Origin: Klebsiella phage vB_KpM_FBKp24 | Sequence record: MW394391.1 | Length of the DNA stretch: 64,000 bases | Reading direction: 5' to 3' (one strand) | Shown: piece after piece, positions 1 through 64,000 of the stretch | Layout of the letters: each line of letters begins with the position of its first letter | How positions within the stretch are numbered: position 1 is the first letter of the stretch | Made by a program: the position numbers and the translations under genes | Notes under the pieces: generated by a model | What the model saw: the letters and a program-made list of their open reading frames with translations, nothing else | Database searches by the model: none | What the model was told of the DNA's origin: nothing

Positions 1-413
1 TGATTCTCTATGACCGGGACAAACTTAAAACCAAAACTGGTGTGATGTGAGCAATAGGTGTCGTATTCGAGGTAATCGTACTCCTTCGTTTCGAGGTTTT
101 TAACGATCAAAATTTTCTTCGGGTTTTCCTTGAAACTCTCCTCTCCACGGCCAACGTCAAATTTATCGATCACAGCGATGACTTCGCAAGGGAATTCGGT
201 TTTGCATCCGAACGTATATTTCGCGTATTCCTTTTCTACCCCGACAAAGAACCTTGGACGATTGATTCCTTTCGTGATTAATTTCTGTTGAATCTGAGAC
301 GCTAACATGACCAAACGCGATGGTGAAGTACACACTGCCCAGGGACCAAGATGAGTCGCTGTCCCTATTAAATCAACATCCATTTGATGTTCATTTGCTA
401 ACTTTTCTTTCAT
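1..413 (-). CDS. hypothetical protein, C-terminal part cut by window start (MKEKLANEHQMDVDLIG...)
   Basis: ATG (rc) at 411-413 opens a frame that runs off the window; motif-1 promoter and leader hairpin lie upstream. Confidence 0.5.
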   Translation of the reverse strand, partial: MKEKLANEHQMDVDLIGTATHLGPWAVCTSPSRLVMLASQIQQKLITKGINRPRFFVGVEKEYAKYTFGCKTEFPCEVIAVIDKFDVGRGEESFKENPKKILIVKNLETKEYDYLEYDTYCSHHTSFGFKFVPVIEN

Positions 414-454
414 GGCAGAGTAAGCCCCTTTCTTTCACGATAGCATAAACGTAA

Positions 455-476
455 GTCTAGACAAAAGCGTCTAGAC
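455..476 (-). promoter_or_regulatory. 5'-leader hairpin (gtctagac-aaaagc-gtctagac) between motif-1 promoter and start codon
   Basis: perfect 8-bp inverted repeat read directly from the sequence. Confidence 0.4.
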
Positions 477-485
477 CACCCTCAT

Positions 486-510
486 TTAAGTGATATATTC
501 ATTAACAGTT
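486..510 (-). promoter_or_regulatory. motif-1 promoter-like element (GAATATATCACTTAAATGA on - strand)
   Basis: matches the recurring consensus TATAT(AT)CACyyTAwwTGA found upstream of other - strand genes. Confidence 0.5.
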
Positions 511-526
511 TTGGAGAAGACGACTG

Positions 527-877
527 ATGGCTGAACCGCTTGTTACTAAACTACGTAACCCGGGACAACCGGCCTACTATACTTTTGGCTGGATTAATTG
601 CGTAGAAGATCACCTTACTTTCTTACAAGACCCAGGAAATGGAGATGTTTACCGTCCTACTGGGATGGAAAGGTCTCGATACCAGGGTCGCTTTTATGCC
701 TTTTTACGCGACGTGGCAAAAATGAATCAACCGCAGTATTTTTACCCTTATCTCAGAGCCAACAACATGACGTCACCTGACCAATTTGGCGAAAAACATG
801 ATTTGTTGATTTTCCCTGATATTAACAAAATAGAACAAATTTATACACGTTATACTGCGTCCCTTCCAACGCAATAA
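527..877 (+). CDS. hypothetical protein (116 aa)
   Basis: ATG ORF followed by a bidirectional hairpin terminator. Confidence 0.55.
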   Translation: MAEPLVTKLRNPGQPAYYTFGWINCVEDHLTFLQDPGNGDVYRPTGMERSRYQGRFYAFLRDVAKMNQPQYFYPYLRANNMTSPDQFGEKHDLLIFPDINKIEQIYTRYTASLPTQ

Positions 878-924
878 GACCGACTATACTATAGCTTTCT
901 GGCGTGGAAAATGAGGGTTAAGAC

Positions 925-962
925 AAAAAAATAAGAGAAGAGGGAAAACCTCTTCTCTTATG
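925..962. terminator. bidirectional intrinsic terminator (aagagaagagg-gaaaa-cctcttctctt), A-tract 5' and T-rich 3'
   Basis: 11-bp stem between convergent genes. Confidence 0.6.
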
Positions 963-969
963 CATCGAA

Positions 970-1209
970 TCAATTAGGCTCAAAGACGTCCGGAGAATAC
1001 GTAAGAAAGTTATCTACGTTCTCGACCGGGATTTCCAAAAAGGCGGCGATTTCTTCACCGGAATATCCTCGCTCTGCAGCAGAAATAACCAGACGATGAA
1101 GATGGTTATCGATAGTGGTGCGAAATAGATTTACTTGCGCCTCAACGTCATCAAGAATCAATTTCACGCCTAAATCACCACCTTCGTTCCAGGGTCTTTT
1201 CATGTTCAC
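970..1209 (-). CDS. small HTH protein, sigma-70 region-4-like (ERGYSGEEIAAFLEIPVENV)
   Basis: 79-aa ORF; helix-turn-helix pattern G-x-S-x-EEIA-x7-V visible. Confidence 0.5.
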   Translation of the reverse strand: MNMKRPWNEGGDLGVKLILDDVEAQVNLFRTTIDNHLHRLVISAAERGYSGEEIAAFLEIPVENVDNFLTYSPDVFEPN

Positions 1210-1262
1210 CTCTCAATCAAGACAAATAAAATTGAGAGGGCCGTTAAGCCCTCTCAATGAGA

Positions 1263-2489
1263 CTATCGACGATAACGACCAAAGTCATTACGACCCCGAC
1301 CAAAAGCACTGCGACGGTCGCTGTAATCGTCACGACGCTCTAAGAGGGAACGTGGACGAGATTCGCGACGATCATCATCGTAATCGCGGTCGTCTCGATC
1401 GCCTAAACGACGCAATAAACTTCCTTCGGTACGACGGTCGTAATCACGATCATCACGACGAATCAGGCTTCGCGGCGCATCGCGGTCATCATCGACTGCG
1501 CGCAGAACATGGCGACGACCGCTAGAGACTTCACGGCGCTGTTCCCGTTCTTCACGAACCCGCTCACGGTGCTCTGCCTTTGCCTTTGGTTTAGCCAACT
1601 CATCTTCATTGGCTTCACCCTCGTTACCTTCCAGTGGCGGGATGTCATTACGGTACTCTGACAGTTCCGCCATGTTTTTCACCCAGTTGGTACCGATCAA
1701 AAGACCTTTTACTTCTTCAAAATCGTCAATGAAGGTTTTGGTCACTTTATTGAGATCAAAGGCCAGATTCGCAAATGACATCATTAACGCATGGAAGTTC
1801 GGCGCCACCGAAGATCGACTACCATAGCTATATTCATCGATCGATTTGTCGAACTGCGGGAAGATGTGACGAATCAGGTTGAACAGTGCCGCACGATCAC
1901 GTACACGGAATGTCACGTCGAAGATTTTCTTATCTTCGTTATGTTCCTGATCAGCGATAGGGAAAGTCGCCACTGCTACACGAGAATACTCCTCTCCTTT
2001 CCAGACGCCGCCACGCTTGATGAAGATATTGATAAACGCATTGTCGCCTTTAAAGGTCAGCTTTGCTTTCATCAATTTGCGCGTGTCTTCAACGGTGCGC
2101 TTGTCAGCGTCCGGGATTAAACGCAGGTAATCCCGCTGCTCAGGGGTCAGCTTTGCGTGTTTATCCGTATCAGCCGCCAATTCCATTAAGAAGCAAATCA
2201 GCGTTGTACCAACCTGATACAGACGATTACAAACGCAAAGCGTCAGGCGCTCCAGTACTTCGGATTTCTTACGTTGGGTATTTTCCGAAAGAGGGTGAAA
2301 GGGGATTGTGTTTTCCCAATCCGGATTTTTCAACCACTCGTCGGTCGGTAGAACCAACTGACGTTTGTTCATCGTGAACGGCGCTTTCACGCCGACCTCT
2401 TCGAAATATACCGCGCCTTTTTCATCGACCTCAAACCCCAGTGCGGTCATGATCTCGCGATAAATCGTCGTTAACTTTTTCTTACTCAT
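1263..2489 (-). CDS. hypothetical protein (408 aa) with ~120-aa Arg/Asp/Glu-rich low-complexity C-terminal tail
   Basis: ATG verified at 2487-2489; tail is RRDDRDYDRR..DRDDRDYDDDRRESRPRS. Confidence 0.7.
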   Translation of the reverse strand: MSKKKLTTIYREIMTALGFEVDEKGAVYFEEVGVKAPFTMNKRQLVLPTDEWLKNPDWENTIPFHPLSENTQRKKSEVLERLTLCVCNRLYQVGTTLICFLMELAADTDKHAKLTPEQRDYLRLIPDADKRTVEDTRKLMKAKLTFKGDNAFINIFIKRGGVWKGEEYSRVAVATFPIADQEHNEDKKIFDVTFRVRDRAALFNLIRHIFPQFDKSIDEYSYGSRSSVAPNFHALMMSFANLAFDLNKVTKTFIDDFEEVKGLLIGTNWVKNMAELSEYRNDIPPLEGNEGEANEDELAKPKAKAEHRERVREEREQRREVSSGRRHVLRAVDDDRDAPRSLIRRDDRDYDRRTEGSLLRRLGDRDDRDYDDDRRESRPRSLLERRDDYSDRRSAFGRGRNDFGRYRR

Positions 2490-2518
2490 TTCTTTTCCTC
2501 AAGGAAAGGGTTATATTC

Positions 2519-4042
2519 TTAGAAACGACTGTTCCCGCCCCAGCTAAAATTCGACAAAGCATCATCGATCGGTTTATCATCCATGGAGAACTGACTGTCT
2601 GCCAGCTCTTGGATAGTTGTCTGGAAATCGTTGGTGATTTTACTGGCGAGATCGAAATCGTCGGTTTTCTGTGGCGAAATCAGACCATCACAATACATCG
2701 GAATAACGTAGAGTTCCTCCGGTTGTCCGTCTAATGAAAGGTTGATTTTAATGTCAGTAATTGCAGAACAGTCGATACTGCAAGTGACGATAATATTGCC
2801 GTTATGCGAAATAGGGTTTGCGACCTGAAACTCAATCAGTTGTCGCACTGCGCTGATATTCGCAGACACGTTAGCACCGGGAATTAATGGTCTTTCCCCG
2901 TAAACCTCAACGTGCATTTCTCCGAGCGGATTATCGTTACTGAACACTACCATCGCATCAGAAATGTGGTTAGTCATCAGGATACTAGGGACCGCCTGAG
3001 AGATAATACGCACTGCTACTGCTTCTGCGCCAGCGCCGCCCAAACTTGCCCCACGACCACGTTCGTAGCTCTGATATCCGCGTTCTTCAACTTGTTTAGG
3101 GTTGATAAAACGAGTTACTGGCTCGCCATGATACGTCTCAGGCCAATCTACCATCCTTGCCATATCGCGAAGACGAATGGTCCCTTCCTGATAAAAATCA
3201 CACTCTTGCAGGAACTGAGTAAACAACGGATTATCTTCCGTTTTACTCACGTTAACTGCGCCAGCTGCCAGTTCAGATTTTGACATTTCTTCCCCAGCGA
3301 AACTGGAATCCGGGTTCCATGAAGGTTGCTCCATAGTTTCCGCCAATACCCCTGCTTTCAGTACCGTAGAGATATAGTCGGAAGCATTGTTCTCACGACG
3401 AGAACCCATTTTGATATCGCCTACAAGATCTGCGCGAGTGTCGATGATCTGATCACCACCGGAGTGATAACGTTGATAGTCGCGGATACCGACATCGTTA
3501 AAAATGTCGTGTGGACGAATAAGGCGTTCGCCTTTATCGCGGCGTAAGCCAACATGACCTTCGCCACGACCACGACCACGAATGATATATTCGGAAGATT
3601 CGATACGAGGGCGCAATACTCGGCCCCGACCCGTATCCAGAATTGTATCACGAATAATCACACTGTTGTTGATAAACAGCTCCATGTTATCGTCTAAATC
3701 CCCGCTGATCGTACTGACGCCGTTATAGTCAGTAAAACCTGTGAGGACCTGACGCTGAGTGGTGCCGTTATAGTCCGAGATTAAAAAGGTGATAATAAAA
3801 CTTAACCGTTTTTCACCCCAACCTCCCGGAATCTCGATCAACGACCCACGTTTTGAGGTCATGGAGATAGCGTCATTAACCATGGACGATAATGTAATCG
3901 AATTGATATTTTTACCATGGTCTGTCGCTTTAAGAATGCGGTCTTTAACACCATTATCGAAATGGGTCGTAAATGAACTTCCGTACTGATCGTCGTAGTT
4001 AGAGGTAGTAAAGAAGATGGCGCTAATGACAGTTGGTTTCAT
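2519..4042 (-). CDS. hypothetical protein (507 aa), internal RGRGRGEG segment
   Basis: ATG verified; long ORF with protein-like composition. Confidence 0.7.
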   Translation of the reverse strand: MKPTVISAIFFTTSNYDDQYGSSFTTHFDNGVKDRILKATDHGKNINSITLSSMVNDAISMTSKRGSLIEIPGGWGEKRLSFIITFLISDYNGTTQRQVLTGFTDYNGVSTISGDLDDNMELFINNSVIIRDTILDTGRGRVLRPRIESSEYIIRGRGRGEGHVGLRRDKGERLIRPHDIFNDVGIRDYQRYHSGGDQIIDTRADLVGDIKMGSRRENNASDYISTVLKAGVLAETMEQPSWNPDSSFAGEEMSKSELAAGAVNVSKTEDNPLFTQFLQECDFYQEGTIRLRDMARMVDWPETYHGEPVTRFINPKQVEERGYQSYERGRGASLGGAGAEAVAVRIISQAVPSILMTNHISDAMVVFSNDNPLGEMHVEVYGERPLIPGANVSANISAVRQLIEFQVANPISHNGNIIVTCSIDCSAITDIKINLSLDGQPEELYVIPMYCDGLISPQKTDDFDLASKITNDFQTTIQELADSQFSMDDKPIDDALSNFSWGGNSRF

Positions 4043-4069
4043 TTCAAGGTTCCTTTTCAGTAGTGCGGT

Positions 4070-5611
4070 TTAGGGTTTAGCAATTACGGAGCGCGTGTTG
4101 ATAAAGATAATGAATTCCGCTAACAGTTGCTTAAAGTTAGGCGGTACCATCATCCCACGATCGCCGTCTTCAATCATGGTACTTTTCTCAGCAATGACGT
4201 CTACGATGTCCCGTTGCCAATAGTTGTTCGCAAATTCATTGTAGAAAGCGTTAACGGCGATTTCTCCTGGTGTCTTCAACGAAGCTTTAGAACGGGCTGT
4301 TCCTAAAGTCGTGTAACGACGATACGGATAGATCTCATTGAAAACGTTTAATTGCTCCTCTTTAATTTGGCCAGCATTAAAGATGGTTTGAATCCGTCCC
4401 TTTTGCGTGGCACCAATTAAATCTGCTAATACAGAAAACCCATTTTGATGCAGATAGACTTGAGCGATCGAAATCAGACCAATCGCACCTGTCCGATCAG
4501 TATGCGGTAACGCACGCGTGACGCTGTGTTGATGCAATGTCACCGCTACCAGCTTTAACTGACATTCAATTGGATTAAAGAACTTACGGGCGTTATTACG
4601 GGAAATGACGGATACTAATAAACCCCGGTCATAATCGTCACCTAAAATACGACTGGCTTTATTACGAAGTTCATGAGCCCAATAATCAAAGGCAATACGC
4701 TCGCCGTCAGATATACTTTCTCTGACTTTGTAGCTCTCAGCCGTAGAAAGATTATCTTCCTCCCCTCCGGAATCTTTAACCATCGTTTTTGGACGTACCT
4801 CGTCTTTACCGCTACGCCCGCCATCACTCGGGAGCTGAGTTTTAATCGCGCTCCACATCTTACTAATCAGATTAACAGTTTCAATCTGGTCATCGTCATC
4901 ATTGTGACTGAGCTGAATCACGGATAAACGACTTACTACCAAATATGCCAGCATCCATTCCGGGATATCGGCAGAACCAATGCCAAAAATAATGTTCTTC
5001 ATACCGGGCGTAGTTCCTGCCACCACGGCATCAACGAATTCTCGAAAACGTTCCATCGGTTGAGATTCCATAATCTCAGTCCGCCGCAATAACTGTAACG
5101 CATAAATTTCTTTATTCGATTCAGCCATCGCCGATTCCATCGCCAAAAACTCAGTCCATACCGGCACCATCGCTTTCAAGGCAATCGACATATACGTCAA
5201 CTGCCGGTAGTCGGGTTCCAAATAAGTCTGTTCTGGCCGATCGTCTTCCAGTAATGTTGTTTTCAAATCGGGCGGTAGGCGAATATCCGAATAATGCCGC
5301 ATCCAGTGCTCAATTAACGCTAACGGAATAAAACGATACAGTTCGATAACGTCTTCGTTCACAAGACGACTTGTAGTATTGAACTCGTAGGCGTTATCGA
5401 GTTTATCCCGGATATTGCGATAAGCAAGGAAAATCTTTTCTTGAACGTCTTCGTCCAAAAAGGCGAAAAAACGATTAATGTCACGAAACGTTGTTTCGTT
5501 CCACGATAATTTTTTCATCTCCCAGAACAAAACGTCGTACGACCCGTGACCCATGCAAAGTACACGTGTTTTTGTTCTTCCGCCTAAACTTTCATCAAAA
5601 TAAAATTGCAT
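4070..5611 (-). CDS. hypothetical protein (513 aa)
   Basis: ATG verified with GAGGAA SD; motif-1 promoter lies 30 nt upstream. Confidence 0.7.
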   Translation of the reverse strand: MQFYFDESLGGRTKTRVLCMGHGSYDVLFWEMKKLSWNETTFRDINRFFAFLDEDVQEKIFLAYRNIRDKLDNAYEFNTTSRLVNEDVIELYRFIPLALIEHWMRHYSDIRLPPDLKTTLLEDDRPEQTYLEPDYRQLTYMSIALKAMVPVWTEFLAMESAMAESNKEIYALQLLRRTEIMESQPMERFREFVDAVVAGTTPGMKNIIFGIGSADIPEWMLAYLVVSRLSVIQLSHNDDDDQIETVNLISKMWSAIKTQLPSDGGRSGKDEVRPKTMVKDSGGEEDNLSTAESYKVRESISDGERIAFDYWAHELRNKASRILGDDYDRGLLVSVISRNNARKFFNPIECQLKLVAVTLHQHSVTRALPHTDRTGAIGLISIAQVYLHQNGFSVLADLIGATQKGRIQTIFNAGQIKEEQLNVFNEIYPYRRYTTLGTARSKASLKTPGEIAVNAFYNEFANNYWQRDIVDVIAEKSTMIEDGDRGMMVPPNFKQLLAEFIIFINTRSVIAKP

Positions 5612-5639
5612 TCGATTTTTCCTCGGTTGTACTGCCTTC

Positions 5640-5668
5640 AGTAAGGTGATATATACACGAAAACAAAT
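5640..5668 (-). promoter_or_regulatory. motif-1 promoter-like element (GTGTATATATCACCTTACTGA)
   Basis: consensus match immediately downstream of a terminator hairpin. Confidence 0.55.
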
Positions 5669-5673
5669 GGAAC

Positions 5674-5699
5674 CGAGTGAGTCCGCGGACTCACTCGGG
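5674..5699 (-). terminator. intrinsic terminator (ccgagtgagtccg/cggactcactcgg), T-rich trailer on - strand
   Basis: 13-bp palindromic stem after the stop of the 5714..6499 gene. Confidence 0.55.
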
Positions 5700-5713
5700 T
5701 AACCCTATTTTGT

Positions 5714-6499
5714 TTACCAAGGAACGTCGTTATCGAAGTCGCCTTGCGCTGCAGGCGCTGAGGCCGGAGCAGAAGCCCCGCTGTTGTTATTCCAGCTATT
5801 TTGTTGAGACTGCTGACCACCGCCGTTCCAGTTCCCGCCACCTTGACGTTTCGCAAAGTTTTGTTGGTTCTGTTGTTTGTTACGATCTTTCGCTTCCTGG
5901 AGTTCCTGATCGGACATGTAACCCGCTTTTAGCATAGAGTTGACATGATCCCACCAGATATCGGCGCGTGCGCGAGCGGAAAGCTCAGATACGTAACCGT
6001 TAGTAAGAACTTCACCGGACGCTAAACGCAACTGTGTCATCTTCGGCGGAACAAAATAGAACTTGATATTGTCCCGACCTTTCATACTGAGACCGATAAA
6101 GACACCTTCTTGGTCTTTACCGACAACCACCATCACTTCGGTCTCTGGGCGATCCAGTTTTTTACCGAACATGAAAGTCGACATACTTTCCAGTTTCATA
6201 ATGTTATCGGGTAGGCGTCCCAACGCCGCGTCCTCGATAGCCATGGTGATCATTCTGAATTGACTGATGGTAGGGAAGAAATCGATTTTCCCTTCTCGTC
6301 CCTGTTTACGCAAGTTAACGCCCATTTTGATATCACGGACTTTAACGTGGTTACCGTCAACTTTGTGATAACGGAAATCAACAAAAAGAAACGGTTCTTT
6401 GCCATCGCTGCTTGCAGTAGCGGGTGCACTCAGCCGGCAATCCCAGGCATCCATTGCACGTAACGGACGACCAAGGTCAAAGTTGTTATTGTAAGCCAT
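5714..6499 (-). CDS. putative ssDNA-binding (SSB-like) protein with Gln/Asn/Gly-rich linker and acidic C-terminal tip DFDNDVPW
   Basis: C-terminal architecture mirrors bacterial SSB (Gly/Gln linker plus DFDDDIPF); ATG at 6499 preferred over the track's GTG at 6517; GC-rich codon usage. Confidence 0.55.
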   Translation of the reverse strand: MAYNNNFDLGRPLRAMDAWDCRLSAPATASSDGKEPFLFVDFRYHKVDGNHVKVRDIKMGVNLRKQGREGKIDFFPTISQFRMITMAIEDAALGRLPDNIMKLESMSTFMFGKKLDRPETEVMVVVGKDQEGVFIGLSMKGRDNIKFYFVPPKMTQLRLASGEVLTNGYVSELSARARADIWWDHVNSMLKAGYMSDQELQEAKDRNKQQNQQNFAKRQGGGNWNGGGQQSQQNSWNNNSGASAPASAPAAQGDFDNDVPW

Positions 6500-6569
6500 A
6501 GCTAGCCTTATTTTCACGGTTAAGAAAAGGGTTATCGTATTAACTGTCTGACGCGTAAAAACCGAGTCT

Positions 6570-7415
6570 TCAGAGCAGTCGTTTCAAATGCTCAGCGGTG
6601 TAACGGTCGCTCATCCAACCCAGATTTAGTTTGATTTTGTCTGTGGTGGTCATTGTGGTCCATTTAAACCGTTCTGCCAGTTCAAGGACTGCTTCACGAA
6701 CAGCTTTGGGGTAACGCATAAAAAGAATGTTTCGGTCTCCAAAGACCTGAATGGTGAATTCGTTGAAAGGTATCCGCGGATAGAGTTTCCCGTCTGTCAG
6801 TTTAGTGTTCCATTGACTCTTCGATTTAATTGCACCAGAGTAGGATTCGATTAATCGAAGTTGGGTGAACGCGGTGCGCGAGAGTAGATCAACGGGGTAA
6901 TGCGTGAGAATTAAAGCTTTCACAGGTTCGCCTTTTAATTGGGAACCTTTATCGAAGTCTAAATACTGACCAATCGGTCTGCGAAGTACCTCATCAATTA
7001 CATTGTCCATGAGAAAATGATATGTCTTTTGTAACGGCGTTTTAGGTGTAAATAGAATAGCACCAGGGAAACGCCGTAAGAGATCTCCGTACTCTCGATG
7101 GTACAATGTAACTTTGTCCAATTTCCCTTGTCCATATTGCAGGATTTGTTGAAGTTCTTCCTCGAGGGTATCAGCAAATCCCACAACAGTTTCTCGCATA
7201 GTTCGGTTACTTTTATCTTGCCCTAACGCCGAGACTAATGCCTTTCGGTCTTCTCCGTCCAAAGCGTCGTAAATATTACGATACAATGTACGGGTGTTTA
7301 TCCAGAGCCCGCCATAGCGTTTATTAGGCTCCAGCGTTTCCATGGCCAAGCTGGTACCGATGCTGAGCGGGAGTTCCCCTACCGCTCTGCGGGCAAGGAT
7401 ATCATAGACGTTCAT
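6570..7415 (-). CDS. hypothetical protein (~281 aa)
   Basis: track start at 7430 is TTG; in-frame ATG at 7415 has a GAGGGAA SD. Confidence 0.6.
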   Translation of the reverse strand: MNVYDILARRAVGELPLSIGTSLAMETLEPNKRYGGLWINTRTLYRNIYDALDGEDRKALVSALGQDKSNRTMRETVVGFADTLEEELQQILQYGQGKLDKVTLYHREYGDLLRRFPGAILFTPKTPLQKTYHFLMDNVIDEVLRRPIGQYLDFDKGSQLKGEPVKALILTHYPVDLLSRTAFTQLRLIESYSGAIKSKSQWNTKLTDGKLYPRIPFNEFTIQVFGDRNILFMRYPKAVREAVLELAERFKWTTMTTTDKIKLNLGWMSDRYTAEHLKRLL

Positions 7416-7426
7416 GGCAAATTCCC

Positions 7427-7654
7427 TCAATTAGGGTCAAGTTTATTTTTCCGATGTTCGACGATCTCGTTAATAATCGCAAGTGTAGTGCGTGAAATGA
7501 GAACGATGAAAAAGGCCACTGTAGTGTGCAATGTAACGTTGTAAGGTCCTGTGTGCAGGAGACTCGCAAAACTGGCCAGAAACCACAGCCCGAACCAAAT
7601 TATGGAAAAACGAATTATCTCTACCGCGATACCCTCAGCCGATTTTTGTAACAT
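7427..7654 (-). CDS. small membrane protein (75 aa, two hydrophobic helices)
   Basis: hydrophobic segments; translationally coupled to the upstream gene. Confidence 0.45.
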   Translation of the reverse strand: MLQKSAEGIAVEIIRFSIIWFGLWFLASFASLLHTGPYNVTLHTTVAFFIVLISRTTLAIINEIVEHRKNKLDPN

Positions 7655-7656
7655 GA

Positions 7657-8778
7657 TTACTCCTCGATCAAGTCTTGTAAAAGTCGTAGTGCGTGGTCAA
7701 TTTTCTCTGATGGGATCTGTTCATTTTCCCAACGTTGTTTGAATAACGGGCTGACGCTCGACGGTGTCAATGCAGTAAACTCATAGCGCTTTTGAGTAAA
7801 AGTACTACCCGTCGTAGTCGCGGTTTTCTTCCCTCGCCGTATCTCGGAAAGCTCTAACGCAGGGAACGTCGACTTAAGAATTTCCATCCACGGTAATACC
7901 GGGTCATCCGCCATAAATTCAATGCGTAAGGCTGACCCTTCAACCAGATCGGTTTGTTGGTCGATAAGGTCGATTATTTCCGGGAAATCCAACCCTATGG
8001 CAGAAATAGTCCGATAAATTTTAGCCTTCGTATTAATTTTTCTTTTGAAATTAATTTCTTTTCCATTCAGAAACGTAATTTCAAGAACACCTTTTGGCTC
8101 CTCTTCTCCGTGCCCTAATCGGTTAAGAGATCCTACCGAAATCCATTTCATAAATCGGCTGTGATTGTGGATATGGCCGGATAGAATAGCCAGCGAGACC
8201 AGATCGCTCCATTTAGCAGCATCGTGTAACGCAGGAGAATGTATCCCGGGTAATTGGTAACTGCATCCGCCGTGTACAATTGCAATGTCGACCTTTTCCA
8301 TCCCTCTGGAGTGAATAAGATCTTTAACTTGTTGATAAGTTAATTCTGCATTATGCGTCCATTCATCAGGGAGATAGAGAATGTTTATATCCCATTCCTC
8401 TAGATACTCAATGCTTAGCGCATCGATATATTTCAACTTACACTCAATCCCTTCTCCGGTGTTAATAAAATCAAAGATTTGACTTTGCTTTCTATCATGG
8501 AGGTTCGTCCCTTCCAATACCCGCAACAAAATATCCCACTTTTTACAGTAACGAAGAAGATGTCGCGCGCCTTCCATGGCGTAGTAAATGTCAGGGTCAT
8601 TGAAACTTACTAAGTGATCGAAGTAATCGCCGGAGACGGTGAGAATGTCTAATTCTGGTTTTTCTTCCATTGGGTAGAGCCTACGGATGTCCGCTAACAT
8701 CCGTGGTGATTTGGTTCGTTTATGGAAGAAGTGAATGTCGCTGATGGCACCAATAGTGAGCTTTTTATCAGTAATCAT
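7657..8778 (-). CDS. calcineurin-like metallophosphoesterase, Mre11/SbcD-type nuclease
   Basis: ordered motifs SDIHF, SGDYFDH, GTNLHD, VHGG, GHIHNH; ATG verified. Confidence 0.65.
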   Translation of the reverse strand: MITDKKLTIGAISDIHFFHKRTKSPRMLADIRRLYPMEEKPELDILTVSGDYFDHLVSFNDPDIYYAMEGARHLLRYCKKWDILLRVLEGTNLHDRKQSQIFDFINTGEGIECKLKYIDALSIEYLEEWDINILYLPDEWTHNAELTYQQVKDLIHSRGMEKVDIAIVHGGCSYQLPGIHSPALHDAAKWSDLVSLAILSGHIHNHSRFMKWISVGSLNRLGHGEEEPKGVLEITFLNGKEINFKRKINTKAKIYRTISAIGLDFPEIIDLIDQQTDLVEGSALRIEFMADDPVLPWMEILKSTFPALELSEIRRGKKTATTTGSTFTQKRYEFTALTPSSVSPLFKQRWENEQIPSEKIDHALRLLQDLIEE

Positions 8779-9325
8779 ATTCGTCCGGTTGAATCAGAGA
8801 AGTCGTTGTAGTTGTACTGGCTCCTCCCGGAATAGGTTCGATTGACGTTTGCCCAGGGTAAGGATAGCCGCAATGGACGCGTATTTCATGTAAGCGTCGC
8901 TGCCACATTTCTTTGTCGATGGTATCCAGAGTCAAAGAGGCGTAAATCTTTTCACTCATTGCCTCCCCTTGTTTCCGTAAACGGTTTGTGATCGTTTTTA
9001 TTTCCATGGTAATGGAGAATAACGAATGTTCGCCGCCAGAATATTTAGGCTGAAAATCACCCAGAATAGGCGGGAAAATCCAGTTGATCACCCCTTCTGC
9101 ATTATAAATAAAAACGGGCTTATTTCTTCCGAACGCGATGAGACGCTCCCAGTCGTCTAACGCTTGTTGTTGTACGCTCGCTTCGGTATTAAAAAAGCGC
9201 GGAGCCCAGTTTGTCTCAAATTCTTTCATGCTTATTTTGCTCAGCATATCTGCGGAGTAGTTGATAACGTCGTTGAGATCTCGGGTTAAATCAACTTTAG
9301 TTAATTCAGGCGTTTTTTCAGTCAT
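8768..9325 (-). CDS. hypothetical protein (185 aa)
   Basis: ATG verified; start overlaps upstream stop. Confidence 0.6.
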   Translation of the reverse strand: MTEKTPELTKVDLTRDLNDVINYSADMLSKISMKEFETNWAPRFFNTEASVQQQALDDWERLIAFGRNKPVFIYNAEGVINWIFPPILGDFQPKYSGGEHSLFSITMEIKTITNRLRKQGEAMSEKIYASLTLDTIDKEMWQRRLHEIRVHCGYPYPGQTSIEPIPGGASTTTTTSLIQPDEYDY

Positions 9326-9716
9326 TGTCTAAAATCCCCAACACCGCTTTAATGACACCGTTGTAGTATTCGATAATACGAGAGAAGTCATAACTTTTCC
9401 CGTCACGTGTAAATCTAACTTTGAAGATCACCCCAAAGGTATCTTTTGTCTCGTCTATCTCTGGCGTGACTAACACTTTGACGTCTGAAAAATGGGTACT
9501 GAACAATGTAGTATATTTCTCGGTCATTTCAGTACAAAGTGCATTTGGGTCTTCAGAGTACAATTGAATCATTGCGTCGAGTGAAACGATTTGTCCGTTG
9601 TAAATATCCGATTGACTAGACTTTGCCCAAATACTAGACGCGAACAATTCGTCAGCGATGACATAAGGGTTTTTTGTGTATCCGTGCCCATTTAAACTTG
9701 GATGTACTGTAGCCAT
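9318..9716 (-). CDS. hypothetical protein (132 aa)
   Basis: ATG verified. Confidence 0.6.
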   Translation of the reverse strand: MATVHPSLNGHGYTKNPYVIADELFASSIWAKSSQSDIYNGQIVSLDAMIQLYSEDPNALCTEMTEKYTTLFSTHFSDVKVLVTPEIDETKDTFGVIFKVRFTRDGKSYDFSRIIEYYNGVIKAVLGILDND

Positions 9717-9770
9717 GGTGGTTATTCTCGCTATTTAGGGTCTACAGAAATACAGAATAAATACAAAAAA

Positions 9771-9805
9771 GAAAAGGGCACACAATGGCCCTTTTCTTTT
9801 ATTTT
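9771..9805 (-). terminator. intrinsic terminator (gaaaagggc...gcccttttc) followed by T6 on - strand
   Basis: 9-bp stem plus U-tract after the stop of 9809..10429. Confidence 0.6.
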
Positions 9806-9808
9806 ACT

Positions 9809-10429
9809 TTACAGCTTCTCACCTAAAGGATTGAATGGATCAATTCCTTCATCAATGGTGTCGTTGATAACGTCAAAGGTCGCAATCAATTCCATTTGCT
9901 GTTCCATAGTGAGATGTTCCTCTCCCTCTACGTCACAGGCGCCATAAACGTATTCGCTCCACCATTCACCTTTCTCATTCTTTTCAGCTACGCCGTTTCG
10001 GATTGCTGTCCAGTAAGGATCAGGAGTACCTGGGTCGTTAAACACAAATGCATCACGTTTAGCTCCCCACGCATGAGTAGACTGACGATTCCAAAGAGAT
10101 CGTGTACGTGGACTGCTCAGTAACCAACGACGCATGGCCATAGGCGCCGTTGCCACTTCTTCCGCAGAATCCAAGAACTGAATCACGTTATCGCGATACA
10201 AACCGCGTTTACTCCGATTCAATCTTTTCAGCTGGGTACGTACAGTGTCGTCGTATAACGACGAAATCATCGTTTTCGCTGAATTCAACATCCCTTTCGC
10301 ACGATCAGACAGATTAGAACTGAATCGTTCCAATCTTTCGTAGGACCGCTGGATATCTTCCCTGTCAGGTATTCCGAAAGCTGCAGCTCGAAAGACGGAC
10401 TCTCCGCCGTCGATGATTGCTATTTTCAA
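9809..10429 (-). CDS. hypothetical protein (206 aa), TTG start overlapping the RNAP gene stop (TTGA)
   Basis: GGGAGA SD 6 nt upstream of TTG. Confidence 0.55.
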   Translation of the reverse strand: MKIAIIDGGESVFRAAAFGIPDREDIQRSYERLERFSSNLSDRAKGMLNSAKTMISSLYDDTVRTQLKRLNRSKRGLYRDNVIQFLDSAEEVATAPMAMRRWLLSSPRTRSLWNRQSTHAWGAKRDAFVFNDPGTPDPYWTAIRNGVAEKNEKGEWWSEYVYGACDVEGEEHLTMEQQMELIATFDVINDTIDEGIDPFNPLGEKL

Positions 10430-11880
10430 TGGTGTCTCCCGTATAAGAAATTGTTAATCGTGGAACGCACCGGTTTTCCGATTTCCATGTTGTTATTCAA
10501 ACTCAGAGGTTTATTGAGATCGAAAGTTCCCGTATGCGGAGAAAGCTTACGTATAGCAATAAAGTCCTCACGTGAAAGAATAGGCATCCCGGCCAACTGG
10601 TCCCCATCGAAGTCACAGTTAGGAGCCTTAAGAATCAACAGACTAAGGCCGATTGTGTTATCGTGTGGATCTGTTTTGAACTTTGTTACAAATAGAGATT
10701 GAACCGAACGAAGGTTCAATGTCGGGTTTCGGCCCAGGATTTGTGGTAGGCCACGTTTACCCTGAAGCGTCGTGTATGGCGACCGTTCGATTAAACGATT
10801 GAGCATATCGTGCATATATGGATCATACTGCCCGACACAGTCAATGATAAAGCGCTCGCTTTGCGCCAGAGTTAAACCGTCCCGCATCAACATACCGAGT
10901 AAGTGCGTGTGATACAAGGTTACACCCATACCCCACGGCATGTGCATTTCCTCATAATCGTGAGCACCTGACAAAGAACTTACTACACCACGATAAGTGG
11001 GGCCGGTACGCGAACCGAAGATTTGCTTACGATACCACCCTGGCTTCGATCCCAAAACATTTTTGTCAACAAATTCACGATACGCAATCAACATAGTCAG
11101 TGCTTTGAATGTGTTGTGCTCTCGTGTATTTTGATACCGCGGTTCTTCTTTTCCCACCAAACCATAAATCGCTCTGGCTGCATCAATAACATTGACATAG
11201 CCTTCCGCGCAAAAACGCGTTTTGTTAGAAAGTTCAGTGATAATACTACGCCGTGAGGGTAACGGCAGGTATTGCGAGAACAGCAAATGTCTGTTGTTTC
11301 GCATGAAATCATAAACTTCCGTACGCTTTTGGTCTGGTTTGAAAACCGGCGCCGTCATCAACGTTTCCAGTATCGCATCGAAGTTATCAATGAAATGGTT
11401 ATACCCACGGGGAATTTCCAGTTTCTTGAATCGTTCGTAGATAACGCTATTGCGGTTCTTTGGTTCGTAACGCGTATTACAAAGCCATTCGATAGCGCTG
11501 AAGTCGTCTTGCTTAAAAGCGCGTATCAGCATATCGAGAGCATTAATACGCATAAATGCTCTGACCCCGTATGGGACGCGTATCCATACGCTTGATTCAA
11601 ACCCGCGATCAATCGGCGACATAACCTCGGTGTCACAATGTGGACAAACCGTGTTGGGGGTGTCAGGTTGCGTAGAGGTGTTATACCGGCCAGTGGTCAT
11701 CCCGCATTCGCAGGACGGTAATGTATCAATGACGTCCCCTTCGTACTCCGTCATGGTAAGTTCCCTGACGGGGTCAATCAATTCATACTCATCCGACCGG
11801 ATTTCATTGAGAATAATCGGCGGGCGTTTAAGCCGTTGGATATCTCTGTCGTAGTCAGGTAACGCGTAATAAATGCCCAT
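10426..11880 (-). CDS. phage multisubunit RNA polymerase beta-prime subunit, N-terminal fragment (split RNAP of phiKZ-like phages)
   Basis: N-terminal Cys4 zinc finger CECG...CPHC; catalytic loop NCDFDGDQLAG (compare NADFDGDQMA); ATG with GAGGGG SD. Confidence 0.8.
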   Translation of the reverse strand: MGIYYALPDYDRDIQRLKRPPIILNEIRSDEYELIDPVRELTMTEYEGDVIDTLPSCECGMTTGRYNTSTQPDTPNTVCPHCDTEVMSPIDRGFESSVWIRVPYGVRAFMRINALDMLIRAFKQDDFSAIEWLCNTRYEPKNRNSVIYERFKKLEIPRGYNHFIDNFDAILETLMTAPVFKPDQKRTEVYDFMRNNRHLLFSQYLPLPSRRSIITELSNKTRFCAEGYVNVIDAARAIYGLVGKEEPRYQNTREHNTFKALTMLIAYREFVDKNVLGSKPGWYRKQIFGSRTGPTYRGVVSSLSGAHDYEEMHMPWGMGVTLYHTHLLGMLMRDGLTLAQSERFIIDCVGQYDPYMHDMLNRLIERSPYTTLQGKRGLPQILGRNPTLNLRSVQSLFVTKFKTDPHDNTIGLSLLILKAPNCDFDGDQLAGMPILSREDFIAIRKLSPHTGTFDLNKPLSLNNNMEIGKPVRSTINNFLYGRHH

Positions 11881-11908
11881 AAATCCCCTCTAAGCATTAA
11901 ACTCAAGA

Positions 11909-11945
11909 CAAAAAAAGAAAGGACCGAAGCCCTTTCTTTTTATTT
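11909..11945 (-). terminator. intrinsic terminator (aaagaaagg...cctttcttt) followed by T7 on - strand
   Basis: 9-bp stem plus U-tract immediately after the 633-aa gene. Confidence 0.65.
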
Positions 11946-11964
11946 ATATCACCGTACTACTTGA

Positions 11965-13866
11965 TTAACGGCCGAAACCGTAAGAAGCGCGAGAACGCGA
12001 ACGGAAACCACCGCCGTCGTAACCGTTAGACTCGTAGCGGGAAGTGTAACCACGACGAGACGTACGGTTGTCCTGAGAGATACCATCGGCGGTTACGACC
12101 ATACCAGCTTCGGACAGTGCGCGGGTCAGACCAAACAGCCAGTTGGCGTTCAGTTCAATCACGTCAGCACGGTCAGTGATCTGGTATTGACCACCGGTGT
12201 AGTCTTCGATGATTTTCTCGATCTGGTCCATACGGACAGCCAGATCAATGCCATCATCGTTCAGGCAGCGGTCGAAGTCGGCGACAACCTGCGGGGATTT
12301 CAGGCCGAAGTTGGTCAGGATTTCGTAGTAGCCGATTTCACGCAGGTCGCGTTTATGACCCTGTTCGTCAACCCAGGTACCGAGCATCTGCGGCATTTCG
12401 CGGATGATACCGACGTCGTACAGATCGTTGGTGTTCATGATCGCAGAGAAGCGCTTACCGGACACGTTATCTGCCGCATCGATCAGAAGATCGACCGCGT
12501 CTTTACGGTTCGGGTTGCTCATGTCGCAGGCATCCAGCAGCAGGTTCAGCATCGGCGTTACGATAGAGGTGCGCGGCACCTGAATCTGAACGATTTGGCT
12601 GTTTTCGCGGATGACGTTAGACACCAGATCGGCCCACTGGCTGTCGCTCAGAACTTCCGGTAATTTATCGAACTCGCCTTTCAGTTCGTAGGTCAGCGCA
12701 TCCGCAGTACGGAGCGCGCCTTTACCGGCGATCGGACGAAGACCCTGAATCAGTACCGGCTCAGTCATCAGTGCAGAGACCTGCGCCAGAGAGAACATCA
12801 GGTATTCCGGGATCGGGTGACATTTCAGCTCGCTGATAACCAGAGCGGCGCCATAGATACGGGTATCTTGGTCTTCCGGTTTTTTGCTACGGGAAGTGAA
12901 GAAGCTGTTGCTCGGCTCTTCTTCGCCTTTGTAGTACAGATCGACATGGCTAACAATGCCCGCCAGCTGAGTGGACTCACGCTCGGAAAGAACGTTAACC
13001 ATACCGCCACGACGTTCGTCACGCGGAGCGACCATCAGATCAACGACGATATCTGCGCGGTGCGGCAGGTCAGTGATGTCGTCAGCGATGTCGCCCTGGT
13101 GGAACGCGATGTTCGCCAGCAGATCGTTGTTTTTCAGGTCCAGTGCTGCAATGCTGAATTCGTTCGTGTTCAGCAGGCCGTTAACCGTATAGATGATCTG
13201 GTTGAATACCGCGCTGGCGATAGTTTCCAGTTCACTGTCGGTCGGTTTATCGTTCAGGATCGGAGAAGCAGCCAGATGCTGTACCGGACCTTTGAACGCC
13301 GGGTTGGACGCTTCGATCAGTGCGTCGAGAGAGTCTTTGTAACCCTCAGCTTCGTACTGGTCGTTTGCCGTAGTGGTGTAACGCACGGTCAGATCGCGGC
13401 TAACGGTTACGGCCTGTTTCGGCATGACGGTATTACCAACGAAGATTACGGTAGAAGCGAACACTTCACCGGTATCTTTCATGCGCGCTGCAATAACGGC
13501 CGCGTCCAGTTTCATCTGGGTTTCTTTGCCGATGGCCGGGGTTACGGTCCATTCTACCGCGCCGTTCAGGCTCAGGGCGGCGGCGTGTTGTTTCTGAATT
13601 TCTTTCGCCAGTTCGACGAATTTTGCTACGTCGCCTGCCGCAGAATTGAGAGACAGTACCGGCGCGTCTTTACGGAAGTTATAAGTAGAATTCACTTTTC
13701 TCTCCTGAGTGTTGGAAGAATCTTGGTTGGTGGTAGAACGGTTATAAGTACGGCGACGCTGATTCTGATCGCTACCGGCAGATTCGTTACCTGCGGTGTT
13801 ACGCGCTTCAGCTGCTTCAACAACGGTGTCTTTTTCTTGGTTGTGATCGTCATCACGTAAAGCCAT
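11965..13866 (-). CDS. chmA: highly expressed early protein (633 aa); candidate phage-nucleus shell protein (chimallin), alternatively a capsid protein
   Basis: size ~69 kDa; disordered N-terminal ~65 aa and RG/Y-rich C-terminal tail; strong GC3 codon bias; motif-1 promoter and strong terminator; PhuZ present in the same window. Homology was not verifiable here. Confidence 0.45.
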   Translation of the reverse strand: MALRDDDHNQEKDTVVEAAEARNTAGNESAGSDQNQRRRTYNRSTTNQDSSNTQERKVNSTYNFRKDAPVLSLNSAAGDVAKFVELAKEIQKQHAAALSLNGAVEWTVTPAIGKETQMKLDAAVIAARMKDTGEVFASTVIFVGNTVMPKQAVTVSRDLTVRYTTTANDQYEAEGYKDSLDALIEASNPAFKGPVQHLAASPILNDKPTDSELETIASAVFNQIIYTVNGLLNTNEFSIAALDLKNNDLLANIAFHQGDIADDITDLPHRADIVVDLMVAPRDERRGGMVNVLSERESTQLAGIVSHVDLYYKGEEEPSNSFFTSRSKKPEDQDTRIYGAALVISELKCHPIPEYLMFSLAQVSALMTEPVLIQGLRPIAGKGALRTADALTYELKGEFDKLPEVLSDSQWADLVSNVIRENSQIVQIQVPRTSIVTPMLNLLLDACDMSNPNRKDAVDLLIDAADNVSGKRFSAIMNTNDLYDVGIIREMPQMLGTWVDEQGHKRDLREIGYYEILTNFGLKSPQVVADFDRCLNDDGIDLAVRMDQIEKIIEDYTGGQYQITDRADVIELNANWLFGLTRALSEAGMVVTADGISQDNRTSRRGYTSRYESNGYDGGGFRSRSRASYGFGR

Positions 13867-13927
13867 CTTTAATTCTCCTAGGAGTTTAAATCAATTATAA
13901 TCGCGATTTCCGAAGATACTCATTATC

Positions 13928-13952
13928 TTCTTCATTATAGTGATATAGACGT
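13928..13952 (-). promoter_or_regulatory. motif-1 promoter-like element (CGTCTATATCACTATAATGA)
   Basis: consensus match 65 nt upstream of the 633-aa gene in an AT-rich divergent region. Confidence 0.5.
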
Positions 13953-14152
13953 TAAAAAAGTTTGAAATGGGTTATTTTATCATTGAAGATATAATAAGCC
14001 CTTCTTAGCAGAGAGTTCTGTTGAATAATCAACAATAACTTTCTACATATAATAGATTACTACGCCCAGTTGGGCTGTTCCTTCGTTATGAAGGATTTCT
14101 TTCATAGTATAGACTACTAACCTAAAAAAAGATTTTATACCGGAGAACGTCA

Positions 14153-15247
14153 ATGATTTCAGCTTTTGAACTTCTCAACCGTCAGTCCGTTAAAACGTTC
14201 TTCCCTGGTCAACTTACCGTCCTTCGAGGGAATGCCGAATTAAACTTAAGAAACATTAAACGACATTACCTTAACAGTATTCGTGCAGTGGACAGTGACC
14301 ATATCCTGATACAGATACTACAACATCTTCCTACCCGATTAGATCTTGATGACGAACAGTATTATCGTTACTGTCATTCCGCCAGTAAATTGACTCATCG
14401 TGCACTAAATTTAAACACCGAAACTGTCTTGTCGGGGCGAGCCAGTAAAGCCTGGTTTTACGGTCAGGGCATTACCGAGTTTTACATTGTAGAAGAATCC
14501 GATTTACCGTATCGCTTCGACGCTAAAAATTACTGGCGTGCTCTGACCCCTGTACGGGTACTTTCCCATCCGTTAACCGGACTTTCGTTCAATGCGCGTG
14601 ACGGAAGTCCGTTCAGTAAAGAGAAAGGGTTTGCATTTATCTCGATCGACATCGGTCTTTTGGCTGTTCAGTACCGGCATTGGGAGCTTTACAACAACGG
14701 TACGGAAACTCAACAACACCCTGTCTCCATTAACCAATTCATTTACCAGTATCCTTTGGTCAACATGATTGAAGGAGATATGGATTTTTGTTTCTTTAAC
14801 CGGTTAAGATTAAAGAAAGGTTTCATTGAAGAAAATGATGACAAAGCACGACATGGTCTCGCTATCATGGATTTACGACCGATGACGGACCGGGTATGGG
14901 ATGACTGGTTACAACGTGCTCAAACTGCGCCTAGAAGATTTATAGATCTCCCGGCACAAATCCCAGAACTGTTTGCAGATACCCTACTGGAAAGGATTAC
15001 CTTCCCGGACATTTTGTTTAACCGTCAAAACTTGGGTATTTACACGCTGGCAAATTTACCATACCTAAGTACCCTGTCCCGCCTTTCCGGCGAAACAGGG
15101 TCAAAGGATAACGGGTCAGTTCAAACCCAACTAGAACGATGGTATAACCGTTTTGTAAACGGTAACTATTTCCTTCCTATTCATGGCATCAATCCTCAAG
15201 GTACTCTACAGGTTCTTTTGGACGAAGTGCTGACTCCACTTCGTTAA
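14153..15247 (+). CDS. hypothetical protein (364 aa)
   Basis: ATG with GGAGAA SD. Confidence 0.65.
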   Translation: MISAFELLNRQSVKTFFPGQLTVLRGNAELNLRNIKRHYLNSIRAVDSDHILIQILQHLPTRLDLDDEQYYRYCHSASKLTHRALNLNTETVLSGRASKAWFYGQGITEFYIVEESDLPYRFDAKNYWRALTPVRVLSHPLTGLSFNARDGSPFSKEKGFAFISIDIGLLAVQYRHWELYNNGTETQQHPVSINQFIYQYPLVNMIEGDMDFCFFNRLRLKKGFIEENDDKARHGLAIMDLRPMTDRVWDDWLQRAQTAPRRFIDLPAQIPELFADTLLERITFPDILFNRQNLGIYTLANLPYLSTLSRLSGETGSKDNGSVQTQLERWYNRFVNGNYFLPIHGINPQGTLQVLLDEVLTPLR

Positions 15248-17405
15248 AGTCCGAGAAAGCATCCTCACGAGGGATTTGATCGAAGATCAGTTTACTCTGG
15301 TCTTTATCGAAGAGATAATACTCCAACGATTCCAACACCAGGTAGAACGGTGACATGGCACTACCAATGATTTTACGGATATTAGTCGCCTCTAGGATGT
15401 CGCTTGGAATACCGATTGACATGACGATACTTTCTGGCAGCAGAATACGCCCGATATAGGGTTTATTTTTTGCTGCCAGAAATCTCCGCATCCGTTCCGC
15501 CATCTGCTGGTCTTTCCACTGAGTCAACCACTTCTCTGTTTTCTTTTTCGTGTCATGTACGATACTAAACGCCAAGGCCGAATATGGCGGTGGCTCGATT
15601 CGTCCAAATCGGGGCGCAAAAACTTCTTGCCAAAGTTCGTAGTTTAAATACGGCGTGTTTTGATCTTCTGTTTTCTTCGTGTACCCATCCTCTTCTTTAA
15701 CACGTGCCGCTTTCAGGTAGGTTGTTTCCCCTCTACGTATCGATTCGTAAATTGTATACTCCCACCGCGCCACCCATCTTAAATACTTCCCTAACTCTAA
15801 CGTTTCTCCGGCAGTAACTTTGTCAACAATTTCCTCAATCATCAGATCAAGGTCCTTACGGACGCCAGCCGGGGAGTTGGAAGCAATTAATTCCACGCCT
15901 TTCTTTTCACGGTCATGAATATAAACCCCTTCTTGTACGCGTTTATTAGCAGCGTAGTGTTTAGCGCGACTAGTGAGCATGAAGACAGGGAAAAGATATT
16001 CGTTCTTCATCGAGAGACGGAAGACTTCTTTTTCTTCCTGTACACCCATGTTAACCGTCATTGTGGCGAGGTTATGGGTGGTGGTCTGTGAAACCAGGAA
16101 AGCAATCCCCTCAGCAAGAACGATATTTTCCGGCGTTAAGAGATCGTTGTCCGAGTACCAACGAATCCAATCCTGCACCGTAAAAATCGCAGAGTCGGTA
16201 TCAGAACCAACACCAGCTCGCCGAACCGCATGTGGGAAATCAGAAATCAAGAAAGGGATATTTCTTGACATCAAGAAGGTGTCAATGATTTCTTTATATT
16301 TGTCCAAGGTATAGTAAATCGTGGCACAAGTTGATCCCAATTTCCAATAATCAGGATGTGCCTTAACATCGTCATGCCAAGGGTTGTTCTTCCCTATAAT
16401 TTCAGGAAACATAACGGTGATCTGCGCCATGGTATCTTCATCGACGTGTTTCATCCAGCCAATGTAGTCCTCAACCGGTTCACTGGCTGGCGTTACCAAA
16501 CCCCGAACAAGGTCTCTTACGAGCGCATCGTTAAATTGACGCAGATGGTAGAGATCGCCCATGTAAACGAAAGCTGCTCGTTCGTAATCGCTACATCCTC
16601 TAAGAAAACGACGAAGATTTTTATCGCCTCCTTCCGAACGCCAGTAGAGGTCAGAAGAATACGACAACACTCCCATAGTTTCTTCTAATGTCGGGATATG
16701 TAGCTTAAATTTGTCCACAGTTTCTTTTACTTTCGTCCAGTCGGTCAGTTCAAGAATACTGCTTAAATTTGCGTACAATACGTCAGGTCGCCAATAATGA
16801 CGACTACCAGATAGCAGGCGGTCATTATTCGAGTTTGCAATCCCATTAGCGATACGACAACAACTGGTTAATACCGGGTGCGTTGACCTGTCGTATAACG
16901 GAGAATGCTCAGAACGGTGGTTGCCGGAGATGGCGTTATTCAGGATCTTTTTGTTGTTCTGATTATTGTTGTGGAAAGTGGCTTTGATCGTGTTACCTAC
17001 TTTCTTTGCTTCAAACATCTCGTGCTTTTCAGCAGAGCGCTTCTTTAAGTTACCTTTAATGTATTCAGACAGCAACGATAATTTTTGGTGCGGTGGCAAT
17101 ACCACGGTAAAGGTTGGTGCCATTAACCATTCATTCTCTAAAATATCCGAGAGGTATTTAGAGAACGGAATCATAATCGGTGATTGGTCTAAATTCTCGT
17201 CTCGCTCCAACATGCAGAAAGTCGGGTCAACTAATCCTGTCTCTGGATTGTTTAATTCGTCGATCACAAACTGACGACATTCTTCAAATGGACGACCCGT
17301 GCTTCTCTGGATGAATAAAGCGGTTTGAATAACGTATGATTCATGTACGCCAAGATCGCGTTTATAATCTTTTGCTGTGCGAGTAAAAGGGTTGGCTACT
17401 TTCAC
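15189..17405 (-). CDS. large hypothetical protein (~739 aa) containing VGSDTDSA (polymerase motif-C-like)
   Basis: track start at 17492 lies inside a terminator hairpin; GTG at 17405 with AAGGA SD preferred. Confidence 0.6.
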   Translation of the reverse strand: MKVANPFTRTAKDYKRDLGVHESYVIQTALFIQRSTGRPFEECRQFVIDELNNPETGLVDPTFCMLERDENLDQSPIMIPFSKYLSDILENEWLMAPTFTVVLPPHQKLSLLSEYIKGNLKKRSAEKHEMFEAKKVGNTIKATFHNNNQNNKKILNNAISGNHRSEHSPLYDRSTHPVLTSCCRIANGIANSNNDRLLSGSRHYWRPDVLYANLSSILELTDWTKVKETVDKFKLHIPTLEETMGVLSYSSDLYWRSEGGDKNLRRFLRGCSDYERAAFVYMGDLYHLRQFNDALVRDLVRGLVTPASEPVEDYIGWMKHVDEDTMAQITVMFPEIIGKNNPWHDDVKAHPDYWKLGSTCATIYYTLDKYKEIIDTFLMSRNIPFLISDFPHAVRRAGVGSDTDSAIFTVQDWIRWYSDNDLLTPENIVLAEGIAFLVSQTTTHNLATMTVNMGVQEEKEVFRLSMKNEYLFPVFMLTSRAKHYAANKRVQEGVYIHDREKKGVELIASNSPAGVRKDLDLMIEEIVDKVTAGETLELGKYLRWVARWEYTIYESIRRGETTYLKAARVKEEDGYTKKTEDQNTPYLNYELWQEVFAPRFGRIEPPPYSALAFSIVHDTKKKTEKWLTQWKDQQMAERMRRFLAAKNKPYIGRILLPESIVMSIGIPSDILEATNIRKIIGSAMSPFYLVLESLEYYLFDKDQSKLIFDQIPREDAFSDFNEVESALRPKEPVEYLED

Positions 17406-17447
17406 GTTACAATCCTTAGATAGAGGTTTCTCTACAGGAATAATCCG

Positions 17448-17515
17448 AACACTGAAAAAAGAAAAAAAAAGACGATAACTTTCTCTCTGCAACCGAAGGG
17501 TTGCAGAGAGAAAGG
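17448..17515 (-). terminator. intrinsic terminator, 15-bp stem (tttctctctgcaacc-gaag-ggttgcagagagaaa) plus T9 on - strand
   Basis: read directly from the sequence. Confidence 0.7.
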
Positions 17516-17516
17516 T

Positions 17517-17939
17517 TTAACTCGTGGTGATTGTGAAGTTATTGAAACCTGCTGCGCTGATGGCCAACCGAATCTTCTCAATGTCACCAGTGCCAATACC
17601 AGGAATAAGCACAGTAGCATTGACGGTGTCCACAACAACGATAGTATCGACTTTGATCCACGGAAGACCAATAACGCGCTCGGTACCGTCTTCAAGTTTC
17701 AGTACTAACCAGTTGTAAGAGCGAGCATTGTCTTCTACTGTTCCTGATGGAAGAAGCGGGTAAACTTTAGCGTGTTCCGCTTCTGGATCAATGCCGAATT
17801 TAGTTGCGCCCCGTGCCGAAACGATGTCGGTAGGAACGGCGTTTCTGAAGACGTCGCCGTATAATGCTGAAGGGTATACCTGGAATGTAACGGTCGCGTT
17901 TAACGTGAATTTACCGAGTATCAAATCAGTCGTCGCCAT
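17517..17939 (-). CDS. small hypothetical protein (tandem array member 1)
   Basis: ATG at 17939 with AAGGAA SD; the track's longer start is TTG. Confidence 0.55.
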   Translation of the reverse strand: MATTDLILGKFTLNATVTFQVYPSALYGDVFRNAVPTDIVSARGATKFGIDPEAEHAKVYPLLPSGTVEDNARSYNWLVLKLEDGTERVIGLPWIKVDTIVVVDTVNATVLIPGIGTGDIEKIRLAISAAGFNNFTITTS

Positions 17940-18300
17940 GTGCATTTCCTTTTGTGTCAAAAGTCAGAAGAAGGGACAGAGAATCGTAAAACTCAATGTC
18001 TACATAACGAAGGTTGGTTCGCTCCGTTAATTCGGTACATAACTCGGCCAGCGCAATCCCTGTCTGGTAGAGAGCACCGGTAATACTAACATATTCAATG
18101 TTTGGCTTACCGGTACGTAACACTGTGTCGAGTATTTCTAAGACCGACTTACGTGCTTCCTCTTTGACGAATTCAACATCTACCACCTCATCGTCGTCAT
18201 TCTCCCCCTGCGTCTCTTCCAATAGTTCCTGGTAAAAGTAACTATAGATAATAGGTAGACGTATAGGGGAGGAGAGAACTTTTATTTTCATGTTCTTCAA
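17926..18300 (-). CDS. small hypothetical acidic protein (array member 2, 124 aa)
   Basis: ORF in head-to-tail array. Confidence 0.5.
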   Translation of the reverse strand: MKNMKIKVLSSPIRLPIIYSYFYQELLEETQGENDDDEVVDVEFVKEEARKSVLEILDTVLRTGKPNIEYVSITGALYQTGIALAELCTELTERTNLRYVDIEFYDSLSLLLTFDTKGNAHGDD

Positions 18301-18670
18301 TCCTTAAAGCAAGAGAATGACTTCCGGTGTAAAGGAACAAATTCTCCAGCGTGTATGAATCAGTCAATAGGAAAGGGAGGGTCTTCTCAAACTCTCTTAA
18401 TAGACGCCGGTGTAGGCAATCGTAGTTTTCGAGTATCAATTCCACCGCATAATCAATAGACGCGCTATCGCTGGAAACGATTCGATTCCGCAATATGTCA
18501 GGATGCATCACCATCTCTAATGGCTGTAAGATATCTTCAACAAACAACGATGAAAACTCCCTCGGCGTAACCCAAGCACTTTTCGGAAAGTTATCGAGTA
18601 TAGCTCCCATCCCCGAGTAAAAGGTTCTGCAAGGCAAGACGGCCAGAACAGAGGGAGGTTTTGTTACCAT
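18242..18670 (-). CDS. small hypothetical protein (array member 3, 142 aa)
   Basis: ATG verified; ATGGTAA start/stop overlap with the upstream gene; GGAGAG SD. Confidence 0.55.
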   Translation of the reverse strand: MVTKPPSVLAVLPCRTFYSGMGAILDNFPKSAWVTPREFSSLFVEDILQPLEMVMHPDILRNRIVSSDSASIDYAVELILENYDCLHRRLLREFEKTLPFLLTDSYTLENLFLYTGSHSLALRIEEHENKSSLLPYTSTYYL

Positions 18671-19128
18671 GTCTCTCTCTCCAAATCATTCAGGACAAAA
18701 GAAACTGTGTCATTACGTAACAGAACGTCATCGATCATTGTGTTGTCGTTATAACGCAGCTCACGTGACTTAAATGTATTGAGTAGGTCGTAAGCAATCA
18801 CTTCGGCCATATCTTCAATATAACATGTGAGCTTGTACCGATCTGACGCCGAAAGGAGATGAATTTCGTTGTCCGTATCGTCTCTGTTGACAAAGTAAAG
18901 ATCAAGGAAGTCATCTAAACGCTCCGCGGCTTCTTGGTGCGACAAAAAACGTGCGTCCAAGACAAAAGTAATGACCGCCAACATAAAGTCCACTACCTCA
19001 AAACTGATCGTCTTGTCTGATTTCCCTCGTATGAGAGGGGAGATGTAGCGGTCGTAGTAAAGGAAAAGGTTTCGTGCAGGCCAATCTTTCACATTGAAGA
19101 TAACAATCGTGCGATGATATTTGCCCAT
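18664..19128 (-). CDS. small hypothetical protein (array member 4, 154 aa)
   Basis: ORF in array. Confidence 0.55.
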   Translation of the reverse strand: MGKYHRTIVIFNVKDWPARNLFLYYDRYISPLIRGKSDKTISFEVVDFMLAVITFVLDARFLSHQEAAERLDDFLDLYFVNRDDTDNEIHLLSASDRYKLTCYIEDMAEVIAYDLLNTFKSRELRYNDNTMIDDVLLRNDTVSFVLNDLERETW

Positions 19129-19136
19129 GGTTGTGT

Positions 19137-19589
19137 TTACCCTAAAAATGTTGTAACGCGAAAAAATATCCCGAACGATTTAACTTCGAAATAATCTATT
19201 CTCGGTGACGCTTCAAAGTGGTCCCGAATTTCATGTCGATAATACTGATAGAATAACAAAGAAAGTTCTTCAGCGCTTTCAATCAGTTCATCTGTAGTGA
19301 GATCTGATAACTTCGCATTCGGGTAACCCCGAATAAAATCCTTTATCTCACGCTCCCAGAAAGGTGTAAACTCGGAGATTACCACCGTGCGTTTATAATC
19401 AATGATCAAATCAAAGATCAGTTGAATAATTAAACGCCGATATAAAATATCGCAGTATGATAGTTCGTGTAAAACCGCCGCTACCTTCGTCCGATAAGGG
19501 AGAACAAAGGTTCGTAATTGGGTCTGACGGAATTCGTCGCCGTTAATGAACGACTGTGACATACAACGTCCTCCCAATGAGCTTAACAT
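19137..19589 (-). CDS. small hypothetical protein (array member 5, 150 aa)
   Basis: ORF in array. Confidence 0.55.
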   Translation of the reverse strand: MLSSLGGRCMSQSFINGDEFRQTQLRTFVLPYRTKVAAVLHELSYCDILYRRLIIQLIFDLIIDYKRTVVISEFTPFWEREIKDFIRGYPNAKLSDLTTDELIESAEELSLLFYQYYRHEIRDHFEASPRIDYFEVKSFGIFFRVTTFLG

Positions 19590-19956
19590 TCTTGAGTTGA
19601 TTCGGATGTTCGATCAAAGAACTTAATTCACGCGTTTTAAACGAAAGTCGCGATGCCAATAACTGAATGTCAATATAGAACATAGCTCCCAGATCGTCCT
19701 TAAACGAAGGGTCTAAGTACTCCATTCCATCCGAGGAAAAGATAAGATCCAATATCTTTTCTGTTTCTTCGCCCGCCTTGAAAAAGAATGGCATTGAATA
19801 CCCACCCCGCAAGCGAGAAAGAGAATATAAAAACACCGGGAGAATAATCTCCCGGCGGTCAGTAGAATAGCGTTTTTCTATCTTATTCAGATCAGGTGTG
19901 TTCCAATTAAGATCGTAAACAAATGTCTTTGAACAAGCTGATGGATCGTTGATCAC
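19543..19956 (-). CDS. small hypothetical protein (array member 6, 137 aa; start uncertain)
   Basis: ORF in array. Confidence 0.5.
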   Translation of the reverse strand: MINDPSACSKTFVYDLNWNTPDLNKIEKRYSTDRREIILPVFLYSLSRLRGGYSMPFFFKAGEETEKILDLIFSSDGMEYLDPSFKDDLGAMFYIDIQLLASRLSFKTRELSSLIEHPNQLKNVKLIGRTLYVTVVH

Positions 19957-20320
19957 TACTGACCTCCCATTGATAGTAATCGATTAGTCGGTCAGTGAGT
20001 CTTACTTGTAAAAAATCACTGACCGTTGACTGAACCGACGAGAGAAACGCGTCGGTATCCGAGACGCTTAATTCCGGGGAAGAAAAGTATTGTAACATTC
20101 TCCCTTCCGAACTGGAATAACCAAAGATGGTTTTTTCTAATACGTGTAAAAGCAGCATCGGGAAAGCTTCCCCGAATGTCATGGGTTCGAAGCCTTCTTC
20201 AAAAAAGCGATAGTAAACGTTCCTTAGCTTCCCGCGGAGTTGTTCGATGTCAATAATAACTCGCACGAGCCTCACGTTTCTCTCGCTGAATTCGTTCCCA
20301 GTCCCGGATTCGCCAATCAC
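19907..20320 (-). CDS. small hypothetical protein (array member 7; track start is GTG, true start possibly ATG at 20182)
   Basis: ORF in array. Confidence 0.45.
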   Translation of the reverse strand: MIGESGTGNEFSERNVRLVRVIIDIEQLRGKLRNVYYRFFEEGFEPMTFGEAFPMLLLHVLEKTIFGYSSSEGRMLQYFSSPELSVSDTDAFLSSVQSTVSDFLQVRLTDRLIDYYQWEVSSDQRSISLFKDICLRS

Positions 20321-20753
20321 CCATATTCTCCAAAATTAAACAGTTGCTCCTGACTTCCAGTACACGAATCTCTTCCCAGTGCTTATCCTTACGAATCTCA
20401 CAGTCTTTAAAATACTCCAGACAGAAGATAATAAAAACATCAATGACTTCACGGTAAAGTTCTTGAGAAGGTTCGTCGCAGATTTCTTCGTTATTCTTAC
20501 CGAACCCTATCGGTTCCAGTGTATAACCCTTAAACCATGTTCTGATTGCACCATCATCGTCCCAACATTCCCATGGGAAGAGAGCTTCTCGGTTGATGGC
20601 GTTCCAGAAGATACGTAAAGCACTTTCTTTTAGATCTTCTACTGTGACTCGTTCATTGGCATGGACGTCAATTATACGATAATGCTCGCGCGCATAACGT
20701 AAGATTGATGAGAGTCGTCTCGCAAGGTAATCAATGTCAATAACATAACGCAT
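20250..20753 (-). CDS. small hypothetical protein (array member 8, 167 aa, W/R/E-rich)
   Basis: ORF in array. Confidence 0.55.
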   Translation of the reverse strand: MRYVIDIDYLARRLSSILRYAREHYRIIDVHANERVTVEDLKESALRIFWNAINREALFPWECWDDDGAIRTWFKGYTLEPIGFGKNNEEICDEPSQELYREVIDVFIIFCLEYFKDCEIRKDKHWEEIRVLEVRSNCLILENMGDWRIRDWERIQREKREARASYY

Positions 20754-20764
20754 AACGGTCGCCT

Positions 20765-21169
20765 TTATTGATAAACAATGTATTTACGAGAGTCAATCAT
20801 TTCCGTAAAGAACTCGCCCGGATAAATATAGTTTTGCCACTGTTCACGCAATTTGCGTAAAATAGATTCCATCGTACCATTTTTAGTCATGAGCGTAATT
20901 TCTTCCTGTAAAGCCATGTAGAACGTAAGCTGGTCCCTGTAGTACGGGTCATCGGGAATGGTTTCGAAATCGTTTTCTAACGGGTCGATATAATTTTGGT
21001 AATAAACTTCAATAAAGAGGGTTCGATAGTCAATCTTACCTCCCTCCTCCCAATGGTAAGCTGTTGTTAAAAACGTCTCAATAATCTGGTTTCGCCAGAT
21101 GCCCTGATACCCGTCCGAGAAGAGTTTGAGTGAGTAAGGTATCTCGAAGACGTATTTTTTAGTGTGCAT
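20765..21169 (-). CDS. small hypothetical protein (array member 9, 134 aa)
   Basis: ATG verified with AGAGGAA SD. Confidence 0.6.
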   Translation of the reverse strand: MHTKKYVFEIPYSLKLFSDGYQGIWRNQIIETFLTTAYHWEEGGKIDYRTLFIEVYYQNYIDPLENDFETIPDDPYYRDQLTFYMALQEEITLMTKNGTMESILRKLREQWQNYIYPGEFFTEMIDSRKYIVYQ

Positions 21170-21483
21170 AGATCGGGATTCCTCTGATAAAACTCGTCAT
21201 CGTCGACCCAGATAAACAAGGCCCGATTCCTTAGGTCCAATGATAGGACGTTTAAAATATTAACAGGGAGTTTAAGAGGAATCCCACCATATTCTTTCTC
21301 GAGCATTCTTGCTACCTGCCATACTTTGTCGGTTTCAAGCGTATTGTTCTCTAAGATGTAGTGTTCCGGTAGAACGACCCCGTATACTCGATCCAACCAG
21401 AAAGACAAAACTTGTTTCCGGTAATAATCGGGCATCGTAGGGGTCATCTCCAGAAAGCGATTAATGTCTACGATTATCAACAA
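21067..21483 (-). CDS. small hypothetical protein (array member 10); 3' end overlaps the next gene by 103 nt
   Basis: ORF in array. Confidence 0.45.
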   Translation of the reverse strand: MLIIVDINRFLEMTPTMPDYYRKQVLSFWLDRVYGVVLPEHYILENNTLETDKVWQVARMLEKEYGGIPLKLPVNILNVLSLDLRNRALFIWVDDDEFYQRNPDLCTLKNTSSRYLTHSNSSRTGIRASGETRLLRRF

Positions 21484-21873
21484 TTACCTTTCCTCCAGAA
21501 TAATTTCGAATTCGTCTTGATTGATTCTAAAATCCCGCACTTGATAGTATCCTGGAATTTGGCCCATAGACTCAAATAACGCACTGAGCTCTTCCTCCTT
21601 ATCGTTGACTCGGTTGAAGACGTCATGAATCATTGTTTCAAAATCGAGCGTTTTATCTACACTGATTCTGTTCGTCGGACATACACGGTCAGTCAAGAAA
21701 TAGATAGCTCTGGCCCAATGCTCACGGTTCCGGTAATGGAACCATGTCATCCATGTCGCATAGAAGATTTCCGCCTGAGTGAAGAGAAATGGGTAGGGGG
21801 CGGTTATCCAGAAAAAAACTTTTGGTATTGTCCCTTTAATTTTGATTGTCGATTCTGGAGTCCTGTAATTCAT
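21484..21873 (-). CDS. small hypothetical protein (array member 11, 129 aa, W/Y/F-rich)
   Basis: motif-1 promoter 94 nt upstream. Confidence 0.55.
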   Translation of the reverse strand: MNYRTPESTIKIKGTIPKVFFWITAPYPFLFTQAEIFYATWMTWFHYRNREHWARAIYFLTDRVCPTNRISVDKTLDFETMIHDVFNRVNDKEEELSALFESMGQIPGYYQVRDFRINQDEFEIILEER

Positions 21874-21964
21874 TCTAAGCCTCTTTTTGCTTCAACTATA
21901 CATTCCCCTTCAAATAAATAGAAAAGCTCGTACAAAGCGATTATAGGAGCCTTATACGACATCT

Positions 21965-21992
21965 TATCAATAGGGTGATATATACTTTACTG
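21965..21992 (-). promoter_or_regulatory. motif-1 promoter-like element (AAGTATATATCACCCTATTGA)
   Basis: consensus match downstream of the phuZ terminators. Confidence 0.55.
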
Positions 21993-22008
21993 AAATTCGA
22001 CAAACATA

Positions 22009-22072
22009 ATCTCTCTGGACTTACGCCCAGAGAGAAAATAAAAAGACGGAGTGGGAAACCCCCACTCCGTAG
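22009..22072 (-). terminator. tandem hairpins after phuZ; the distal one (acggagtggg-aaacc-cccactccgt) is followed by TTTTTATTTT on - strand
   Basis: read directly from the sequence. Confidence 0.6.
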
Positions 22073-22119
22073 ATGACTTAAGCGAATGAAGCAGCTAAAA
22101 ATGTCGTACATAGAATGGA

Positions 22120-23088
22120 TTAGAATTCCATTCCATCGCCTTGCGTGTCACCCTGAATAAAGCTCTGCACTGCGACTGACTTTTTATCCCTTGCCATCCG
22201 GCGTTGTTCAAAGTCGTCGTAGGTTTTACGGAGGTCCGTCAGAATTTCATTCAAACCGTGAGTATGGATGAGGAAGTAAAGGGAATCTTCCCCTGACCGT
22301 TTACGTGAACCGTAGGTGTTGTAGTCAGCAGGAATAGTCCCGGTTGTGGGTTTATTGTCACCGTAAAGTTCCGCAACTGAGATGGGGGCGGTTACCTCCA
22401 ATGCGTCTTCTCGGTCCTGGAAAACTTCCAACAGTCCCAGCTCCGGTCGTACGCCTGCGCCAATCACTGGGCGTGCCCAAGTGAGGACGTCTGCTGAATC
22501 GAGACCGTGGTGTTTACCTGAATAGAGATCGAGGACTGCGCGAATGGTGGCAATCATAATCGCATCGACTTCTGCATTACGAACGTTGTTTTCGTTACTT
22601 TCAAACGCCACGTTCGCAAACTGATTGTTTTTGATCGCGATATTACGAATAGACGAAATAGTCTTCATCGTGTTTTCGGTTGTTTTCGCCGATTCGGTAG
22701 ATCCCACTAAAAAGACCAGAACGGCTTTCCCTTGGGCGTAGAGCCCCTCGATGAGTTTAGGGCCAATTACGGAGCCCGATCCACCGGACGCTGAAAAGAT
22801 CAGGATGTTCAGTTCTGAAGGTTTGAGTTTCAGAAGAATGTCGCTGATACTACGATCGGTAACGTCATAGTTAGTTTTACGGATTTTACCCGCGCCATCA
22901 ACCCCTTCCAGAAAATACCATTTATCTTGATCGACAACGGTGCGCTCAGAAACATTAGAACGGCTACCGTCAACGTAAGCCTCTCTTACGTTTGCCAGAT
23001 CCGATAGATCAGTACGCATCAGCTTGGTGAGGATGTCAATTCCCGCCCCGCCGGCACCGTAGATAGTTACTGTGTTATTCGACGACAT
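22120..23088 (-). CDS. phuZ: phage tubulin PhuZ (FtsZ/tubulin-like GTPase)
   Basis: N-terminal GAGGAG nucleotide-binding loop; T4-loop SASGGSGSVIGP (compare PhuZ SLGGGSGSVLGP); acidic C-terminal tail QGDTQGDGMEF; ATG with AAGGAG SD. Confidence 0.85.
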   Translation of the reverse strand: MSSNNTVTIYGAGGAGIDILTKLMRTDLSDLANVREAYVDGSRSNVSERTVVDQDKWYFLEGVDGAGKIRKTNYDVTDRSISDILLKLKPSELNILIFSASGGSGSVIGPKLIEGLYAQGKAVLVFLVGSTESAKTTENTMKTISSIRNIAIKNNQFANVAFESNENNVRNAEVDAIMIATIRAVLDLYSGKHHGLDSADVLTWARPVIGAGVRPELGLLEVFQDREDALEVTAPISVAELYGDNKPTTGTIPADYNTYGSRKRSGEDSLYFLIHTHGLNEILTDLRKTYDDFEQRRMARDKKSVAVQSFIQGDTQGDGMEF

Positions 23089-23173
23089 AATACAGATACT
23101 CCTTATGTTAAGCCAAAATAGCTCTTGTCATAATACCTTATACGACGTCGTAAAATAATCGAGGGAGAAGAAA

Positions 23174-24004
23174 ATGGTATTGCAAAAAGTCATTTCAGAT
23201 ATTCGCTTTAATATCCCAAAAGAAGTCTTGGAAATCGCTTTCCTCGGAGACTTGGGGTTAGAGCGGCGGAAACCGGGTGCCCTTGACTGGGAGATTCGGA
23301 ACAAAATTATCGATGCTAAAGTTCGCCCTGACTGTAATTTATTAGGGGCTTTAGAAATGAATATCCCATTAGCCAACGCGGAAGTCATCTACGACGCTAC
23401 TGGACTGTACCGTAATACCGTTCGTATACCTAAGTCACTCACTCAAGGTAGAAGTATTGTTAGTGTTTCTTATTTTAACTATTACTACTACACTGGCGCT
23501 ATCGGTCAAGTCGGCGGATACATGGCCAATAACTTTTCCAGTAATACCTGCGGCAATTCCCCGATGATGGCGCAAGCATCCCGTATATTGCAATCTGCGG
23601 CCAACTCCGATTCCACAGGGACAGCAGCTGTTCGTCTTATTGGGGAAAACACGATCGTTGTTAATGACTACATTGGGTCATTACTTCAAGGGTCGTTGGT
23701 TTGTCTTGTTAGCCATGATTCTGAAATGAACTCGATCGGTCCTAAAGCGGTTCCTCAGTTCTCCAAACTCTGCCAATTAGCTTGTAAAGCATACATCTAC
23801 AATACTTTAAAAGTTAAACTCAACGGAGCTTACTTAGCCGGCGGCGCCGAACTGGGGGAAATACAAAACTTTGTTGATAGTTACTCGGATGCTGCGGAGC
23901 AATACGAGGAGTATTTCCGTGAAGAGTGGTCGGCGGTTCAGTTTGCAAATGACGACACACGTAATTCCTGGTACTTACGTAACCTGATCGGCGGCGGCGC
24001 ATAA
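23174..24004 (+). CDS. hypothetical protein (276 aa)
   Basis: ATG with GAGGGAGAAG SD. Confidence 0.65.
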   Translation: MVLQKVISDIRFNIPKEVLEIAFLGDLGLERRKPGALDWEIRNKIIDAKVRPDCNLLGALEMNIPLANAEVIYDATGLYRNTVRIPKSLTQGRSIVSVSYFNYYYYTGAIGQVGGYMANNFSSNTCGNSPMMAQASRILQSAANSDSTGTAAVRLIGENTIVVNDYIGSLLQGSLVCLVSHDSEMNSIGPKAVPQFSKLCQLACKAYIYNTLKVKLNGAYLAGGAELGEIQNFVDSYSDAAEQYEEYFREEWSAVQFANDDTRNSWYLRNLIGGGA

Positions 24005-24013
24005 GCGATTATA

Positions 24014-24044
24014 AGACTGGGAGTGACTTAGTCACTCCCAGTCT
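24014..24044. terminator. bidirectional hairpin, 14-bp perfect stem (agactgggagtgac-tta-gtcactcccagtct), no strong U-tract
   Basis: lies between convergent genes. Confidence 0.5.
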
Positions 24045-24048
24045 GTAT

Positions 24049-24882
24049 TCAGTGGCACCTTATAACTACGCAGTCCGCATCAAGATCTATTACCGCTGTG
24101 GCATCATTCTCTTTGTCAGTGATCGATAGTCGATACGTTTCCACTGCATTGATATCCTGCATCAAACGATTGGTGTAACTGGTTTCTTCTATTTCCGTCA
24201 CACCCACTACAAAACTGTAACCGCTCACTGCCCCATAGCACATGGCCAAGATTGAGCCTACTACATAATTCCACTCGTCCAGCTTCCAATCGCCGTGGCT
24301 GTAAACGGAAAAGAGGATGCGCGTATTCGTTTCATTCTCGATCAGTAAGAAAGCATCTTTACCAATGAAATGAGGGCTTTCCAGACTGACTACTTGTACG
24401 TATAAGAGCGAGACCCCGGTTAAAGAATCCCTGACTTCAAATCCGTCCTCTATATTCCAGAAGACAAAATAGTCTTTATTGTTCTTCGCCATCATTTCGT
24501 AGTAAGTGATCACTCCATCCTCGTCGAAATAAGGACGAACGTACACCTCTTCGTTACGTAATGGGAAAACCGACCCCTCAGTAATCTCCTTGACTTGGAA
24601 AACGCTTACGATAATCGCGCTTTCGGGTAGGACGCCCATATCTGTTAATAGTACGGAAATTTCCAATAGGGACAGAGATTCGGTATCTATCCCATCAACG
24701 TCTTCAAGGTGTAAAGTCCATACTGAGCTGGTGCTGTCAGGAAAACTCAACGTGATTAAAATGGTATTTGCCCGGAGCGAATCTTTAGTGGGTTGTCCGT
24801 TGATACGGACAACCGCCCCTTTCTTTTCTTTTTCTTCATCGACTGCATCAGTACTTATCTCGGTTTCGCTCATCGCCTGCAT
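24049..24882 (-). CDS. hypothetical protein (277 aa)
   Basis: long ORF. Confidence 0.6.
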   Translation of the reverse strand: MQAMSETEISTDAVDEEKEKKGAVVRINGQPTKDSLRANTILITLSFPDSTSSVWTLHLEDVDGIDTESLSLLEISVLLTDMGVLPESAIIVSVFQVKEITEGSVFPLRNEEVYVRPYFDEDGVITYYEMMAKNNKDYFVFWNIEDGFEVRDSLTGVSLLYVQVVSLESPHFIGKDAFLLIENETNTRILFSVYSHGDWKLDEWNYVVGSILAMCYGAVSGYSFVVGVTEIEETSYTNRLMQDINAVETYRLSITDKENDATAVIDLDADCVVIRCH

Positions 24883-24910
24883 AACTACCCCTCAGAGAAA
24901 GAAACGTAAA

Positions 24911-25369
24911 TCAATTCACGACCGTTTGTAACACCGCGCTATCACGCACGCTTTCGAAATAAGTTAATAATGCGCTACTGTCTGGGTTAGCGATTTGAAA
25001 GTTATTCAGGGTATCCTGGAAACCTGCTGAGAAATTACCTAGCTCATCAATAACCAGAAGCTCATTCAACATCCACCAATAACGCCCTTTAATTCGGACG
25101 ATAGCGGGTTGTCCCCAAATTAAACCTTTCATTTCAAAATTATAATGAAGTAAAAGGTTTTCCTCTACTTGATTTAAGAGGGTTCGAATAGGCCCAGCTT
25201 CTTTATTCTTCCTGAGAATACGGTAAACCACTAACTTACCGTCAATAAATAAAACCACGCAGTGACGAATATTTTTAGCCGTCAAAGAAAGTGTCAATAA
25301 AACATCCGTGTCGTTGGTTAACGAAAGATCAAGAAGTTGGCCATCGGTAAAACGAACAATAGTTGTCAT
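24911..25369 (-). CDS. hypothetical protein (152 aa)
   Basis: ORF. Confidence 0.55.
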   Translation of the reverse strand: MTTIVRFTDGQLLDLSLTNDTDVLLTLSLTAKNIRHCVVLFIDGKLVVYRILRKNKEAGPIRTLLNQVEENLLLHYNFEMKGLIWGQPAIVRIKGRYWWMLNELLVIDELGNFSAGFQDTLNNFQIANPDSSALLTYFESVRDSAVLQTVVN

Positions 25370-25397
25370 CTACGCCTCCGGTGGCCGAAAATTGTAA

Positions 25398-26030
25398 TTA
25401 GATTAGGTTCCAGCGTTTTTCCATCAATTCGCTAATACGGTTTTTAATCTCGTTACTTTTAATCCAAGGCGGATTAATGAGGTCAGAGATAACGATCCCA
25501 ATTTTAGGAAGGTTTTTCAGTAGGGTGGTAATTTGCCCCGGTCGTAACCCTTCTACTGGAGTATTGATGTCCAGCTTACAATAATAGCCGAAGTCATTTA
25601 ACTCCTTGTCGAAATACCAGTCCAGTTCCCCGACAAAACCATTCCCTAAATCCACCGCGTAACGTCTTTTCTGATAAAGGCGTTCTCCAAAAGGTAACGC
25701 CATTTCATATTCTTCCTGAGTGATAACCTTTTCCAATTCGATACAACGAGAAGTTAGGGTATTAGGATCATACGGCAGTCGGTATTTTGTCGCCGCCTCG
25801 TAAAGTGTCACATTTGCTGAATTTTCTAAATCGCCGTTAAAAGTTTCAGTACGACGAACACGTACCGTCAGACGTGTGTTATTTTGCGTCATCGCATTCG
25901 TTTCAGATTGCGTGATTTGTAAATAATTTGTCTTGACATCCTTTAATCGGAGATAGGAAGCATCATCGAGTTTAAAGAAGATGGCTACCTCGTTTTCGTT
26001 ACTTTTCTTCTTCCCCATCATGATTCTCAT
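25398..26030 (-). CDS. hypothetical protein (210 aa)
   Basis: ORF. Confidence 0.55.
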   Translation of the reverse strand: MRIMMGKKKSNENEVAIFFKLDDASYLRLKDVKTNYLQITQSETNAMTQNNTRLTVRVRRTETFNGDLENSANVTLYEAATKYRLPYDPNTLTSRCIELEKVITQEEYEMALPFGERLYQKRRYAVDLGNGFVGELDWYFDKELNDFGYYCKLDINTPVEGLRPGQITTLLKNLPKIGIVISDLINPPWIKSNEIKNRISELMEKRWNLI

Positions 26031-26526
26031 TGATCAAATAAGCTTCGTACTCAACGTTCAATTTTGTCAGTAGACGCGGAACAATAGCTTCAATTAATAA
26101 GGTCACTGACAAAGGATCAAAAAGCGGATCTTTTGTCAGCAGTGCATAAATAACGTCAGCGAAGGAACTCTTCTCAATTCTGCTGCGAATATTCGCCCCA
26201 TCACTCAAACGGGTATTTGAAATGTCTATCCCGGTTATACGTAATCTTCCGTTCTCAGAGATAGATAGGGACAAAAAAGAAAGACGCTCCAGTAACCAAG
26301 GCAGGTACGCGCTGCGTACCTGCCTATCGACAATCTTCATTTCCTCCACTTCAAAAATCAAAGGGAAATCAAATTGCTCCGCTTTGACTGGGCAATAACC
26401 CCTCGCCTCCTTCTTCACAAATACATCAGAAAGGGTTTGATTGCGATTGCCCAGAAAGCCGCTAAAACGCAGCGGCTTTTTCAGAATTTCCATGGTAGGG
26501 AGGACTACGAGACTCTGCGTTTTCAT
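25999..26526 (-). CDS. hypothetical protein (175 aa)
   Basis: ORF. Confidence 0.55.
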   Translation of the reverse strand: MKTQSLVVLPTMEILKKPLRFSGFLGNRNQTLSDVFVKKEARGYCPVKAEQFDFPLIFEVEEMKIVDRQVRSAYLPWLLERLSFLSLSISENGRLRITGIDISNTRLSDGANIRSRIEKSSFADVIYALLTKDPLFDPLSVTLLIEAIVPRLLTKLNVEYEAYLINENHDGEEEK

Positions 26527-26586
26527 GACAGTTCCTTTTTAACGTATTCAGACAAAAAGTTCATTATCAATAGACGCAGGATTAAT

Positions 26587-27141
26587 TTAAGAATACATCG
26601 CGATCAGTTTTTCTACAGGGGTAGACTCGAGCAGGTATTTCGCAATAGGCGCCGCCTTAAGTTGCAGCTCCAGTCTTGTGGGTAACGTAATCTTTTTCCT
26701 GATTTGACAACAATCAGTATCGAATGACGCATAAAGGACAATCTTTCCGAGCTCGATACGAAGCCCCGCATTAATCGGTTTGATCGGAAGGTTACTTACG
26801 TGAGGGAGCGTATTCCATTGATCAACAAACCCTCGGACATTTAAGGTATATCCATTATCCGACGTTAAACGCTCAATGTCATGTCCCGTTATCGCAAGAT
26901 AAAGATCGGCGATGTCTACACCTAATTGCGTCATGCAAAAACGCCGACCAGGCTCTTTCATCGCGTATCGCAATACCAGTGTACAGTAATGCTCTTTGAT
27001 GATATTAAATACATCAGTTTTCGCTTCACGCGTTTTAAACGACGTGACTAATGACCCATAATGACGCAACTCATGAATCACTACGCCCTGAGTGACGTAA
27101 CTCTTCGCACGTAATTTCCCGATATCAACGTTATAGTACAT
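26587..27141 (-). CDS. hypothetical protein (184 aa)
   Basis: ORF. Confidence 0.55.
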   Translation of the reverse strand: MYYNVDIGKLRAKSYVTQGVVIHELRHYGSLVTSFKTREAKTDVFNIIKEHYCTLVLRYAMKEPGRRFCMTQLGVDIADLYLAITGHDIERLTSDNGYTLNVRGFVDQWNTLPHVSNLPIKPINAGLRIELGKIVLYASFDTDCCQIRKKITLPTRLELQLKAAPIAKYLLESTPVEKLIAMYS

Positions 27142-27159
27142 GTGGGTTCCTTTTATCGT

Positions 27160-27633
27160 TTAAGCAAAAGCAAAACAAGGAGTGCCGTTAAGGGTGAATG
27201 TATTCTCAACGACAGTCCGAATGATTTTTTCATCCAGATCAGCGCGACACGTCGGTGACGTGATTCGACGTTTATTTAAGCCGTGAATTACCAGTCCCGG
27301 GTCGAGGTCGAATGAAAGATAATCGATCTTTTCTTTTTCATCCTCTAACCACCGGTATTCGTAGTCATATTTTCTCTCGTCGTACTTAACAGGGTGCCGA
27401 GAGGTAATTCTGAATGTCCTCCCAGTGAAGCCATCCTGAAAGGCGTTGTAGAGCTTAAAGATTTCCGTTCTGGCTGTTTCAAGACTGGTCGACTTGTAGT
27501 TGTTGGGGTTAAGGTCAGCTAATAGACGACCGTCTGCTGCGATGATGATGTGACCTTTGTGGATAGTGATTATTTTACCGTCGTCGGTCCGTTGCTGCAG
27601 ACCGCCACATCCTGTTAATTCAAATGTAATCAC
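27160..27633 (-). CDS. hypothetical protein (157 aa)
   Basis: ORF. Confidence 0.55.
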   Translation of the reverse strand: MITFELTGCGGLQQRTDDGKIITIHKGHIIIAADGRLLADLNPNNYKSTSLETARTEIFKLYNAFQDGFTGRTFRITSRHPVKYDERKYDYEYRWLEDEKEKIDYLSFDLDPGLVIHGLNKRRITSPTCRADLDEKIIRTVVENTFTLNGTPCFAFA

Positions 27634-28138
27634 TTAATAACCCTCTAATAAGCTTGAATGGTTCTGGTTGATATCCAACTCCCTCGATTACGTCTGAGGG
27701 ACTGAGGAGGTAAAATTTATTTACTTCGTCTTCTTGCCAGAGAATATGGTCACGATAATCTAATAAACCATCCGGATAGAGTACGTCGTAATACTTCTCC
27801 CCAACCTTCAGTAAAGAGTGGGCAAAGTTCAATTCAGTCGGCAGGTTACTGTCGTAATAAACCTCTTGGAAATAAAATAAACATACCTCAGGGGAATCGG
27901 TACAAAGCTCGACTCCTAGATCAGTAACAGCCAGACAACACCCAGAATAAACTTCACCACAACCTTGATCGACCGAGGCATAGATCCAGATCGCGAAGTC
28001 GTCATCCGTGCGAAACGAAAGTTCTTCAGCACGCCTTCTCATCCAATCGGCAGTGAACTCATCGACATCTAAACTGTTTACCAAGAAAAAGTCTTTGTAG
28101 ACTTTTCGCACTAAGTGTAAATACTCTGATACGGTCAT
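27620..28138 (-). CDS. hypothetical protein (172 aa)
   Basis: ORF. Confidence 0.55.
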   Translation of the reverse strand: MTVSEYLHLVRKVYKDFFLVNSLDVDEFTADWMRRRAEELSFRTDDDFAIWIYASVDQGCGEVYSGCCLAVTDLGVELCTDSPEVCLFYFQEVYYDSNLPTELNFAHSLLKVGEKYYDVLYPDGLLDYRDHILWQEDEVNKFYLLSPSDVIEGVGYQPEPFKLIRGLLSDYI

Positions 28139-28139
28139 G

Positions 28140-28481
28140 TTATTCTATTCTGTCAGTATAATTACCATACCACCATCCGTCAGGGGCAAGAGTGGGTATC
28201 ACTCGACTTCCGCCTTCTGTTGGAATCCAGTCCAGATTGAAGACCAGCTTAGAGGGCCAAGACGCTTCGTTAGCCCGTACCTTTCTTCCGACCGGTTCTT
28301 CTAATGGGTAAAAACGAAATCGAAACATCTCTTTATTTTCTAGTTTTTCAATCACCACCTTTGCATCTGCCCAGCGCTTTCCTTTTCGAATCGCCCGTGA
28401 AAAGGTCGCCGTAATTACTTTACCCTTGCGACGAAATTTCACACAGGGTGTGGTTTTAATTATGCTAATAGGTAATGCCAT
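28140..28481 (-). CDS. hypothetical basic protein (113 aa)
   Basis: ORF. Confidence 0.5.
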   Translation of the reverse strand: MALPISIIKTTPCVKFRRKGKVITATFSRAIRKGKRWADAKVVIEKLENKEMFRFRFYPLEEPVGRKVRANEASWPSKLVFNLDWIPTEGGSRVIPTLAPDGWWYGNYTDRIE

Positions 28482-28508
28482 TAGAAAATCTCTCCTTAAA
28501 AATTATAG

Positions 28509-28545
28509 AACCTCTAGAGACGCGTCCGTCTCTAGAGGGGAGTAT
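28509..28545. terminator. bidirectional terminator hairpin (cctctagagacg...cgtctctagagg), T-rich on both sides
   Basis: 12-bp stem. Confidence 0.6.
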
Positions 28546-28550
28546 TTTAT

Positions 28551-29231
28551 TCAGCGATGTGAATGGTTATCCGCAATAGTTATTGGCAGTTGATTTTGGA
28601 ACGCGTATAGCGTGACTTCCTGCTTATAAGCTTTGCGATGATTTGAAACGACGGTGTTGACGTATTGCTTGAATCCGGCAACTGTGCGGGGTTTACCTTT
28701 TTCAGTGTAGAAGAATGCGCGATTACCTGCTGCACCTCCTGCCACCCTTACCGCTAACCGATCGTTTCTTGCCTTCAGTATTTTCACTGCACCGCCGGGT
28801 CCTAACAGATGGGCCATGTAGATTTCATTGATCCCGACCTGACGTTGCAGTGAACGCTCTAAAAACTCTTTGTTCTCCTTCATGTACGCAACAGCCATCA
28901 AGGTATTTGCGCGCGGATTTTTAACACTGGTTCCGGGTTTAACCCCGTATTCTTTACCGTACTTCTTAACCGTGGTACGCCACGTTCGATCCGTGAATCC
29001 GAATAACCCCTTTGCTGAACTTCGTTTATTTTTCATACCCGCGCCCATTGTACTTTCAATGGATGCCATGGTAACCAGATCAATCATTTTAACATCGGTT
29101 TTTTGAGAGACTCGATATAAGGTATCGCTATGCTTTGCAAAGCCTACGCTATTGGTCGAGACAGATGCGGTTGCTGAGGTAGCGAAAACGCTAACGACGC
29201 AAAGGACAAGCGCCCAGAAATAGTTTGGCAT
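28551..29231 (-). CDS. secreted lytic transglycosylase-like protein (SLT domain) with N-terminal signal peptide
   Basis: hydrophobic N-terminus ALVLCVVSVFATSATA; SLT-like motif ES..GAG......GLFGF; ATG verified. Confidence 0.55.
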   Translation of the reverse strand: MPNYFWALVLCVVSVFATSATASVSTNSVGFAKHSDTLYRVSQKTDVKMIDLVTMASIESTMGAGMKNKRSSAKGLFGFTDRTWRTTVKKYGKEYGVKPGTSVKNPRANTLMAVAYMKENKEFLERSLQRQVGINEIYMAHLLGPGGAVKILKARNDRLAVRVAGGAAGNRAFFYTEKGKPRTVAGFKQYVNTVVSNHRKAYKQEVTLYAFQNQLPITIADNHSHR

Positions 29232-29325
29232 TTCTAAAGTTTCCTATTCAAATCAAAAGAAAGCCAGGGTGAACAAGTTACGTATCTCAACGTAACCCTT
29301 CAAGCCCTGACTATAGGAAAGCGTC

Positions 29326-29976
29326 TTAATGGACGTTTCCGGCCCGCTCTTTCATCAGCGGGAATTCCAAATTGGTTCTGAAATTAGTGATCTCGTGATC
29401 AAAGAAACTCACGTAAACTCGCTGAGTATCGACGAGATTCCCGACCACGAAGCGGTAGCTCCCGAGACGAATATGTTCCGCCACAATACTGAATGCGTAG
29501 AGGAGTTCACTCGGGTTAAACGGCGTACTGTTACTGCTCACTACATTGAACGGGTTTTCCCCTGCTATTTCTGTCGCCACGAAGATCTTACTGTCGCCTT
29601 GGTGCCACCACGCATATTTCCCGATACCGTCTTTTACCGTGAGTAGTACAGCGGGATTCTCAGGACGGCTGAGGTCAATGGCGATCTGTTCTACTGACGG
29701 AAAGGTTGCGCAGAGTTCAAAGAGATACCAGAACAGGTCTTTGTGACCTTCTCCAACCGCCTCGTTTAACTGTTCAATGCTCGTTGCTGAACCGTACTGA
29801 CCGATAACACTACTGAATACCGCAGGTTCTTCAGTTAAGTTTGCACCGGGGTGTGCGACGCCTTCAAAGACCTGTTCTTCGCTAGGACTGACCGGCACCG
29901 TTAGGGAGAGAAGGTTAGTAGACTTATCGTGGGTAAACGTCCCTGTCTGATAAATACGAATGTCAGGTTTGCTCAT
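29326..29976 (-). CDS. hypothetical protein (216 aa)
   Basis: ATG verified. Confidence 0.6.
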   Translation of the reverse strand: MSKPDIRIYQTGTFTHDKSTNLLSLTVPVSPSEEQVFEGVAHPGANLTEEPAVFSSVIGQYGSATSIEQLNEAVGEGHKDLFWYLFELCATFPSVEQIAIDLSRPENPAVLLTVKDGIGKYAWWHQGDSKIFVATEIAGENPFNVVSSNSTPFNPSELLYAFSIVAEHIRLGSYRFVVGNLVDTQRVYVSFFDHEITNFRTNLEFPLMKERAGNVH

Positions 29977-30185
29977 GGGTATTTGTTCTCACTCAGTAAA
30001 GAAAAAGGAGGTACAAAGGAAGAAGGCTTATCGTTAAATTCAAAAATAAACGTCAAGGTCAACGACTTCACCGCTCTACTCTTTAGGAGTAGAGCTCTAA
30101 GGATGGGGACGTAGCCCCTAATACGCACAGGCTTCGCCGTGCGAACTTCAACATAATTAAGTTTAATAATTTAAAAAATGAAAAA

Positions 30186-30596
30186 TCACTTTTCGTAAAG
30201 AGCAATTACCTTAAGAATCTCACTAACCATTGAGGTAGGTAATTTAAAGTCGTTGTTAACCATTTTTTCTTTGAACACGCGAATGTCCTTATTCCCACGA
30301 TCGACAATCAGCCCGAAATGTCCGTTCAACCATTCCAGTTTGGGATTTTTGAGCAGTCGTTTCAGTAAGCGCTGTTCTGGTTCATTAAGTTCAGAAAAGG
30401 TCTTCCGTGGTTTAGTACGAATAAAGAGAGGGCGGCGACTTGGATCAGAAAGGTAATCGTTTAGAAAGTCGAATAGTTCACTTTCCGATAAATAACTTTC
30501 TTCATGGCGATACTGGATAATTTCATCGACACGTACAGGTCTTAACCCAAATGACCGTAGAAACATTCGCGCAACATCGTAATGACGTACTGACAT
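30186..30596 (-). CDS. hypothetical protein (136 aa)
   Basis: motif-1 promoter 28 nt upstream. Confidence 0.6.
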   Translation of the reverse strand: MSVRHYDVARMFLRSFGLRPVRVDEIIQYRHEESYLSESELFDFLNDYLSDPSRRPLFIRTKPRKTFSELNEPEQRLLKRLLKNPKLEWLNGHFGLIVDRGNKDIRVFKEKMVNNDFKLPTSMVSEILKVIALYEK

Positions 30597-30621
30597 TATT
30601 TTCTCCTGTTTAGTGAGGGTT

Positions 30622-30648
30622 ATTCATTAGGGTGATATAGTTCTCTAA
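30622..30648 (-). promoter_or_regulatory. motif-1 promoter-like element (AACTATATCACCCTAATGA)
   Basis: consensus match just downstream of a terminator. Confidence 0.55.
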
Positions 30649-30656
30649 ACTATTCG

Positions 30657-30694
30657 AAACAAAAAAAAGAAGGAGGAAACCCTCCTTCTTTTTA
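30657..30694. terminator. bidirectional terminator A8-agaaggagg-aaac-cctccttct-T5
   Basis: read directly from the sequence. Confidence 0.65.
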
Positions 30695-31057
30695 CACAAT
30701 GGGTAAACAAGACAAGAGTCGCTCTGTCACCACTAACGGTGACTTGCGTTTCTTTTCTACTTCTCTACCCAACAAAGCCCGTAATTTGATAGCCTGAACC
30801 CGAGTGAGTTCCCAGACAATTTCATTTCGGGTAATACATTTCCAGAACCCCCAAAAGGAATTCGTGGAAACGTATATGATCTCCTCCTGAGACGCTCTCA
30901 AACGTTCTGAAAGCGTCGGTAAGTCCAAGGTCAATAAATGACCCTCATTACCGCCAACGTCGCCTAAACGCGTATTGAGGGCGTTATATAACGCCCTCAT
31001 TTCTCTTGGCTCAATAATCAGGTCGCGGTAAGCAAATACCTGATAATCACTTAGCAT
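30692..31057 (-). CDS. hypothetical protein (121 aa)
   Basis: ORF. Confidence 0.55.
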   Translation of the reverse strand: MLSDYQVFAYRDLIIEPREMRALYNALNTRLGDVGGNEGHLLTLDLPTLSERLRASQEEIIYVSTNSFWGFWKCITRNEIVWELTRVQAIKLRALLGREVEKKRKSPLVVTERLLSCLPIV

Positions 31058-31412
31058 TTTTGTTCACCGCCATTAAAGGGATTTGTAAGTAGCGCACTTG
31101 GTCGAAGGTCATCACCAGACGTTTGCTGGATTTCTTCGACAGAAAAGCTTCCAATTTTAAGTGCAACCGGAAAGCCTGACTACGACGGATTTGCCAGTAG
31201 CTTTTGTTCCCTAACCAGATGGCCAGTAGACCGTCGTCAACGTTATAAACCCGCATGAGAATATCTTCCCCGCGGTTAGTGCGAATATCTTCACCCAGTG
31301 CGTTATAGAGCTTTTTAGCGTAATAGCGGTTTAATACTAATACCGGCGCAGGGGCGTTTTCTACCGGGCGATTGTCTTCCCATTCTTTGGCAACACGCTG
31401 AGTCATGTTCAT
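31047..31412 (-). CDS. hypothetical protein (121 aa)
   Basis: ORF. Confidence 0.55.
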   Translation of the reverse strand: MNMTQRVAKEWEDNRPVENAPAPVLVLNRYYAKKLYNALGEDIRTNRGEDILMRVYNVDDGLLAIWLGNKSYWQIRRSQAFRLHLKLEAFLSKKSSKRLVMTFDQVRYLQIPLMAVNKNAK

Positions 31413-31457
31413 GTTTTGATTCCTTACGTTAGAATTGGTTTAGGTGAAGGTAAGTGA

Positions 31458-31847
31458 TTATGCGGCAATTGCCATTTTAGCACGGATAGCAGAAGGCATA
31501 TCGTAAACGATTTCTTTTCCCGGCCGTAAAGCTTCTTGACGGGATGCTACTTCGACGCGTACTTTTCCGCGAATTTGAATACCGATGCCCAGTTCTGTTT
31601 TATAAAACTCGATATCCTGATACTTATCGTTAGAGGCTTCAATGGCGTTCAGCAGCAACCATTTGATCTCGCCTTTACGGTTAAAGGAAAGATCCTGCAG
31701 CTGGGAATACAGAGGAAGATATTCGGTTTCCAGCAGCGTTTGTGCCGGAGTATCAACGAACTCAGTTTCGTGATAAAGTGCCCGCAAGAAGCCAGCGATA
31801 CGTGCAGCAGTGATTGCGAGGGTTTGTTTTTCATTGAAAGTGATCAT
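31458..31847 (-). CDS. hypothetical protein (129 aa)
   Basis: ORF. Confidence 0.55.
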   Translation of the reverse strand: MITFNEKQTLAITAARIAGFLRALYHETEFVDTPAQTLLETEYLPLYSQLQDLSFNRKGEIKWLLLNAIEASNDKYQDIEFYKTELGIGIQIRGKVRVEVASRQEALRPGKEIVYDMPSAIRAKMAIAA

Positions 31848-31887
31848 GTTAAATACTCCGGTAGAATGATTGAGGTGGAATGAAACC

Positions 31888-32208
31888 TTAGGAAATGTTT
31901 TTAACTAACCGCTTGAAGACGGCCGCGTTGGTAGTGAAGCAAACGATATTTACGGGTTCGACGTAACGATTGGTCAACGTGAAGATATAGTCGTCGTATG
32001 AGCGCAGTATTTTCAACGATGCTTCGTAGACGTCATGGTTCACCGTACGAACTAATACAACGGTGTTGTAAGTGTCACCAGGATTTTGAAGACGATCGCC
32101 CAACGAGTTGGCGTCATTGTGGGAAAAGATCAGCTCGATGGTGCGGACGTCGTTTGATTCAATGTCTTTGTCGAGAAAGACCACGGAGTTCATTTTTGAA
32201 AAACGCAT
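31888..32208 (-). CDS. hypothetical protein (106 aa)
   Basis: ORF. Confidence 0.5.
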   Translation of the reverse strand: MRFSKMNSVVFLDKDIESNDVRTIELIFSHNDANSLGDRLQNPGDTYNTVVLVRTVNHDVYEASLKILRSYDDYIFTLTNRYVEPVNIVCFTTNAAVFKRLVKNIS

Positions 32209-32269
32209 GATTAATCCTAATTAATTGAAAACGGAAACAAAGCGAGTACGACCTTTACCCGCCCCGTAT

Positions 32270-32593
32270 TTAATTGGATTCGAAGGATGTCTCCGAAAGT
32301 GCAATAATTTCTTCCAATCCATCAAGGATCACTCCGGCCGCAATAAGGGTTAGCTCTTCCCCAGATGGTGTTAGGTCACGAACAGAACCCCGCGCTGTTG
32401 ATACAGAAATTAGCATCCTTCTCACTTTGGTATTCATTATAAACACTTCGGTTAACGGTAGGTTGTAGAACACCTCTGCGCGCTGAGACAACTGGTAAGC
32501 AATTTCATTCTGGGAAATTTCCGTGTTCTTTACAGTGTCAAACCATGCCAGAATATCTTTAGCTGTTTCTACGGTTGTTTTTAAGTCAGCCAT
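32270..32593 (-). CDS. hypothetical protein (107 aa)
   Basis: ORF; begins at the duplicated divergent promoter module. Confidence 0.55.
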   Translation of the reverse strand: MADLKTTVETAKDILAWFDTVKNTEISQNEIAYQLSQRAEVFYNLPLTEVFIMNTKVRRMLISVSTARGSVRDLTPSGEELTLIAAGVILDGLEEIIALSETSFESN

Positions 32594-32700
32594 TTTCTTT
32601 TCCTCTAAGTTTAGTTATTCAGAAAGGTCTTTCCTTTCCTATTTCACTGTAGCAATATATACATCAAACAAACTGCATTTCGATTTTTAGAAGTTTGTAT
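32594..32700. repeat. divergent promoter module, copy A (contains CTATTTCACTGTAGCAATATATACATCAAACAAACTGCATTTCGATT); ~88% identical to 54231..54360
   Basis: direct comparison of the two intergenic regions. Confidence 0.7.
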
Positions 32701-32727
32701 GTTAACTGCCCTTTGAAGGAAACTATT

Positions 32728-33972
32728 GTGGAAATCAAAAACCTTTTTGACGACCGTTTTAAGAATGTCGTCTATGATACTCGCTTTGCCAGAGAAATTG
32801 CTGTTTTCACGAAGACCTTCGAGAACAAAGGTGACCATGCAAATTTCTTTGGTAGTGGATTACTCGGTACAGTACGTATCAGATGGACCAACACTGAGAC
32901 CAACGGCTTTTTCGACGATATCTTAAAAATAGACCCAGATGATCTCAAAGCCGATATCGACGAACTTGATTGCATTGATCCGTCCCATATCGTCACCACT
33001 GACGCGTTTAACTTGATGATTGTCTATTGCGTGCATCGCGTGATGACAACCGGTAAGTTATCCGCACCGCAACGAAAAGAAGTCGCCATCAATTTATTGA
33101 GAATTCTTCATTTCAAATTTATTTGCGGTATCATTACGCGTTATTTCCCCCACGGCACAGATGTTCAAATCGCCCTACGAACGTACGAAGCCATGACTAA
33201 CCGTTTTGATCTTAAGATCTACAAGACCTGGGGGAAGTTAATTACTGCCCGTGCCCAGTCAATTCTTGAGCCTAACGGTATCCACGCGAAAACTATCCAG
33301 ACTTTCGCTGATGACGACGCAGTCAAGTACATGTTGTCCGATATCCAAACACGTATCCGTACGGTAATTAAGACGTTAACTGCGCTTTATTACCAAGTCA
33401 GGGAAACAGACGGCCGCGTCATTTCGGTTTCTAATATGGTCGAAGTAGAAGGGACAATGGAGATCCGCGATATCAAACGCGCGTTCCCGAAATATCGTCG
33501 CTATCTCTTTGAACAAATGGTTGACCCGGCAAGTTTTATTCGGTTAGAGTTAGTTGATATCCTAACGAAAAACGCCCCGTCGCAGAAAAAAGCTCTGATT
33601 GCCACGCTGCAATATGTCAGTCTTCACGTTATCAACCCGGAAGCGGTTTTCAGCGGGAAAGAACCTAAACAGAGTAAAGAAGCGAAGAAACTGATTGAGT
33701 TCACGGACAGGACGTTAGAGTATACGTTTGATTTTATTCATGGTAAGGGAATTAACCCACGGAACCTGGCGGAGCTGATCGGTAGTATTAAAGCCGTTCT
33801 CAACGCTTCACGAAACAAAGAACCTGAGGTCATGTACTTACGTACAGAGGGTGACAAAATTGTCAGGGCTGCCACTGGGAAACGCGAACCTACCCCTGTT
33901 TCCGCAGAGAGAACGTCTTTCATTTTATACCTCATTCTACGGACGTTGACGATGTCCTACTACCAAAGTTAA
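32728..33972 (+). CDS. hypothetical protein (~414 aa; track gives a TTG start at 32695, GTG at 32728 with GAAGGA SD preferred)
   Basis: long + strand ORF between the duplicated promoter and the duplicated terminator. Confidence 0.6.
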   Translation: MEIKNLFDDRFKNVVYDTRFAREIAVFTKTFENKGDHANFFGSGLLGTVRIRWTNTETNGFFDDILKIDPDDLKADIDELDCIDPSHIVTTDAFNLMIVYCVHRVMTTGKLSAPQRKEVAINLLRILHFKFICGIITRYFPHGTDVQIALRTYEAMTNRFDLKIYKTWGKLITARAQSILEPNGIHAKTIQTFADDDAVKYMLSDIQTRIRTVIKTLTALYYQVRETDGRVISVSNMVEVEGTMEIRDIKRAFPKYRRYLFEQMVDPASFIRLELVDILTKNAPSQKKALIATLQYVSLHVINPEAVFSGKEPKQSKEAKKLIEFTDRTLEYTFDFIHGKGINPRNLAELIGSIKAVLNASRNKEPEVMYLRTEGDKIVRAATGKREPTPVSAERTSFILYLILRTLTMSYYQS

Positions 33973-34010
33973 AACAAAAAAAAAAGAGAGGGCAAACGCC
34001 CTCTCTTTTG
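33973..34010. terminator. bidirectional terminator A10-gagagggc-aaac-gccctctc-T4; identical copy at 54933..54970
   Basis: exact 38-bp repeat. Confidence 0.7.
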
Positions 34011-34018
34011 TGCCTTAG

Positions 34019-35065
34019 TTAAAGGCCGATTTGTTTCGCTAAACGACAATAGCCGCGATAGAAGGCATCGATCAGAAGATTCTCCAACAGCGGAATACTG
34101 GGAATACTCTGACCAAAAACGTTATAGTTCCAGGTTACGTGTTTCCGGATAGCACAGGTATTTTCTGGCGTAGGGCCTTTGACCATATAAGCGATGTCCC
34201 CTACACTGGAGGTTAAAACCCAACGATCTTCGTCTTCGCGGTATTCTACATCAGTAATAAAACGGTCTGTTTTAAACTCCGCGTCGCTCAAAGGTCCGCC
34301 GATAATGTCCTCAATAGCGTGCCTCATGTATTTGTCAATCAACGGGATCTTTTGAATGTTCCCGTCGATATGGTACCCGAACCCCTTACCTAAAATGGTC
34401 CCAACGTAGAAACCTTCACAGCTGTCCTTGTCATTAGAGCGGTTGATCAACTTCAGTACCAGGTCAGATGTACTGTCGAAGAACAGCGCTACATTGGGGA
34501 GAAACTGATATTCCCCCCGGCGTTGACAGACAACCTTATGCGCCCATGCCAGCTCAAACTGAGAACGCATATACAAAATGAAATCAGCCCCGAGCTGTCG
34601 CTGCCACGTCCGGCCGTAAAAGTCCCCAACCCACGACGACTTATCGTCGGCCATAGTCCCTGAAGCAACAGGTCGACCGTTCATTAGCAGCGTACGTTGC
34701 ATGACATGAATTTTAAAGCGGCAGTTCAGCATAAAACGAACCCTGGCCTTTTCACCCATGTAATGTTGGAAGGCGTGTTGGATCGCAAGAAGGCTAAACG
34801 GTTTTTCATTTTCCTGAGTAAAATGGTAACGCACGGTGTCGCCATGTAGCGTAACAAACACGAGATGTTTCATCTCGAGCGTTGGGGTATTATCTAGCCG
34901 AATAAGAATATTTTCATTTTTATCGGTGAAGATATAACCGTGTTCATTTTTGTATGCGAAGACCGAATTGTTTTTATCAAGGGGCATTACCCCGTCGTAA
35001 TTAAAATTAGAATCGGTCTTTTTATCGTAAACGCTGGCGTAAACAAAAGTTTCAATAGTGGCCAT
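34019..35065 (-). CDS. hypothetical protein (348 aa)
   Basis: motif-1 promoter 69 nt upstream. Confidence 0.65.
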   Translation of the reverse strand: MATIETFVYASVYDKKTDSNFNYDGVMPLDKNNSVFAYKNEHGYIFTDKNENILIRLDNTPTLEMKHLVFVTLHGDTVRYHFTQENEKPFSLLAIQHAFQHYMGEKARVRFMLNCRFKIHVMQRTLLMNGRPVASGTMADDKSSWVGDFYGRTWQRQLGADFILYMRSQFELAWAHKVVCQRRGEYQFLPNVALFFDSTSDLVLKLINRSNDKDSCEGFYVGTILGKGFGYHIDGNIQKIPLIDKYMRHAIEDIIGGPLSDAEFKTDRFITDVEYREDEDRWVLTSSVGDIAYMVKGPTPENTCAIRKHVTWNYNVFGQSIPSIPLLENLLIDAFYRGYCRLAKQIGL

Positions 35066-35131
35066 GTTGATCCTCCTTAAGGGTTAGAGAATAAGAGGAA
35101 TGTCAGCAATAACGCCGACATTCCGTATCGA

Positions 35132-35158
35132 TGTTCAATAGGGTGATATATACACCAC
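35132..35158 (-). promoter_or_regulatory. motif-1 promoter-like element (GTGTATATATCACCCTATTGA)
   Basis: consensus match. Confidence 0.55.
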
Positions 35159-35168
35159 TATCTTTTGA

Positions 35169-37343
35169 CTACCTATAGTAATTTGTACCCATGTATTTTT
35201 GGAACTCCGCGTGACGATTGGAGTTGATCTCTTCAATCTTCCCGGTGACGTTAATCGGCTCAGCACCTGCCTCTTCCAGACATTCGTTAAGGTAATTCAA
35301 ACGTCTTTCTAGCTTCATAGCACTGATAGGATTATCGGCAGTTTCCATTGCGGTTAAAAGTTTCTCGATCTCCCGATGGAGGAAATCAATCTCTTCTTGT
35401 TGCTCATCAATCTCATTCGCATTCCCCGCCAATACGTCCACCGCTCCGGTCAGTACCCGTCTTGAGTCTAAACCATAATAGTCTAAATTCGCCCCGTAAA
35501 TCAGTAAATAGACGGTCAGAAGATAAGCGATCACGGTGTCATCGTGACCACCTGGCGGATGGTCTATTTTACCGTTCTTTTCAATCAACCCGGTCAATTC
35601 TGCAATCAGGATTTTATCGTGTATCCGAGTAGCACCTTTCAACATTGCAATTTTCAGCACAGTTTCATAAAGCTGTCTGCGCGTGGTAGTGCCTGTACAG
35701 AAACCAAATTTGGTTTTCCGTCGAATGTAAAAGGCGTCGTCACGGCGATTCATGTCTCCTTGGATTTCCATGTAAGAAGCTGTATCTACTGACTTATTAT
35801 CAACGATCGAGTTGTAAATTCGTTTAAACGGGTCGATGCCTTTGCTGTGCAAAATCAAGCACAGGTAGTCGATGAACGTCTGTCCAGTAGATTTCCTTTC
35901 GGGGATAAAGACGGCTTTTGGATAAGAGATCAACAGATCACCTAAGAACTCAGCGTATTTAGGGATCAAAGCTTCATTGATCACTGAAACCCCGATAACG
36001 TCTGCGCTATACGGATCGAGGAAGACCAATGACAACGCATCTCGTCCCCCGCCCTCTGAGGTATCTGCCCCGATAATAAAGGTCATCGTTTTCCGGTGTT
36101 CGTCGATATATTCTTTCGGAACATACCAGTGAACGATGTAGCCGTTACGGAAAATCTCGGAGTAATCAGAATAGCGTTGGGAACCGATGGCTTTCGCCAA
36201 TAATTCTTTGTCGATCGGGTTGTTGGTCCCGGCTGCTGTCCAGATATTAAAGAAGTCTCGGTCTGCTTCTGGTCCACGTGCCATTGCGCGACGCATGTTT
36301 TCGTAGTGCTGCTCATCAGAAACACCAACCTGATTATGACTCCAGGTTCCGTTAATCAAAAGTTTAGCGTCTTTTGACTTAAGGTTGCGCTGCACCACCT
36401 CACGAAGATTAGCCTGCGAACCAGCATCGTAAAAATGGTCAGACCACCGGGCTGCTTCGTTCCACATTTTGAAGACGAAGCGTCCGTCGCGGCTGGTTTG
36501 GTCACCCGCAGTTGTGGTCATGATACTTCCCCACGGCATGTTTCTTGCTTTGGCTTTTTCGATCGCGGCGTTCATACCAGGCATCGCAGCTTTGAACGCA
36601 ATCTCGATATAGTTGATGAAGGGGGTTTCATCCCAGCCTACTGTTGGCGAGGTGTTACCGCGACCGACTTTGTTTGCACCGCCTGGGTCAGAGCGCGAAA
36701 CTGCTACTGCAAACAAATTACCACGAGTGTTGTAAGTGACCTTTTCGTTTGCGATCGTATCGGAGCGGTCAGTTACTGTTAAGTACGGCGGGAGATACTC
36801 ACGAATGCGTCGTATCATGGTGGTGGTTTCGGAACGGAGTTCGTCTGATTTAGTCACCAGTGAAATACGAGCTTTAGTGTACCGCATGTACAACAACCAC
36901 GAGTACAAGCAATAAGAGATAAGTGATTTACCGGTCTGACGGGGCTGTATCAGAAGATAATCGATGTGGTTCATGTACGACCAAATAAGCGACATATTCG
37001 CTCGGTTCGCACGTAACAGATCGCCTTCTTCACCGACGACAGGTGGGACGCGCAAACATTCTCTGAGGTAATACCAAATGTTATATTCGGCCTCTATCTT
37101 AATCGCTATCATCTGATCTTCAGTCAAATTTGGACTGAAAGGGTCAACACCAACCAGATCAGGGTTTAAAAGCGCAAGTGGCCAATGGTGATTTTTGATC
37201 CCCATTTTTTGCAATACCCCGACAAAACGGGTAAACTCTTTGTTTGGCGTATCCCAATCGGGTATAGCGCTGGGATGGTAGTCCCAGTCCTCAAGGTGGA
37301 GTATCGGCCGTGAATCATTTTCCATCGTATTGTGTATCGACAT
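35169..37343 (-). CDS. terL: terminase large subunit (ATPase plus nuclease)
   Basis: Walker A LIQPRQTGKS; C-terminal RNase-H-like nuclease segment IIGADTSEGGGRDAL..HDD; ATG verified. Confidence 0.8.
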   Translation of the reverse strand: MSIHNTMENDSRPILHLEDWDYHPSAIPDWDTPNKEFTRFVGVLQKMGIKNHHWPLALLNPDLVGVDPFSPNLTEDQMIAIKIEAEYNIWYYLRECLRVPPVVGEEGDLLRANRANMSLIWSYMNHIDYLLIQPRQTGKSLISYCLYSWLLYMRYTKARISLVTKSDELRSETTTMIRRIREYLPPYLTVTDRSDTIANEKVTYNTRGNLFAVAVSRSDPGGANKVGRGNTSPTVGWDETPFINYIEIAFKAAMPGMNAAIEKAKARNMPWGSIMTTTAGDQTSRDGRFVFKMWNEAARWSDHFYDAGSQANLREVVQRNLKSKDAKLLINGTWSHNQVGVSDEQHYENMRRAMARGPEADRDFFNIWTAAGTNNPIDKELLAKAIGSQRYSDYSEIFRNGYIVHWYVPKEYIDEHRKTMTFIIGADTSEGGGRDALSLVFLDPYSADVIGVSVINEALIPKYAEFLGDLLISYPKAVFIPERKSTGQTFIDYLCLILHSKGIDPFKRIYNSIVDNKSVDTASYMEIQGDMNRRDDAFYIRRKTKFGFCTGTTTRRQLYETVLKIAMLKGATRIHDKILIAELTGLIEKNGKIDHPPGGHDDTVIAYLLTVYLLIYGANLDYYGLDSRRVLTGAVDVLAGNANEIDEQQEEIDFLHREIEKLLTAMETADNPISAMKLERRLNYLNECLEEAGAEPINVTGKIEEINSNRHAEFQKYMGTNYYR

Positions 37344-37389
37344 GAGGGACTCCCTCTACTGTAAATATTATCATAGAGAAAGTATAGGG

Positions 37390-37420
37390 CACAGAGAGGA
37401 GGGTTTCCCTCCTCTCTGTG
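37390..37420 (-). promoter_or_regulatory. 14-bp perfect hairpin (cacagagaggaggg-tttc-ccctcctctctgtg) without U-tract, between the 569-aa gene and terL
   Basis: read directly from the sequence. Confidence 0.4.
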
Positions 37421-37431
37421 TGCAAAACGAC

Positions 37432-39141
37432 TTATGATAAGGTATGACGAATAATCATCCCAGCAGTAGCCAGTTGTAGGTCTACGCCGTTCACCGTACG
37501 TACCCAGTGGAGCAATGCCAATTTCCCAACAGTACCGCCTGTCGCGATCGTGAACGTGGTATTCCACGCAGAAATCGGTTGACGGACACGAATGTTGTCT
37601 ACCTGGAGGATAAAGTGCGTAGGTACCAGCGGTTCGCTTTCGGTTTCGGTATCGTACAACGGATGTAGCCGGTAGTACAATCGATCAAGCCATTCGCTTT
37701 GCGTTTGTGCACCCATACTCATATCCGTCGACCAAACCTGAGACGAGATATACTTCAAACGGCACTCAAGTGATCCGCCGTAGTCCTCGTCACCTATTTC
37801 GAAGTTGACAAACCAAGGCGATTCGACACCGCTCTCACCGTCAGCCATTAACGTAATGTCGTTTTTCTGAACATGACGATAACTACTAAAAGAACTGGAC
37901 ACTTTTGAAATATCCAGTGCAAAGGCCATGTGTTGTTTGGTGTTATAGAGCGTCGGATCCCAGACCGCCGACCCAGGTGCCGCTTCGAGAAGATCCGTTA
38001 CTTCGTACATCGCTAAACGATCGAGGCTTTGCATGAAATGACGAAGTTTGTAACCGTTACCGTTACTCTGCCATTCTGGGAACATAAAGAGTTTCACCGA
38101 ATAAGCATTTGGGAGCGTCACTGATTCAATGGTATACGCTACGGGAATAGTGCCCGAGGCAGTGGCCGTACCCTGATAACTTTCGGTACTGTCCAGCTGA
38201 TAAAACAGTGTCAGTGGACTGGTCTGCCCAGATTGAGTCGGGATGAACTCGCTCAAACCGGAAAGATAGATTTTACTACCATCGACCGGTTTGATCACTG
38301 AACTACCGTCGGTATAAGTCACCCTTACGCTAACATCAATCGATGTCATCAACAGATTAACAGGTACGTTGAGACGGTTCGGGTCGGTGGCACTTAAATA
38401 ACTACTGACCAGTGCAACAGAATCGATAGATCGTTTTGCCGAGTTAGATTGACGAATAATTCCTGAATCTACCACGGTCATGGTAAAGCGACTCGTCGGG
38501 AGCCCTGCCGCATCGTAGAAGATAACAAGAACGATTTCGCCGTTCTCAATTTTTCTCGTCGCATTAGCCGTAACGGGAATGCGGTAGTTACCCGTCGTGT
38601 CACCCTCAATGGTCATCAACGGGATTTCGTCACTCTCCAGTTGACCAGATTGGTTGTAGTACGCGGACAACACTTCCAGGTTACCGGTAGTGGATGTGTT
38701 AGAGAACACACGAACCTTTGTCGCGGTCGGCTGATAGGCTCTCAATAAGCTGTCGAAAGCCATCTCTGGCGGAGAGACAGTGTTATCAACGTAAACAAAG
38801 AACCCAGGTTGCGGGTAACGACTCCCGACCCCTAAAAGAATATCGATGGAGTTATCGATAGTCGTAGGGACGTTGTACGCGATCCAGGTCGATAACAGTG
38901 TTGACGTATCCACTTCAGTAACGATATAAAACCCAGAATTTTTATCGAAGATACGATCCCCTACTTTAGGGACGAATCGTCCGATGTTCCCCGAACCTAT
39001 TCCGGCGGGACCGACATAAATTTCAGAGCGCGCCCACTCTTTGTACAACCCGTTCGGGTTCCAGATAGGTACATCAGCTGGCGTATCGTCCGTTAACACC
39101 AGCGCGTATTGTACTCCACTTGTAGTGGTCGATGTGGCCAT
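37432..39141 (-). CDS. putative virion structural protein (569 aa, S/T-rich, beta-rich composition)
   Basis: position in the structural operon with terL, divergent from the sheath gene. Confidence 0.55.
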   Translation of the reverse strand: MATSTTTSGVQYALVLTDDTPADVPIWNPNGLYKEWARSEIYVGPAGIGSGNIGRFVPKVGDRIFDKNSGFYIVTEVDTSTLLSTWIAYNVPTTIDNSIDILLGVGSRYPQPGFFVYVDNTVSPPEMAFDSLLRAYQPTATKVRVFSNTSTTGNLEVLSAYYNQSGQLESDEIPLMTIEGDTTGNYRIPVTANATRKIENGEIVLVIFYDAAGLPTSRFTMTVVDSGIIRQSNSAKRSIDSVALVSSYLSATDPNRLNVPVNLLMTSIDVSVRVTYTDGSSVIKPVDGSKIYLSGLSEFIPTQSGQTSPLTLFYQLDSTESYQGTATASGTIPVAYTIESVTLPNAYSVKLFMFPEWQSNGNGYKLRHFMQSLDRLAMYEVTDLLEAAPGSAVWDPTLYNTKQHMAFALDISKVSSSFSSYRHVQKNDITLMADGESGVESPWFVNFEIGDEDYGGSLECRLKYISSQVWSTDMSMGAQTQSEWLDRLYYRLHPLYDTETESEPLVPTHFILQVDNIRVRQPISAWNTTFTIATGGTVGKLALLHWVRTVNGVDLQLATAGMIIRHTLS

Positions 39142-39142
39142 G

Positions 39143-41701
39143 TCACGATTCCTTTATAAAGAAATAATCGTTAAGAGCAAGACGATTATTGAGATAGTAA
39201 AGATTGATGTTCTGTAAGAACTGCCAACGTTTCGTCGTGATTCCGACAGCGGATGAAAACGGGTGCGCATCGATGAAGATATAATTTGTGTTCCAGGTAC
39301 TCCTGCACGGGTCGATGTCTAAATACGCAGTGTACTTAGCCATGATCTTATCCAGAGCGACCTTATCGTTAACACTTAGAGGCTCACTGATCGTCCCGTT
39401 TTCAAGATCAAAGAGTAAACGGGTAATGACAACAGAGAACATTCTGTATCGTTCATTGATCGGGTTCGGTCCCGTTAATTCTTTCTCCGGGAATTTCAAC
39501 GTCATGTAATCATTAACGCGCTTATCGGACTCCGTGCCCATTTCAATCAGTTCCGCGTTGGCATTACTGGAAATACCATAAAGCGGGACATAAACCATTT
39601 CTTCAGAATAAGCCAGTCCATTAGGGAGTAACGGAATTTGTTTTTCATCCGCATCTTCGATGAACGGGACCGTACTGGGGTCTACTAATTTCCCATCGAT
39701 GACAGTCCGAATAACTTTGTCGTCTCGTACATCAAAACGCCCGTTAACACTGACATAACCGTGGTCAACAAATCCAATGCTTTTCGGAGGAGAATGGGTG
39801 ACAGTGGGCGTTTCCCAACCTAAACCAGCAAACGTGAATTTTTGCATCGAGCCGAGCGATTCGTCGTAATAACGATTAGTGATCAAAGTACCCTGATTAC
39901 CAGAAAGAATAAAATCAAGTCCTTCAATCAACGGATGACCGTTCATCCAAACACGTAATTGACGTGGTCGAATAGGTAGTACAGTTCCTGCGGTTTTACT
40001 GTAGGTCAAGGTGAAACGATAAATACCGTCCGAGCTGTCCACTAACTGATCGTAAACCAACGCATCCTTACTAGTGAGAATTAATCCCATGTTTCGTGCT
40101 TTAACGTGAATCCAGGTCACAACGTTATTCAGGACAGTATAGTGCGTTCCTTCGACAGCAGGCACCCATTCACCGGTTAAGACACCATTGTTAATAGGGC
40201 AGGTGAAGAAGTAGTATTGATACTTATCGTCCAATGTGGCGTTATCATTGCTCGGTGACCAAGTAATGGCTTTCGTCCCCCAACCAATAATCCCTTCCAC
40301 CAACGCCGCCGCTTCATCTTTCACGAAATACCGCTCTGCATAACCGTGTTTATGCCACCCCAGTAAAAGGCCGTTCTCGTCGTACTCAAAAAGCGTTGAG
40401 CAAAGCGACAGACCAAAAGGAACGTCGACGTAACCGCCGTTAGAGGAGGGAGTAACTTTCGTCGGGTTTAATGCAAACAGCGTAGCCAACGCATTGTAAC
40501 CGTACGCATTGATTACGTCGGTCGCTGTGAAGCTCGCCCAGAAGTTTCTCATGATGGCGGTATAAAGTGAATTTTCAAGATTTTCAACACGCCATTCTGT
40601 CAGCGTGGAATCAATCCCGATCATCGCCCTTAAAATGTCGGTATCACTTAAGCGGTAAAGGGTTTCGATTCGGTTGACTTCGTGAATCAACGGACGATTG
40701 TAACCGGACTCCCTCAGGTGTAGACGAATATAACAGTTTTCATACGACGTCCAGCCGTCATTGATGTAAGCAGAGACGTAACCGGTGGGAATACTGTAAT
40801 CGGCATGTGTGACGTTCCGTAAGCTGTTTTCTTTATTACGGTGGTAATAACGTCCGCTCAATGCGCTGGCACTGTCGACTTTGTAAAGGTAAAGATCGAT
40901 GTCGTCAACGTAATAAATTTCGTTGTCGTGGGTATTTTTACTCGGGTGCAGTAAATATTTCTTCAGATTATCCAGTGTTGACGTATAATCGTATAACGAT
41001 GAGATTTTAAAATCAACCACATGACTAACCGCAGAGTCGTAGAACGCCTCGATAAGATCCCCAATGGCAATGTCCGTGGATTTGATCTCAGGTTTCCAAA
41101 CCCCATTGTGAAAGATGTTCACAACGCCCGTTAACGCCTGCAGCGGCCGCAGTGCTGTAATAAACGTCGCAATATCGCTTTGACGGACGATTTCTCGTCC
41201 GAGATAAGCAATCTTTTTCCCGATATTGTTACTGCGATCCGAACGGAAAAAAGCGTTGTTGTAAATACGAAGATAAACTTTTTCTTTCGCCAGTTCCCAG
41301 CGTGTAGAATAGTCTTTGATCGCGATAATTAAATTGTCGTCGTAGGTCCGAAGAACGTAACTCGAAAACAAAGGGAGTTTGATCCCCGTTTCCAAATAGA
41401 GGTCAACAACTAAATCGTTGACCTCAGCGTAAGGCCCTAACGCCATCCATACCCCGCGTTTATCGGGAAGTCCTGTACGCCATCTGCTGTTATTCCCGAT
41501 CTGATAAAGATGGTAGACGTCGGTTTCTGTGGGTAACGGGGTGTCAACCCAAAGAATGGAATGAGAGACCTTTACCCCGCTGTCTTTCGTGATTCGTGTT
41601 AAGTCCAGGATTACTTGCCGATCTTGAATAGGCGCGCACCAGAGATTTGTACGTGCATGATCGAGAAGGAAACTTTCAGTAACTGAATTCATTACACGCA
41701 C
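39143..41701 (-). CDS. putative virion structural protein (852 aa)
   Basis: long ORF in the structural operon. Confidence 0.55.
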   Translation of the reverse strand: MRVMNSVTESFLLDHARTNLWCAPIQDRQVILDLTRITKDSGVKVSHSILWVDTPLPTETDVYHLYQIGNNSRWRTGLPDKRGVWMALGPYAEVNDLVVDLYLETGIKLPLFSSYVLRTYDDNLIIAIKDYSTRWELAKEKVYLRIYNNAFFRSDRSNNIGKKIAYLGREIVRQSDIATFITALRPLQALTGVVNIFHNGVWKPEIKSTDIAIGDLIEAFYDSAVSHVVDFKISSLYDYTSTLDNLKKYLLHPSKNTHDNEIYYVDDIDLYLYKVDSASALSGRYYHRNKENSLRNVTHADYSIPTGYVSAYINDGWTSYENCYIRLHLRESGYNRPLIHEVNRIETLYRLSDTDILRAMIGIDSTLTEWRVENLENSLYTAIMRNFWASFTATDVINAYGYNALATLFALNPTKVTPSSNGGYVDVPFGLSLCSTLFEYDENGLLLGWHKHGYAERYFVKDEAAALVEGIIGWGTKAITWSPSNDNATLDDKYQYYFFTCPINNGVLTGEWVPAVEGTHYTVLNNVVTWIHVKARNMGLILTSKDALVYDQLVDSSDGIYRFTLTYSKTAGTVLPIRPRQLRVWMNGHPLIEGLDFILSGNQGTLITNRYYDESLGSMQKFTFAGLGWETPTVTHSPPKSIGFVDHGYVSVNGRFDVRDDKVIRTVIDGKLVDPSTVPFIEDADEKQIPLLPNGLAYSEEMVYVPLYGISSNANAELIEMGTESDKRVNDYMTLKFPEKELTGPNPINERYRMFSVVITRLLFDLENGTISEPLSVNDKVALDKIMAKYTAYLDIDPCRSTWNTNYIFIDAHPFSSAVGITTKRWQFLQNINLYYLNNRLALNDYFFIKES

Positions 41702-41709
41702 CTTTTCGT

Positions 41710-42648
41710 TTAATAAGATTTCTCTTGATGATTAGCCGTCATGGCGATGAGGTCATTGACGCGTCCAATAAACTCGTCGCTCTTCAACCCGCGTCCTTCG
41801 CGGTCAATCAATTGGGTCAGCCACGCTTTACGGTATTGTTTTTCCCCTGCGCAGGAAGAATAGATCATCGCGATGAACATCGGCGGGTATTCCAAAGCAA
41901 CAGCAAGCCATTCACGGACTTCTGAACTACCAAACCAGCTAGTCGAAGTCAGCGTCCAAAGAATGCGTTTGTCCATTCGTTTCAAGGACAAACTCTCGCC
42001 AAATTCCGCCAACGCTTTGCAATAATCGTCCAAGTTGGCCATGTAACCGACCGGGCGCAGCCAGACATCCAGTTTTTGAAAAGGAATGTTCAAAATACGA
42101 CTGATCTTGATACAGAAGACTTCGTGACGACGTTCGTTGAAATCCGCCTCTGCGCAATGCAGACAGTAATAGTAGTAGGCAGTGATAGCCTTTACTTTTT
42201 CACTGGTCATTTCGTTGAGGTTGAGTTTATTCTTTAATAAACCGGTCAACCACTTGGCGAAAATCGCCAGCGGTACATCGATATTGAAATAGAACGCATC
42301 AGTGTTTCCTTCGGCCCAGGCCATTTCTAACACTGCTCTGCGAAAAACAATCCCCGCTGAACCTTCATTATTAAAGTCAACAGACCCATCGCTGTTGAGA
42401 GTGAGCACATTACGGTAAGGACGTAAATCAATGTATGTATAAGGAACACCTTGAACATCCTGCGCAAACGGATGACGAAAAATAGGGATACTCTCTAACT
42501 GCGGACTCTTTTCAATGGCGGCCAGCAACCCTTTAAAACGGTTAACTGGGGTCAGCGCTCCCTCGGCTTTTGCGATCAAAAGTTTCCCCGGTAAGCTACT
42601 TGGGAAAACAGAACTACCCGCTGAAGTTTCGAAACTGTGTTTAAACAT
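41710..42648 (-). CDS. putative virion or morphogenesis protein (312 aa)
   Basis: first gene of the - strand structural operon. Confidence 0.5.
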   Translation of the reverse strand: MFKHSFETSAGSSVFPSSLPGKLLIAKAEGALTPVNRFKGLLAAIEKSPQLESIPIFRHPFAQDVQGVPYTYIDLRPYRNVLTLNSDGSVDFNNEGSAGIVFRRAVLEMAWAEGNTDAFYFNIDVPLAIFAKWLTGLLKNKLNLNEMTSEKVKAITAYYYYCLHCAEADFNERRHEVFCIKISRILNIPFQKLDVWLRPVGYMANLDDYCKALAEFGESLSLKRMDKRILWTLTSTSWFGSSEVREWLAVALEYPPMFIAMIYSSCAGEKQYRKAWLTQLIDREGRGLKSDEFIGRVNDLIAMTANHQEKSY

Positions 42649-42811
42649 TACTTAATTCTCCAATTATGGCCATACCCTACAGAATGTTAATATGACGACT
42701 TACCCTATTTACCCGTAAACTATGGTTTACAAATCCCCAAGCTTGGGACTAGCGTCACTATGACTGTACATAATTTATGCGGTACCTACTCTTTTTAAGA
42801 GGCAAAAAGAC

Positions 42812-44881
42812 ATGTCTGAACAAATCACGGGATCAACACCCAGAATTTATTACCGTGGTACGAAGGATAGTTCAGTAACTCGTTCTACGGGTTCGACGAC
42901 TACCCTTCCGCTCCATCGGCCCTTAATCATGTTCTTCGGCCAAAAAGGCCCGACCGTTCCGACATGGATCGATCCGGTGAAATTCGAAGACATCTACGGC
43001 AGCGAAACCACCAATCTGTCCGGTGTTTACTGCACCCACTCCACCCCTTTCATCAAAGAAGCGATTGCAGCTGGTAATCAGTTCATGGCACTGCGTCTGG
43101 AACCGTCCGATATTCCAGATGTAGCAACCCTTGGACTTTCTGTTGATTGGGTAAAGACCAAGATTGACGACTACGAACGCAACGACGACGGTACTTATAA
43201 GCTGGATACTAACGGCGATAAAATTCCGCTCGCCACGCAAATTGACGGGATAAAATTCCGGTTCGTTCTCGAGAAAATCGAAACCAACGAATCCGGTGTG
43301 AGCCAGTATAAAAAACGTACGGCTAAAGCCGGGACCATCGGTACCGAAGCGACGCCGTCAACGATTACTCCGCTGGCCGATTTCCGTTGCCGTTTCAAAT
43401 CGTCGCTGGGCGCTAACACTGCGCTGCGAATCTGGGCACCTACGATTAACTCCGCGCAGGCTGCTGACGCCGATTTACAGGCTCGTATCAAATCCTTCCT
43501 GTATCGCTTCCAGATTCTGACCCGCGCAGATAAAGCAAGCTCACCGACGATTTTTGAGACCATCTATAATGAACCATCATTATCGGTCGGTTTCGGGGAA
43601 AATCTGGTTGATCCACAGACCGAAGTGGTCTACGACTTCGTTGAACGAATCGACAGTCGCTATAACGATGAAGACCCGTCCACTTACCTGATGTCGCCGC
43701 TGGATACGCCGTATCTGTATCAAGCCAACATCGATAGCGTTCTGACCGCCATCCAGGAACTGGAAGCGCCGTTCGACACAGTTTCTGCCGACGAAGATGA
43801 TCTGTATCAGATTAACCTCTTCGGGGCTCAAACCGTAGAAGGCGTCCCGTACCATGCGGTGCAAATCCTGGGTGTACTCGATGGTGGCGTTACGCTGACC
43901 GAAACGGCGACCAATTACCTCCAGGGTGGCGGTGACGGTACACTGGGTAACGACAGCTTTAACGCTGCAGCGTATGCGGTACTGTCGAATCTGAGCAATA
44001 ACGCGGCGTTCAATATCACCAACTATGCGCGTTATCCGTTCAACGCATTTTGGGATTCCGGTTTCGACCTGAAAACCAAACAAACTATTCCGCAGCTGAT
44101 CGGTTTGCGTGCAGACACCTGGATCGCGCTGTCCACGCAGGATATTTCGTCGGACTTTAACTCCAACGAAGAAGAAGAGTCTATTGCGCTCTCCTTGATG
44201 TCTCGCGTCTCTGCGTTCCCGGACTCCTCTGACTTTGGTACCCCGGCATTCCGCGGTATGATTGTCGGTGGTGCAGGGTACTACACCGAAACCACCCGTA
44301 AGCTGCCGGTACCGTTGACACTGGACCGTTTCCGTGCCTACTGTCGTTATGCAGGCGCATCTGACGGAGTGCTCAAACCTGAATACGCTGTCGACGAAGG
44401 TGATGCACGTAAGGTCCAAGTTGTGAAAAGTATCAATAACCTGGATAAATCGTGGCGTGTCCGTCGCGCGCAATGGAATAACAACCTGGTCTATGTGGAA
44501 GACTACGACACCAACTCCCAGTTCTATCCGGGACAACAGTCGTTCTACTCCGAACAAGGTTCTGTTCTCAAAGCAGCAATTGTCGGTTTGTGCGTAGCCA
44601 ACCTGAACCGTTTCGCGTTTGAAGCATGGCGTGATCTCACCGGTACTCAGAAACTGACCGACGACCAACTGATCGAACGGTCTGATGACGCTGTGAGTAC
44701 TCGCGGTACGGGCGCGTTTGACGATCGCCTGATCTTTACCCCGCATTCTGAAATCACTCAGGCGGATAAAGAGCGCGGTTACAGCTGGTCTATGCGTATT
44801 GACTTCGGTGCTAACGCATTCCGCACCGTGATGGATATGTCTTCTGTCGCATACACCAGAGAGGAATTAGCAAATGGCTAA
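42812..44881 (+). CDS. tail sheath protein (689 aa)
   Basis: size and position immediately upstream of a ~290-aa tube-sized gene; strong SD AAGAGG; GC3-rich codon usage; comparable in size to phiKZ gp29. Confidence 0.6.
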   Translation: MSEQITGSTPRIYYRGTKDSSVTRSTGSTTTLPLHRPLIMFFGQKGPTVPTWIDPVKFEDIYGSETTNLSGVYCTHSTPFIKEAIAAGNQFMALRLEPSDIPDVATLGLSVDWVKTKIDDYERNDDGTYKLDTNGDKIPLATQIDGIKFRFVLEKIETNESGVSQYKKRTAKAGTIGTEATPSTITPLADFRCRFKSSLGANTALRIWAPTINSAQAADADLQARIKSFLYRFQILTRADKASSPTIFETIYNEPSLSVGFGENLVDPQTEVVYDFVERIDSRYNDEDPSTYLMSPLDTPYLYQANIDSVLTAIQELEAPFDTVSADEDDLYQINLFGAQTVEGVPYHAVQILGVLDGGVTLTETATNYLQGGGDGTLGNDSFNAAAYAVLSNLSNNAAFNITNYARYPFNAFWDSGFDLKTKQTIPQLIGLRADTWIALSTQDISSDFNSNEEEESIALSLMSRVSAFPDSSDFGTPAFRGMIVGGAGYYTETTRKLPVPLTLDRFRAYCRYAGASDGVLKPEYAVDEGDARKVQVVKSINNLDKSWRVRRAQWNNNLVYVEDYDTNSQFYPGQQSFYSEQGSVLKAAIVGLCVANLNRFAFEAWRDLTGTQKLTDDQLIERSDDAVSTRGTGAFDDRLIFTPHSEITQADKERGYSWSMRIDFGANAFRTVMDMSSVAYTREELANG

Positions 44882-45749
44882 GAAAGATCCTAACACGATC
44901 ATGAGTGCTAATAGTTCGTACGCTAACGGGGCCAATGGTTCCGTTACTAACCTGGAGATCCCAGCAGCGTTCGGCTATACGCCTGATTTTCGTTACTACC
45001 ATGCTGCGGCCGATTATACACGTCGCCCAACAATCGCGTTCCTGATGGAACTCCCCAACTGTTTCAAAGACACCGATGATGCAGCGAAATGGGGCGGTTC
45101 CCTGAAAGCGTTAATCGAGATGCATTCTCGTACAATCGATGGCCTCGACTATACGTTGGAAGTGGAACACGTTGAAACGCCATTCGGTGGCGGCGGCGAA
45201 ATGATGCAGACCTTGTCTAAGGTTCGTCGTGCTCGCTCGGTCCCGGTGTTTACCTGGGTGGAAAAAATCGGGATGCCGGTTTCCCGCTTCTGGAACAACT
45301 ATATCCTCTACTTCATGGGTGAACCTAACTCTAACGTAGCGGGTATTATCGGTAAAGGTGGAATCACTCCGGCCGCAACTTATCCGGATTATAACACTTT
45401 CTCCGTACTCTTCGTTGAACCGGATCCTACCGAACGTTACGCACTGCGTTCTACGTTGATCACCAACATGCAACCGACCGGACAAGGTCCGGAAATGCGC
45501 ATGTCGAAAGACCAGACTTCTTCGCCAGAACAGCTTCAGATCTCTCAGACCTTTACGGGTCTTCAGATGGTCGGTCGCGGTGTTGACAAACTGGGCCAGA
45601 TGATGCTCGATCGCGCATCACAAACCGGTATTGACCTGAATGCTCAACCGGCATTCCTCTCAGACCGTGAAGCCGACGTCGCTGCACGTACTGACGGTTA
45701 TATCGATCAGCTTGTCTCTTCGTTATCCAAACCGGGCGTGGCAATCTAA
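44874..45749 (+). CDS. tail tube protein (291 aa)
   Basis: follows the sheath gene with an 8-nt overlap; size matches phiKZ-type tube; strong terminator after it. Confidence 0.55.
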   Translation: MAKKDPNTIMSANSSYANGANGSVTNLEIPAAFGYTPDFRYYHAAADYTRRPTIAFLMELPNCFKDTDDAAKWGGSLKALIEMHSRTIDGLDYTLEVEHVETPFGGGGEMMQTLSKVRRARSVPVFTWVEKIGMPVSRFWNNYILYFMGEPNSNVAGIIGKGGITPAATYPDYNTFSVLFVEPDPTERYALRSTLITNMQPTGQGPEMRMSKDQTSSPEQLQISQTFTGLQMVGRGVDKLGQMMLDRASQTGIDLNAQPAFLSDREADVAARTDGYIDQLVSSLSKPGVAI

Positions 45750-45759
45750 TAAGACATAC

Positions 45760-45800
45760 TCCTCAGAGAACCTTCGGGTTCTCTGAGGTTTATTTTGCTG
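45760..45800 (+). terminator. intrinsic terminator (cctcagagaacc-ttcg-ggttctctgagg) followed by TTTATTTTG
   Basis: 12-bp stem plus U-tract. Confidence 0.7.
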
Positions 45801-45879
45801 AGATAAAACATTTGACTAAATGACCAAATAAGGGTATTCTTGAAGCGGTAAATATGACTCGTTAATTAAGAGGTGAATT

Positions 45880-46524
45880 ATGTTTGATAAAAACTCAGCA
45901 CTTAAGTTACAACAGTCCCTTAAAACCGCAGGTTTCGACCCTAAAGGAATCGACGGTTTGTGGGGTACAAATTCCCAAAAGGCTTTAGATGCATCGTTCG
46001 CTAAATACGACATTGCATGGAGTAAAAGAGTCGCCCCTGAATTTGTGGCAAAAGTAAAAGACATTGTTTCGAAAATTGGTGGAGATCCCAGCCACTTAAT
46101 GTCATGTATGGCATTCGAAACCGGTCGTACATTTAGCCCCACTATTCAGAATGGAGCCGGTGCTCCTTACTACGGACTTATTCAGGGCGGTGCTGCATTC
46201 TGTAAGGATGTAGGAATTACGCTGGATCAGTGGAGAGGTATGACAGCCTTACAACAGCTTGATTACGTCTATAAATGGTATCTTCCGTACAAAGGAAAAC
46301 TTGAAGACCTTCCATCATGGTACATGCGCATACTCTGGCCGGTCGCAGTTAACAAACCCGACACGTACGTGTTATGGGACAATAAGACACGACCAACCAC
46401 ATACGCGCAGAATAAAGGACTGGATGTGAACAAGGATGGCGTTATTACTCGAGCAGAAGTATCAAAAGTTATTTACAACATGTATGCGGAAGGTTGTTTG
46501 ATCGAGAACCGCCGACCGCTTTAA
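45880..46524 (+). CDS. endolysin with N-terminal peptidoglycan-binding domain (PG_binding_1-like) and C-terminal catalytic domain
   Basis: LQQSLKTAGFDPKGIDGLWGTNSQKAL matches the PG-binding repeat; AAGAGGTGA SD. Confidence 0.7.
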   Translation: MFDKNSALKLQQSLKTAGFDPKGIDGLWGTNSQKALDASFAKYDIAWSKRVAPEFVAKVKDIVSKIGGDPSHLMSCMAFETGRTFSPTIQNGAGAPYYGLIQGGAAFCKDVGITLDQWRGMTALQQLDYVYKWYLPYKGKLEDLPSWYMRILWPVAVNKPDTYVLWDNKTRPTTYAQNKGLDVNKDGVITRAEVSKVIYNMYAEGCLIENRRPL

Positions 46525-46534
46525 GCGAGGCGTT

Positions 46535-46648
46535 ATGGGAGCAACTACCCTGTCGGGTGGAGATGTATTGATTATTTGCGCCGGAATCCTTATTACCATG
46601 GCTGCAACAGCATTCGTTCTTTCACTCTTGTTCGACGATAAAAAATAA
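46535..46648 (+). CDS. 37-aa single-TM peptide (MGATTLSGGDVLIICAGILITMAATAFVLSLLFDDKK); possible holin- or spanin-like lysis accessory
   Basis: immediately follows the endolysin; hydrophobic core; absent from the ORF track because it is under 60 aa. Confidence 0.4.
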   Translation: MGATTLSGGDVLIICAGILITMAATAFVLSLLFDDKK

Positions 46649-46659
46649 AAAGATAAAGT

Positions 46660-46700
46660 ACACAGAGGAGAGAGCCTAGGCTCTCTCCTCTGGTTTTGTC
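46660..46700. terminator. bidirectional terminator (agaggagagagcc..ggctctctcctct) followed by GGTTTTGTC
   Basis: 13-bp stem. Confidence 0.65.
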
Positions 46701-46702
46701 AC

Positions 46703-47299
46703 TCAACTTAAATGCTTAATTGCGAGATCAAACATTTTTTGCTTTACATCATCGAACCCGTAAAGACGTTGATAGGCGGTTTGGTTTTGATTCCAAAGTT
46801 TGTCCATTAAGAAGACATTGCTCACTTCAGAAGCGTCAGTACCGCCCCAATGCGGATTATCATCAAAGAGATAATAATCATACCCTTTTAAGTTGGCGTC
46901 CAGCCAAGTCTTTTTACAGGGGACTTTCTCAGGGTCTAAGAAGACCCCTTCCATTTCAACGCCAAGGCGGTCAAACTGCCGCTGCGTAAATTCAGCAGCG
47001 CGAGGGTGATACCCGCGGTGCGTAGCGAACATCGTTTGTAGGCGCGCTCCAAAGACCGTTTGCATTTCTTTAATCAAAGCAGGAAGAGCTTCAAAACCAG
47101 GCACCCAGTCCGCGTGTTCCATGAACGAACCGTCTTCTAAAACCGCCTTGAGGAAAGGAGCCTCAAACGGATCCGTACGCGAAAGTCGATTTTTCCAAAC
47201 CAGCCCGCAGTTAAACGTATCGTTAATCCAGCGTGTCATGGCTTTTTCGGTTTCAAACTTGGTGTCATCCAAGTCAAACACGAACATTACTTTTTTCAC
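46703..47299 (-). CDS. HAD-superfamily phosphatase, likely 5'(3')-nucleotidase-like
   Basis: motif I VFDLDDT at the N-terminus; GTG start with AAGGAA SD. Confidence 0.6.
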   Translation of the reverse strand: MKKVMFVFDLDDTKFETEKAMTRWINDTFNCGLVWKNRLSRTDPFEAPFLKAVLEDGSFMEHADWVPGFEALPALIKEMQTVFGARLQTMFATHRGYHPRAAEFTQRQFDRLGVEMEGVFLDPEKVPCKKTWLDANLKGYDYYLFDDNPHWGGTDASEVSNVFLMDKLWNQNQTAYQRLYGFDDVKQKMFDLAIKHLS

Positions 47300-47799
47300 G
47301 ATTTAAGTTTCCTTTGCAGATAAAGATCCAGTGAATCTTTGAGTTTTTCCAAATACTGCTGACAAGAACTGGATAACGTGATTTTCCCACTGGGGCCGGA
47401 AATTGTCAATAGACCGTAGGATAGGGATAATACGTTAAACGCAGCCAGATCCACCAGAATCGTGTGCGAACCCCAAGACACAATAATCTCCAAGTCTTGT
47501 ACAAAACGCGTTTTGGGGGCTTCTGAGGAGTTCTCGTAGACATTCTCGTGAAGTTTGTAGTCACTCCATTGTGCAGTGATGTACTCGTACACAGTTTCCG
47601 CTTCAAAGATGTCATCAGTTTCGATATTGATATTAACATCATCGTAGTTACGTACATTGACGTACGTAGACGGACAGACAAGACCTACGCTCTGGCCTTT
47701 TTTAACAAACTTGATCTTTTCCAGATCTACGTAAAACGTCCCTTTAGCCGTTGTGATAAACAACGTAGTATTATTGATTCTCTGGAGTATTGAATTCAT
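47296..47799 (-). CDS. hypothetical protein (167 aa)
   Basis: ORF. Confidence 0.55.
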   Translation of the reverse strand: MNSILQRINNTTLFITTAKGTFYVDLEKIKFVKKGQSVGLVCPSTYVNVRNYDDVNINIETDDIFEAETVYEYITAQWSDYKLHENVYENSSEAPKTRFVQDLEIIVSWGSHTILVDLAAFNVLSLSYGLLTISGPSGKITLSSSCQQYLEKLKDSLDLYLQRKLKS

Positions 47800-48715
47800 T
47801 GTTACTTACCTTATTGATGTTTTGGAGAATAAGTGCGTGTAAAATATCAAACGAAACAGGGTAATCAAAGACCCCGCCCGCAGCGTCGGGGTGCCCACCG
47901 CCGTTAAAGTCGTGTGCGAGTCTTTGCGCCCAACCCGTCCCTTTACGAGAACGGAAAGAAAGACCTAAACCTTTTTTGTTTAACGTTACGTTTACAACGA
48001 GGTCTACGTCATCTCTTTTTGCTAACAGCATCGAGGCTGCCTCAGATGCGTAATAGTACGGTGCCGAAAGATAAACCGCAGTAAACTGGAAAACGCCATT
48101 TGTTTCCACCGGGAAACATACTTTTTTATCGAGATGAAACGTGATATTTTTATTTCTGGATTCGATGAGTAAATCAACGACAGGTCGGATTTCCGCCTCC
48201 ACTCTTTCTTTGCTATACTCTAGCAGCGCGTTGAACGGCGGGAAGATATCTTCTTTGTTACCCTTCTTCAGGAAACGAACGAAGTACTCGTGATATTCCC
48301 GTTCACTGTCCGTAGCAATCCACAAATCTCGATTGTTAATCAAACGAATAACTTCCGGCATCTCGCCGTGGTTCAAATACTTCCAGGTTAAACCAGAACC
48401 AGCCAGATTACGATCAAAGTGAACGATAGTACCGGGGAAGATTGATCGGATGGTTTTACAATCCTCTTCTTTATCGTCGTGGTGATCGAGGATAACCAAT
48501 CCGCCTAATAAATGTTTGTTTTCTTCTACCCATTCTACCGGCGGGGTGAAATCGAGGAAATGAGCGTAGTGCTTTTTACCTTCCTCAAGTTTTGGCATGG
48601 CGCGGTAGTTTACCGGAACAAATGTCGGTTTGTCAGAGTACTTGTAGAAAAGTGCCGCTGCCGCGAAACCATCCATGCAAAGATCGTGATAAAAAACAAT
48701 TAATTCAGTTTCCAT
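47771..48715 (-). CDS. DHH/DHHA1-family phosphoesterase (NrnA/RecJ-like nanoRNase or oligonucleotide phosphodiesterase)
   Basis: YHDLCMDGFAAA (motif I), ILDHHDD (DHH motif), NGGGHPDAAGG (DHHA1 GGGH); ATG verified. Confidence 0.75.
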   Translation of the reverse strand: METELIVFYHDLCMDGFAAAALFYKYSDKPTFVPVNYRAMPKLEEGKKHYAHFLDFTPPVEWVEENKHLLGGLVILDHHDDKEEDCKTIRSIFPGTIVHFDRNLAGSGLTWKYLNHGEMPEVIRLINNRDLWIATDSEREYHEYFVRFLKKGNKEDIFPPFNALLEYSKERVEAEIRPVVDLLIESRNKNITFHLDKKVCFPVETNGVFQFTAVYLSAPYYYASEAASMLLAKRDDVDLVVNVTLNKKGLGLSFRSRKGTGWAQRLAHDFNGGGHPDAAGGVFDYPVSFDILHALILQNINKVSNNEFNTPENQ

Positions 48716-48770
48716 TTTACTTCCTCAACAAAAAAATAAATTAGGGGAGAATTTTCTCCCCTAATAGAGT

Positions 48771-49055
48771 TTAGACTATTTTCAATATCTGGCGATGGTA
48801 ATAACGCTCAGTCAGTGCATTCAGTGAAAATTCTGCACTTTCAGGACGCGCAATAAAATCATCGCAAACCTTCTGGGTTTCTTCAAAGACCAGACGCTTA
48901 CGAATACGTTCTGCAACACGCCGTACCATTTTGGCTTTACCTTTGTGTTCCCGAAACCCGATAGCCAAAGTGACTAACAAATCGATCATCTCATGATCGA
49001 GAGCGATATTTCTGCTCATCCGGCAATATCTACATTTGAGTAGAGAACGGAACAA
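48771..49055 (-). CDS. hypothetical basic protein (94 aa)
   Basis: ORF. Confidence 0.45.
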   Translation of the reverse strand: MFRSLLKCRYCRMSRNIALDHEMIDLLVTLAIGFREHKGKAKMVRRVAERIRKRLVFEETQKVCDDFIARPESAEFSLNALTERYYHRQILKIV

Positions 49056-49366
49056 GTGTCGTCGCCGTCGAAGACCACGCCAGATTCATTCATCCATTTA
49101 GTTTCGCTTTTAGATTTTTTATCCCGGAAAGACGCGGTGGTATAAACTTTATACCCCGGAGTTTGAGCTTCTCCTTCCATAGCGCTCAAGGGACTGGGTT
49201 TACTGCGGAGTACAGCTACTGAAACGGTCTTGGTGTCCACAGTAGGGAAAGTCGCCACAGCTTCCTTAACTGCATTTTGTACTCGGGAGATACAGGCCGC
49301 ATTCGGCGCTGCGATTGCTTGGTTGATTGTCAGGGATGCAATAGCCAGCAGAATAATTTTTTTCAT
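49016..49366 (-). CDS. secreted protein (116 aa) with signal peptide MKKIILLAIASLTINQAIA
   Basis: N-terminal signal-peptide features. Confidence 0.5.
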   Translation of the reverse strand: MKKIILLAIASLTINQAIAAPNAACISRVQNAVKEAVATFPTVDTKTVSVAVLRSKPSPLSAMEGEAQTPGYKVYTTASFRDKKSKSETKWMNESGVVFDGDDTCSVLYSNVDIAG

Positions 49367-49462
49367 TGTTTTCTCCTTCTAAAACGCGGTTCATCTGTTC
49401 GGTGTTTAAGTTCAAGCCAATTTCACTCATAGCACGAAAGAAATCGACATCGTTAATTTTGT

Positions 49463-49864
49463 TCATTCAGTGATCACAAAGGTGTTTTCAGAAAACGGAC
49501 GGAGGTTACCTCGTTCAATCCAATACCCGTAATTCAAGAGTGAATCAAACCATCTGAGTATAGGTTGAGCTAGAGAGTGTATTTCTATTTCTTCAATGAT
49601 CGTTAACCAATTCGTCTCAACTTCAATATCAAGTAAATATCCTTCGTAGTCGCAGTTGAGTACATCGTAGAGCGTCTCAGCAAAGAGATTTACATCGATG
49701 TCAAGATAATGAAGATCGTTTCGGGAAAGTATTCGTAGTGTATCGTATATTGGACAGAGCGTCTCAAAAAAGAGCATCGCATGATTTTTTGAGAGCACCC
49801 TAATAAAGAAAGGATATTCTACGTAGACCCTTTTACGCCGTGTTCCCGTAGAATTGTAAGTCAT
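49463..49864 (-). CDS. hypothetical protein (133 aa)
   Basis: ORF. Confidence 0.5.
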   Translation of the reverse strand: MTYNSTGTRRKRVYVEYPFFIRVLSKNHAMLFFETLCPIYDTLRILSRNDLHYLDIDVNLFAETLYDVLNCDYEGYLLDIEVETNWLTIIEEIEIHSLAQPILRWFDSLLNYGYWIERGNLRPFSENTFVITE

Positions 49865-50072
49865 CGGGCCGCCGCTCCTTCAATTCACGTAAAAGGACGG
49901 TCAGTGGCGCCGGGGATAATGCGACTTTTCCCAGCCACGAATAACAGTCGTTCTCTTTTACGGTTAGTCTGACAAAACGCGCTGTTGTTTTAATGGCATT
50001 TTGTGTTTTATGTATAGCGTATGCCAACTGCAATGTCAGTAGGATATCGTCCCATTCTGTTTCATTTCCCAT
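49833..50072 (-). CDS. hypothetical protein (79 aa)
   Basis: ORF. Confidence 0.4.
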   Translation of the reverse strand: MGNETEWDDILLTLQLAYAIHKTQNAIKTTARFVRLTVKENDCYSWLGKVALSPAPLTVLLRELKERRPDDLQFYGNTA

Positions 50073-50074
50073 TT

Positions 50075-50485
50075 TTAACCTCTGTCGATAGTGAAAATAT
50101 CAAAACCAAAAAACCCGGGGGCGTCTTTGTTCTGTTCACCAAGGCGCCAGTAGTCGTTAAACGCCCGACGACGGATTCTTAACACTCCCTCGAACGCGAC
50201 CAAAGTAGGGTCAGTAAAAAGGAGATTGGCTTTGATTCCTTTCTCCGTAAGTCGGAAATTAGTGAAGAGGTGAGTCGGCTCTTTAAATTTCCTGTAACGC
50301 AGATAAAATTGATCAAAGGTCTCAGTGTGTTTCTTATCCAAAGAAGGATTGAGTTCGCCTTTTAGACTTTCTCGTGCTTTGAACGCGCGAAGTAGACGCT
50401 CTAGATCCGTTGGACGCATGAAATCTGGTAAGGGTAAATAAACATCGACAATGTGATCTTGATTAGCGACTTTAAACACAGACAT
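50075..50485 (-). CDS. hypothetical protein (136 aa)
   Basis: ORF. Confidence 0.55.
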   Translation of the reverse strand: MSVFKVANQDHIVDVYLPLPDFMRPTDLERLLRAFKARESLKGELNPSLDKKHTETFDQFYLRYRKFKEPTHLFTNFRLTEKGIKANLLFTDPTLVAFEGVLRIRRRAFNDYWRLGEQNKDAPGFFGFDIFTIDRG

Positions 50486-50542
50486 TTCCTTTTGTGATGA
50501 TTACAACGAAAAAAGAGGGTGACTACTCACCCTCGAAATAAT

Positions 50543-50725
50543 TTAAATTTTACAAGCCCCGCCTTCACAGTCATCGCTAGCTTCGATTTCCGGTTGGGCT
50601 TCGATGAACGCTTCGTTCTTTGCCGTCGCTGCTTCAACTTCTGCATCGCTGAGCGTAAATGAGTCAAAGTCGAGACTCTCATCTTTGGTACCGCTGAAAC
50701 GGGTACCGGGAACAGGTTGTGCCAT
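50543..50725 (-). CDS. small acidic protein (60 aa)
   Basis: ORF bracketed by terminators. Confidence 0.4.
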   Translation of the reverse strand: MAQPVPGTRFSGTKDESLDFDSFTLSDAEVEAATAKNEAFIEAQPEIEASDDCEGGACKI

Positions 50726-50784
50726 TAGAACTTTTCCTTTTTTAATCCGAGACGTAATGCCTCAAAGAAAGACAAGTAAGACTT

Positions 50785-50845
50785 AAAAAAGAAAAAGACC
50801 CAGAGGCATAGAGGGTTACAAACCCTCTATGCCTTCTTTGAGATC
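50785..50845 (-). terminator. intrinsic terminator, 14-bp stem (aggcatagagggtt..aaccctctatgcct) followed by T-rich run on - strand
   Basis: read directly from the sequence. Confidence 0.6.
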
Positions 50846-51314
50846 AATCAAGGTAAAAACATTTCCCGCCTTTGTTCTCCGCTACTAATTTTTTCAGTCC
50901 GTTAGTAGAGAAGACCACGTAGGCATCCGGGTGACCCTCAACGTACAGTTTGAAATTTTTCGCTTTGGTTACCTTAACGGTGTCGAAGAACGCACGCCAG
51001 TTACTGGATCCAACTCTAGAGAGGGGGGTAATCATCTGGTACGTATCCCCAGCTATGTCAATAACCAACGTATAACGGTCATCGGTAGTAGAAAGAGATT
51101 GTCCTTTCGCGTCGGTCAGGAAAAGCGCCTGATCTGGCCAGTTGTCACCGGTATCGCGACACGAGAACGACAGTGAATAACCGTCTGTACTTTCGGTATA
51201 AAACTCAAGGGTTCCTTGCTGATATGACTCTGTCCAGCGATTCACAACAGCTTGTGAGGCGAAGGACATAAACGCAGAAAGAGCCACCAGTGTTGCAGCG
51301 ATAAATTTTTTCAT
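50844..51314 (-). CDS. secreted protein (156 aa) with signal peptide
   Basis: MKKFIAATLVALSAFMSFASQA. Confidence 0.55.
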   Translation of the reverse strand: MKKFIAATLVALSAFMSFASQAVVNRWTESYQQGTLEFYTESTDGYSLSFSCRDTGDNWPDQALFLTDAKGQSLSTTDDRYTLVIDIAGDTYQMITPLSRVGSSNWRAFFDTVKVTKAKNFKLYVEGHPDAYVVFSTNGLKKLVAENKGGKCFYLD

Positions 51315-51404
51315 GATATTTACCTTTTAGATAGAAGTGTGATTGATTAAAGTGCGGTTTCAGTGGGATGAATCTATAAGAGCGCTTTGCGACTCGGTGA
51401 AGAC

Positions 51405-51683
51405 TTACGCGTAGTACCAGTATCTTCTTTCAGATTCGAGTAAAGAAACCAGAATGAAGCGGAAAAATATACTCATCAAATAACAAATCAGACAAGTTAA
51501 CTTTACCCCGTAAGATGTCCAGTCGCGAAGAGTTCTGACTAAGCGACCTTTCCAGGAATTGTCGAACAATATAGCATCTTTCGCGGCGAATTTTGCCAAT
51601 TGCCAATTAGCAATAAAGAGCAGAGTACCCAGTATCAGCAAAACTATTAACGCAACGAAGGTGATTAACAATAAAGTTTCCAT
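51405..51683 (-). CDS. small membrane protein (92 aa)
   Basis: two hydrophobic helices. Confidence 0.5.
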   Translation of the reverse strand: METLLLITFVALIVLLILGTLLFIANWQLAKFAAKDAILFDNSWKGRLVRTLRDWTSYGVKLTCLICYLMSIFFRFILVSLLESERRYWYYA

Positions 51684-51715
51684 GGAAATGTCCTTAGCGA
51701 AGGGAGAAATGTCTT

Positions 51716-52054
51716 TTAGATGTATTTGAGGTCGTCTGTGTCTTCGCGCATCTGGCGGAGGCGTTCACCTCGCGAACTGTAATAGTTTCGACGAAGTCTG
51801 CGACGATCTTTACGGTTTTGTTGGTAACTAGGTTCAGTTATCAACGTTTCGACAAAAGGTGGTGATTCAGATTCTACCGGTGCAACGACAGTTTCCTCTT
51901 CAGTAAACCCGTTTTCCATTACAGGGGAAACAGGTTCAATTTCAGGGGCAGTGTTAACTTTCTTTTCTGCCGCTGCGCTTTTGTTATTGGCAAAGTACCA
52001 AAAGAGCATTGCCAACAAAGTTATAAGCAGAACGATAGCTATTGTTTCGATCAT
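51716..52054 (-). CDS. single-pass membrane protein with acidic ectodomain (start at MIETIAIVLL preferred)
   Basis: hydrophobic segment. Confidence 0.45.
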   Translation of the reverse strand: MIETIAIVLLITLLAMLFWYFANNKSAAAEKKVNTAPEIEPVSPVMENGFTEEETVVAPVESESPPFVETLITEPSYQQNRKDRRRLRRNYYSSRGERLRQMREDTDDLKYI

Positions 52055-52074
52055 TGGAGTACTCCTTTTAGTAA

Positions 52075-52635
52075 CTATGCGAATGTGGTTTCTGTACAAG
52101 AAAAACCATAGTGTTTATCATTAGGCCGAGTTCCGACCTTTTTCTTTTTGATCGCCTGGCGTCTGTTGTAACGGATTTGACGATACCGTAGTTTAACTAC
52201 CCATACGTAAAGGTTCTTAAGAATAAAGGACCCTGCAATTAATCCAGATCCCAGCATAACTGCTTTTGCCAACGGATGGGGTATGAAGTAGTTATAACTG
52301 AAGGCCAAAGTCGCGGCGGTGCCTGTGATGACATAGATGGGGATTTCAGAGCACATCGCTTGGTTGAGTTGATAATATTCAAGTAGCTCGCGAATAATCT
52401 TAATCTTTTCGGCGTCGATTTCTTTTTCAGCCGGGAAGAAATAACGAATAACCGCGTTTGCATCCAATCCAACCGTGTCAATGAATCTAGCCCAGTTTTC
52501 TTTCCCGGCGAGTACGTTGATAACTCGAATTACCGCAACCAAGAGTTCGCTATGTTTAGCGGAACACTTTATTGCCGACAATACAGAGTCCACATCTTCC
52601 CAAGCGCGCCGGTAATCCATCGATCGTTTTTTCAT
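52075..52635 (-). CDS. membrane-anchored protein (186 aa, C-terminal TM)
   Basis: ORF. Confidence 0.5.
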   Translation of the reverse strand: MKKRSMDYRRAWEDVDSVLSAIKCSAKHSELLVAVIRVINVLAGKENWARFIDTVGLDANAVIRYFFPAEKEIDAEKIKIIRELLEYYQLNQAMCSEIPIYVITGTAATLAFSYNYFIPHPLAKAVMLGSGLIAGSFILKNLYVWVVKLRYRQIRYNRRQAIKKKKVGTRPNDKHYGFSCTETTFA

Positions 52636-52946
52636 TTAGCTTCTTCCAGAATAACGTTGACCCGACTTTCGCGTTTGATAGCCCAGGTTAAGATAACTGC
52701 GTTCAATAACCCAATGACAACAAATGCAACGAAATCAACCGATACCATCACCGCGCCCAGAATACCGATAATGGTCAGAATGGCCAGAAAGGCGTAGTTG
52801 ATAAAGATCATATTCCGAGAACGTTTCTGATACTTCTCTTCGGTTGATTTTTTACCGGCACGAATAAAAGCCACGGTAATGCCGTTGAGGAATAAAGAGA
52901 CAATTCCGAACAGAACGATCGCTACGCAGATTAAAGTGGTTAACAT
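52632..52946 (-). CDS. integral membrane protein (104 aa, ~3 TM)
   Basis: hydrophobic profile. Confidence 0.5.
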   Translation of the reverse strand: MLTTLICVAIVLFGIVSLFLNGITVAFIRAGKKSTEEKYQKRSRNMIFINYAFLAILTIIGILGAVMVSVDFVAFVVIGLLNAVILTWAIKRESRVNVILEEAK

Positions 52947-53339
52947 GATTTTTACCTATTTATTTAGTAAAAGGGTTGAATGAATTTGTCCTCTAAAGAA
53001 GTGTACAAATCGCATAGAGCGATGCCCAAGATCGACCGGTGAACTCACAGCCTTTTATCTTGCAGCGTCGTGTCGTCTCAGAGAGTGTTTACTACGGCCT
53101 ACGATTCATAATCTCAGACATAACTCGATTTGTTAGTCTAGAGTGAATCGCCCGTCAAAGCCTCGATCTGTTACGGCAACGATAACAACGAATTTTACCA
53201 ATGTACAACTTCTTCTTACGAGATATGAGAGAGTGAGAAAATACACTTTGCTTTAGAATTAAGTAACACTACTTATTTCTAAGCGTTTCATCATAAGCTC
53301 TTCCTTTCAAGTTAAGTGTGCCGAGGGTGGAGTTACTGC

Positions 53340-53687
53340 TTACGCAGTTGCAACGCCAGCTTCGTCAACAGAAGCTTGAGTCGTTTCAACCGGTGCAGTT
53401 ACATCGCCGCTTTCTTTTGGGAAAAGCAGCGCCTTCAGGTTTTTGTAAGTGTCGGTGACGTAGGTCACGATCAGCAGACCCGCTACCATATATGCCGCGA
53501 CTTCGACCGCCAGGCTCAGGAAGAAGATTGCGAAGAAGATCAGGATCGCCATCAGAATCGTGTCGAATACGAAGCTACCTAACGCTTTACCCTTCTCAGT
53601 GATAGAGTAGGTAGTGCTTTCGGTATCGCCTTCAACGACAGTTTCTTTAGCGACGAATTGTGCGAAAAACGATTTGAATTTGTTCAT
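53340..53687 (-). CDS. membrane protein (115 aa), GC3-rich codon usage
   Basis: hydrophobic central segment. Confidence 0.5.
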   Translation of the reverse strand: MNKFKSFFAQFVAKETVVEGDTESTTYSITEKGKALGSFVFDTILMAILIFFAIFFLSLAVEVAAYMVAGLLIVTYVTDTYKNLKALLFPKESGDVTAPVETTQASVDEAGVATA

Positions 53688-53770
53688 GATATTTACCTTT
53701 TAGATGGATTAGATAATAACTGCATTTGAGAGAGTACTACTAACACCGTTGAGAGACGGTGGCCTAGAGC

Positions 53771-53887
53771 TTAAATAAACTGTACTGCCGCGATTACGAT
53801 CAGCGCTAAAATACAAGCTGGGAGGACAGCCAAATCCAGAGCAATAGCCATTGCCCCAGCCCCGAATAAAGAGAGTGCGTTTTTCAT
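53771..53887 (-). CDS. 38-aa hydrophobic peptide (MKNALSLFGAGAMAIALDLAVLPACILALIVIAAVQFI)
   Basis: ATG overlaps the upstream stop (TAATG); not in the ORF track. Confidence 0.35.
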   Translation of the reverse strand: MKNALSLFGAGAMAIALDLAVLPACILALIVIAAVQFI

Positions 53888-54057
53888 TACGCTGGCTCCC
53901 CGTGGTCTGTGTTCATCCATTTTCCGGTATTAGCCTGGGAATCGATGATAGCGCCGACCATACCGGCCACAAAAGCAATAAGAATCGCTGGAACTACTGT
54001 CAGTTCAAACATAGCTGAAACCAACAGAACAATAATTAGCATGATGAAATAAGTCAT
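53887..54057 (-). CDS. 56-aa membrane peptide (MTYFIMLIIVLLVSAMFELTVVPAILIAFVAGMVGAII...)
   Basis: AAGAGG SD before the internal ATG of track ORF 53887..54153. Confidence 0.4.
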   Translation of the reverse strand: MTYFIMLIIVLLVSAMFELTVVPAILIAFVAGMVGAIIDSQANTGKWMNTDHGEPA

Positions 54058-54071
54058 TTTAATTACCTCTT

Positions 54072-54230
54072 TTAAAGTTCGTATGAGATTGCCATGATCA
54101 GGAAGAAAGGGGAAAGCGCATACCAGGTAATGACACTTACAACCCCGTAACAAATAGCCATCGGTATACTCACGCCGAAGATGAAAAGAGTGATGAAAAA
54201 TCCCATTAGGAAGATAATTAATTCTTTCAT
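54072..54230 (-). CDS. 52-aa membrane peptide (MKELIIFLMGFFITLFIFGVSIPMAICYGVVSVITWYALSPFFLIMAISYEL)
   Basis: AGAGGAAAGT SD; not in the ORF track. Confidence 0.4.
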   Translation of the reverse strand: MKELIIFLMGFFITLFIFGVSIPMAICYGVVSVITWYALSPFFLIMAISYEL

Positions 54231-54360
54231 ACTTTCCTCTTAGACCTCTTAGGTCAGTAAATGGATGTTTAGTTATCAGAAAAGCGTTATATCTTTCCTA
54301 TTTCACTGTAGCAATATATACATCAAAAAAACTGCATTTCGATTCTTAAGAGTTTTTATG
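54231..54360. repeat. divergent promoter module, copy B (CTATTTCACTGTAGCAATATATACATCAAAAAAACTGCATTTCGATT)
   Basis: ~88% identical to 32594..32700. Confidence 0.7.
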
Positions 54361-54388
54361 ACCCCTTCTACAACACAGGCTCTCTACG

Positions 54389-54928
54389 ATGAAAAAACTC
54401 ACTATTTGGGGACTCCCTGTCCCTTTACTCGGTTTTCTTCACTGGTTCGTTTTTCTATTGATTTATTTCTTTGCGTTAATTATTTGTGTTTTTGTCACCC
54501 CGTTCCTTCCTATTTTCGCAACTAAGGAAGGTAGACTCCCTACGTGGTTAGCCTGGTTTGATACCCCAGATAACACCCTTGATGGGGATTCAGGCTGGAA
54601 AGAGAAGCATTCGCTTTGGGTAAAATTTTTACCGGATTGGGCCGAGACTTATGTGGCCCGAGTATTCTGGTTATACCGTAACCCTCTTTATGGTTTCTCG
54701 ATCAGCGTTCTAGGGGCCCCTAAGGATAAACACCTCCAGCCGGTTCTGGACGGTAAAGGCTTTGACGTAAAAGGGACGTATAAGTCGCATTACTGGATGG
54801 TTTATTTCATGCGGGATGATCATGTCAAGAAACGCCGTTTTAAAGTGTATATCGGATGGAAACTCAAAGCGGAAGGATTTGATAAATATCAGTTCGCTTT
54901 TTTGATTAACCCTTTCCAAACGCCGTAA
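54389..54928 (+). CDS. membrane-anchored protein (179 aa)
   Basis: ATG verified; N-terminal TM; flanked by the duplicated promoter and terminator. Confidence 0.6.
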   Translation: MKKLTIWGLPVPLLGFLHWFVFLLIYFFALIICVFVTPFLPIFATKEGRLPTWLAWFDTPDNTLDGDSGWKEKHSLWVKFLPDWAETYVARVFWLYRNPLYGFSISVLGAPKDKHLQPVLDGKGFDVKGTYKSHYWMVYFMRDDHVKKRRFKVYIGWKLKAEGFDKYQFAFLINPFQTP

Positions 54929-54932
54929 TTGA

Positions 54933-54970
54933 AACAAAAAAAAAAGAGAGGGCAAACGCCCTCTCTTTTT
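54933..54970. terminator. bidirectional terminator, identical copy of 33973..34010
   Basis: exact repeat. Confidence 0.7.
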
Positions 54971-55409
54971 ATATTCTTTTTAAAGAATCGATTTCCAGCG
55001 CCACTTCAAATTCGTAAAGCATTCGCCCGAAGAAGGTCGCAATCGTGAGCAAGCCGAGGAGGTATTCGTGATGTACCATCAACAGAATCGTAAAAGCTAG
55101 TGCAACGATGATTCGCTGACAAACATTCATTCCGCCTACAAAGGTAATGTGTTTTTCTGCCTTTTCAACGATCACTTGGCGCATCGCAGGCGTCAGGACG
55201 GCGCGTGTTATATCGGGCAATGAAACGTATTGATAAAGCACCCAACCTAAACGACCGAGAATGAGTGCTACTGCCCATAGACGAACCAAATCAAAGGCTG
55301 TTTCGTTTTGCTTAAAACACAATACAGCGAGTACCACGCAAGAGAGCAGCGAGCAAATTTTAGAGGTGAGGGTAGAGAGGTAGAACATCTTTGTATTCCT
55401 TTTCTTCAT
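54969..55409 (-). CDS. integral membrane protein (146 aa, ~4 TM)
   Basis: hydrophobic profile. Confidence 0.55.
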   Translation of the reverse strand: MKKRNTKMFYLSTLTSKICSLLSCVVLAVLCFKQNETAFDLVRLWAVALILGRLGWVLYQYVSLPDITRAVLTPAMRQVIVEKAEKHITFVGGMNVCQRIIVALAFTILLMVHHEYLLGLLTIATFFGRMLYEFEVALEIDSLKRI

Positions 55410-55459
55410 GAATTGTCATAGTTGTCAGGGAACGGTTGTTCCCTGACAATGGACGGAGA

Positions 55460-55960
55460 TTAGTTACAGGTCAGAACGAGCTTCCCTTGGATATGGGTCA
55501 CGCCAAATGGCATCTGCTGAGCGTCCAGGTTGATCTTCGGAGCCAGCGCCAGCGTTTTGGTGTTACCTGCGATATTCTGCGCTTGTGCAGCATCAGTCCA
55601 CGCGTATTCCACATTGTTAACGAACACGGAAGTTTGATCGCGGTTGCTCACCGTCATCAGGTTATCGGCAAAGTCGAAGCGACCAGTGTTCTGGGTCAGT
55701 TTCGCTTCAGTGAGGCGCCAGTTTTTCTGGGCCGTGTTGCTGGTCAGCACGAAGTTGATCGCCTTACTGTTATTAGTACCGGTTTCGCCTTTCAACAGGA
55801 TACCGCCGACTTGAACACCGTTCGCGTAATCGATACCGCAGGAGATTTGAGTTTGGTTGTATTCTGCGTCCCAGACCAGTTCATTGGCAGCAAAAGCCGA
55901 AGAGGTCAGTGCCAGAGCGATTACGGAAACAGCGATTTTGATAGATTTCATTTGATACAA
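55460..55960 (-). CDS. secreted protein (166 aa) with signal peptide (AFA-AN cleavage site) and two Cys; GC3-rich
   Basis: MKSIKIAVSVIALALTSSAFA. Confidence 0.55.
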   Translation of the reverse strand: MYQMKSIKIAVSVIALALTSSAFAANELVWDAEYNQTQISCGIDYANGVQVGGILLKGETGTNNSKAINFVLTSNTAQKNWRLTEAKLTQNTGRFDFADNLMTVSNRDQTSVFVNNVEYAWTDAAQAQNIAGNTKTLALAPKINLDAQQMPFGVTHIQGKLVLTCN

Positions 55961-56011
55961 TTCCTATTTGAATAAAGAAAGGTTTTAGTTAAAAACGACG
56001 AGAATTTACTA

Positions 56012-56455
56012 CTATGGATCAACTTGCATGGCGCGTTGAGAATCCATTTGTTGATTCTTTTCCATGCGATCCATTTCCATCTCCAAACGTTTAATTTGGA
56101 GTTCTTTCTGACGGCGACTCAAATCAGCGAGTCTTTCACATGACTCTGCCATTTTATCGTCGCCCCCGAGAGGGATACTGATGCTAACGTAACCGCCTTT
56201 ATCGTCATTAGCATAACGATACTCGCTGCCGTTATTTCCGTACGCACCAACGTTGATTGTCGCCTGAGGACGGCTAACCTCACAGCTAATATCACCGTTT
56301 TGAATACGGCCGCGGTTTTCTGCGATGTTGTTGGTGATATAGGGAGCATCAGCAAAGGCGGTGCCAGCTGCTACCAATGTTACAATGAACAAGAGAATTT
56401 TATTCGAGATCGACATTGAAACATGCCTCTGGCTGAATTTCCGATTGAGGGACAA
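56012..56455 (-). CDS. secreted protein with C-terminal coiled coil (start probably at MSISNKILLF)
   Basis: signal peptide ILLFIVTLVAAGTAFA. Confidence 0.5.
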   Translation of the reverse strand: MSLNRKFSQRHVSMSISNKILLFIVTLVAAGTAFADAPYITNNIAENRGRIQNGDISCEVSRPQATINVGAYGNNGSEYRYANDDKGGYVSISIPLGGDDKMAESCERLADLSRRQKELQIKRLEMEMDRMEKNQQMDSQRAMQVDP

Positions 56456-56771
56456 CCTGCATGGCGCAGATCATTACGTATTTTTTACCGTTACTTCTCT
56501 CCCGAATAAATTTATTATTGACTTTGATAGGGAAGGTTGCCCTTTCTCCACCGAAGACATATTTTTTATACGGAACGCCGTTTTTATCGGCGATTTTTTT
56601 ATCTTCGACGCGAAATACAAAATCAGAAGATTCTTTCGAATCAACAAACATCTCAACAACTGTATAGTTGTCGTATCCGATCGGTGTTACCCGCTGCACC
56701 GGGCCGAAATAAAATGCCATGGCATTAACAGAGAACAGCGACAAAAGAGTAAGTAGTAATAAGCGTTTCAT
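56400..56771 (-). CDS. secreted protein (123 aa) with signal peptide MKRLLLLTLLSLFSVNAMA
   Basis: signal peptide. Confidence 0.5.
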   Translation of the reverse strand: MKRLLLLTLLSLFSVNAMAFYFGPVQRVTPIGYDNYTVVEMFVDSKESSDFVFRVEDKKIADKNGVPYKKYVFGGERATFPIKVNNKFIRERSNGKKYVMICAMQVVPQSEIQPEACFNVDLE

Positions 56772-56838
56772 TCAATTTCTCGGTGAAAGAAAAATAATAG
56801 AGGGAGTGAAGGGTATTAATACCCTTCACTGTATAATC

Positions 56839-57255
56839 TTATTTGCAATGACGGCGCGGTTGATGGTTAAAGTTATTCTTCAAACGCTCCAGTGAACTTT
56901 TAGATGCCGGCGGTTCGGTGACTTTAGTGTTGTTGATAGATACAACATTTTGCTTTCCAGTGCACGGCCAAATTTCAAGAATTAATTCGGCTGTATCGTC
57001 TTTTTCCAGACCACCATAAACTTCGGAAAGAAGGTAGTAATCTGAAAATGCCGCTGCGTCTAAAATCAGATCAGAGATCTTAGAACCCGCGACAGGGTAA
57101 AGTTGACTAACAACTAATTCCCCGTCCAGTAAATATTCTGCTAAGGTAATTTTGGGAGTGGAATAAACCGCTTTTACTTTAATATCCTTAACGGAAAATT
57201 TACTTGAGGTGATTGCCTTCTGAATGTTTTCAATGGTTTTTTTAGCTAATAACAT
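56839..57255 (-). CDS. hypothetical protein (138 aa)
   Basis: ORF. Confidence 0.5.
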   Translation of the reverse strand: MLLAKKTIENIQKAITSSKFSVKDIKVKAVYSTPKITLAEYLLDGELVVSQLYPVAGSKISDLILDAAAFSDYYLLSEVYGGLEKDDTAELILEIWPCTGKQNVVSINNTKVTEPPASKSSLERLKNNFNHQPRRHCK

Positions 57256-57354
57256 GTGAAACTCCTTTTTAAATGGTTTAGTTTGGTTTCGTGAAAAGGT
57301 TTTATTATTCCTTGTTCACCTTAGAAATATATATGTTAAAAAAATTGGAAATCA

Positions 57355-57392
57355 AAAAAAAAGAAAGAGAGAGGAAACCCTCTCTCTTTCTT
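57355..57392 (-). terminator. intrinsic terminator A9-gaaagagagagg-aaac-cctctctctttc with T9 on - strand
   Basis: 12-bp stem. Confidence 0.65.
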
Positions 57393-57396
57393 ACCT

Positions 57397-57684
57397 TTAC
57401 TCGGTTTCTTTCAAACCGAGTAAAATATCGGCTTTTTCTCGCGCTACTTTCTCTGAATGGGTGAGGCCATGACCTTGACGCTGATGTCCGCACATCCAAC
57501 AACTGCAATTACAAGGAGTGGTCGCAACCCGCCCGATAATACCTTTATCGGTTTGAGGTTTCATGTTGAGAAAATAAACGTTTGCGTTCCAGTAGTGAGA
57601 AACTTTCTTTTTCTTCACTACTTTTTTGAACCGACGATAAGCGCGATCGCGTTGTGCCATAATTCCGATTCCTCTTAATTTCAC
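57397..57684 (-). CDS. small basic Cys-rich protein (putative zinc-binding; CNCSCWMCGH)
   Basis: ORF; start may be the internal MAQRD. Confidence 0.45.
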   Translation of the reverse strand: MKLRGIGIMAQRDRAYRRFKKVVKKKKVSHYWNANVYFLNMKPQTDKGIIGRVATTPCNCSCWMCGHQRQGHGLTHSEKVAREKADILLGLKETE

Positions 57685-57742
57685 CCGTAAGGAACATCCC
57701 TACGGGCAACGTGGGAATTCAGAATGGCGGTAGTACCGCGTT

Positions 57743-58195
57743 TTAGGCAGCATAGGCTTTTTCAACCCCCAATAAAATTTCCCCGAGTTTCTCACCGGTA
57801 ATATCCCCTAACCCTTCGATAAAAGATTGAAGGGCGCTGACCCCTAGTTTAAGATTACGGGAAGGACCAGCCCAGTAATTAAGGGAAAGTGAAATATAAA
57901 AACACTCTGGCGCGAAGCGAATGCCTGAGCTTTTTACGCCAGGCGTGACATGGAACAGCGGAACGAACGGTATTTTATTCGCCGATAGACCGTTAACAAT
58001 TTCGTCCCCGTTCTTTATTGGGAACAGGTCATGAAAACTGATAACGACAGATCGGTTTTTGGCTTTGACAAACAATCCGAAGTTGATACGTAATTTATCG
58101 GCATTACTAACCTGAATAAAGTCGCCGAATTCGGCTTTGTTCCGTTTGGTCCAAAGTGCATTACGACCTTTAAAAGTACAAAGCATTTGAATCAC
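57743..58195 (-). CDS. hypothetical protein (150 aa)
   Basis: ORF. Confidence 0.5.
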   Translation of the reverse strand: MIQMLCTFKGRNALWTKRNKAEFGDFIQVSNADKLRINFGLFVKAKNRSVVISFHDLFPIKNGDEIVNGLSANKIPFVPLFHVTPGVKSSGIRFAPECFYISLSLNYWAGPSRNLKLGVSALQSFIEGLGDITGEKLGEILLGVEKAYAA

Positions 58196-58398
58196 CCTTC
58201 CCCGAAGATAGAGTTAATTAACTCGTCGTTACCCGACGCGTAGATCTTTCTGCTCAATGCAGCATTTTCTACTTTCCATTGATACAACGCCCGTCCCTTG
58301 TTAGGGTGCGGCATTTGTTTTCGTAACGCCTTCTTTTCTTTACGGGTCATTTTAACCCCGCGTTTCCAAATTGACTTTGCCATTATTCCTCCGGCCAA
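58192..58398 (-). CDS. small basic protein (68 aa)
   Basis: ORF. Confidence 0.4.
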   Translation of the reverse strand: MAGGIMAKSIWKRGVKMTRKEKKALRKQMPHPNKGRALYQWKVENAALSRKIYASGNDELINSIFGEG

Positions 58399-58760
58399 CG
58401 AATGATTATTGCATTACCGGTACGGCGAGAATAATCTTCCATTCTCTTATACTCGATACAACGTTCTACGTACTCCACGGTATAATCCCCGTAGTGCGCG
58501 ATTTCTTCCGCGGGTATACCGCGCATGTGCGCCTCGTAAATCCCTGTCTGTCGATAATCCGTAGTGATGGACTCTAATAACTCGTCCCTTTGTTTTATTA
58601 ACCGCCCGATAATACTTCTGGCGATTCTATCGCCAGCGCGAACCTTGAAGAGTTCTTTCTCTCTGTCCTTGTTTAAGAATGAGATATAGGGCGAACTTTT
58701 AATAAATGAGCTCACGAAGTTCCCTCGCGGTGTCGTTATCGGCCAATAGATGGAACCCAC
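58383..58760 (-). CDS. HTH protein with sigma-70 region-4-like motif (RGIPAEEIAHYGDYTVEYVERCIEY); GTG start
   Basis: HTH pattern shared with the 970..1209 protein. Confidence 0.45.
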   Translation of the reverse strand: MGSIYWPITTPRGNFVSSFIKSSPYISFLNKDREKELFKVRAGDRIARSIIGRLIKQRDELLESITTDYRQTGIYEAHMRGIPAEEIAHYGDYTVEYVERCIEYKRMEDYSRRTGNAIIIRWPEE

Positions 58761-58920
58761 TTATTGTCGACGTATCTGCTCCGATACGTTTACCCATAAC
58801 GAGTAAATCGTAACGGGCGGTCGGCAGCGGAAGAGGTAGCGCTTCTTTATCAATTTGGGTTTCGTTTACCAAATCACAAAGCGATTCTTTCGCGAGAAAA
58901 ATCTGGTAATCTTTATCCAT
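58699..58920 (-). CDS. hypothetical protein (73 aa)
   Basis: ATG verified; fits between neighbouring genes. Confidence 0.4.
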   Translation of the reverse strand: MDKDYQIFLAKESLCDLVNETQIDKEALPLPLPTARYDLLVMGKRIGADTSTISGFHLLADNDTARELRELIY

Positions 58921-58925
58921 AGTGG

Positions 58926-59333
58926 CTATTTCCAGCAGACGTCGAAGGTGATGATGTCAGAGCGATAAGTGCCATCTTCGTTTTTCTTCCGCAGAATACG
59001 CGGATAGAATTTAAACGGCAGGTCTGGCTCTTGGAGCGATTTCGCCACCCGTTCAGATTTGATAGGGTTATAAGATTGAATGATCGCCGTAAGATTACCT
59101 TCGCTGTCCCAATTGTAGTGTTTGGTGACGAAATGGCAATCCTTCTTATCAACCGTCACGTAACGAAGGAACTCTTCTTTCGACATCCCTTTCACTGGCG
59201 GAGGTAAATGTCCCAGCTCCAGGAAAGAATGTTTCCTTTCGAAGAACTTACTGACAGAGGCTATCCCTAAACGGTCCACCTCAGATTTGTTCAGTAATAC
59301 TACACGACGGGAAAATTTAGCCAGTTCGTTCAT
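58926..59333 (-). CDS. hypothetical protein (135 aa)
   Basis: ORF. Confidence 0.5.
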   Translation of the reverse strand: MNELAKFSRRVVLLNKSEVDRLGIASVSKFFERKHSFLELGHLPPPVKGMSKEEFLRYVTVDKKDCHFVTKHYNWDSEGNLTAIIQSYNPIKSERVAKSLQEPDLPFKFYPRILRKKNEDGTYRSDIITFDVCWK

Positions 59334-59827
59334 TTTAGATTCTCCAAATAAGTGTTCAAACGATCAACGTGAGCGGCGACCCATTCCGGATCGTCGTAAT
59401 CATCAATATTAGCAGTGACTTCTAATACAGCGTCTGGTACTTCGACAGAGTAGTATTCCATATACATTTTTAATAATGAGCAACCCGCCGCGTCGATGTA
59501 TAGGTACGCATCGAAAATGTCGGTATCGCTAACTTCATTCGCTCTGTCGGAACTGTGGAGCGTGTTAAGATCTTCTATTGTCGTCCCATCCGGATGTGCT
59601 GTATCGAGTATCACGCCATCAATACTTAAGAAAGCGTGGTTGTCATTATCCCAATACGCGACAGAGTGACCTAGCGTATTTGCGACGGCACCAATTGCTA
59701 GTGCGGCAGTCCCGCAATCGCCTTGGTTGATTCTCTGCACAGCGTCTTTATCATCAATCCTATCAAAGAAGACGCGATAGAAAGTAACAAAGGTGTTAAT
59801 CAGTTCTTTTGGGGTAACGGTAGGCAT
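59330..59827 (-). CDS. hypothetical protein with papain-like Q-G-x-C-G motif (NQGDCGTAALAIG) and downstream His; possible cysteine peptidase
   Basis: motif seen in translation only. Confidence 0.4.
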   Translation of the reverse strand: MPTVTPKELINTFVTFYRVFFDRIDDKDAVQRINQGDCGTAALAIGAVANTLGHSVAYWDNDNHAFLSIDGVILDTAHPDGTTIEDLNTLHSSDRANEVSDTDIFDAYLYIDAAGCSLLKMYMEYYSVEVPDAVLEVTANIDDYDDPEWVAAHVDRLNTYLENLK

Positions 59828-60494
59828 TAATAAACTCCTCTTGGTTGACTTTCAAATAATCAAATGCAATTTGGTATTTCGACGCTACATCGCCATGACG
59901 GAAGGTGTACTGCTCATCCAGCGCATCGAACCTCGCCAGCGCTTGTGCTAAAATACCGCTATGAAATCCAGTGCGAGGTAAGTTGTTTAAGAATTGATCT
60001 TTCTCGACTAACCATGCCCGTAAAAAGGCTATAGGCAGGTCGTCTGGGTGAGACGCATTGTCCAGGATATCGGCGATTTTTACCGCCCAGATAAAAGGGT
60101 CGTCAGAGCCAATCAACCTCAGATTTTCTAATGTTGTTCTATTACAGCGATTCGCCTTGATATATTCTTTCGTATAGACATCCGTCACCCCATCCACAAT
60201 ATGGATGGTTCGATTTAGTAACTTTGAAAATTGGAAACTGATGTTATCGAAAGAGAAAATAGTATAGCGTAAATCCTCCAGTGACAATTCCGTGTCTTCA
60301 ACAACGTCATGGAGAAGGCCCGCACAAACAACTTCTGCTGGAAATTGGTATGCTTTTAAAAGTTCACTTACTTTGAAAGGGTGAATGTAATAAGGTTTAT
60401 CACTTCCTTTTCTCTTTTGTCCAGTGGCACCATGGGCAACCATTGCCACGATATTGGCCAGCCGATAAAGTTTTTCTTCATTCGTAGCGTTCAT
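59796..60494 (-). CDS. SpoT/RelA-type HD-domain small alarmone hydrolase ((p)ppGpp/(p)ppApp hydrolase-like)
   Basis: YIHPFKVSELL...AGLLHDVVEDT is the signature HD motif of the RelA/SpoT hydrolase domain; ATG verified; motif-1 promoter upstream. Confidence 0.75.
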   Translation of the reverse strand: MNATNEEKLYRLANIVAMVAHGATGQKRKGSDKPYYIHPFKVSELLKAYQFPAEVVCAGLLHDVVEDTELSLEDLRYTIFSFDNISFQFSKLLNRTIHIVDGVTDVYTKEYIKANRCNRTTLENLRLIGSDDPFIWAVKIADILDNASHPDDLPIAFLRAWLVEKDQFLNNLPRTGFHSGILAQALARFDALDEQYTFRHGDVASKYQIAFDYLKVNQEEFINAYRYPKRTD

Positions 60495-60514
60495 GTGCCA
60501 CCTTAATAGATTGG

Positions 60515-60542
60515 GTTACATTAGAGTGATATAGTCTTCAAA
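60515..60542 (-). promoter_or_regulatory. motif-1 promoter-like element (GACTATATCACTCTAATGT)
   Basis: consensus match 24 nt upstream of the hydrolase gene. Confidence 0.5.
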
Positions 60543-60561
60543 TAAATTCCGTTCACCGTAA

Positions 60562-60600
60562 AATAGAAAGAGGAGAGGGAAACCCCTCTCCTCTTTTATC
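60562..60600 (-). terminator. intrinsic terminator (agaggagaggg-aaac-ccctctcctct) followed by TTTTAT
   Basis: 11-bp stem. Confidence 0.6.
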
Positions 60601-60601
60601 G

Positions 60602-61225
60602 TCAATAAATTCGAACTTCGTAAACACCCTGCTGAACAAAGGTAATTCCCACACCCAAGTTCGCTGGCCAGTTCACCAAGATCTTGCCCGGTGTCGCTTC
60701 ATTGGCGACGATTGCCGATGACATCTCGATAGCATCTGAGGCGTTACCTTTGGCAAGTACATATTCACCGTAAACGTTAGGGTACGACACATTCAAAACA
60801 ATAATACGGTGGTAACCGGTAGTCCCGATAAGCCGTGACGGAATCGTGATGCTTTCGTTGGCGGTAGCAGTGTAGCGGAATAATACGCCAGTCGCCGCAT
60901 TATTGACAGGAAGAGAAACTGCCACTCCAGAACTGTTCATGATCTGAGACAGTGTACTCCCGTCAAACAAAAAGATGTTTGCCGCTGTTTTGGTGTAATC
61001 CGACCAAATCAGTGCGTAATCACCCGCCTTAAGATTCGCCAAAGCGGTCGCACTGTCCGTATAAACGGTAGGGTTAGCCATAACCATACGAAGCACGGCC
61101 ACTGAGACCGCCTGTGTACTTTCGTCCCCGTTTACCAATGAAGTCGAGAAAGGAATGATATCCTTCTCGGCTATGGTGTTGACACGGGTAAGTTCGGAGA
61201 TCTTTACCGAGATATCTTCTGCCAT
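60602..61225 (-). CDS. hypothetical protein (207 aa), beta-rich, possibly virion-associated
   Basis: ORF. Confidence 0.55.
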   Translation of the reverse strand: MAEDISVKISELTRVNTIAEKDIIPFSTSLVNGDESTQAVSVAVLRMVMANPTVYTDSATALANLKAGDYALIWSDYTKTAANIFLFDGSTLSQIMNSSGVAVSLPVNNAATGVLFRYTATANESITIPSRLIGTTGYHRIIVLNVSYPNVYGEYVLAKGNASDAIEMSSAIVANEATPGKILVNWPANLGVGITFVQQGVYEVRIY

Positions 61226-61280
61226 GTTAAAGTTCCTTAGGAATAAAACGAAGAGTTAACATAGCAACTCAGTCGTGGTA

Positions 61281-62555
61281 TTACGCCGGATCCGGGTTAG
61301 GGATATTGACGTCACTGATACCCACCGCTACATCGGGATTAGGTTCAACGCTGTCATTTTGCTTCCTTTCGATTCGTAATTTCTCGGGGTGTTTCAGATT
61401 AAAACGACGCCGCATTTGGTAGAGATAATTGTTATCGTCGTCATCGCCGATAAATTTGATTTCATACCCAACCCGGTCAAAATAACTGTAGGTATCAGAG
61501 CGACTGTTTTTACGTTCTAATCCAACAACGACTTTCCCTTTAAACCGCTTATAGTCTTCCGTCCAACTCTGGAAATGTTTTGTTGGGAAACAGGGAGTTG
61601 AGAAGCTGATCTCGTAAACGGCTCCTCTGAACCAGGTCAGTTTATCGTCAATAAGCTGGGCGTCATTAGGGATCAACGCGATCAACCGCATCAACGGGTA
61701 AATAAGGTCCCGATGGATTGTTTCTCCTCGAAACTCACCACCAACCCTGACGATCTCTTCCCCGTTATCGTAGCCATCGGACCAGGTTGCGTTATCAAGG
61801 CTCCTGATCGCTTTCTGCCGAGTCTTTGAATCGAATTGACCCATCAGCTTAATGTAATGAAGAAACGTCTCTGTGAGCATATCACAGAGCGTAGGGTCGA
61901 TGAAAAATGATTCCGGTCGGATGTAATTTCCTTCAACGAAACCCGCTCCGGAACGAAGATACCTCAACTCAATAAACGCTTCGACGTGCTGCGGATTAAT
62001 TTCAATAGTTGCTGCGTTGTCGAGATAAAAATGTTTCTCCGGTTTATCGGGCTCACTCCACGGGAAGGTAATTTCGGTAGAGGAATAATAGTTGTGATAA
62101 CCAATAAACTCGCCACTAAAACTACTCGGGTGGTAAAATACCCGACCGTCGTTATAACGCGCTATTCCGTCGTCGTCTAAAAACAGCGCACCACAACGCT
62201 TATTTTGTTTATTCCCATACCCGTGATCAACCCACTCTTCCGGTTCCCCGGTCAATGGAGTCAGCGGAGAAAAGCTGAGCAGTTTGATAAGAATATCCAA
62301 CACCCGGGCACGTTCAGTTGCCTCGTCAATGCGAGAAAATAACAACTGACTGAATCCGTAAAGGAGAGAATCTTTCTCTTCGATAGGGGAAAGGTTTTCT
62401 TTCCAATGACGCATGGAACCAATTAAACAACTAGCGCTTCCGCCGGAGTGACCCTGCTCGTCCCAGATCTCGTAACACTCTCTTAAGAGGTCACAGGTTT
62501 CCGCGTCTAATTTGGCGAAAATGAATTCCACTTCGAAATGACTTTTCAAACTCAT
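61281..62555 (-). CDS. hypothetical protein (424 aa)
   Basis: long ORF. Confidence 0.65.
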   Translation of the reverse strand: MSLKSHFEVEFIFAKLDAETCDLLRECYEIWDEQGHSGGSASCLIGSMRHWKENLSPIEEKDSLLYGFSQLLFSRIDEATERARVLDILIKLLSFSPLTPLTGEPEEWVDHGYGNKQNKRCGALFLDDDGIARYNDGRVFYHPSSFSGEFIGYHNYYSSTEITFPWSEPDKPEKHFYLDNAATIEINPQHVEAFIELRYLRSGAGFVEGNYIRPESFFIDPTLCDMLTETFLHYIKLMGQFDSKTRQKAIRSLDNATWSDGYDNGEEIVRVGGEFRGETIHRDLIYPLMRLIALIPNDAQLIDDKLTWFRGAVYEISFSTPCFPTKHFQSWTEDYKRFKGKVVVGLERKNSRSDTYSYFDRVGYEIKFIGDDDDNNYLYQMRRRFNLKHPEKLRIERKQNDSVEPNPDVAVGISDVNIPNPDPA

Positions 62556-62744
62556 GGTTTTGATTTCCTATTGGCTTTGTTTTCGATTAGTAATAGTATT
62601 TAAAGCTGTAGTCTGTATGCGTTTAAACGCTGTTCTTCTTATTTTCAAAACAAATAGATACCGCGTATTTTTTTCTGGGTTCTCGGCCTGGTATTTTATG
62701 TTACCGTAACGTATCAAACACTTTGCAAAGGCTAAAATAAAAAA

Positions 62745-64000
62745 TGAAACATACACGCAATGTTCTTAAGGCGCTCGCATCAAAACCTTCTTTAGAGGCC
62801 CAGGCTTTCGAGGCTTTACAAGAAGGGCAGAGTGCCGACCTCAGCTTCCTGGCACTGGAAGCTTATGAACTCACTGATGAAGTCGCCGATCAGCTTGACG
62901 AAGCTGGTGAACTGGAAGAGAAAACAGAACGCGGTGAAGTACTTAAAGATTTCATCCAATCCGAAATTGCTAATGACGACCGCGTAGCGACCCCTAACGA
63001 AATCGCTTTAATCGAACAAGCCACCGACGCTGTCGTTGACGGCACTGGTGAGACGGTTGAAACCGTCATCCCATCTCTGGAGTCGTTTGAAGTGAAGGGC
63101 GGTGCTGCGCCGTCACTGGAAGCGCTGGGTGGGACAATTTCTGACTTCGCAAAGGGCGCGATTCAGCTGGTTAAGAACGCAGGCGATTCTTTTAAGAAAT
63201 ACCTCAAAAGCCTGTTCTCTCGTCTTGAGGCATTGAAGAACTTAATCGGTGACGTTGAGAAGAAAGCCACCAACGCAGAGTTTGCTGAATCGGTTGAGGT
63301 CTCAGCTGCACTTTCCGTTTCCGCCGCTTGGGACGATAACAGCTTTGCCTCCACATTCGATAAAGCCATTTCCGGAATGGAAGTAATCGCGAAGAAAACT
63401 ACCGAACTGTCTGGTCCCTACGCTCAAAAACTGCTGACTAAACACGACGAGTTTGTCAACCTGGTTCAGAAAACGTTTGACGGGGCATTAGGGCGCAGCG
63501 ATAAAAAATCCCTCGAGCGTTCCGATCTGGCGAAGAAATTTATCAACAACGCCGAAGCACTGGCTGCGCTGTTCCAGAATACCCTTTCTGACGGAAAAGA
63601 GTTCGGCGGGCTGTATGTCTCTAATGGCGAGAAATTAAAAAGTTCCGATGATTTCAGCGCTGTATCTAAATCGATCGTTAAATGCGTACCGCAGGTTTTC
63701 CGTGCTGGTAATGTCGATGGTCGTTCTTTCACCATGACCGGCGTGAACAAAGAGTCTGTACGTCGCCTGTGTTCGATTCTGAAGAACTCTACCGGCAGCC
63801 TGTCCAGAACTAAAGCAACCGGCACTATGTTTAATGTCGATTTCTTTACGACGCAGAACGATTTTGGTTTAGTGAGTTCAATCGTCTTTGGTATCAGCTC
63901 CACCCAATTCCAGATGGCGATTAACCGCGTGAACCGTGCGTACATTTCCGGCTATACTCGCCCGTTGATGCAGTACATCAACCACTACTTCCGTGTAGCG
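62745..64000 (+). CDS. hypothetical protein, N-terminal 418 aa (MKHTRNVLKALASKPSLEAQ...), truncated by window end; GC3-rich, likely abundant or structural
   Basis: uninterrupted frame from ATG 62745 to the window end; absent from the ORF track because no stop codon is reached. Confidence 0.6.

Follow-up and report, generated by a model that had tools for sequence, protein, structure and literature searches.

The chimallins of phages 201phi2-1, Goslar and phiPA3 have been shown to assemble into tetramers and a square lattice around the DNA of the phage (PMC9365700), and solved structures exist for 201phi2-1 gp105 (7sqq, 7sqr, 7sqs and 8igg), Goslar gp189 (7sqt, 7squ and 7sqv) and phiPA3 PhuN (8fne). 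The C-terminal domain of the solved chimallins is GNAT-like, the chimallin of PhiKZ is gp54, and the functions of the NTS and CTS segments have been described for the 201phi2-1 protein, whose N-tail (residues 1-47) is dispensable (PMC9365700). In cells infected by the Serratia phage PCH45, the phage DNA becomes enclosed by a shell of mEGFP-gp202 (Malone et al., 10.1101/782524).

We analysed a stretch of 64,000 nucleotides from Klebsiella phage vB_KpM_FBKp24 (MW394391.1), referred to here as the window, which contains an ORF with an ATG start and 633 codons followed by a stop codon. An earlier note, made from the letters of the window, had described this ORF and its ~69-kDa product as a candidate phage-nucleus shell protein; the calculated mass was 69.9 kDa, with a pI of 4.8, and the coding strand, which the note had not stated, is the minus strand. 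Our results indicate, with a probability of about 95%, that the 633-aa product is chimallin (ChmA), the major phage-nucleus shell protein of a Klebsiella chimallivirus. Its membership in the chimallin family is established at the level of sequence profile and predicted fold, and the same reading is backed by the tail architecture of the family, a conserved gene neighbourhood and unusually strong expression signals.

The 633-aa query matched the Pfam family PF25677 (Chimallin_Phikzvirus) with 66.4 bits against a curated cut-off of 27 (E=1.9e-18), as well as PHROG 4795, 'nuclear shell protein' (E=4.3e-44), the latter covering residues 19-608. When the single sequence was searched against the PDB, phiPA3 PhuN and 201phi2-1 chimallin were matched at E about 1e-6, and the family profile matched chimallins only, from end to end (8fne, 1.8e-121; 7sqt, 1e-105; 7sqq, 1.4e-104). 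A word-indexed homolog search yielded 9 relatives, and a rerun with their alignment gave zero more; 242 related clusters were found at 50% identity, those listed being nearly all full length, and the 117 family members that were aligned had a median length of 630 aa. The signature residues P268, R270, D272, F473, G496, D507 and R509 of the chimallin family were found in the query. Chimallin homologs occurred at one locus per record in Centimanus and in every related genome.

The final AlphaFold model of the protein (pLDDT 84.5, pTM 0.82) was built from 117 sequences and replaced a first model built from 10 sequences (pLDDT 62). Comparison of such a model with the chimallin structures, which the earlier note had proposed as a check, was carried out, and the only significant matches of the final model in the PDB were nine chains, all of them chimallin (201phi2-1 gp105, phiPA3 PhuN and Goslar ChmA; E=6e-29 to 1.5e-23, TM 0.73-0.82, 539-583 alignment columns), with 15-20% identity. 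The first non-chimallin match appeared only at E=0.085, and chimallin was also the answer of the weaker first model. The predicted structure contains the two-domain core known from 201phi2-1 gp105, with an alpha/beta N-terminal domain ending at about residue 235 and after it a larger C-terminal domain, which is GNAT-like in the solved chimallins. The guess that the gene encodes ChmA was correct, the profiles (PF25677, PHROG 4795 and PDB) and the AlphaFold fold being in agreement.

The N-tail, the NTS-like and the CTS-like segments were all present, as in the chimallin layout (Table 1). The pLDDT was below 50 for residues 1-68 and for parts of 599-633, and the commonest residues among the first 65 were N (9), R (8), T (7), A, D and S (6 each), and Q and E (5 each), which bears out the disordered-looking N-terminus of ~65 residues, rich in Q, N, S and R, that had been noticed before. 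Codons 1-52 are the counterpart of the dispensable N-tail of 201phi2-1 chimallin. Residues 53-76 showed core-level conservation, yet were mostly unstructured in the monomer model (pLDDT <50 up to residue 68); by analogy with chimallin, this segment probably docks on the neighbouring protomer inside the tetramer. The core had a pI of 4.56, which agrees with the negative charge that chimallin shell faces have been reported to carry (PMC9365700).

The C-terminal tail was indeed RG/Y-rich, as had been proposed, since residues 597-633 contained 8 R, 7 S, 7 G and 4 Y (pI 10.8). Although its pLDDT was low to moderate (residues 591-633), its conservation within the clade (0.69-0.73) was higher than that of the core (0.56-0.63). 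Across 117 diverse members of the family, R605 was kept in 88% and G630 in 76%, and the richness in glycine and aromatic residues was common to the whole family, whereas R+K made up 22% of the tail in the close clade vs 11% across the remaining family. Residue 604 of the query was aligned to residue 594 of 201phi2-1 chimallin, inside CTS1, and the tail would by the same analogy lace adjacent tetramers together.

Table 1. Coordinates in the window of the shell gene, its segments and signals, and two neighbouring genes.
Feature	Coordinates	Codons	Strand	Basis or remarks
Chimallin (ChmA, nuclear shell protein) CDS	11965..13866	633 + stop	-	ORF, Pfam, PHROG, 100% annotated match, chimallin-only fold
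Disordered, poorly conserved N-tail	13711..13866	1-52	-	pLDDT about 40; mean identity 0.25, 22% gaps (9 homologs)
NTS-like segment (QERKVNSTYNFRKDAPVLSLNSAA)	13639..13710	53-76	-	Conservation (0.55 identity, 2% gaps)
Two-domain folded core (predicted)	12097..13638	77-590	-	pLDDT mostly >90; TM 0.73-0.82 to chimallins
Basic RG/Y-rich C-terminal tail, CTS1/CTS2-like	11968..12096	591-633	-	Conservation, alignment to 201phi2-1 CTS1
nvRNAP beta'-N subunit (phiKZ gp55 homolog)	10426..11880		-	PDB 7ogp_A 'PHIKZ055' E=1.2e-63; PHROG 2987 E=8e-145
PhuZ tubulin	22120..23088		-	8.25 kb from shell gene; PHROG 4733 'tubulin PhuZ' E=8.8e-81
Shine-Dalgarno site TAGGAG	13875..13880		-	8 nt before ATG; identical in KpLz-2_45
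Promoter-like motif TATATCAC-TA-TAATGA ('motif-1')	13932..13947		-	81 nt before ATG
Leader hairpin GAAGAUA-AUGAG-UAUCUUC	13912..13930		-	Predicted; directly after promoter motif
Intrinsic terminator, 13-bp stem, UUCG loop, U run	11910..11941		-	65-nt stretch -17.5 kcal/mol, z=-3.2

The gp55-like nvRNAP gene was found immediately downstream of the shell gene, an adjacency that matches gp54-gp55 of phiKZ, and the gene truncated by the start of the window matched phiKZ gp71 (nvRNAP, E=3e-81), so that both subunits support the phiKZ-type split RNAP recognised earlier. The PhuZ tubulin said to lie 8 kb away was also found at that distance; it is labelled 'tubulin PhuZ' in Centimanus, and the scores of the Pfam tubulin and TubZ_C families were just under threshold. 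A DNA polymerase gene also lies near the shell gene. The gp55-like and gp71-like nvRNAP subunits, PhuZ, the DNA polymerase and the shared gene order identify the genome as that of a chimallivirus.

Codon statistics were based on a gene calling of the window itself (84 genes), because Centimanus is only 97.8% identical, with indels, and its coordinates diverge from about 30 kb. The shell gene ranked first of the 84 both in GC3 (0.616, the others being 0.464 +/- 0.049, z=3.1), in agreement with the earlier claim of the strongest GC3 bias in the window, and in the fraction of enterobacterial optimal codons (Fop 0.816 vs 0.51 +/- 0.08, z=3.9). All of its proline codons were CCG and 83% of its leucine codons were CTG, and GGA, GGG, CGA, CGG and ATA were absent.

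The motif-1 promoter previously assigned to the gene was found as the motif TATATCACTATAATGA, read on the minus strand from 13947 to 13932. The pattern TATATCACNNTANTGA had 10 matches in the window vs 1.35 expected, and none of 100 shuffles reached 10. Of seven good copies on the coding strand, six stand 39-109 nt ahead of a called gene; the remaining one (497) is upstream, by 84 nt, of the annotated nvRNAP beta gene, which is truncated at the window start. Apart from the shell gene, the genes that follow a copy were the gp71-like nvRNAP gene, one for a phosphohydrolase and others with no known function, and no copy in the window preceded a recognisable virion gene. The block AAACTTTTTTnACnTCTATATCAC...TGAAGA was kept in KpLz-2_45, and a recognisable version of it lies before the Moabite shell gene. 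Comparable conserved motifs are early promoters in profiled jumbo phages (PMC7598289), and this analogy, together with the genes that the motif precedes, suggests that motif-1 is an early promoter read by the vRNAP. A host sigma-70-type promoter was rejected, as the region contained 1 site vs 3.4 expected, inside the divergent gene. The conserved upstream word CTATTATATGTA was also rejected as a second promoter class: with 6 matches in the window vs 4.9 expected, it is no repeated element, and it was taken as just a local conserved block.

The leader hairpin was predicted in the window and in KpLz-2_45, with one compensatory change from A-U to G-C, and another, of different sequence, was predicted at the equivalent place in Moabite. 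The leader of the window as a whole folded no better than shuffles (z=0), and therefore we counted the hairpin only as a weak, covariation-supported detail; on these three sequences and one covarying pair, it may be a stem-loop that stabilises the mRNA at its 5' end. The strong intrinsic terminator that had been reported for the gene was recovered, and it is kept in KpLz-2_45, while Moabite has an annotated terminator at the equivalent place. The codon optimisation, the strong Shine-Dalgarno site, the promoter motif shared with nvRNAP genes and the terminator may point, indirectly, to early and very abundant expression of the shell gene.

For the protein being the major capsid protein, or another head protein of HK97 fold, there were only circumstantial points: the gene is a large and highly codon-optimised one in a jumbo phage, and the divergent neighbour (14153..15247) had a weak match to a PHROG 'virion structural protein', its Moabite homolog being annotated 'virion-associated head protein'. 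However, the 633-aa protein matched no capsid family in Pfam or PHROGs, the family profile matched chimallin alone in the PDB, and the 50 PDB matches listed for each model included no HK97 capsid structure, the outcome that the earlier note had named as refuting its guess, whereas chimallin chains were found at E down to 6e-29. Fold and profile evidence refuted the capsid reading at the level of fold, which sustains the preference for chimallin over capsid expressed before, and we give that reading practically no chance. The C-terminal domain, with its AtaT-like fold, might also belong to an active GNAT-type acetyltransferase or toxin-like enzyme with no structural role, and the first model did give marginal matches to Rtt109 (E=0.3-0.5). 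Nevertheless, no acetyltransferase Pfam family was matched at E up to 1, acetyltransferase structures gave zero significant fold matches for either model, the active-site residues of AtaT have been reported to be absent from chimallin (PMC9365700), and expression signals of bulk level suit a structural protein. An active enzyme was rejected on fold and profile evidence and is highly improbable.

Very unlikely, too, is a chimallin-fold protein that has diverged into an accessory at or in the shell and is not the main lattice protein. The low identity (15-20%) to the solved chimallins and the clade-specific, arginine-rich C-tail (R+K 22% vs 11%) could be read in this way. Nonetheless, the protein is the sole chimallin homolog found in Centimanus and in every related genome, and therefore no other gene could supply the lattice; moreover, it is full length with all the family segments present, its expression signals are stronger than those of any other gene in the window, as expected of a bulk structural component, and the similarly distant PCH45 gp202 does form a shell. 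Within the reading of the protein as the main shell chimallin, the C-tail (pI 10.8) surpasses the core in conservation in the Klebsiella/Serratia clade and is about twice as basic as the tails of other family members, and therefore a role beyond the lacing of tetramers could be considered, for example that of an element at the pores of the lattice, RNA-binding in an RGG-like way or electrostatic, that acts in mRNA export or in the recruitment of shell partners. Separately, the shell gene might be driven throughout infection by promoters of more than one class, as its three conserved upstream blocks could indicate. We consider these extensions unlikely.

Taking 201phi2-1 gp105, Goslar, phiPA3 PhuN and PCH45 gp202 as models, the protein of the window would be the one that assembles the shell and builds its lattice, and the following course may be proposed. 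The injected virion RNA polymerase would transcribe the shell gene early from the TATATCAC...TGA promoter, and the strong ribosome-binding site together with host-optimal codons would lead to very high translation. The acidic two-domain cores would then form tetramers held by the NTS-like residues 53-76, and the conserved basic C-tail (591-633) would extend onto adjacent tetramers, giving a flexible square lattice. This lattice would surround the replicating phage DNA and exclude host nucleases and CRISPR-Cas complexes. The terminator, with only about 30 nt to the next start codon, may allow abundant shell mRNA with less read-through into the gene for the gp55-like subunit.

The shell gene confirms that the phage of the window is a nucleus-forming member of the Chimalliviridae. 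In such phages the DNA is expected to be protected against restriction and DNA-targeting CRISPR systems, which is relevant to phage therapy of Klebsiella. No new phage-nucleus biology is claimed, because the family and its structure have been described before and this very protein is annotated in a public record. The analysis also yielded two by-products: TATATCAC-NN-TA-N-TGA as a well-supported candidate for the early promoter consensus of this phage group, and the observation that RefSeq still lists the KpLz-2_45 ortholog as 'hypothetical protein', whereas that of Moabite is named 'nuclear shell protein'. In the literature, we found no paper that names Centimanus or discusses the shell in its Klebsiella phage group, and neither the shell nor PhuZ nor the KpLz phages come up in a paper that describes a 'novel genus' of Klebsiella jumbo phages.

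The closest relative of the locus was found in vB_KpM_Centimanus, where CENTIMANUS_00154 (CAM8750757.1, OZ240615.1) is 100% identical to the query over all 633 residues. As that protein already carries the label 'nuclear shell protein', ours is not new, and the gene is an ordinary member of the known chimallin family whose identity is already public. The two shell genes differ by 11 nucleotides, all synonymous, the 286 bp of upstream intergenic sequence are identical and the neighbouring genes are shared. The whole window is 97.8% identical in DNA to Centimanus with a few indels, and therefore the phage of the window is a sister isolate of Centimanus. Farther away, the shell protein of KpLz-2_45 (Klebsiella, Siatvirus) was 80% identical to the query, its DNA being about 78% identical over 8 kb around the shell gene, and that of Moabite (Serratia, Moabitevirus) was 35% identical; the promoter block, the position of the leader hairpin and the terminator are common to these two phages and the query.

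PCH45 gp202 was 24% identical to the query over 85% of the length (E=6e-39), and both phages have enterobacterial hosts. The gene order around the shell gene is common to the query, PCH45, KpLz-2_45 and Moabite, and in PCH45 and the query it runs from the DNA polymerase through a divergent ~360-aa gene, the shell gene and the gp55-like RNAP subunit to ~206-aa and ~131-aa genes. In contrast, PCH45 carries one more small gene ahead of the shell gene, gp202 has 659 aa and the PCH45 genome is smaller, with 213 kb vs about 300 kb. The identity to the solved chimallins of 201phi2-1, Goslar and phiPA3 was just 15-20%, and the C-tail of the query was markedly richer in arginine than the family average. 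Nevertheless, the query and these chimallins have in common a length of about 631-634 aa, a mass of about 70 kDa, a two-domain acidic core, a disordered N-tail, NTS-like and CTS-like segments, and an adjoining gene of the nvRNAP gp55 type.

Both its sequence and its predicted fold place the product of the shell gene in the chimallin family, supporting the earlier note in which it was read as a candidate chimallin (ChmA, the phage-nucleus shell protein). The protein scored 66.4 bits against Pfam PF25677 'Chimallin_Phikzvirus' (curated threshold 27), its residues 19-608 matched PHROG 4795 'nuclear shell protein' (E=4e-44), and a single-sequence PDB search returned phiPA3 PhuN and 201phi2-1 chimallin with E of about 1e-6. 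An exhaustive search yielded 242 related clusters at 50% identity, nearly all full length among the matches listed, and 117 of them (median length 630 aa) were aligned; the profile of these relatives aligned end to end with chimallins and with no other PDB entries (8fne 1.8e-121, 7sqt 1e-105, 7sqq 1.4e-104). A first AlphaFold model, based on 10 sequences, was mediocre (pLDDT 62), and its significant PDB matches were nine chimallin chains only. The second, based on the 117 sequences, was confident (pLDDT 84.5, pTM 0.82) and its significant matches were the same nine chains, with E=6e-29 to 1.5e-23 and target-normalised TM of 0.73-0.82, the best non-chimallin match having E=0.085. The comparison with solved chimallins proposed in the earlier note thus gave significant matches to chimallin chains only; as to the alternative named there, a major capsid protein of HK97 fold, no HK97 capsid protein appeared among the PDB matches listed. 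The analysis confirms the Klebsiella phage of the window as a chimallivirus.

The shell gene is already known, because tblastn against phage records found a 100% identical protein, annotated 'nuclear shell protein', in Klebsiella phage vB_KpM_Centimanus (CENTIMANUS_00154, CAM8750757.1; OZ240615.1). The window is a sister isolate of Centimanus, distinct from that record: identity was 97.8% over 61.9 kb with a few indels (near 32000-32460, 55500 and 57800-58100), the Centimanus coordinates drifting from about 30 kb onward. The gene is under purifying selection. All 11 nucleotide differences from Centimanus were synonymous, and the upstream 286 bp were identical. Orthologs about 80% identical occur in KpLz/KpZh and related Klebsiella phages (genus Siatvirus). 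The 80% identical RefSeq ortholog of KpLz-2_45 (MOA67_gp315, NC_061418.1 1501..3402) is labelled 'hypothetical protein', as are orthologs in several Serratia phage records, and these KpLz-2_45 and Serratia labels could become chimallin.

The gene neighbourhood was as previously described. A PhuZ tubulin gene, placed by the earlier note about 8 kb away, lies 8.25 kb from the shell gene (PHROG 4733, E=9e-81), and subunit genes of the phiKZ-type split RNA polymerase (nvRNAP) flank the region. Directly 3' of the shell gene is a homolog of the phiKZ nvRNAP subunit gp55 (PDB 7ogp_A, E=1e-63), and since the PhiKZ chimallin is gp54 (PMC9365700), the gp54-gp55 adjacency is kept. The local order (DNA polymerase, divergent ~360-aa gene, shell gene, gp55-like gene, two small genes) was the same in KpLz-2_45 and the Serratia phages PCH45 and Moabite; mEGFP-tagged gp202 of PCH45 forms a shell around the phage DNA, and Cas complexes are kept out (10.1101/782524). 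Just one chimallin homolog was found per genome, so the shell gene must supply the lattice, a role that would explain its exceptional codon optimisation and its dedicated promoter and terminator. We also observed that the DNA polymerase gene and the divergent 364-aa gene overlap convergently at their 3'-ends, with comparable overlaps (41-62 nt) in the three other phages.

The predicted ORF of about 69 kDa was borne out (computed 69.9 kDa, pI 4.8), and its GC3 bias was indeed the strongest in the window (0.616, top of the 84 genes called, z=3.1). The fraction of enterobacterial optimal codons (Fop), a more direct measure of codon optimisation than GC3, was 0.816 against 0.51 +/- 0.08 in the other genes (z=3.9), CCG encoding 100% of Pro and CTG 83% of Leu. 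The next large genes by codon optimisation were those of the tail sheath and an adjoining virion structural protein, as expected for abundant virion proteins, with Fop well under the 0.82 of the shell gene. A 115-aa ORF, second in the window by codon optimisation, has a long hydrophobic stretch, FVFDTILMAILIFFAIFFLSLAVEVAAYMVAGLLIVTYV, which probably forms two membrane helices; it had no match in PHROG and just a sub-threshold holin-like match in Pfam, and may encode a small membrane protein expressed at a very high level.

In an unbiased word count over the window, TATATCAC occurred eight times in intergenic and once in coding sequence. The extended pattern TATATCAC-NN-TA-N-TGA had 10 matches in the window versus 1.35 expected, none of 100 shuffles reaching 10, and one copy precedes the shell gene, upholding the claim that this gene has its own promoter motif. 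Six of the seven good copies on the coding strand sit 39-109 nt 5' of called genes. The seventh, at 497, is 84 nt 5' of the annotated gp71-like nvRNAP beta gene (PDB 7ogp_C, E=3e-81), a gene truncated by the window start. The remaining five precede genes for a phosphohydrolase and a 513-aa protein of PHROG 3209 plus three genes without family match, and none of these copies precedes a recognisable virion gene. The block around the shell gene copy is kept in KpLz-2_45 (~78% DNA identity here), and a recognisable version, AAACTTTTTTCACGTCTATATTCCTACTATGAAGA, precedes the shell gene of Moabite, whose shell protein is just 35% identical. Because, according to a review of jumbo-phage RNA polymerases, bioinformatically detectable motifs of this kind, centred near -10, proved to be early (virion RNA polymerase) promoters in all profiled phages (PMC7598289), it is reasonable to infer that the shell gene motif is an early promoter, and the pattern is a candidate early promoter consensus for this phage group.

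The leader hairpin has one compensatory change in KpLz-2_45 (A-U to G-C), and Moabite has a hairpin of other sequence at the equivalent position; these three sequences hint at a conserved leader hairpin. The whole leader folded no better than shuffles. Further upstream, the blocks TCTATTATATGTAGAAAG, not repeated elsewhere in the window, and TCCTTCATAACGAAGGA may serve as additional promoters or carry signals for the divergent gene.

The strong intrinsic terminator noted previously was found after the shell gene stop; its 13-bp stem carries a UUCG loop and is followed by a U run. Only about 30 nt separate its end from the ATG of the gp55-like gene at 11880 (11881..11941, minus strand), a short spacing kept in KpLz-2_45 and Moabite. 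Since this gap has no space for a separate promoter, the gp55-like gene would be expressed by read-through of the terminator or from an internal promoter of the shell gene; read-through is probable and would keep the shell protein in large excess over the polymerase subunit.

Positions of features in the window and conservation along the shell protein
Feature	Position	Strand	Remarks
gp55-like gene	10426..11880	-	nvRNAP subunit
Shell gene	11965..13866	-	start ATG, 633 aa
Shine-Dalgarno TAGGAG	8 nt 5' of shell gene ATG	-	from sequence
Leader hairpin, 7 bp	13912..13930	-	directly 3' of promoter motif
Shell gene promoter motif	13947..13932	-	
Other motif copies	497, 5653, 21982, 30639, 35150, 60533 (5' T of motif)	-	TATATCAC-NN-TA-N-TGA
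Conserved upstream block TCTATTATATGTAGAAAG	in 14039..14056 (-) / 14079..14095		kept in KpLz-2_45, also before Moabite shell gene
Conserved upstream hairpin TCCTTCATAACGAAGGA, CTATACTATGAAAGAA ahead of hairpin	in 14039..14056 (-) / 14079..14095		kept in KpLz-2_45
DNA polymerase gene (-) / 364-aa gene (+) overlap	15189..15247		59 nt
Tail sheath gene	42812..44881	+	Fop 0.68
Virion structural gene	44874..45749	+	Fop 0.66
115-aa ORF	53340..53687	-	Fop 0.80, GC3 0.56
Shell protein N-tail	residues 1-52		mean identity 0.25 (9 homologs), 22% gaps
Shell protein segment	residues 53-76		mean identity 0.55 (9 homologs), core-level conservation; mostly unstructured in model
Shell protein core	residues 77-590		mean identity 0.56-0.63 (9 homologs), pLDDT mostly >90
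Shell protein 'low-complexity' tail	residues 591-633		identity 0.53-0.73 (591-612: 0.73; 622-633: 0.69; 9 homologs)

Both unusual ends described for the protein were recovered: the disordered-looking N-terminal ~65 residues (N, R, T, S, Q and D abundant; pLDDT <50 over residues 1-68) and the RG/Y-rich C-terminal tail (R8, S7, G7 and Y4 in the final 37 residues; pI 10.8). Conservation of the latter is largely above that of the core among the nine homologs; glycine/aromatic-rich C-terminal tails are general across the family, of which 88% of members share R605 and 76% share G630. The top-conserved family residues (P268, R270, D272, F473, G496, D507 and R509) are all present.

Beside the tail architecture, gene neighbourhood and expression signals demonstrated for the shell gene, its homologs suggest that the virion RNA polymerase would transcribe it early and that its mRNA would be translated at a very high level. 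An NTS-like segment would hold tetramers together and the conserved basic C-tail would lace them into a flexible square lattice, which would enclose the replicating DNA and shut out host nucleases.

Judged by conservation among nine homologs, the protein matches the layout of 201phi2-1 chimallin, in which residues 1-47 form a dispensable N-tail and 48-61 an NTS docking inside the tetramer, followed by alpha/beta N-terminal (62-228) and GNAT-like C-terminal (229-581) domains and by CTS1 (590-611) and CTS2 (622-631), which connect tetramers; deletion of NTS or CTS prevents assembly in vitro (Laughlin et al., PMC9365700). The tail segments are present in the shell protein and would dock likewise, and its acidic core (pI 4.56) is in keeping with the negative charge reported for the shell faces of 201phi2-1.

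What the first reader, a model, noticed from the sequence alone, without database searches (positions are those of the whole stretch)
22120..23088. PhuZ phage tubulin
The protein carries a GAGGAG loop, the T4-loop-like SASGGSGSVIGP, and an acidic C-terminal tail (GDTQGDGMEF) of the kind needed for PhuZ filament assembly. This marks a spindle-forming, nucleus-positioning jumbo phage. Tandem terminator hairpins follow the gene.
Basis: partly seen in the sequence, partly recalled or inferred. Interest (0 to 1): 0.55.

Follow-up and report, generated by a model that had tools for sequence, protein, structure and literature searches.

The report
Known PhuZ tubulin, Klebsiella jumbo phage
This gene is a correctly identified phage tubulin (PhuZ) from a nucleus-forming Klebsiella jumbo phage, but an identical protein is already annotated as PhuZ in a published genome, so it is an ordinary, known feature.

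Summary
Window 22120..23088 (minus strand) encodes a 322-aa protein carrying the quoted GAGGAG, SASGGSGSVIGP and GDTQGDGMEF motifs. Two terminator-like hairpins follow the stop codon.

- The protein matches the PHROG family "tubulin PhuZ" over its full length (E 9e-81).
- Its only sequence relatives in the PDB are the PhuZ proteins of Goslar, phiKZ and 201phi2-1.
- A confident AlphaFold model (pLDDT 90) matches those same structures first (TM 0.80-0.84), well ahead of CetZ, TubZ and FtsZ.
- The catalytic aspartates of PhuZ201 (D187/D190) are present as D197/D200 and are invariant in 52 homologs.
- The gene is under strong purifying selection (pN/pS 0.12).
- A chimallin (nuclear shell) gene and phage multisubunit RNA polymerase genes lie in the same window, in the same order as in 201phi2-1.

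The feature is not new. The window is about 97-99% identical to Klebsiella phage vB_KpM_Centimanus (OZ240615.1), whose 100% identical protein is already annotated "tubulin PhuZ".

Two caveats apply. Filament architecture and cell behaviour (spindle, vortex or five-stranded tube) cannot be read from sequence. Only the first hairpin is conserved in the nearest genus (Siatvirus), where it carries a compensatory pair change; the second is lineage-specific.

The parts
22120..23088 (-). PhuZ (phage tubulin) coding sequence, 322 aa plus stop codon
   Evidence: ORF. PHROG 4733 'tubulin PhuZ' at E 8.8e-81 over residues 3-317. 100% identical to CAM8750770.1 'tubulin PhuZ' of phage Centimanus. AF2 model and Foldseek top hits are all PhuZ.
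23041..23058 (-). T1 nucleotide-binding loop, GAGGAG (residues 11-16)
   Evidence: G13, G14 and G16 are invariant in 52 homologs. The loop aligns to AGGTG of PhuZ201.
22759..22794 (-). T4 tubulin signature loop, SASGGSGSVIGP (residues 99-110)
   Evidence: G102, G103 and G105 are invariant. S99, S101, S104, S106, V107, G109 and P110 are at least 90% conserved. The loop aligns to SLGGGSGSVLGP of PhuZ201.
22489..22503 (-). T7 loop / start of H8, LDSAD (residues 196-200), with catalytic D197 and D200
   Evidence: These align to PhuZ201 D187 and D190, which the literature calls the catalytic aspartates (bioRxiv 10.1101/311498). Both are invariant in 52/52 homologs.
22123..22152 (-). C-terminal tail GDTQGDGMEF (residues 313-322), the equivalent of the PhuZ 'acidic knuckle'
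   Evidence: D318-G319-M320 aligns to D311-G312-M313 of PhuZ201, and G319 is conserved in 48/52 homologs. The model shows the long helix H11 (residues 279-311) followed by a low-confidence tail (pLDDT 50-55). That fits a tail which orders only in the polymer (PMC3678025).
23099..23104 (-). Shine-Dalgarno AAGGAG, 10 nt upstream of the ATG
   Evidence: Read directly. The AACATAAGGAG block is conserved in KpLz-2_45.
23089..23173 (.). 85-bp divergent intergenic region that must hold the PhuZ promoter and that of the opposite-strand gene 23174..24004
   Evidence: Gene layout. The conserved blocks TCGATTATTTTACG and TATAAGGTATTATGA are shared with KpLz-2_45. Promoter function is inferred, not shown.
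22036..22070 (-). Hairpin 1 plus T-tract: intrinsic-terminator-like site about 50 nt after the stop codon (ACGGAGTGGGGGTTTCCCACTCCGT CTTTTTATTT)
   Evidence: 11-bp stem with 7 GC pairs. Present in the MFE and centroid folds. Conserved in KpLz-2_45 with a compensatory T-A to C-G pair change and a retained T-tract.
22010..22035 (-). Hairpin 2 (TCTCTCTGGGCGTAAGTCCAGAGAGA), with a weaker T-rich tail
   Evidence: 11-bp stem. Identical in Centimanus but absent from KpLz-2_45, where it falls in a gap. It is lineage-specific, and its function is less certain.
11965..13866 (-). Context: chimallin / nuclear shell protein gene (633 aa)
   Evidence: Annotated 'nuclear shell protein' in Centimanus. PHROG 4795 at 4.3e-44. 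Sequence hits to solved chimallin/PhuN chains at 3e-06 to 5e-06.

Best explanation
The ORF encodes the PhuZ ortholog of a roughly 300-kb chimallin-encoding (nucleus-forming) Klebsiella jumbo phage. The phage is of the Centimanus type, related to the Siatvirus genus.

Shown here:
- It has the PhuZ variant of the tubulin/FtsZ fold.
- It has intact T1 and T4 GTP-binding loops, the two T7/H8 catalytic aspartates, and a long C-terminal helix ending in a conserved ...DGM-x-x tail.
- It evolves under strong purifying selection.
- It sits as a single-gene unit between an 85-bp divergent promoter region and a conserved hairpin/T-tract terminator.
- The genome neighbourhood is syntenic with that of 201phi2-1.

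Inferred by homology to 201phi2-1, phiKZ, phiPA3, Goslar and RAY PhuZ:
- GTP-bound monomers polymerise head to tail.
- The C-terminal tail of one subunit docks on the neighbouring subunit and drives multistranded filament assembly.
- D197/D200 from one subunit complete the GTPase site of the next, giving dynamic instability and/or treadmilling.
- The filaments push on and rotate the chimallin-enclosed phage nucleus and carry capsids to it, raising phage yield without being strictly essential.
For: Family and fold:
- PHROG 'tubulin PhuZ' at 8.8e-81 over the full length.
- PDB sequence hits are PhuZ proteins only (5.5e-25 to 5.6e-16).
- A profile of 52 homologs hits PhuZ at 2e-75 to 4e-59, against TubZ at 2e-13 and FtsZ at 2e-3.
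- The AF2 model has pLDDT 90. Foldseek's top five hits are all PhuZ, TM 0.80-0.84.

Functional residues:
- G13/G14/G16, G102/G103/G105 and D197/D200 are invariant.
- D197/D200 correspond to the catalytic D187/D190 of PhuZ201.
- The terminal DGM motif and the R217 equivalent (R226) are kept.

Selection:
- pN/pS is 0.115 against the KpLz-2_45 ortholog.
- All three differences from Centimanus are synonymous.

Context:
- Chimallin, RNAP beta subunits, DNA polymerase and SbcD lie in the same order as 201phi2-1 gp59...gp130.
- The gene is a single copy in the genome.
- The terminator is conserved with a compensatory change.
- Mechanism comes from the literature: PMC3678025, bioRxiv 10.1101/311498, PMC10299810, PMC13282480.
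Against: - No experiment exists for this phage or its genus. The Centimanus paper does not mention PhuZ, a nucleus or jumbo status.
- Identity to any characterised PhuZ is only about 23-28%.
- Both Pfam matches fall below the curated gathering scores: TubZ_C_2 at 25.7 against 27 bits, Tubulin at 22.7 against 33 bits. There is no NCBIfam hit.
- The PhuZ201 lateral-contact residues D303, D305 and R238 align to Q308, F310 and P247. The three-stranded architecture therefore cannot be assumed.
- PhuZ behaviour differs between phages, and PhuZ is dispensable in some chimalliviruses (PMC13282480).
Confidence: 0.9

Rival explanations
1. It is a TubZ-type (type III partition) tubulin that segregates a plasmid or prophage genome together with a TubR-like adaptor and a centromere, rather than a nucleus-positioning PhuZ.
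For: TubZ of Clostridium phage c-st is the next-best family by profile (2.2e-13) and by fold (TM 0.65-0.66). The phiKZ protein was itself first called 'TubZ' (PMC3678025).
Against: - PhuZ matches are about 45-60 orders of magnitude stronger, and TM is 0.80-0.84 against 0.65.
- Neither flanking gene resembles an adaptor. One matches only phrog_3179 (unknown function), and the others tested have no PHROG hit.
- The host genome is a chimallin-encoding phage described as obligately lytic and lacking integrase (PMC13436347).
- The gene order is syntenic with the PhuZ locus of 201phi2-1.
Confidence: 0.02
2. It is a decaying or functionally inert relic. PhuZ is non-essential and has been lost from many chimalliviruses, so this copy may no longer polymerise or hydrolyse GTP.
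For: - PhuZ is non-essential, and many chimallin-encoding phages lack it (PMC13282480).
- The tail is less acidic than in PhuZ201, and the D303/D305 equivalents are lost.
- Pfam scores are below threshold.
Against: - pN/pS is 0.115 with synonymous sites near saturation.
- Every nucleotide-binding glycine and both catalytic aspartates are intact and invariant.
- The reading frame is full length, with a conserved RBS and terminator.
- The acidity of the tail equals the family median.
Confidence: 0.04
3. It is a genuine PhuZ homolog that assembles a filament architecture or cellular array different from the three-stranded bipolar spindle. Examples would be Goslar-like vortex or RAY-like five-stranded tubes, so that it rotates or spaces the nucleus without centring it.
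For: - The closest solved relative by sequence and fold is Goslar PhuZ (5.5e-25; TM 0.84). Goslar PhuZ forms a vortex and does not centre the nucleus (PMC10299810; PMC13282480).
- The host is an enterobacterium, as for Goslar and RAY.
- The PhuZ201 lateral-interface residues D303/D305/R238 are not conserved.
Against: - Identity to Goslar PhuZ is only 28%, so architecture cannot be transferred from any one relative.
- The R217 equivalent (R226) and the DGM knuckle core are retained.
- There are no direct data.
Confidence: 0.35

Closest known systems
PhuZ of Klebsiella phage vB_KpM_Centimanus (CAM8750770.1, OZ240615.1), and orthologs in Siatvirus phages such as KpLz-2_45 (YP_010297836.1)
   Same: 100% amino-acid identity to the Centimanus protein, which is already annotated 'tubulin PhuZ', with the same coordinates relative to neighbours. 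86% identity to the Siatvirus orthologs, with the same flanking genes, RBS and first terminator hairpin.
   Different: The window is not the Centimanus record itself. It is about 97-99% identical at nucleotide level, with several indels elsewhere in the window and three synonymous changes in this gene. Siatvirus orthologs lack hairpin 2.
PhuZ of Pseudomonas phage 201phi2-1 (gp59; PDB 3r4v, 3rb8, 3j5v), the founding member
   Same: Same fold (TM 0.81-0.82). T1 and T4 loops, catalytic D187/D190 equivalents, the R217 equivalent, helix H11 and the terminal DGM motif are shared. The genomic neighbourhood is syntenic, including DNA polymerase, chimallin and RNAP subunits.
   Different: Only 28% identity over 286 residues. 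The tail has 3 acidic residues instead of 6. D303, D305 and R238, which make lateral contacts in the three-stranded filament, are replaced by Q308, F310 and P247.
PhuZ of E. coli phage Goslar (PDB 9pm9/9pmk)
   Same: Best PDB match by sequence (5.5e-25), by profile (2e-75) and by fold (E 1e-26, TM 0.84, rmsd 2.4 A over 301 columns). Both phages infect enterobacteria.
   Different: 28% identity. [quoted passage not shown] Whether this protein does the same is unknown.
TubZ of phiKZ (gp39; PDB 3zbp/3zbq)
   Same: Fold TM 0.80-0.82, sequence E 5.9e-21. The concept of a C-terminal helix plus an acidic knuckle that orders on the neighbouring subunit in the protofilament also applies (PMC3678025).
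   Different: 23% identity in the structural alignment. The phage genus and host differ.
TubZ (plasmid / Clostridium phage c-st), CetZ and FtsZ
   Same: Same tubulin/FtsZ superfamily fold and GTPase motifs.
   Different: Much weaker matches: profile E 2e-13, 1e-06 and 2e-03, with TM 0.57-0.68. The biology also differs (DNA partition, archaeal cell shape, cell division). The 'CetZ' label on the LPKP23 ortholog is therefore a mis-annotation.

Membership tests
PhuZ (phage tubulin of chimallin-encoding jumbo phages) | Tubulin/FtsZ two-domain fold that is closest to solved PhuZ structures | tested here: met
   The AF2 model has pLDDT 90 and pTM 0.88. Foldseek's top five PDB hits are all PhuZ, with TM 0.80-0.84 and E 1e-26 to 2.5e-23. 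The next families reach TM of at most 0.68.
PhuZ (phage tubulin of chimallin-encoding jumbo phages) | Full-length match to a PhuZ sequence profile | tested here: met
   PHROG 4733 'tubulin PhuZ' at 8.8e-81, residues 3-317 against profile positions 2-318 of 323. A profile of homologs hits PhuZ PDB chains at 2e-75 to 4e-59.
PhuZ (phage tubulin of chimallin-encoding jumbo phages) | Passes the curated Pfam thresholds for Tubulin (PF00091) and the phage tubulin C-terminal domain (PF22334) | tested here: not met
   TubZ_C_2 scores 25.7 bits against a cut-off of 27, and Tubulin scores 22.7 bits against 33. This is a sensitivity issue of the general models. Most homologs carry these domains in precomputed annotation. 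There is no NCBIfam model hit.
PhuZ (phage tubulin of chimallin-encoding jumbo phages) | GTP-binding T1 loop (GGxG) and T4 tubulin signature (GGSGS) | tested here: met
   GAGGAG at residues 11-16 and SASGGSGSVIGP at residues 99-110, with invariant glycines across 52 homologs.
PhuZ (phage tubulin of chimallin-encoding jumbo phages) | Catalytic acidic residues in T7/H8 (PhuZ201 D187 and D190) | tested here: met
   D197 and D200 align to D187 and D190 and are invariant in 52/52 homologs. Their role is taken from bioRxiv 10.1101/311498.
PhuZ (phage tubulin of chimallin-encoding jumbo phages) | Extended C-terminal helix H11 followed by an acidic 'knuckle' tail required for polymerisation | tested here: inconclusive
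   The model predicts H11 at residues 279-311 followed by a flexible tail. The DGM core is conserved, and there are 3 acidic and 0 basic residues in the last 15, equal to the family median. The PhuZ201 residues D303/D305 are not conserved, and docking of the tail on a neighbouring subunit could not be modelled with these tools.
PhuZ (phage tubulin of chimallin-encoding jumbo phages) | Encoded by a jumbo phage that also encodes chimallin and multisubunit RNAPs, in the conserved gene block | tested here: met
   Chimallin lies at 11965..13866 (PHROG 4.3e-44; PDB chimallin 3e-06 to 5e-06). RNAP beta subunits, DNA polymerase and SbcD are present. The order matches 201phi2-1 gp59-gp130. The genome is about 300 kb.
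PhuZ (phage tubulin of chimallin-encoding jumbo phages) | GTP-dependent assembly into dynamic filaments that position or rotate the phage nucleus | not testable with these tools
   This needs biochemistry and live-cell imaging. No published experiment was found for this phage.
TubZ (type III DNA partition system) | Best profile and fold match to TubZ, with an adjacent TubR-like adaptor gene and centromere | tested here: not met
   TubZ hits are far weaker than PhuZ hits (2e-13 against 2e-75; TM 0.65 against 0.84). The flanking genes match only an unknown-function PHROG or nothing. A centromere was not specifically searched for.

The most novel reading that the evidence does not exclude
PhuZ in the Centimanus/Siatvirus clade is at most 28% identical to any studied PhuZ. 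It lacks the PhuZ201 D303/D305-R238 lateral contacts. It might therefore build a filament architecture or cellular array different from the known three-stranded spindle, Goslar vortex or RAY five-stranded tube. That would add a further variant of the phage cytoskeleton in a clinically relevant Klebsiella phage used in a therapy cocktail.
Probability: 0.15. Interest if true: 0.35.

Novelty: already known. Interest (0 to 1): 0.08.

Why it matters
The finding adds little. The gene family, its mechanism and this exact protein's annotation are already public.

Its practical value is classificatory. PhuZ together with chimallin marks the window as part of a nucleus-forming (Chimalliviridae-type) jumbo phage of Klebsiella. 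Such phages shield their DNA from DNA-targeting defences (PMC13282480). That is relevant because the near-identical phage Centimanus is a component of a therapeutic cocktail whose publication does not mention this biology (PMC13436347). No PhuZ from this clade has been studied experimentally, so a GFP-PhuZ or cryo-ET study would be a modest but real extension of known PhuZ diversity.

Tried and rejected
- Pfam and NCBIfam gave no above-threshold family. This reflects the insensitivity of general models to this divergent clade, not evidence against tubulin identity.
- Rfam scan of 21400-23600 at E up to 1 found no known RNA family in the 246-nt intergenic region downstream or in the promoter region. 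No tRNAs occur in the window.
- I tested whether the run of small ORFs between the DNA polymerase and PhuZ (17517-21873), and those upstream (24049-28481), form a paralog family. No BLASTP pair reached E 1e-2.
- I tested whether the 11-mer GTCGTATAAGG, shared by the PhuZ upstream region and the downstream intergenic region, is a recurrent motif. There are only 2 exact and 2 one-mismatch sites, and 2 of 100 shuffles do as well. It was not pursued.
- The second conserved intergenic block, TAATCGCTTTGTACG, is not enriched.
- A BMC Genomics 2025 survey of chimallin/PhuZ phages (PMC12625630) has no mention of Klebsiella, Siatvirus or KpLz.
- A dimer or filament model to test tail docking could not be made.
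- Jukes-Cantor dS could not be computed because synonymous sites are saturated (pS 0.77), so pN/pS is reported instead.

Full report
**Observation.** The window holds an ATG-initiated ORF of 322 aa at exactly 22120..23088 on the minus strand. An AAGGAG ribosome-binding site lies at 23099-23104.
- GAGGAG at residues 11-16
- SASGGSGSVIGP at residues 99-110
- GDTQGDGMEF at residues 313-322

In an alignment of the protein with 51 homologs spanning 25-86% identity, G13, G14, G16, G102, G103, G105, D197 and D200 are invariant. Most of the remaining T4-loop residues, plus G319, are at least 90% conserved. The motifs are therefore family signatures, not chance strings.

**Terminator hairpins.** Downstream of the stop codon, the consensus scan finds two 11-bp hairpins on the coding strand. 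One lies at 22070..22046, followed by CTTTTTATTT. The other lies at 22035..22010, followed by TTATGTTTGT. The 141-nt stretch folds at -45.3 kcal/mol, with z = -5.86 and none of 200 shuffles folding as well.

**Identity by sequence.**
- The protein matches PHROG 4733 "tubulin PhuZ" over its full length at E 8.8e-81.
- Against all PDB sequences, the only hits are phage PhuZ/TubZ proteins: Goslar 9pm9 at 5.5e-25, phiKZ gp39 3zbp at 5.9e-21, and PhuZ201 at about 5e-16.
- A profile built from the 52-sequence alignment raises these to 2e-75, 3e-68 and about 4e-59. Clostridial phage TubZ reaches 2e-13, CetZ 1e-06 and FtsZ 2e-03.
- Pfam's general models (TubZ_C_2, Tubulin) match but fall just below their gathering scores, and NCBIfam has no model. 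I read this as limited sensitivity, because most homologs carry both Pfam domains in precomputed annotation.

**Identity by fold.** An AlphaFold2 model built on the alignment is confident, with mean pLDDT 90 and pTM 0.88. Only the last ~20 residues are low. Foldseek against the PDB returns PhuZ structures as the top five: Goslar, phiKZ protofilament and monomer, and 201phi2-1, with TM 0.80-0.84 and rmsd 2.1-2.9 A over about 300 columns. CetZ, TubZ and FtsZ follow at TM 0.57-0.68.

**Functional residues.**
- The HMMER and BLASTP alignments to PhuZ201 place D197 and D200 of this protein on D187 and D190. Those are the T7/H8 catalytic aspartates (bioRxiv 10.1101/311498).
- The C-terminus of PhuZ201 is ...PIIDADDNVDEDGMVV. 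Here it is ...SFIQGDTQGDGMEF.
- The DGM core aligns, and G319 is conserved in 48 of 52 homologs.
- The tail has 3 acidic and no basic residues in its last 15. That equals the family median; PhuZ201, with 6, is the extreme.
- PhuZ201 R217 is retained as R226.
- D303, D305 and the nearby basic residue (R238 in the paper's numbering) make the lateral contacts of the three-stranded filament. They align to Q308, F310 and P247, and are poorly conserved across the family.
- The role of the knuckle in polymerisation comes from PMC3678025.

The GTPase and longitudinal polymerisation machinery is therefore intact. The lateral architecture cannot be inferred.

**Selection.** Against the ortholog in Klebsiella phage KpLz-2_45 (75% nt and 86% aa identity), pN is 0.089, pS is 0.77 and pN/pS is 0.115. 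All three nucleotide differences from Centimanus are synonymous. This argues against a decaying relic.

**Source and context.** The window is 97-99% identical at nucleotide level, with a few indels, to Klebsiella phage vB_KpM_Centimanus. That record is OZ240615.1, 299,730 bp. There the 100% identical protein CAM8750770.1 is already annotated "tubulin PhuZ". Ten further Klebsiella phage records of about 300 kb carry an 86% identical ortholog, including KpLz-2_45 of genus Siatvirus. Serratia Moabite-like phages follow at about 53%, and PhiEaH1, SPLA10 and PCH45 at about 38-41%. The gene is single-copy in the genome.

In the window, the minus strand reads: PhuZ, a run of small ORFs, DNA polymerase, one opposite-strand gene, nuclear shell protein (11965..13866), RNAP beta subunit, SbcD, and a further RNAP beta subunit. 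This is the same order as gp59, gp83, gp98, gp105, gp107, gp121 and gp129/130 in 201phi2-1. I confirmed the shell protein independently (PHROG 4795 at 4.3e-44; solved chimallin/PhuN chains at 3e-06 to 5e-06). I also confirmed the RNAP subunit (PHROG 2987 at 8e-145). The "nucleus-forming jumbo phage" context is therefore supported.

**Gene unit.** The upstream neighbour (23174..24004) is divergently transcribed, so the PhuZ promoter must lie in the 85-bp intergenic region. Two blocks there are conserved in KpLz-2_45. Hairpin 1 is conserved in KpLz-2_45 with one compensatory stem change (T-A to C-G) and a retained T-tract. Hairpin 2 falls in a ~26-nt gap there. Between the hairpins and the next gene lies a recurrent promoter-like motif (see below). 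PhuZ therefore looks like a monocistronic unit ended by one conserved intrinsic-type terminator. The "tandem" second hairpin is specific to the Centimanus lineage. No Rfam family matches this region.

**Mechanism (inferred).** This part rests on homology to the characterised proteins. GTP-bound subunits polymerise head to tail. The C-terminal tail docks on the neighbouring subunit and promotes multistranded assembly. D197/D200 activate hydrolysis in the adjacent subunit, producing dynamic instability or treadmilling. The filaments position and/or rotate the chimallin shell and deliver capsids, raising yield by roughly half in some phages while being non-essential (PMC13282480; PMC10299810).

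The cellular pattern is open. Known patterns are the bipolar three-stranded spindle, the Goslar-type vortex and RAY-type five-stranded tubes. The nearest solved relative is Goslar PhuZ, at only 28% identity.

**Comparison and verdict.** The feature passes every testable PhuZ membership criterion except two. The curated Pfam thresholds are narrowly missed. The detailed knuckle contacts are inconclusive. The filament behaviour itself is not testable here. It is not a TubZ partition protein, CetZ or FtsZ. The "CetZ" label on the ortholog in phage LPKP23 is a mis-annotation.

Because an identical protein is already annotated as PhuZ in a public genome, the finding is already known. The only open question is the filament architecture in this unstudied clade.

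Noticed in passing
window 21968-21982 (-), 13933-13947 (-), 5639-5653 (-), 30625-30639 (-), 60519-60533 (-), 35136-35150 (-), 11945-11959 (+): The motif TATATCAC[C/T][C/T]TA[A/T/C]TG occurs 9 times at up to 3 mismatches, against 1.3 expected; 0 of 100 shuffles reach 9. Most copies lie on the coding strand after a T-rich stretch, 25-90 nt upstream of start codons, including the chimallin gene and the gene just downstream of PhuZ. The copy at 21968 is conserved in KpLz-2_45. It is probably a phage-RNAP promoter class. PhuZ's own upstream region lacks it.
   Followed up: partly
window ~55460-55502, against Centimanus OZ240615.1 195157-196125 (L004 6558-7526): About 1 kb of Centimanus carrying a gene annotated 'endonuclease' (CENTIMANUS_00214) has no counterpart in the window. 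The BLAST segments jump from L004 6562 to 7594 with a ~43-nt overlap in the query. This looks like presence/absence of a homing-endonuclease-type insertion between two nearly identical phages.
   Followed up: partly
window ~32245-32570 and ~57781-58115: There are further indels or diverged patches relative to Centimanus: about 300 bp more in Centimanus near 32.2-32.9 kb, and an unaligned ~330 bp near 57.8-58.1 kb. Identity also dips to 95.7% over 55460-57781. The window is therefore a distinct isolate, not the deposited record. Centimanus-derived coordinates match window coordinates only up to about 29 kb.
   Followed up: no
window 21170-21483 (-): A 314-bp stretch left unannotated in Centimanus, between CENTIMANUS_00165 and _00166, is covered by a 138-aa TTG-initiated ORF (21067..21483). 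This ORF starts right after the upstream gene's stop and overlaps the next gene by about 100 nt. It may be a missed small gene.
   Followed up: no
window 17517-21873 (-) and 24049-28481 (-): PhuZ is flanked by long runs of small (113-277 aa) same-strand ORFs of unknown function. Those tested have no PHROG match, and none is detectably paralogous to another at BLASTP E up to 1e-2.
   Followed up: yes
window 23174-24004 (+): The divergently transcribed neighbour of PhuZ matches phrog_3179 (unknown function) at 4.9e-85 over its full length. By size, strand and position it may correspond to 201phi2-1 gp73 / phiKZ gp42, which the 201phi2-1 record notes as 'identified using mass spectrometry'. That correspondence was not tested.
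   Followed up: no
literature / database annotation, not a window coordinate: The paper using Centimanus in a therapeutic cocktail describes the cocktail as spanning Demerecviridae and Straboviridae and four named genera. It never mentions jumbo size, chimallin or PhuZ, although the 299.7-kb genome encodes both. The ortholog in phage LPKP23 is labelled 'tubulin-like protein CetZ', and several MN8714xx records from Klebsiella hosts are named 'Serratia phage'.
   Followed up: no

Follow-up and report, generated by a model that had tools for sequence, protein, structure and literature searches.

Two duplicated intergenic modules in the 64,000-nucleotide stretch of DNA analyzed here (the window) are best explained as compact back-to-back promoter regions in a jumbo phage with its own RNA polymerases. 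In the model that we favor, to which we assign a probability of about 0.6, each module would combine a minus-strand promoter with a TATG start for a plus-strand gene, terminators would occupy the convergent gaps, and the repeated elements would have been homogenized by sequence exchange. The model is built on observed repeats, membership in a promoter family, strand and position, conservation, a reticulate pattern of identities, and gene homologies. The window comes from a chimallin-encoding, phiKZ-like, nucleus-forming Klebsiella jumbo phage of ~300 kb and is 98% identical to vB_KpM_Centimanus. Phages of this group encode chimallin, a phiKZ-type sheath, and several RNA polymerase beta/beta' genes; the annotations comprise seven RNA polymerase beta subunit genes in Centimanus and beta/beta' genes in KpLz-2_45, plus chimallin and PhuZ. 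By annotation, these genomes encode split multisubunit RNA polymerases, putatively both the virion and the non-virion enzyme.

Module 1 is the divergent intergenic region at 32594..32727, between a minus-strand gene (32270..32593) and a plus-strand gene (32728..33972); module 2 is the corresponding region at 54231..54388, between genes at 54072..54230 (minus strand) and 54389..54928 (plus strand). The initial annotation had recognized both as duplicated divergent promoter regions, each abutting a divergent minus-strand gene, and self-BLAST bore this out: the best direct repeat in the window pairs 32609-32701 with 54267-54360 (86 to 87% identity over 95 columns, E value of 1.6e-23). The ~88% identity first given for a longer span was too high, since the left outer parts (~15 nt in module 1 and ~36 nt in module 2) are dissimilar and lower the value there to 73%. 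Toward the center, identity between the two modules rises to 93% over the inner 68 nt and 98% over the inner 52 nt (32634-32685 versus 54293-54344), and a 47-nt shared block reported earlier is present with one mismatch. The similarity is not confined to low-complexity A/T runs; the repeated sequence is complex, and a 29-mer from it was found just at modules 1 and 2, with none expected from shuffled sequences. Outside the window, Centimanus has a third full copy at 216807-216887, 5' of a plus-strand glycosyltransferase pair; a fourth, partial copy is in the window at ~57315-57352, with no adjoining plus-strand gene. Two "weaker cores" that had been proposed at 62595-62621 and 9745-9775 fall outside the family, having no match to the position weight matrix (PWM) described below and elements that are not colinear with the module. 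The motif TTTCGAWT was considered as a common upstream element and rejected as not specific, because its 21 and 18 occurrences on the two strands are mostly in coding DNA. A scan of IMG/VR with a 20-mer returned one known relative and one unrelated 318-kb contig; in the latter the 20-mer also lies at a divergent junction, a lone match that could be due to chance given the size of the collection.

The only strongly repeated promoter motif of the genome is TATATCAC-N6-G. With a PWM trained on 17 strict sites, we found 27 sites scoring above 8 bits in the 299.7-kb Centimanus genome, against a random expectation of about 0.85 matches per genome. Every one of them (27/27) is on the minus strand, the next best score being 4.8, and all are intergenic, 23 to 355 nt upstream of minus-strand genes that include chimallin. 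No plus-strand site above 4 bits was detected in Centimanus, and the minus-strand-only pattern was repeated in the window, KpLz-2_45, and KpZh_1. In minus-strand orientation, each module core reads TATATTGC-N6-G, a variant of this motif. The module copies were outside the training set; on the minus strand the three scored 16.5, 14.9, and 13.9 bits, and upstream element, core, N6, and G are all in register with the motif. Compared with the consensus sites, the match is weak: module scores of 14 to 16 bits are far below the 34 to 47 bits of those sites, and 17 bits was reached in 1 of 20 Markov-1 random genome-equivalents. In module 1, the variant early-type promoter occupies 32643..32680 on the minus strand (14.9 bits) and consists of an upstream TGCA/T-run, TATATTGC at 32659-32652, and the N6 spacer, with a predicted minus-strand start at the G at 32645. 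Its counterpart in module 2 is at 54302..54339 on the minus strand (16.5 bits; TATATTGC at 54318-54311, then N6), with a predicted start at the G at 54304. The T-run, TATATTGC, 6-nt spacer, and G would restart leftward transcription at these two positions, and the conserved core probably drives the leftward neighbor genes rather than the two plus-strand genes.

The initial annotation had taken TATTTCACTGTAGCAATATATAC for a plus-strand promoter of a second class. Because its reverse complement, TATATTGC-TACAGT-G, is a member of the all-minus-strand 27-site family, TATTTCACTGTAGCAATATATAC is not a new plus-strand promoter class. The broader proposal, in which the module represents a plus-strand promoter of a second class that co-regulates cassettes acquired as promoter-gene-terminator morons, is decidedly improbable. 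Its appeal is that all three full copies lie upstream of plus-strand islands and that the similarity among copies ends where plus-strand transcripts would start. However, the core fits the main family on the minus strand only, with its upstream element in register and the N6-G spacing; the leader runs into the minus-strand gene; the fourth copy has the same leader without any neighboring plus-strand gene; and consensus minus-strand promoters are present at the junctions of other plus-strand islands (Centimanus 35514, 139853, 153303, and 210073). A sigma-70 promoter was also considered and rejected: a 9/12 minus-strand match is present in the modules, but the region has 7 such matches versus ~10 in shuffled sequences, and phiKZ-like phages do not rely on the host polymerase.

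A phiKZ-type early promoter would be expected to start transcription about 6 nt after the promoter element, early in infection and independently of new protein synthesis. The family described here is similar to phiKZ-like early promoters (reviewed together with the late promoters in PMC7598289) in its extended AT-rich element, its frequency of about 30 per genome, its position upstream of operons (here including chimallin and a polymerase gene), and the G 6 nt downstream. Published early-promoter predictions are TATATTAC for phiKZ, TATATTAC-DWHD-GTG for 201phi2-1, and a sequence ending in ATATTATYWAAGTGWA for N1M2 (PMC7058600), and the GTG-AA start region of the module resembles the 201phi2-1/N1M2 consensus. 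The virion-polymerase promoter of AR9 is AAATATATATTAT-N6-G, with the start 6 nt past the element (PMC5312081). The present family differs in its consensus, TATATCAC, and the module copies differ further in their TATATTGC or TATATAGC cores, lower scores, and own conserved leader. Because the AR9 virion polymerase is reportedly very sensitive to departures from its consensus (PMC5312081), the TATATTGC variant may be weak or silent; it could also be used by another form of the enzyme.

The minus-strand leader that follows the variant core would run from an inverted repeat through AACTAAAC and a Shine-Dalgarno site to the ATG. In module 1 (32609..32639, minus strand), a purine/pyrimidine inverted repeat at 32621-32639 precedes AACTAAAC at 32609-32616, and the sequence continues into a Shine-Dalgarno site and then an ATG at 32593; in module 2 (54267..54300, minus strand), the same two elements are at 54277-54300 and 54267-54274. 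The fourth family member, at 57315..57392 on the minus strand, consists of a terminator hairpin (57361-57392) followed by the variant promoter TATATTTC-TAAGGT-G (anchor at 57331). It has the core, inverted repeat, and AACTAAAC in common with the modules and lies 3' of the terminator in a co-directional minus-strand context. The recurrence of a TATATWKC core, inverted repeat, and AACTAAAC in fixed order at four loci and in three lineages could instead set four operons apart, as a temporal or regulatory class of their own, through a common regulatory site, either a DNA operator or a minus-strand 5'-leader RNA, that is bound by a phage protein and kept identical by selection. A perfect 14-bp palindrome, GGAAAGATCTTTCC, in the third Centimanus copy is consistent with this, as are G-U pairs that favor the minus sense, and an unseen binding site might account for the long conserved stretch from the core to TATG. 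We nevertheless consider such a site unlikely. A hand-drawn helix for the leader RNA is 86% paired, yet no covariation was found in the inverted repeat, and the helix tolerates sliding because a purine run pairs with a pyrimidine run. RNAalifold gave no consensus structure for the leader copies, no Rfam model matched at its gathering score anywhere in the window, and no candidate binding protein was identified. The reticulate identities described below, with a terminator homogenized in the same lineage, also point to sequence exchange rather than selection on a site.

For the plus-strand genes, a more likely start is a TATG at the module's right edge. The element is at 32698..32701 in module 1 (predicted start at G 32701, 27 nt 5' of the GTG at 32728) and at 54357..54360 in module 2 (predicted start at G 54360, 29 nt 5' of the ATG at 54389). 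Similarity between modules 1 and 2 stops at TATG, as it would if the modules cease to match because the plus-strand transcripts differ from there on. Genome-wide, TATG is found upstream of genes 90 times in the sense orientation versus 49 times in antisense, with the sense occurrences peaking 20 to 40 nt before start codons; AATG, CATG, and GATG showed no such strand bias upstream of genes. Three lineages retain TATG at each of the three cassettes, 27 to 35 nt before the plus-strand start codons, its position being shifted in copy 3. It is also found upstream of gp32 in phiKZ and Haymo, with TTTTATGAC upstream of phiKZ gp32, and is missing upstream of some plus-strand genes and of the PhiEaH1 gp32 homologue. 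The match amounts to just 4 nt. At a promoter of the phiKZ late type, the non-virion polymerase would be expected to initiate at the G, and mutation of TATG to abolish initiation. The phiKZ late promoter is T-3ATG+1 (PMC7598289, PMC12809450), and the plus-strand genes here would be transcribed from the same type of late-gene element. Spacing, retention in three lineages, and sense enrichment are shared with that promoter, whereas the 4-nt element here does not precede every plus-strand gene and its start at G is a prediction.

Downstream of the plus-strand genes, an exact 38-nt repeat noticed at the outset is real, its coordinates needing correction by 1 base. Terminator 1 (33972..34009) and terminator 2 (54932..54969) share the hairpin GAGAGGGC-AAAC-GCCCTCTC, flanked by an A10 run and, at the opposite end, a T4 run, and each lies in a convergent gap. 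The stop codon of a minus-strand gene (54969..55409) adjoins terminator 2, and a minus-strand gene encoding 348 amino acids (34019..35065), with its own consensus promoter at 35150, ends 9 nt from terminator 1. The proposal that the shared hairpins are terminators held up, but they are not special to the cassettes: eight similar hairpins in the window, each with an A-run, a GA-rich stem, and a T-run, form one family that includes terminators 1 and 2. A terminator scan called terminator 1 on the minus strand only, its plus-strand tract being T4, and terminator 2 on both strands. By scan criteria, the terminator is predicted to act mainly on the minus strand, because the T-run is T10 there versus T4-5 on the plus strand. 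Intrinsic terminators of this general type have been described in phiKZ, where six act bidirectionally between convergent genes (PMC10914365). The GC-rich hairpin, the 40- to 46-nt convergent gap, and the flanking A- and T-runs are similar, whereas the terminators here are asymmetric, with T10 and T4-5 for the minus and plus strands, respectively, and terminator 1 falls short of the scan criteria on the plus strand. From its position in the convergent gap, the hairpin would stop the incoming minus-strand operon, and probably the plus-strand gene as well. If the hairpin ends a minus-strand operon and the module core restarts transcription, the plus-strand gene would sit inside a terminator-then-promoter punctuation unit; four contiguous and three such split units are present in the window. 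Start sites, acting polymerase, timing, and terminator activity are all inferred here from sequence features.

As first described, the cassettes are lone plus-strand genes among minus-strand genes and are unrelated to each other. The first (32728..33972, 414 amino acids) is a homologue of phiKZ gp32 (phrog_2921; annotated as "structural head protein" in phiKZ), and the second (54389..54928, 179 amino acids) encodes a membrane protein of the DUF7338/phrog_2143 family. A solved-structure search with the 414-amino-acid protein gave no significant match; the protein called "gp32" in the Goslar structure preprint is another one. The gp32 homologue was found in 289 phage records and also stands alone and inverted in phiKZ, Haymo, and PhiEaH1, which contradicts its moron-like acquisition; the inversion is older than the genera. 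BLASTP detected no homology between the genes flanking gp32 in phiKZ and those here, and the claim is therefore limited to the lone-inverted-gene arrangement and does not extend to flank synteny. In the comparison with related phages that the initial annotation had proposed, both cassettes were present in 11/11 close relatives, and the cassette genes keep their place in all relatives examined; neither cassette varies in its presence at its site among close relatives. Part of the moron proposal has some footing in the DUF7338 gene, which, like the glycosyltransferases next to copy 3, is patchy and accessory-like in its distribution; of the two cassettes, it alone is so distributed. Like lambdoid morons, each cassette is a one-gene unit that has a promoter and a terminator of its own and is oriented against its neighbors. 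Unlike them, the cassettes lack presence/absence polymorphism, and one belongs to a conserved gene family and was already inverted before the genera diverged. Neither cassette was acquired recently.

The likeness among module copies has a different pattern. Over the 68-nt core used for comparison among genomes, module 1 (win_1) is 85% identical to module 2, 79% to its KpLz-2_45 counterpart (lz_1), and 87% to lz_2, and the third Centimanus copy is 68% identical to its KpLz-2_45 counterpart and 82% identical to module 1. Copies within a genome are as alike as, or more alike than, counterparts in related phages. Terminators 1 and 2 are likewise identical here and differ from each other in KpLz-2_45. 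A mosaic junction between the window and Centimanus falls at ~32638, within module 1. Because same-genome copies match or exceed the likeness of counterparts and a junction lies inside module 1, the sequences suggest exchange between copies of one genome by gene conversion or recombination, in keeping with the recombination raised in the initial annotation. The long identity between copies would then stem from such exchange and not from fresh insertion of mobile cassettes.

Exchange of this kind is reminiscent of T4-type PeSLs (PMC2839356, PMC4122927), with which the elements here share repeated terminator and early-promoter units, inter-copy exchange, and one junction within a copy. They differ in that the promoters are for a phage polymerase and not sigma-70, the flanked genes are invariable among relatives, and the unit is split by an inverted gene. 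On this precedent, the promoter and terminator repeats might serve mainly as recombination substrates by which genes are shuffled from phage to phage, with cassettes mobile at the population level. Composite terminator-promoter units do recur along the minus strand, and the gene to the left of the module 1 junction (32270..32593, 107 amino acids, served by module 1) is truncated, corresponding to the N-terminal half of a 225/226-amino-acid protein in related phages, and is nearer to another lineage. We regard shuffling as very doubtful, however: a single boundary (~32638) falls within a module, none of the remaining indels and divergent patches (55460/55502, 57.6-58.1 kb, and the edge at 29.3 kb) is at such a motif, and the cassette genes stay put.

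Features of each of these kinds have been described before in phiKZ-like and T4-like phages. It is a tentative possibility that the four TATATWKC sites and the fixed leader that accompanies them make up a separate regulatory class of a chimallivirus, read by another polymerase form or a phage factor and kept uniform by gene conversion. If so, genes on the plus strand that lie within split terminator-promoter units would be co-timed with this class, and nucleus-forming phages would for the first time have a "middle" or specially regulated class of promoters defined by sequence. The analysis also illustrates how an apparent "cassette with its own promoter" can mislead if the strand of its motif is not checked against the genome-wide family. 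More broadly, it provides a sequence-level transcription map for Klebsiella nucleus-forming jumbo phages, comprising a one-strand early-type consensus, TATATCAC-N6-G, a subclass of variants that have a leader of their own, likely TATG starts, and a terminator family. Such a map is useful for annotation, for phage engineering, and for choosing sites at which to test the division of labor between the two phage polymerases.

Self-BLAST of the window ranked a module and a terminator highest among its direct repeats. The module occupies two divergent intergenic regions (module 1, 32594..32727; module 2, 54231..54388), whose copies align at 32609-32701 and 54267-54360 with 87% identity over 95 columns, 93% over 68 nt, and 98% over 52 nt. 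The terminator repeat comprises 38 identical nt (33972-34009 and 54932-54969), confirming the duplication described in the initial annotation. The module sequence is complex, and a 29-mer from it was found at these two sites only, with none expected by chance. Each module precedes a single plus-strand gene amid minus-strand genes: a 414-aa gene starting at GTG 32728 (cassette 1, 32728..33972) and an unrelated 179-aa DUF7338 gene (cassette 2, 54389..54928). A third copy lies in the complete genome of vB_KpM_Centimanus (hereafter Centimanus; 216807-216887), upstream of a plus-strand glycosyltransferase gene pair, and the relatives KpLz-2_45 (KpLz) and KpZh_1 retain all three plus-strand islands with their modules.

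Eleven Klebsiella jumbo phage records match the window region, with 98% identity to Centimanus (299.7 kb) and about 80% to the Siatvirus KpLz. A chimallin homologue is encoded at 11965..13866 (minus strand), and the window also carries genes for a phiKZ-type tail sheath, a divergent family-B DNA polymerase, and a large terminase; the Centimanus record lists PhuZ and several split RNA polymerase beta-type genes. Given these genes, the source phage is a nucleus-forming, phiKZ-like phage. In descriptions of such phages, the virion polymerase transcribes early genes and the non-virion polymerase later genes (PMC7598289). Outside the window, Centimanus also has an annotated tRNA with anticodon tta ("tRNA-Stop," 121400-121483) in a phage tRNA gene cluster.

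K-mer counts in Centimanus revealed a single strongly over-represented long motif, on one strand only. Seventeen strict sites anchored on TATATCAC gave the consensus GTnTCGA...TTTnAnGnC-TATATCAC-YYTAWT-G-AA, and a weight matrix was built from these sites with the three module copies excluded. The matrix detected 27 sites above 8 bits in Centimanus (next best anywhere, 4.8), all on the minus strand, intergenic, and upstream of minus-strand genes, with leaders mostly of 23-193 nt; one early-type site lies 67 nt before chimallin. Markov-1 random genome-equivalents gave about 0.85 matches above 8 bits, and 1 of 20 reached 17 bits. Consensus sites (TATATCAC-N6-G, minus strand) fall at window positions 497, 5653, 13947, 21982, 30639, 35150, and 60533. 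Read on the minus strand as ...TGCAGTTTTTTTGATGTA-TATATTGC-TACAGT-G-AAATAGG, the module copies are hits 24, 26, and 27 (16.5, 14.9, and 13.9 bits), and no plus-strand site in the whole genome resembled the motif by weight matrix. The core TATTTCACTGTAGCAATATATAC had been read as a plus-strand promoter of a second class; since the module copies match the matrix on the minus strand, it is instead the reverse complement of a main-motif variant, with a predicted direction toward the leftward gene.

The architecture, a conserved AT-rich element followed six bases on by G, is that of virion-polymerase early promoters (reviewed in PMC7598289). The AR9 early promoter is AAATATATATTAT-N6-G (PMC5312081), and predicted early motifs are TATATTAC in phiKZ, TATATTAC-DWHD-GTG in 201phi2-1, and ...ATATTATYWAAGTGWA in N1M2 (PMC7058600). 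In phiKZ, the Centimanus-derived matrix also selects a TATATTAC site ahead of gp36. A 12-bp hairpin (35097-35124) lies about 10 nt past the predicted start of the promoter at 35150, and several other predicted leaders likewise open with a hairpin. An exact 20-nt match to TTCACTGTAGCAATATATAC occurs in IMGVR_UViG_2061766007_000586 (318.6 kb; 5425-5444), in a divergent junction with a minus-strand gene 40 nt downstream of it; this record looks like a different jumbo phage, and the match could reflect chance or a shared promoter type.

A fourth, variant site (TATATTTC/TATATAGC-N6-G; window 57331, Centimanus 198059, KpLz 262831) lies immediately after a terminator in a co-directional minus-strand setting with no plus-strand gene nearby, and further settles the predicted minus-strand orientation of the core. 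Past the predicted minus-strand start, this site and the modules share a purine/pyrimidine inverted repeat (GGAAAG...CTTTCC), followed in order by AACTAAAC, a Shine-Dalgarno sequence, and ATG; these leader features cover the conserved left part of the modules, down to 32609 and 54267. All 15 sequences carry the inverted repeat. However, a leader RNA hairpin is not demonstrated, because these 15 sequences contain no covariation and the pairing tolerates sliding.

The terminator, first taken as special to the cassettes, is one of at least eight similar hairpins in the window. Terminators 1 and 2 lie in convergent gaps of 40-46 nt, with T10 on the minus strand and only T4-5 on the plus; a terminator scan called both on the minus strand and only terminator 2 on the plus strand as well. 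In phiKZ, convergent gene pairs separated by bidirectional terminators have been documented (PMC10914365). Four contiguous minus-strand units, in which the hairpin precedes the promoter motif, occur at 22033-22070/21982, 30654-30691/30639, and 60557-60594/60533, and with the variant promoter at 57352-57389/57331. Three further units are split by one plus-strand gene each: both cassettes and a minus-strand unit with hairpin 922-959, gene 527..877(+), and a consensus-type promoter at 497. Perfect palindromes of 24-30 nt lie at 46663-46692, 5673-5698, 56805-56830, and 30976-30999, the first of which, between convergent genes, looks like another putative bidirectional terminator. In each of two small minus-strand genes, a 32-nt direct repeat (51304-51335 and 53677-53708, 94%) covers the ribosome-binding region together with the start codon.

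Modules 1 and 2 cease to be similar exactly at TATG (32698-32701 and 54357-54360), 27 and 29 nt, respectively, before the start codon. In three lineages, all three cassettes retain TATG amid diverging flanks, with a displacement of about 10 nt in copy 3. Genome-wide, few 4-mers upstream of genes are as biased in orientation (90 sense versus 49 antisense), and TATG is most frequent 20-40 nt ahead of start codons, generally with C or T just before it; AATG, CATG, and GATG have no such bias. By sequence it equals the phiKZ late-promoter element T(-3)ATG(+1), recognized by a beta-like subunit of the non-virion polymerase (PMC7598289, PMC12809450), and TTTTATGAC lies 36 nt upstream of phiKZ gp32 and GGTATGTAAC 40 nt upstream of its Haymo homologue. 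Because the element has only 4 nt and is absent upstream of some plus-strand genes, we only infer that plus-strand genes start from TATG.

The copies also appear to have exchanged sequence. Over a 68-nt core, module 1 matches module 2 of the same phage at 85% and KpLz module 2 at 87%, but its KpLz counterpart at only 79%; Centimanus copy 3 shares 68% identity with its KpLz counterpart versus 82% with module 1. The two lineages also differ in which copies carry the N6 "alleles" TACAGT and TAAGGT. In the window, terminator 1 is the same as terminator 2, whereas KpLz terminator 1 has another loop and stem end, with terminator 2 unchanged. Identity between the window and Centimanus is 97-99%, dropping to 75-85% only in a patch between ~29.3 kb and ~32638. 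The right junction of this patch is within module 1 and coincides with the edge of the block common to the copies; its left edge (29300) falls at no recognized motif. The gene left of module 1 (32270-32593) encodes 107 aa, corresponding to the N-terminal half of a protein that has 225/226 aa in Centimanus and KpLz, and its DNA is nearer KpLz (88.6%) than Centimanus. Taken together, these copy identities, alleles, terminators, junction, and truncated gene point to probable gene conversion or recombination at repeated control sequences. Exchange at promoter-terminator motifs (PeSLs) of T4-type phages is similar (PMC2839356, PMC4122927), although only one boundary here lies at a motif. The module and terminator features are of already known kinds.

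The 414-aa protein corresponds by homology to phiKZ gp32, which is annotated as a "structural head protein"; 289 phage records from Pseudomonas, Erwinia, Salmonella, Vibrio, and other hosts contain homologues. The gene also stands alone, on the strand opposite to its neighbors, in phiKZ, Haymo, and PhiEaH1; homology between the genes flanking phiKZ gp32 and those here was not detectable. In Haymo, an early-type TATATAAC-N6-G faces away from the gene, which is followed by the same kind of terminator. The DUF7338 protein has the patchy occurrence typical of accessory genes among T4-like, Felixounavirus, and other phages, yet its gene is present in all 11 close relatives. Given this distribution, recent moron-like insertion of the cassettes is not supported; the divergent promoter region, terminators, and recombination of the original interpretation stand, and the core's strand and class, the terminator's special status, and recent acquisition do not. 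At 55460/55502, near cassette 2, Centimanus (195157-196125) has an extra ~1-kb annotated endonuclease gene, absent from the window and possibly a homing endonuclease insertion.

None of the ~30 plus-strand genes in Centimanus has the early-type motif (TATATCAC-N6-G). Start sites, polymerases, and timing are predicted here from sequence and published work on related phages; the restriction of early-type motifs to one strand suggests that strand may be partly linked with temporal class.
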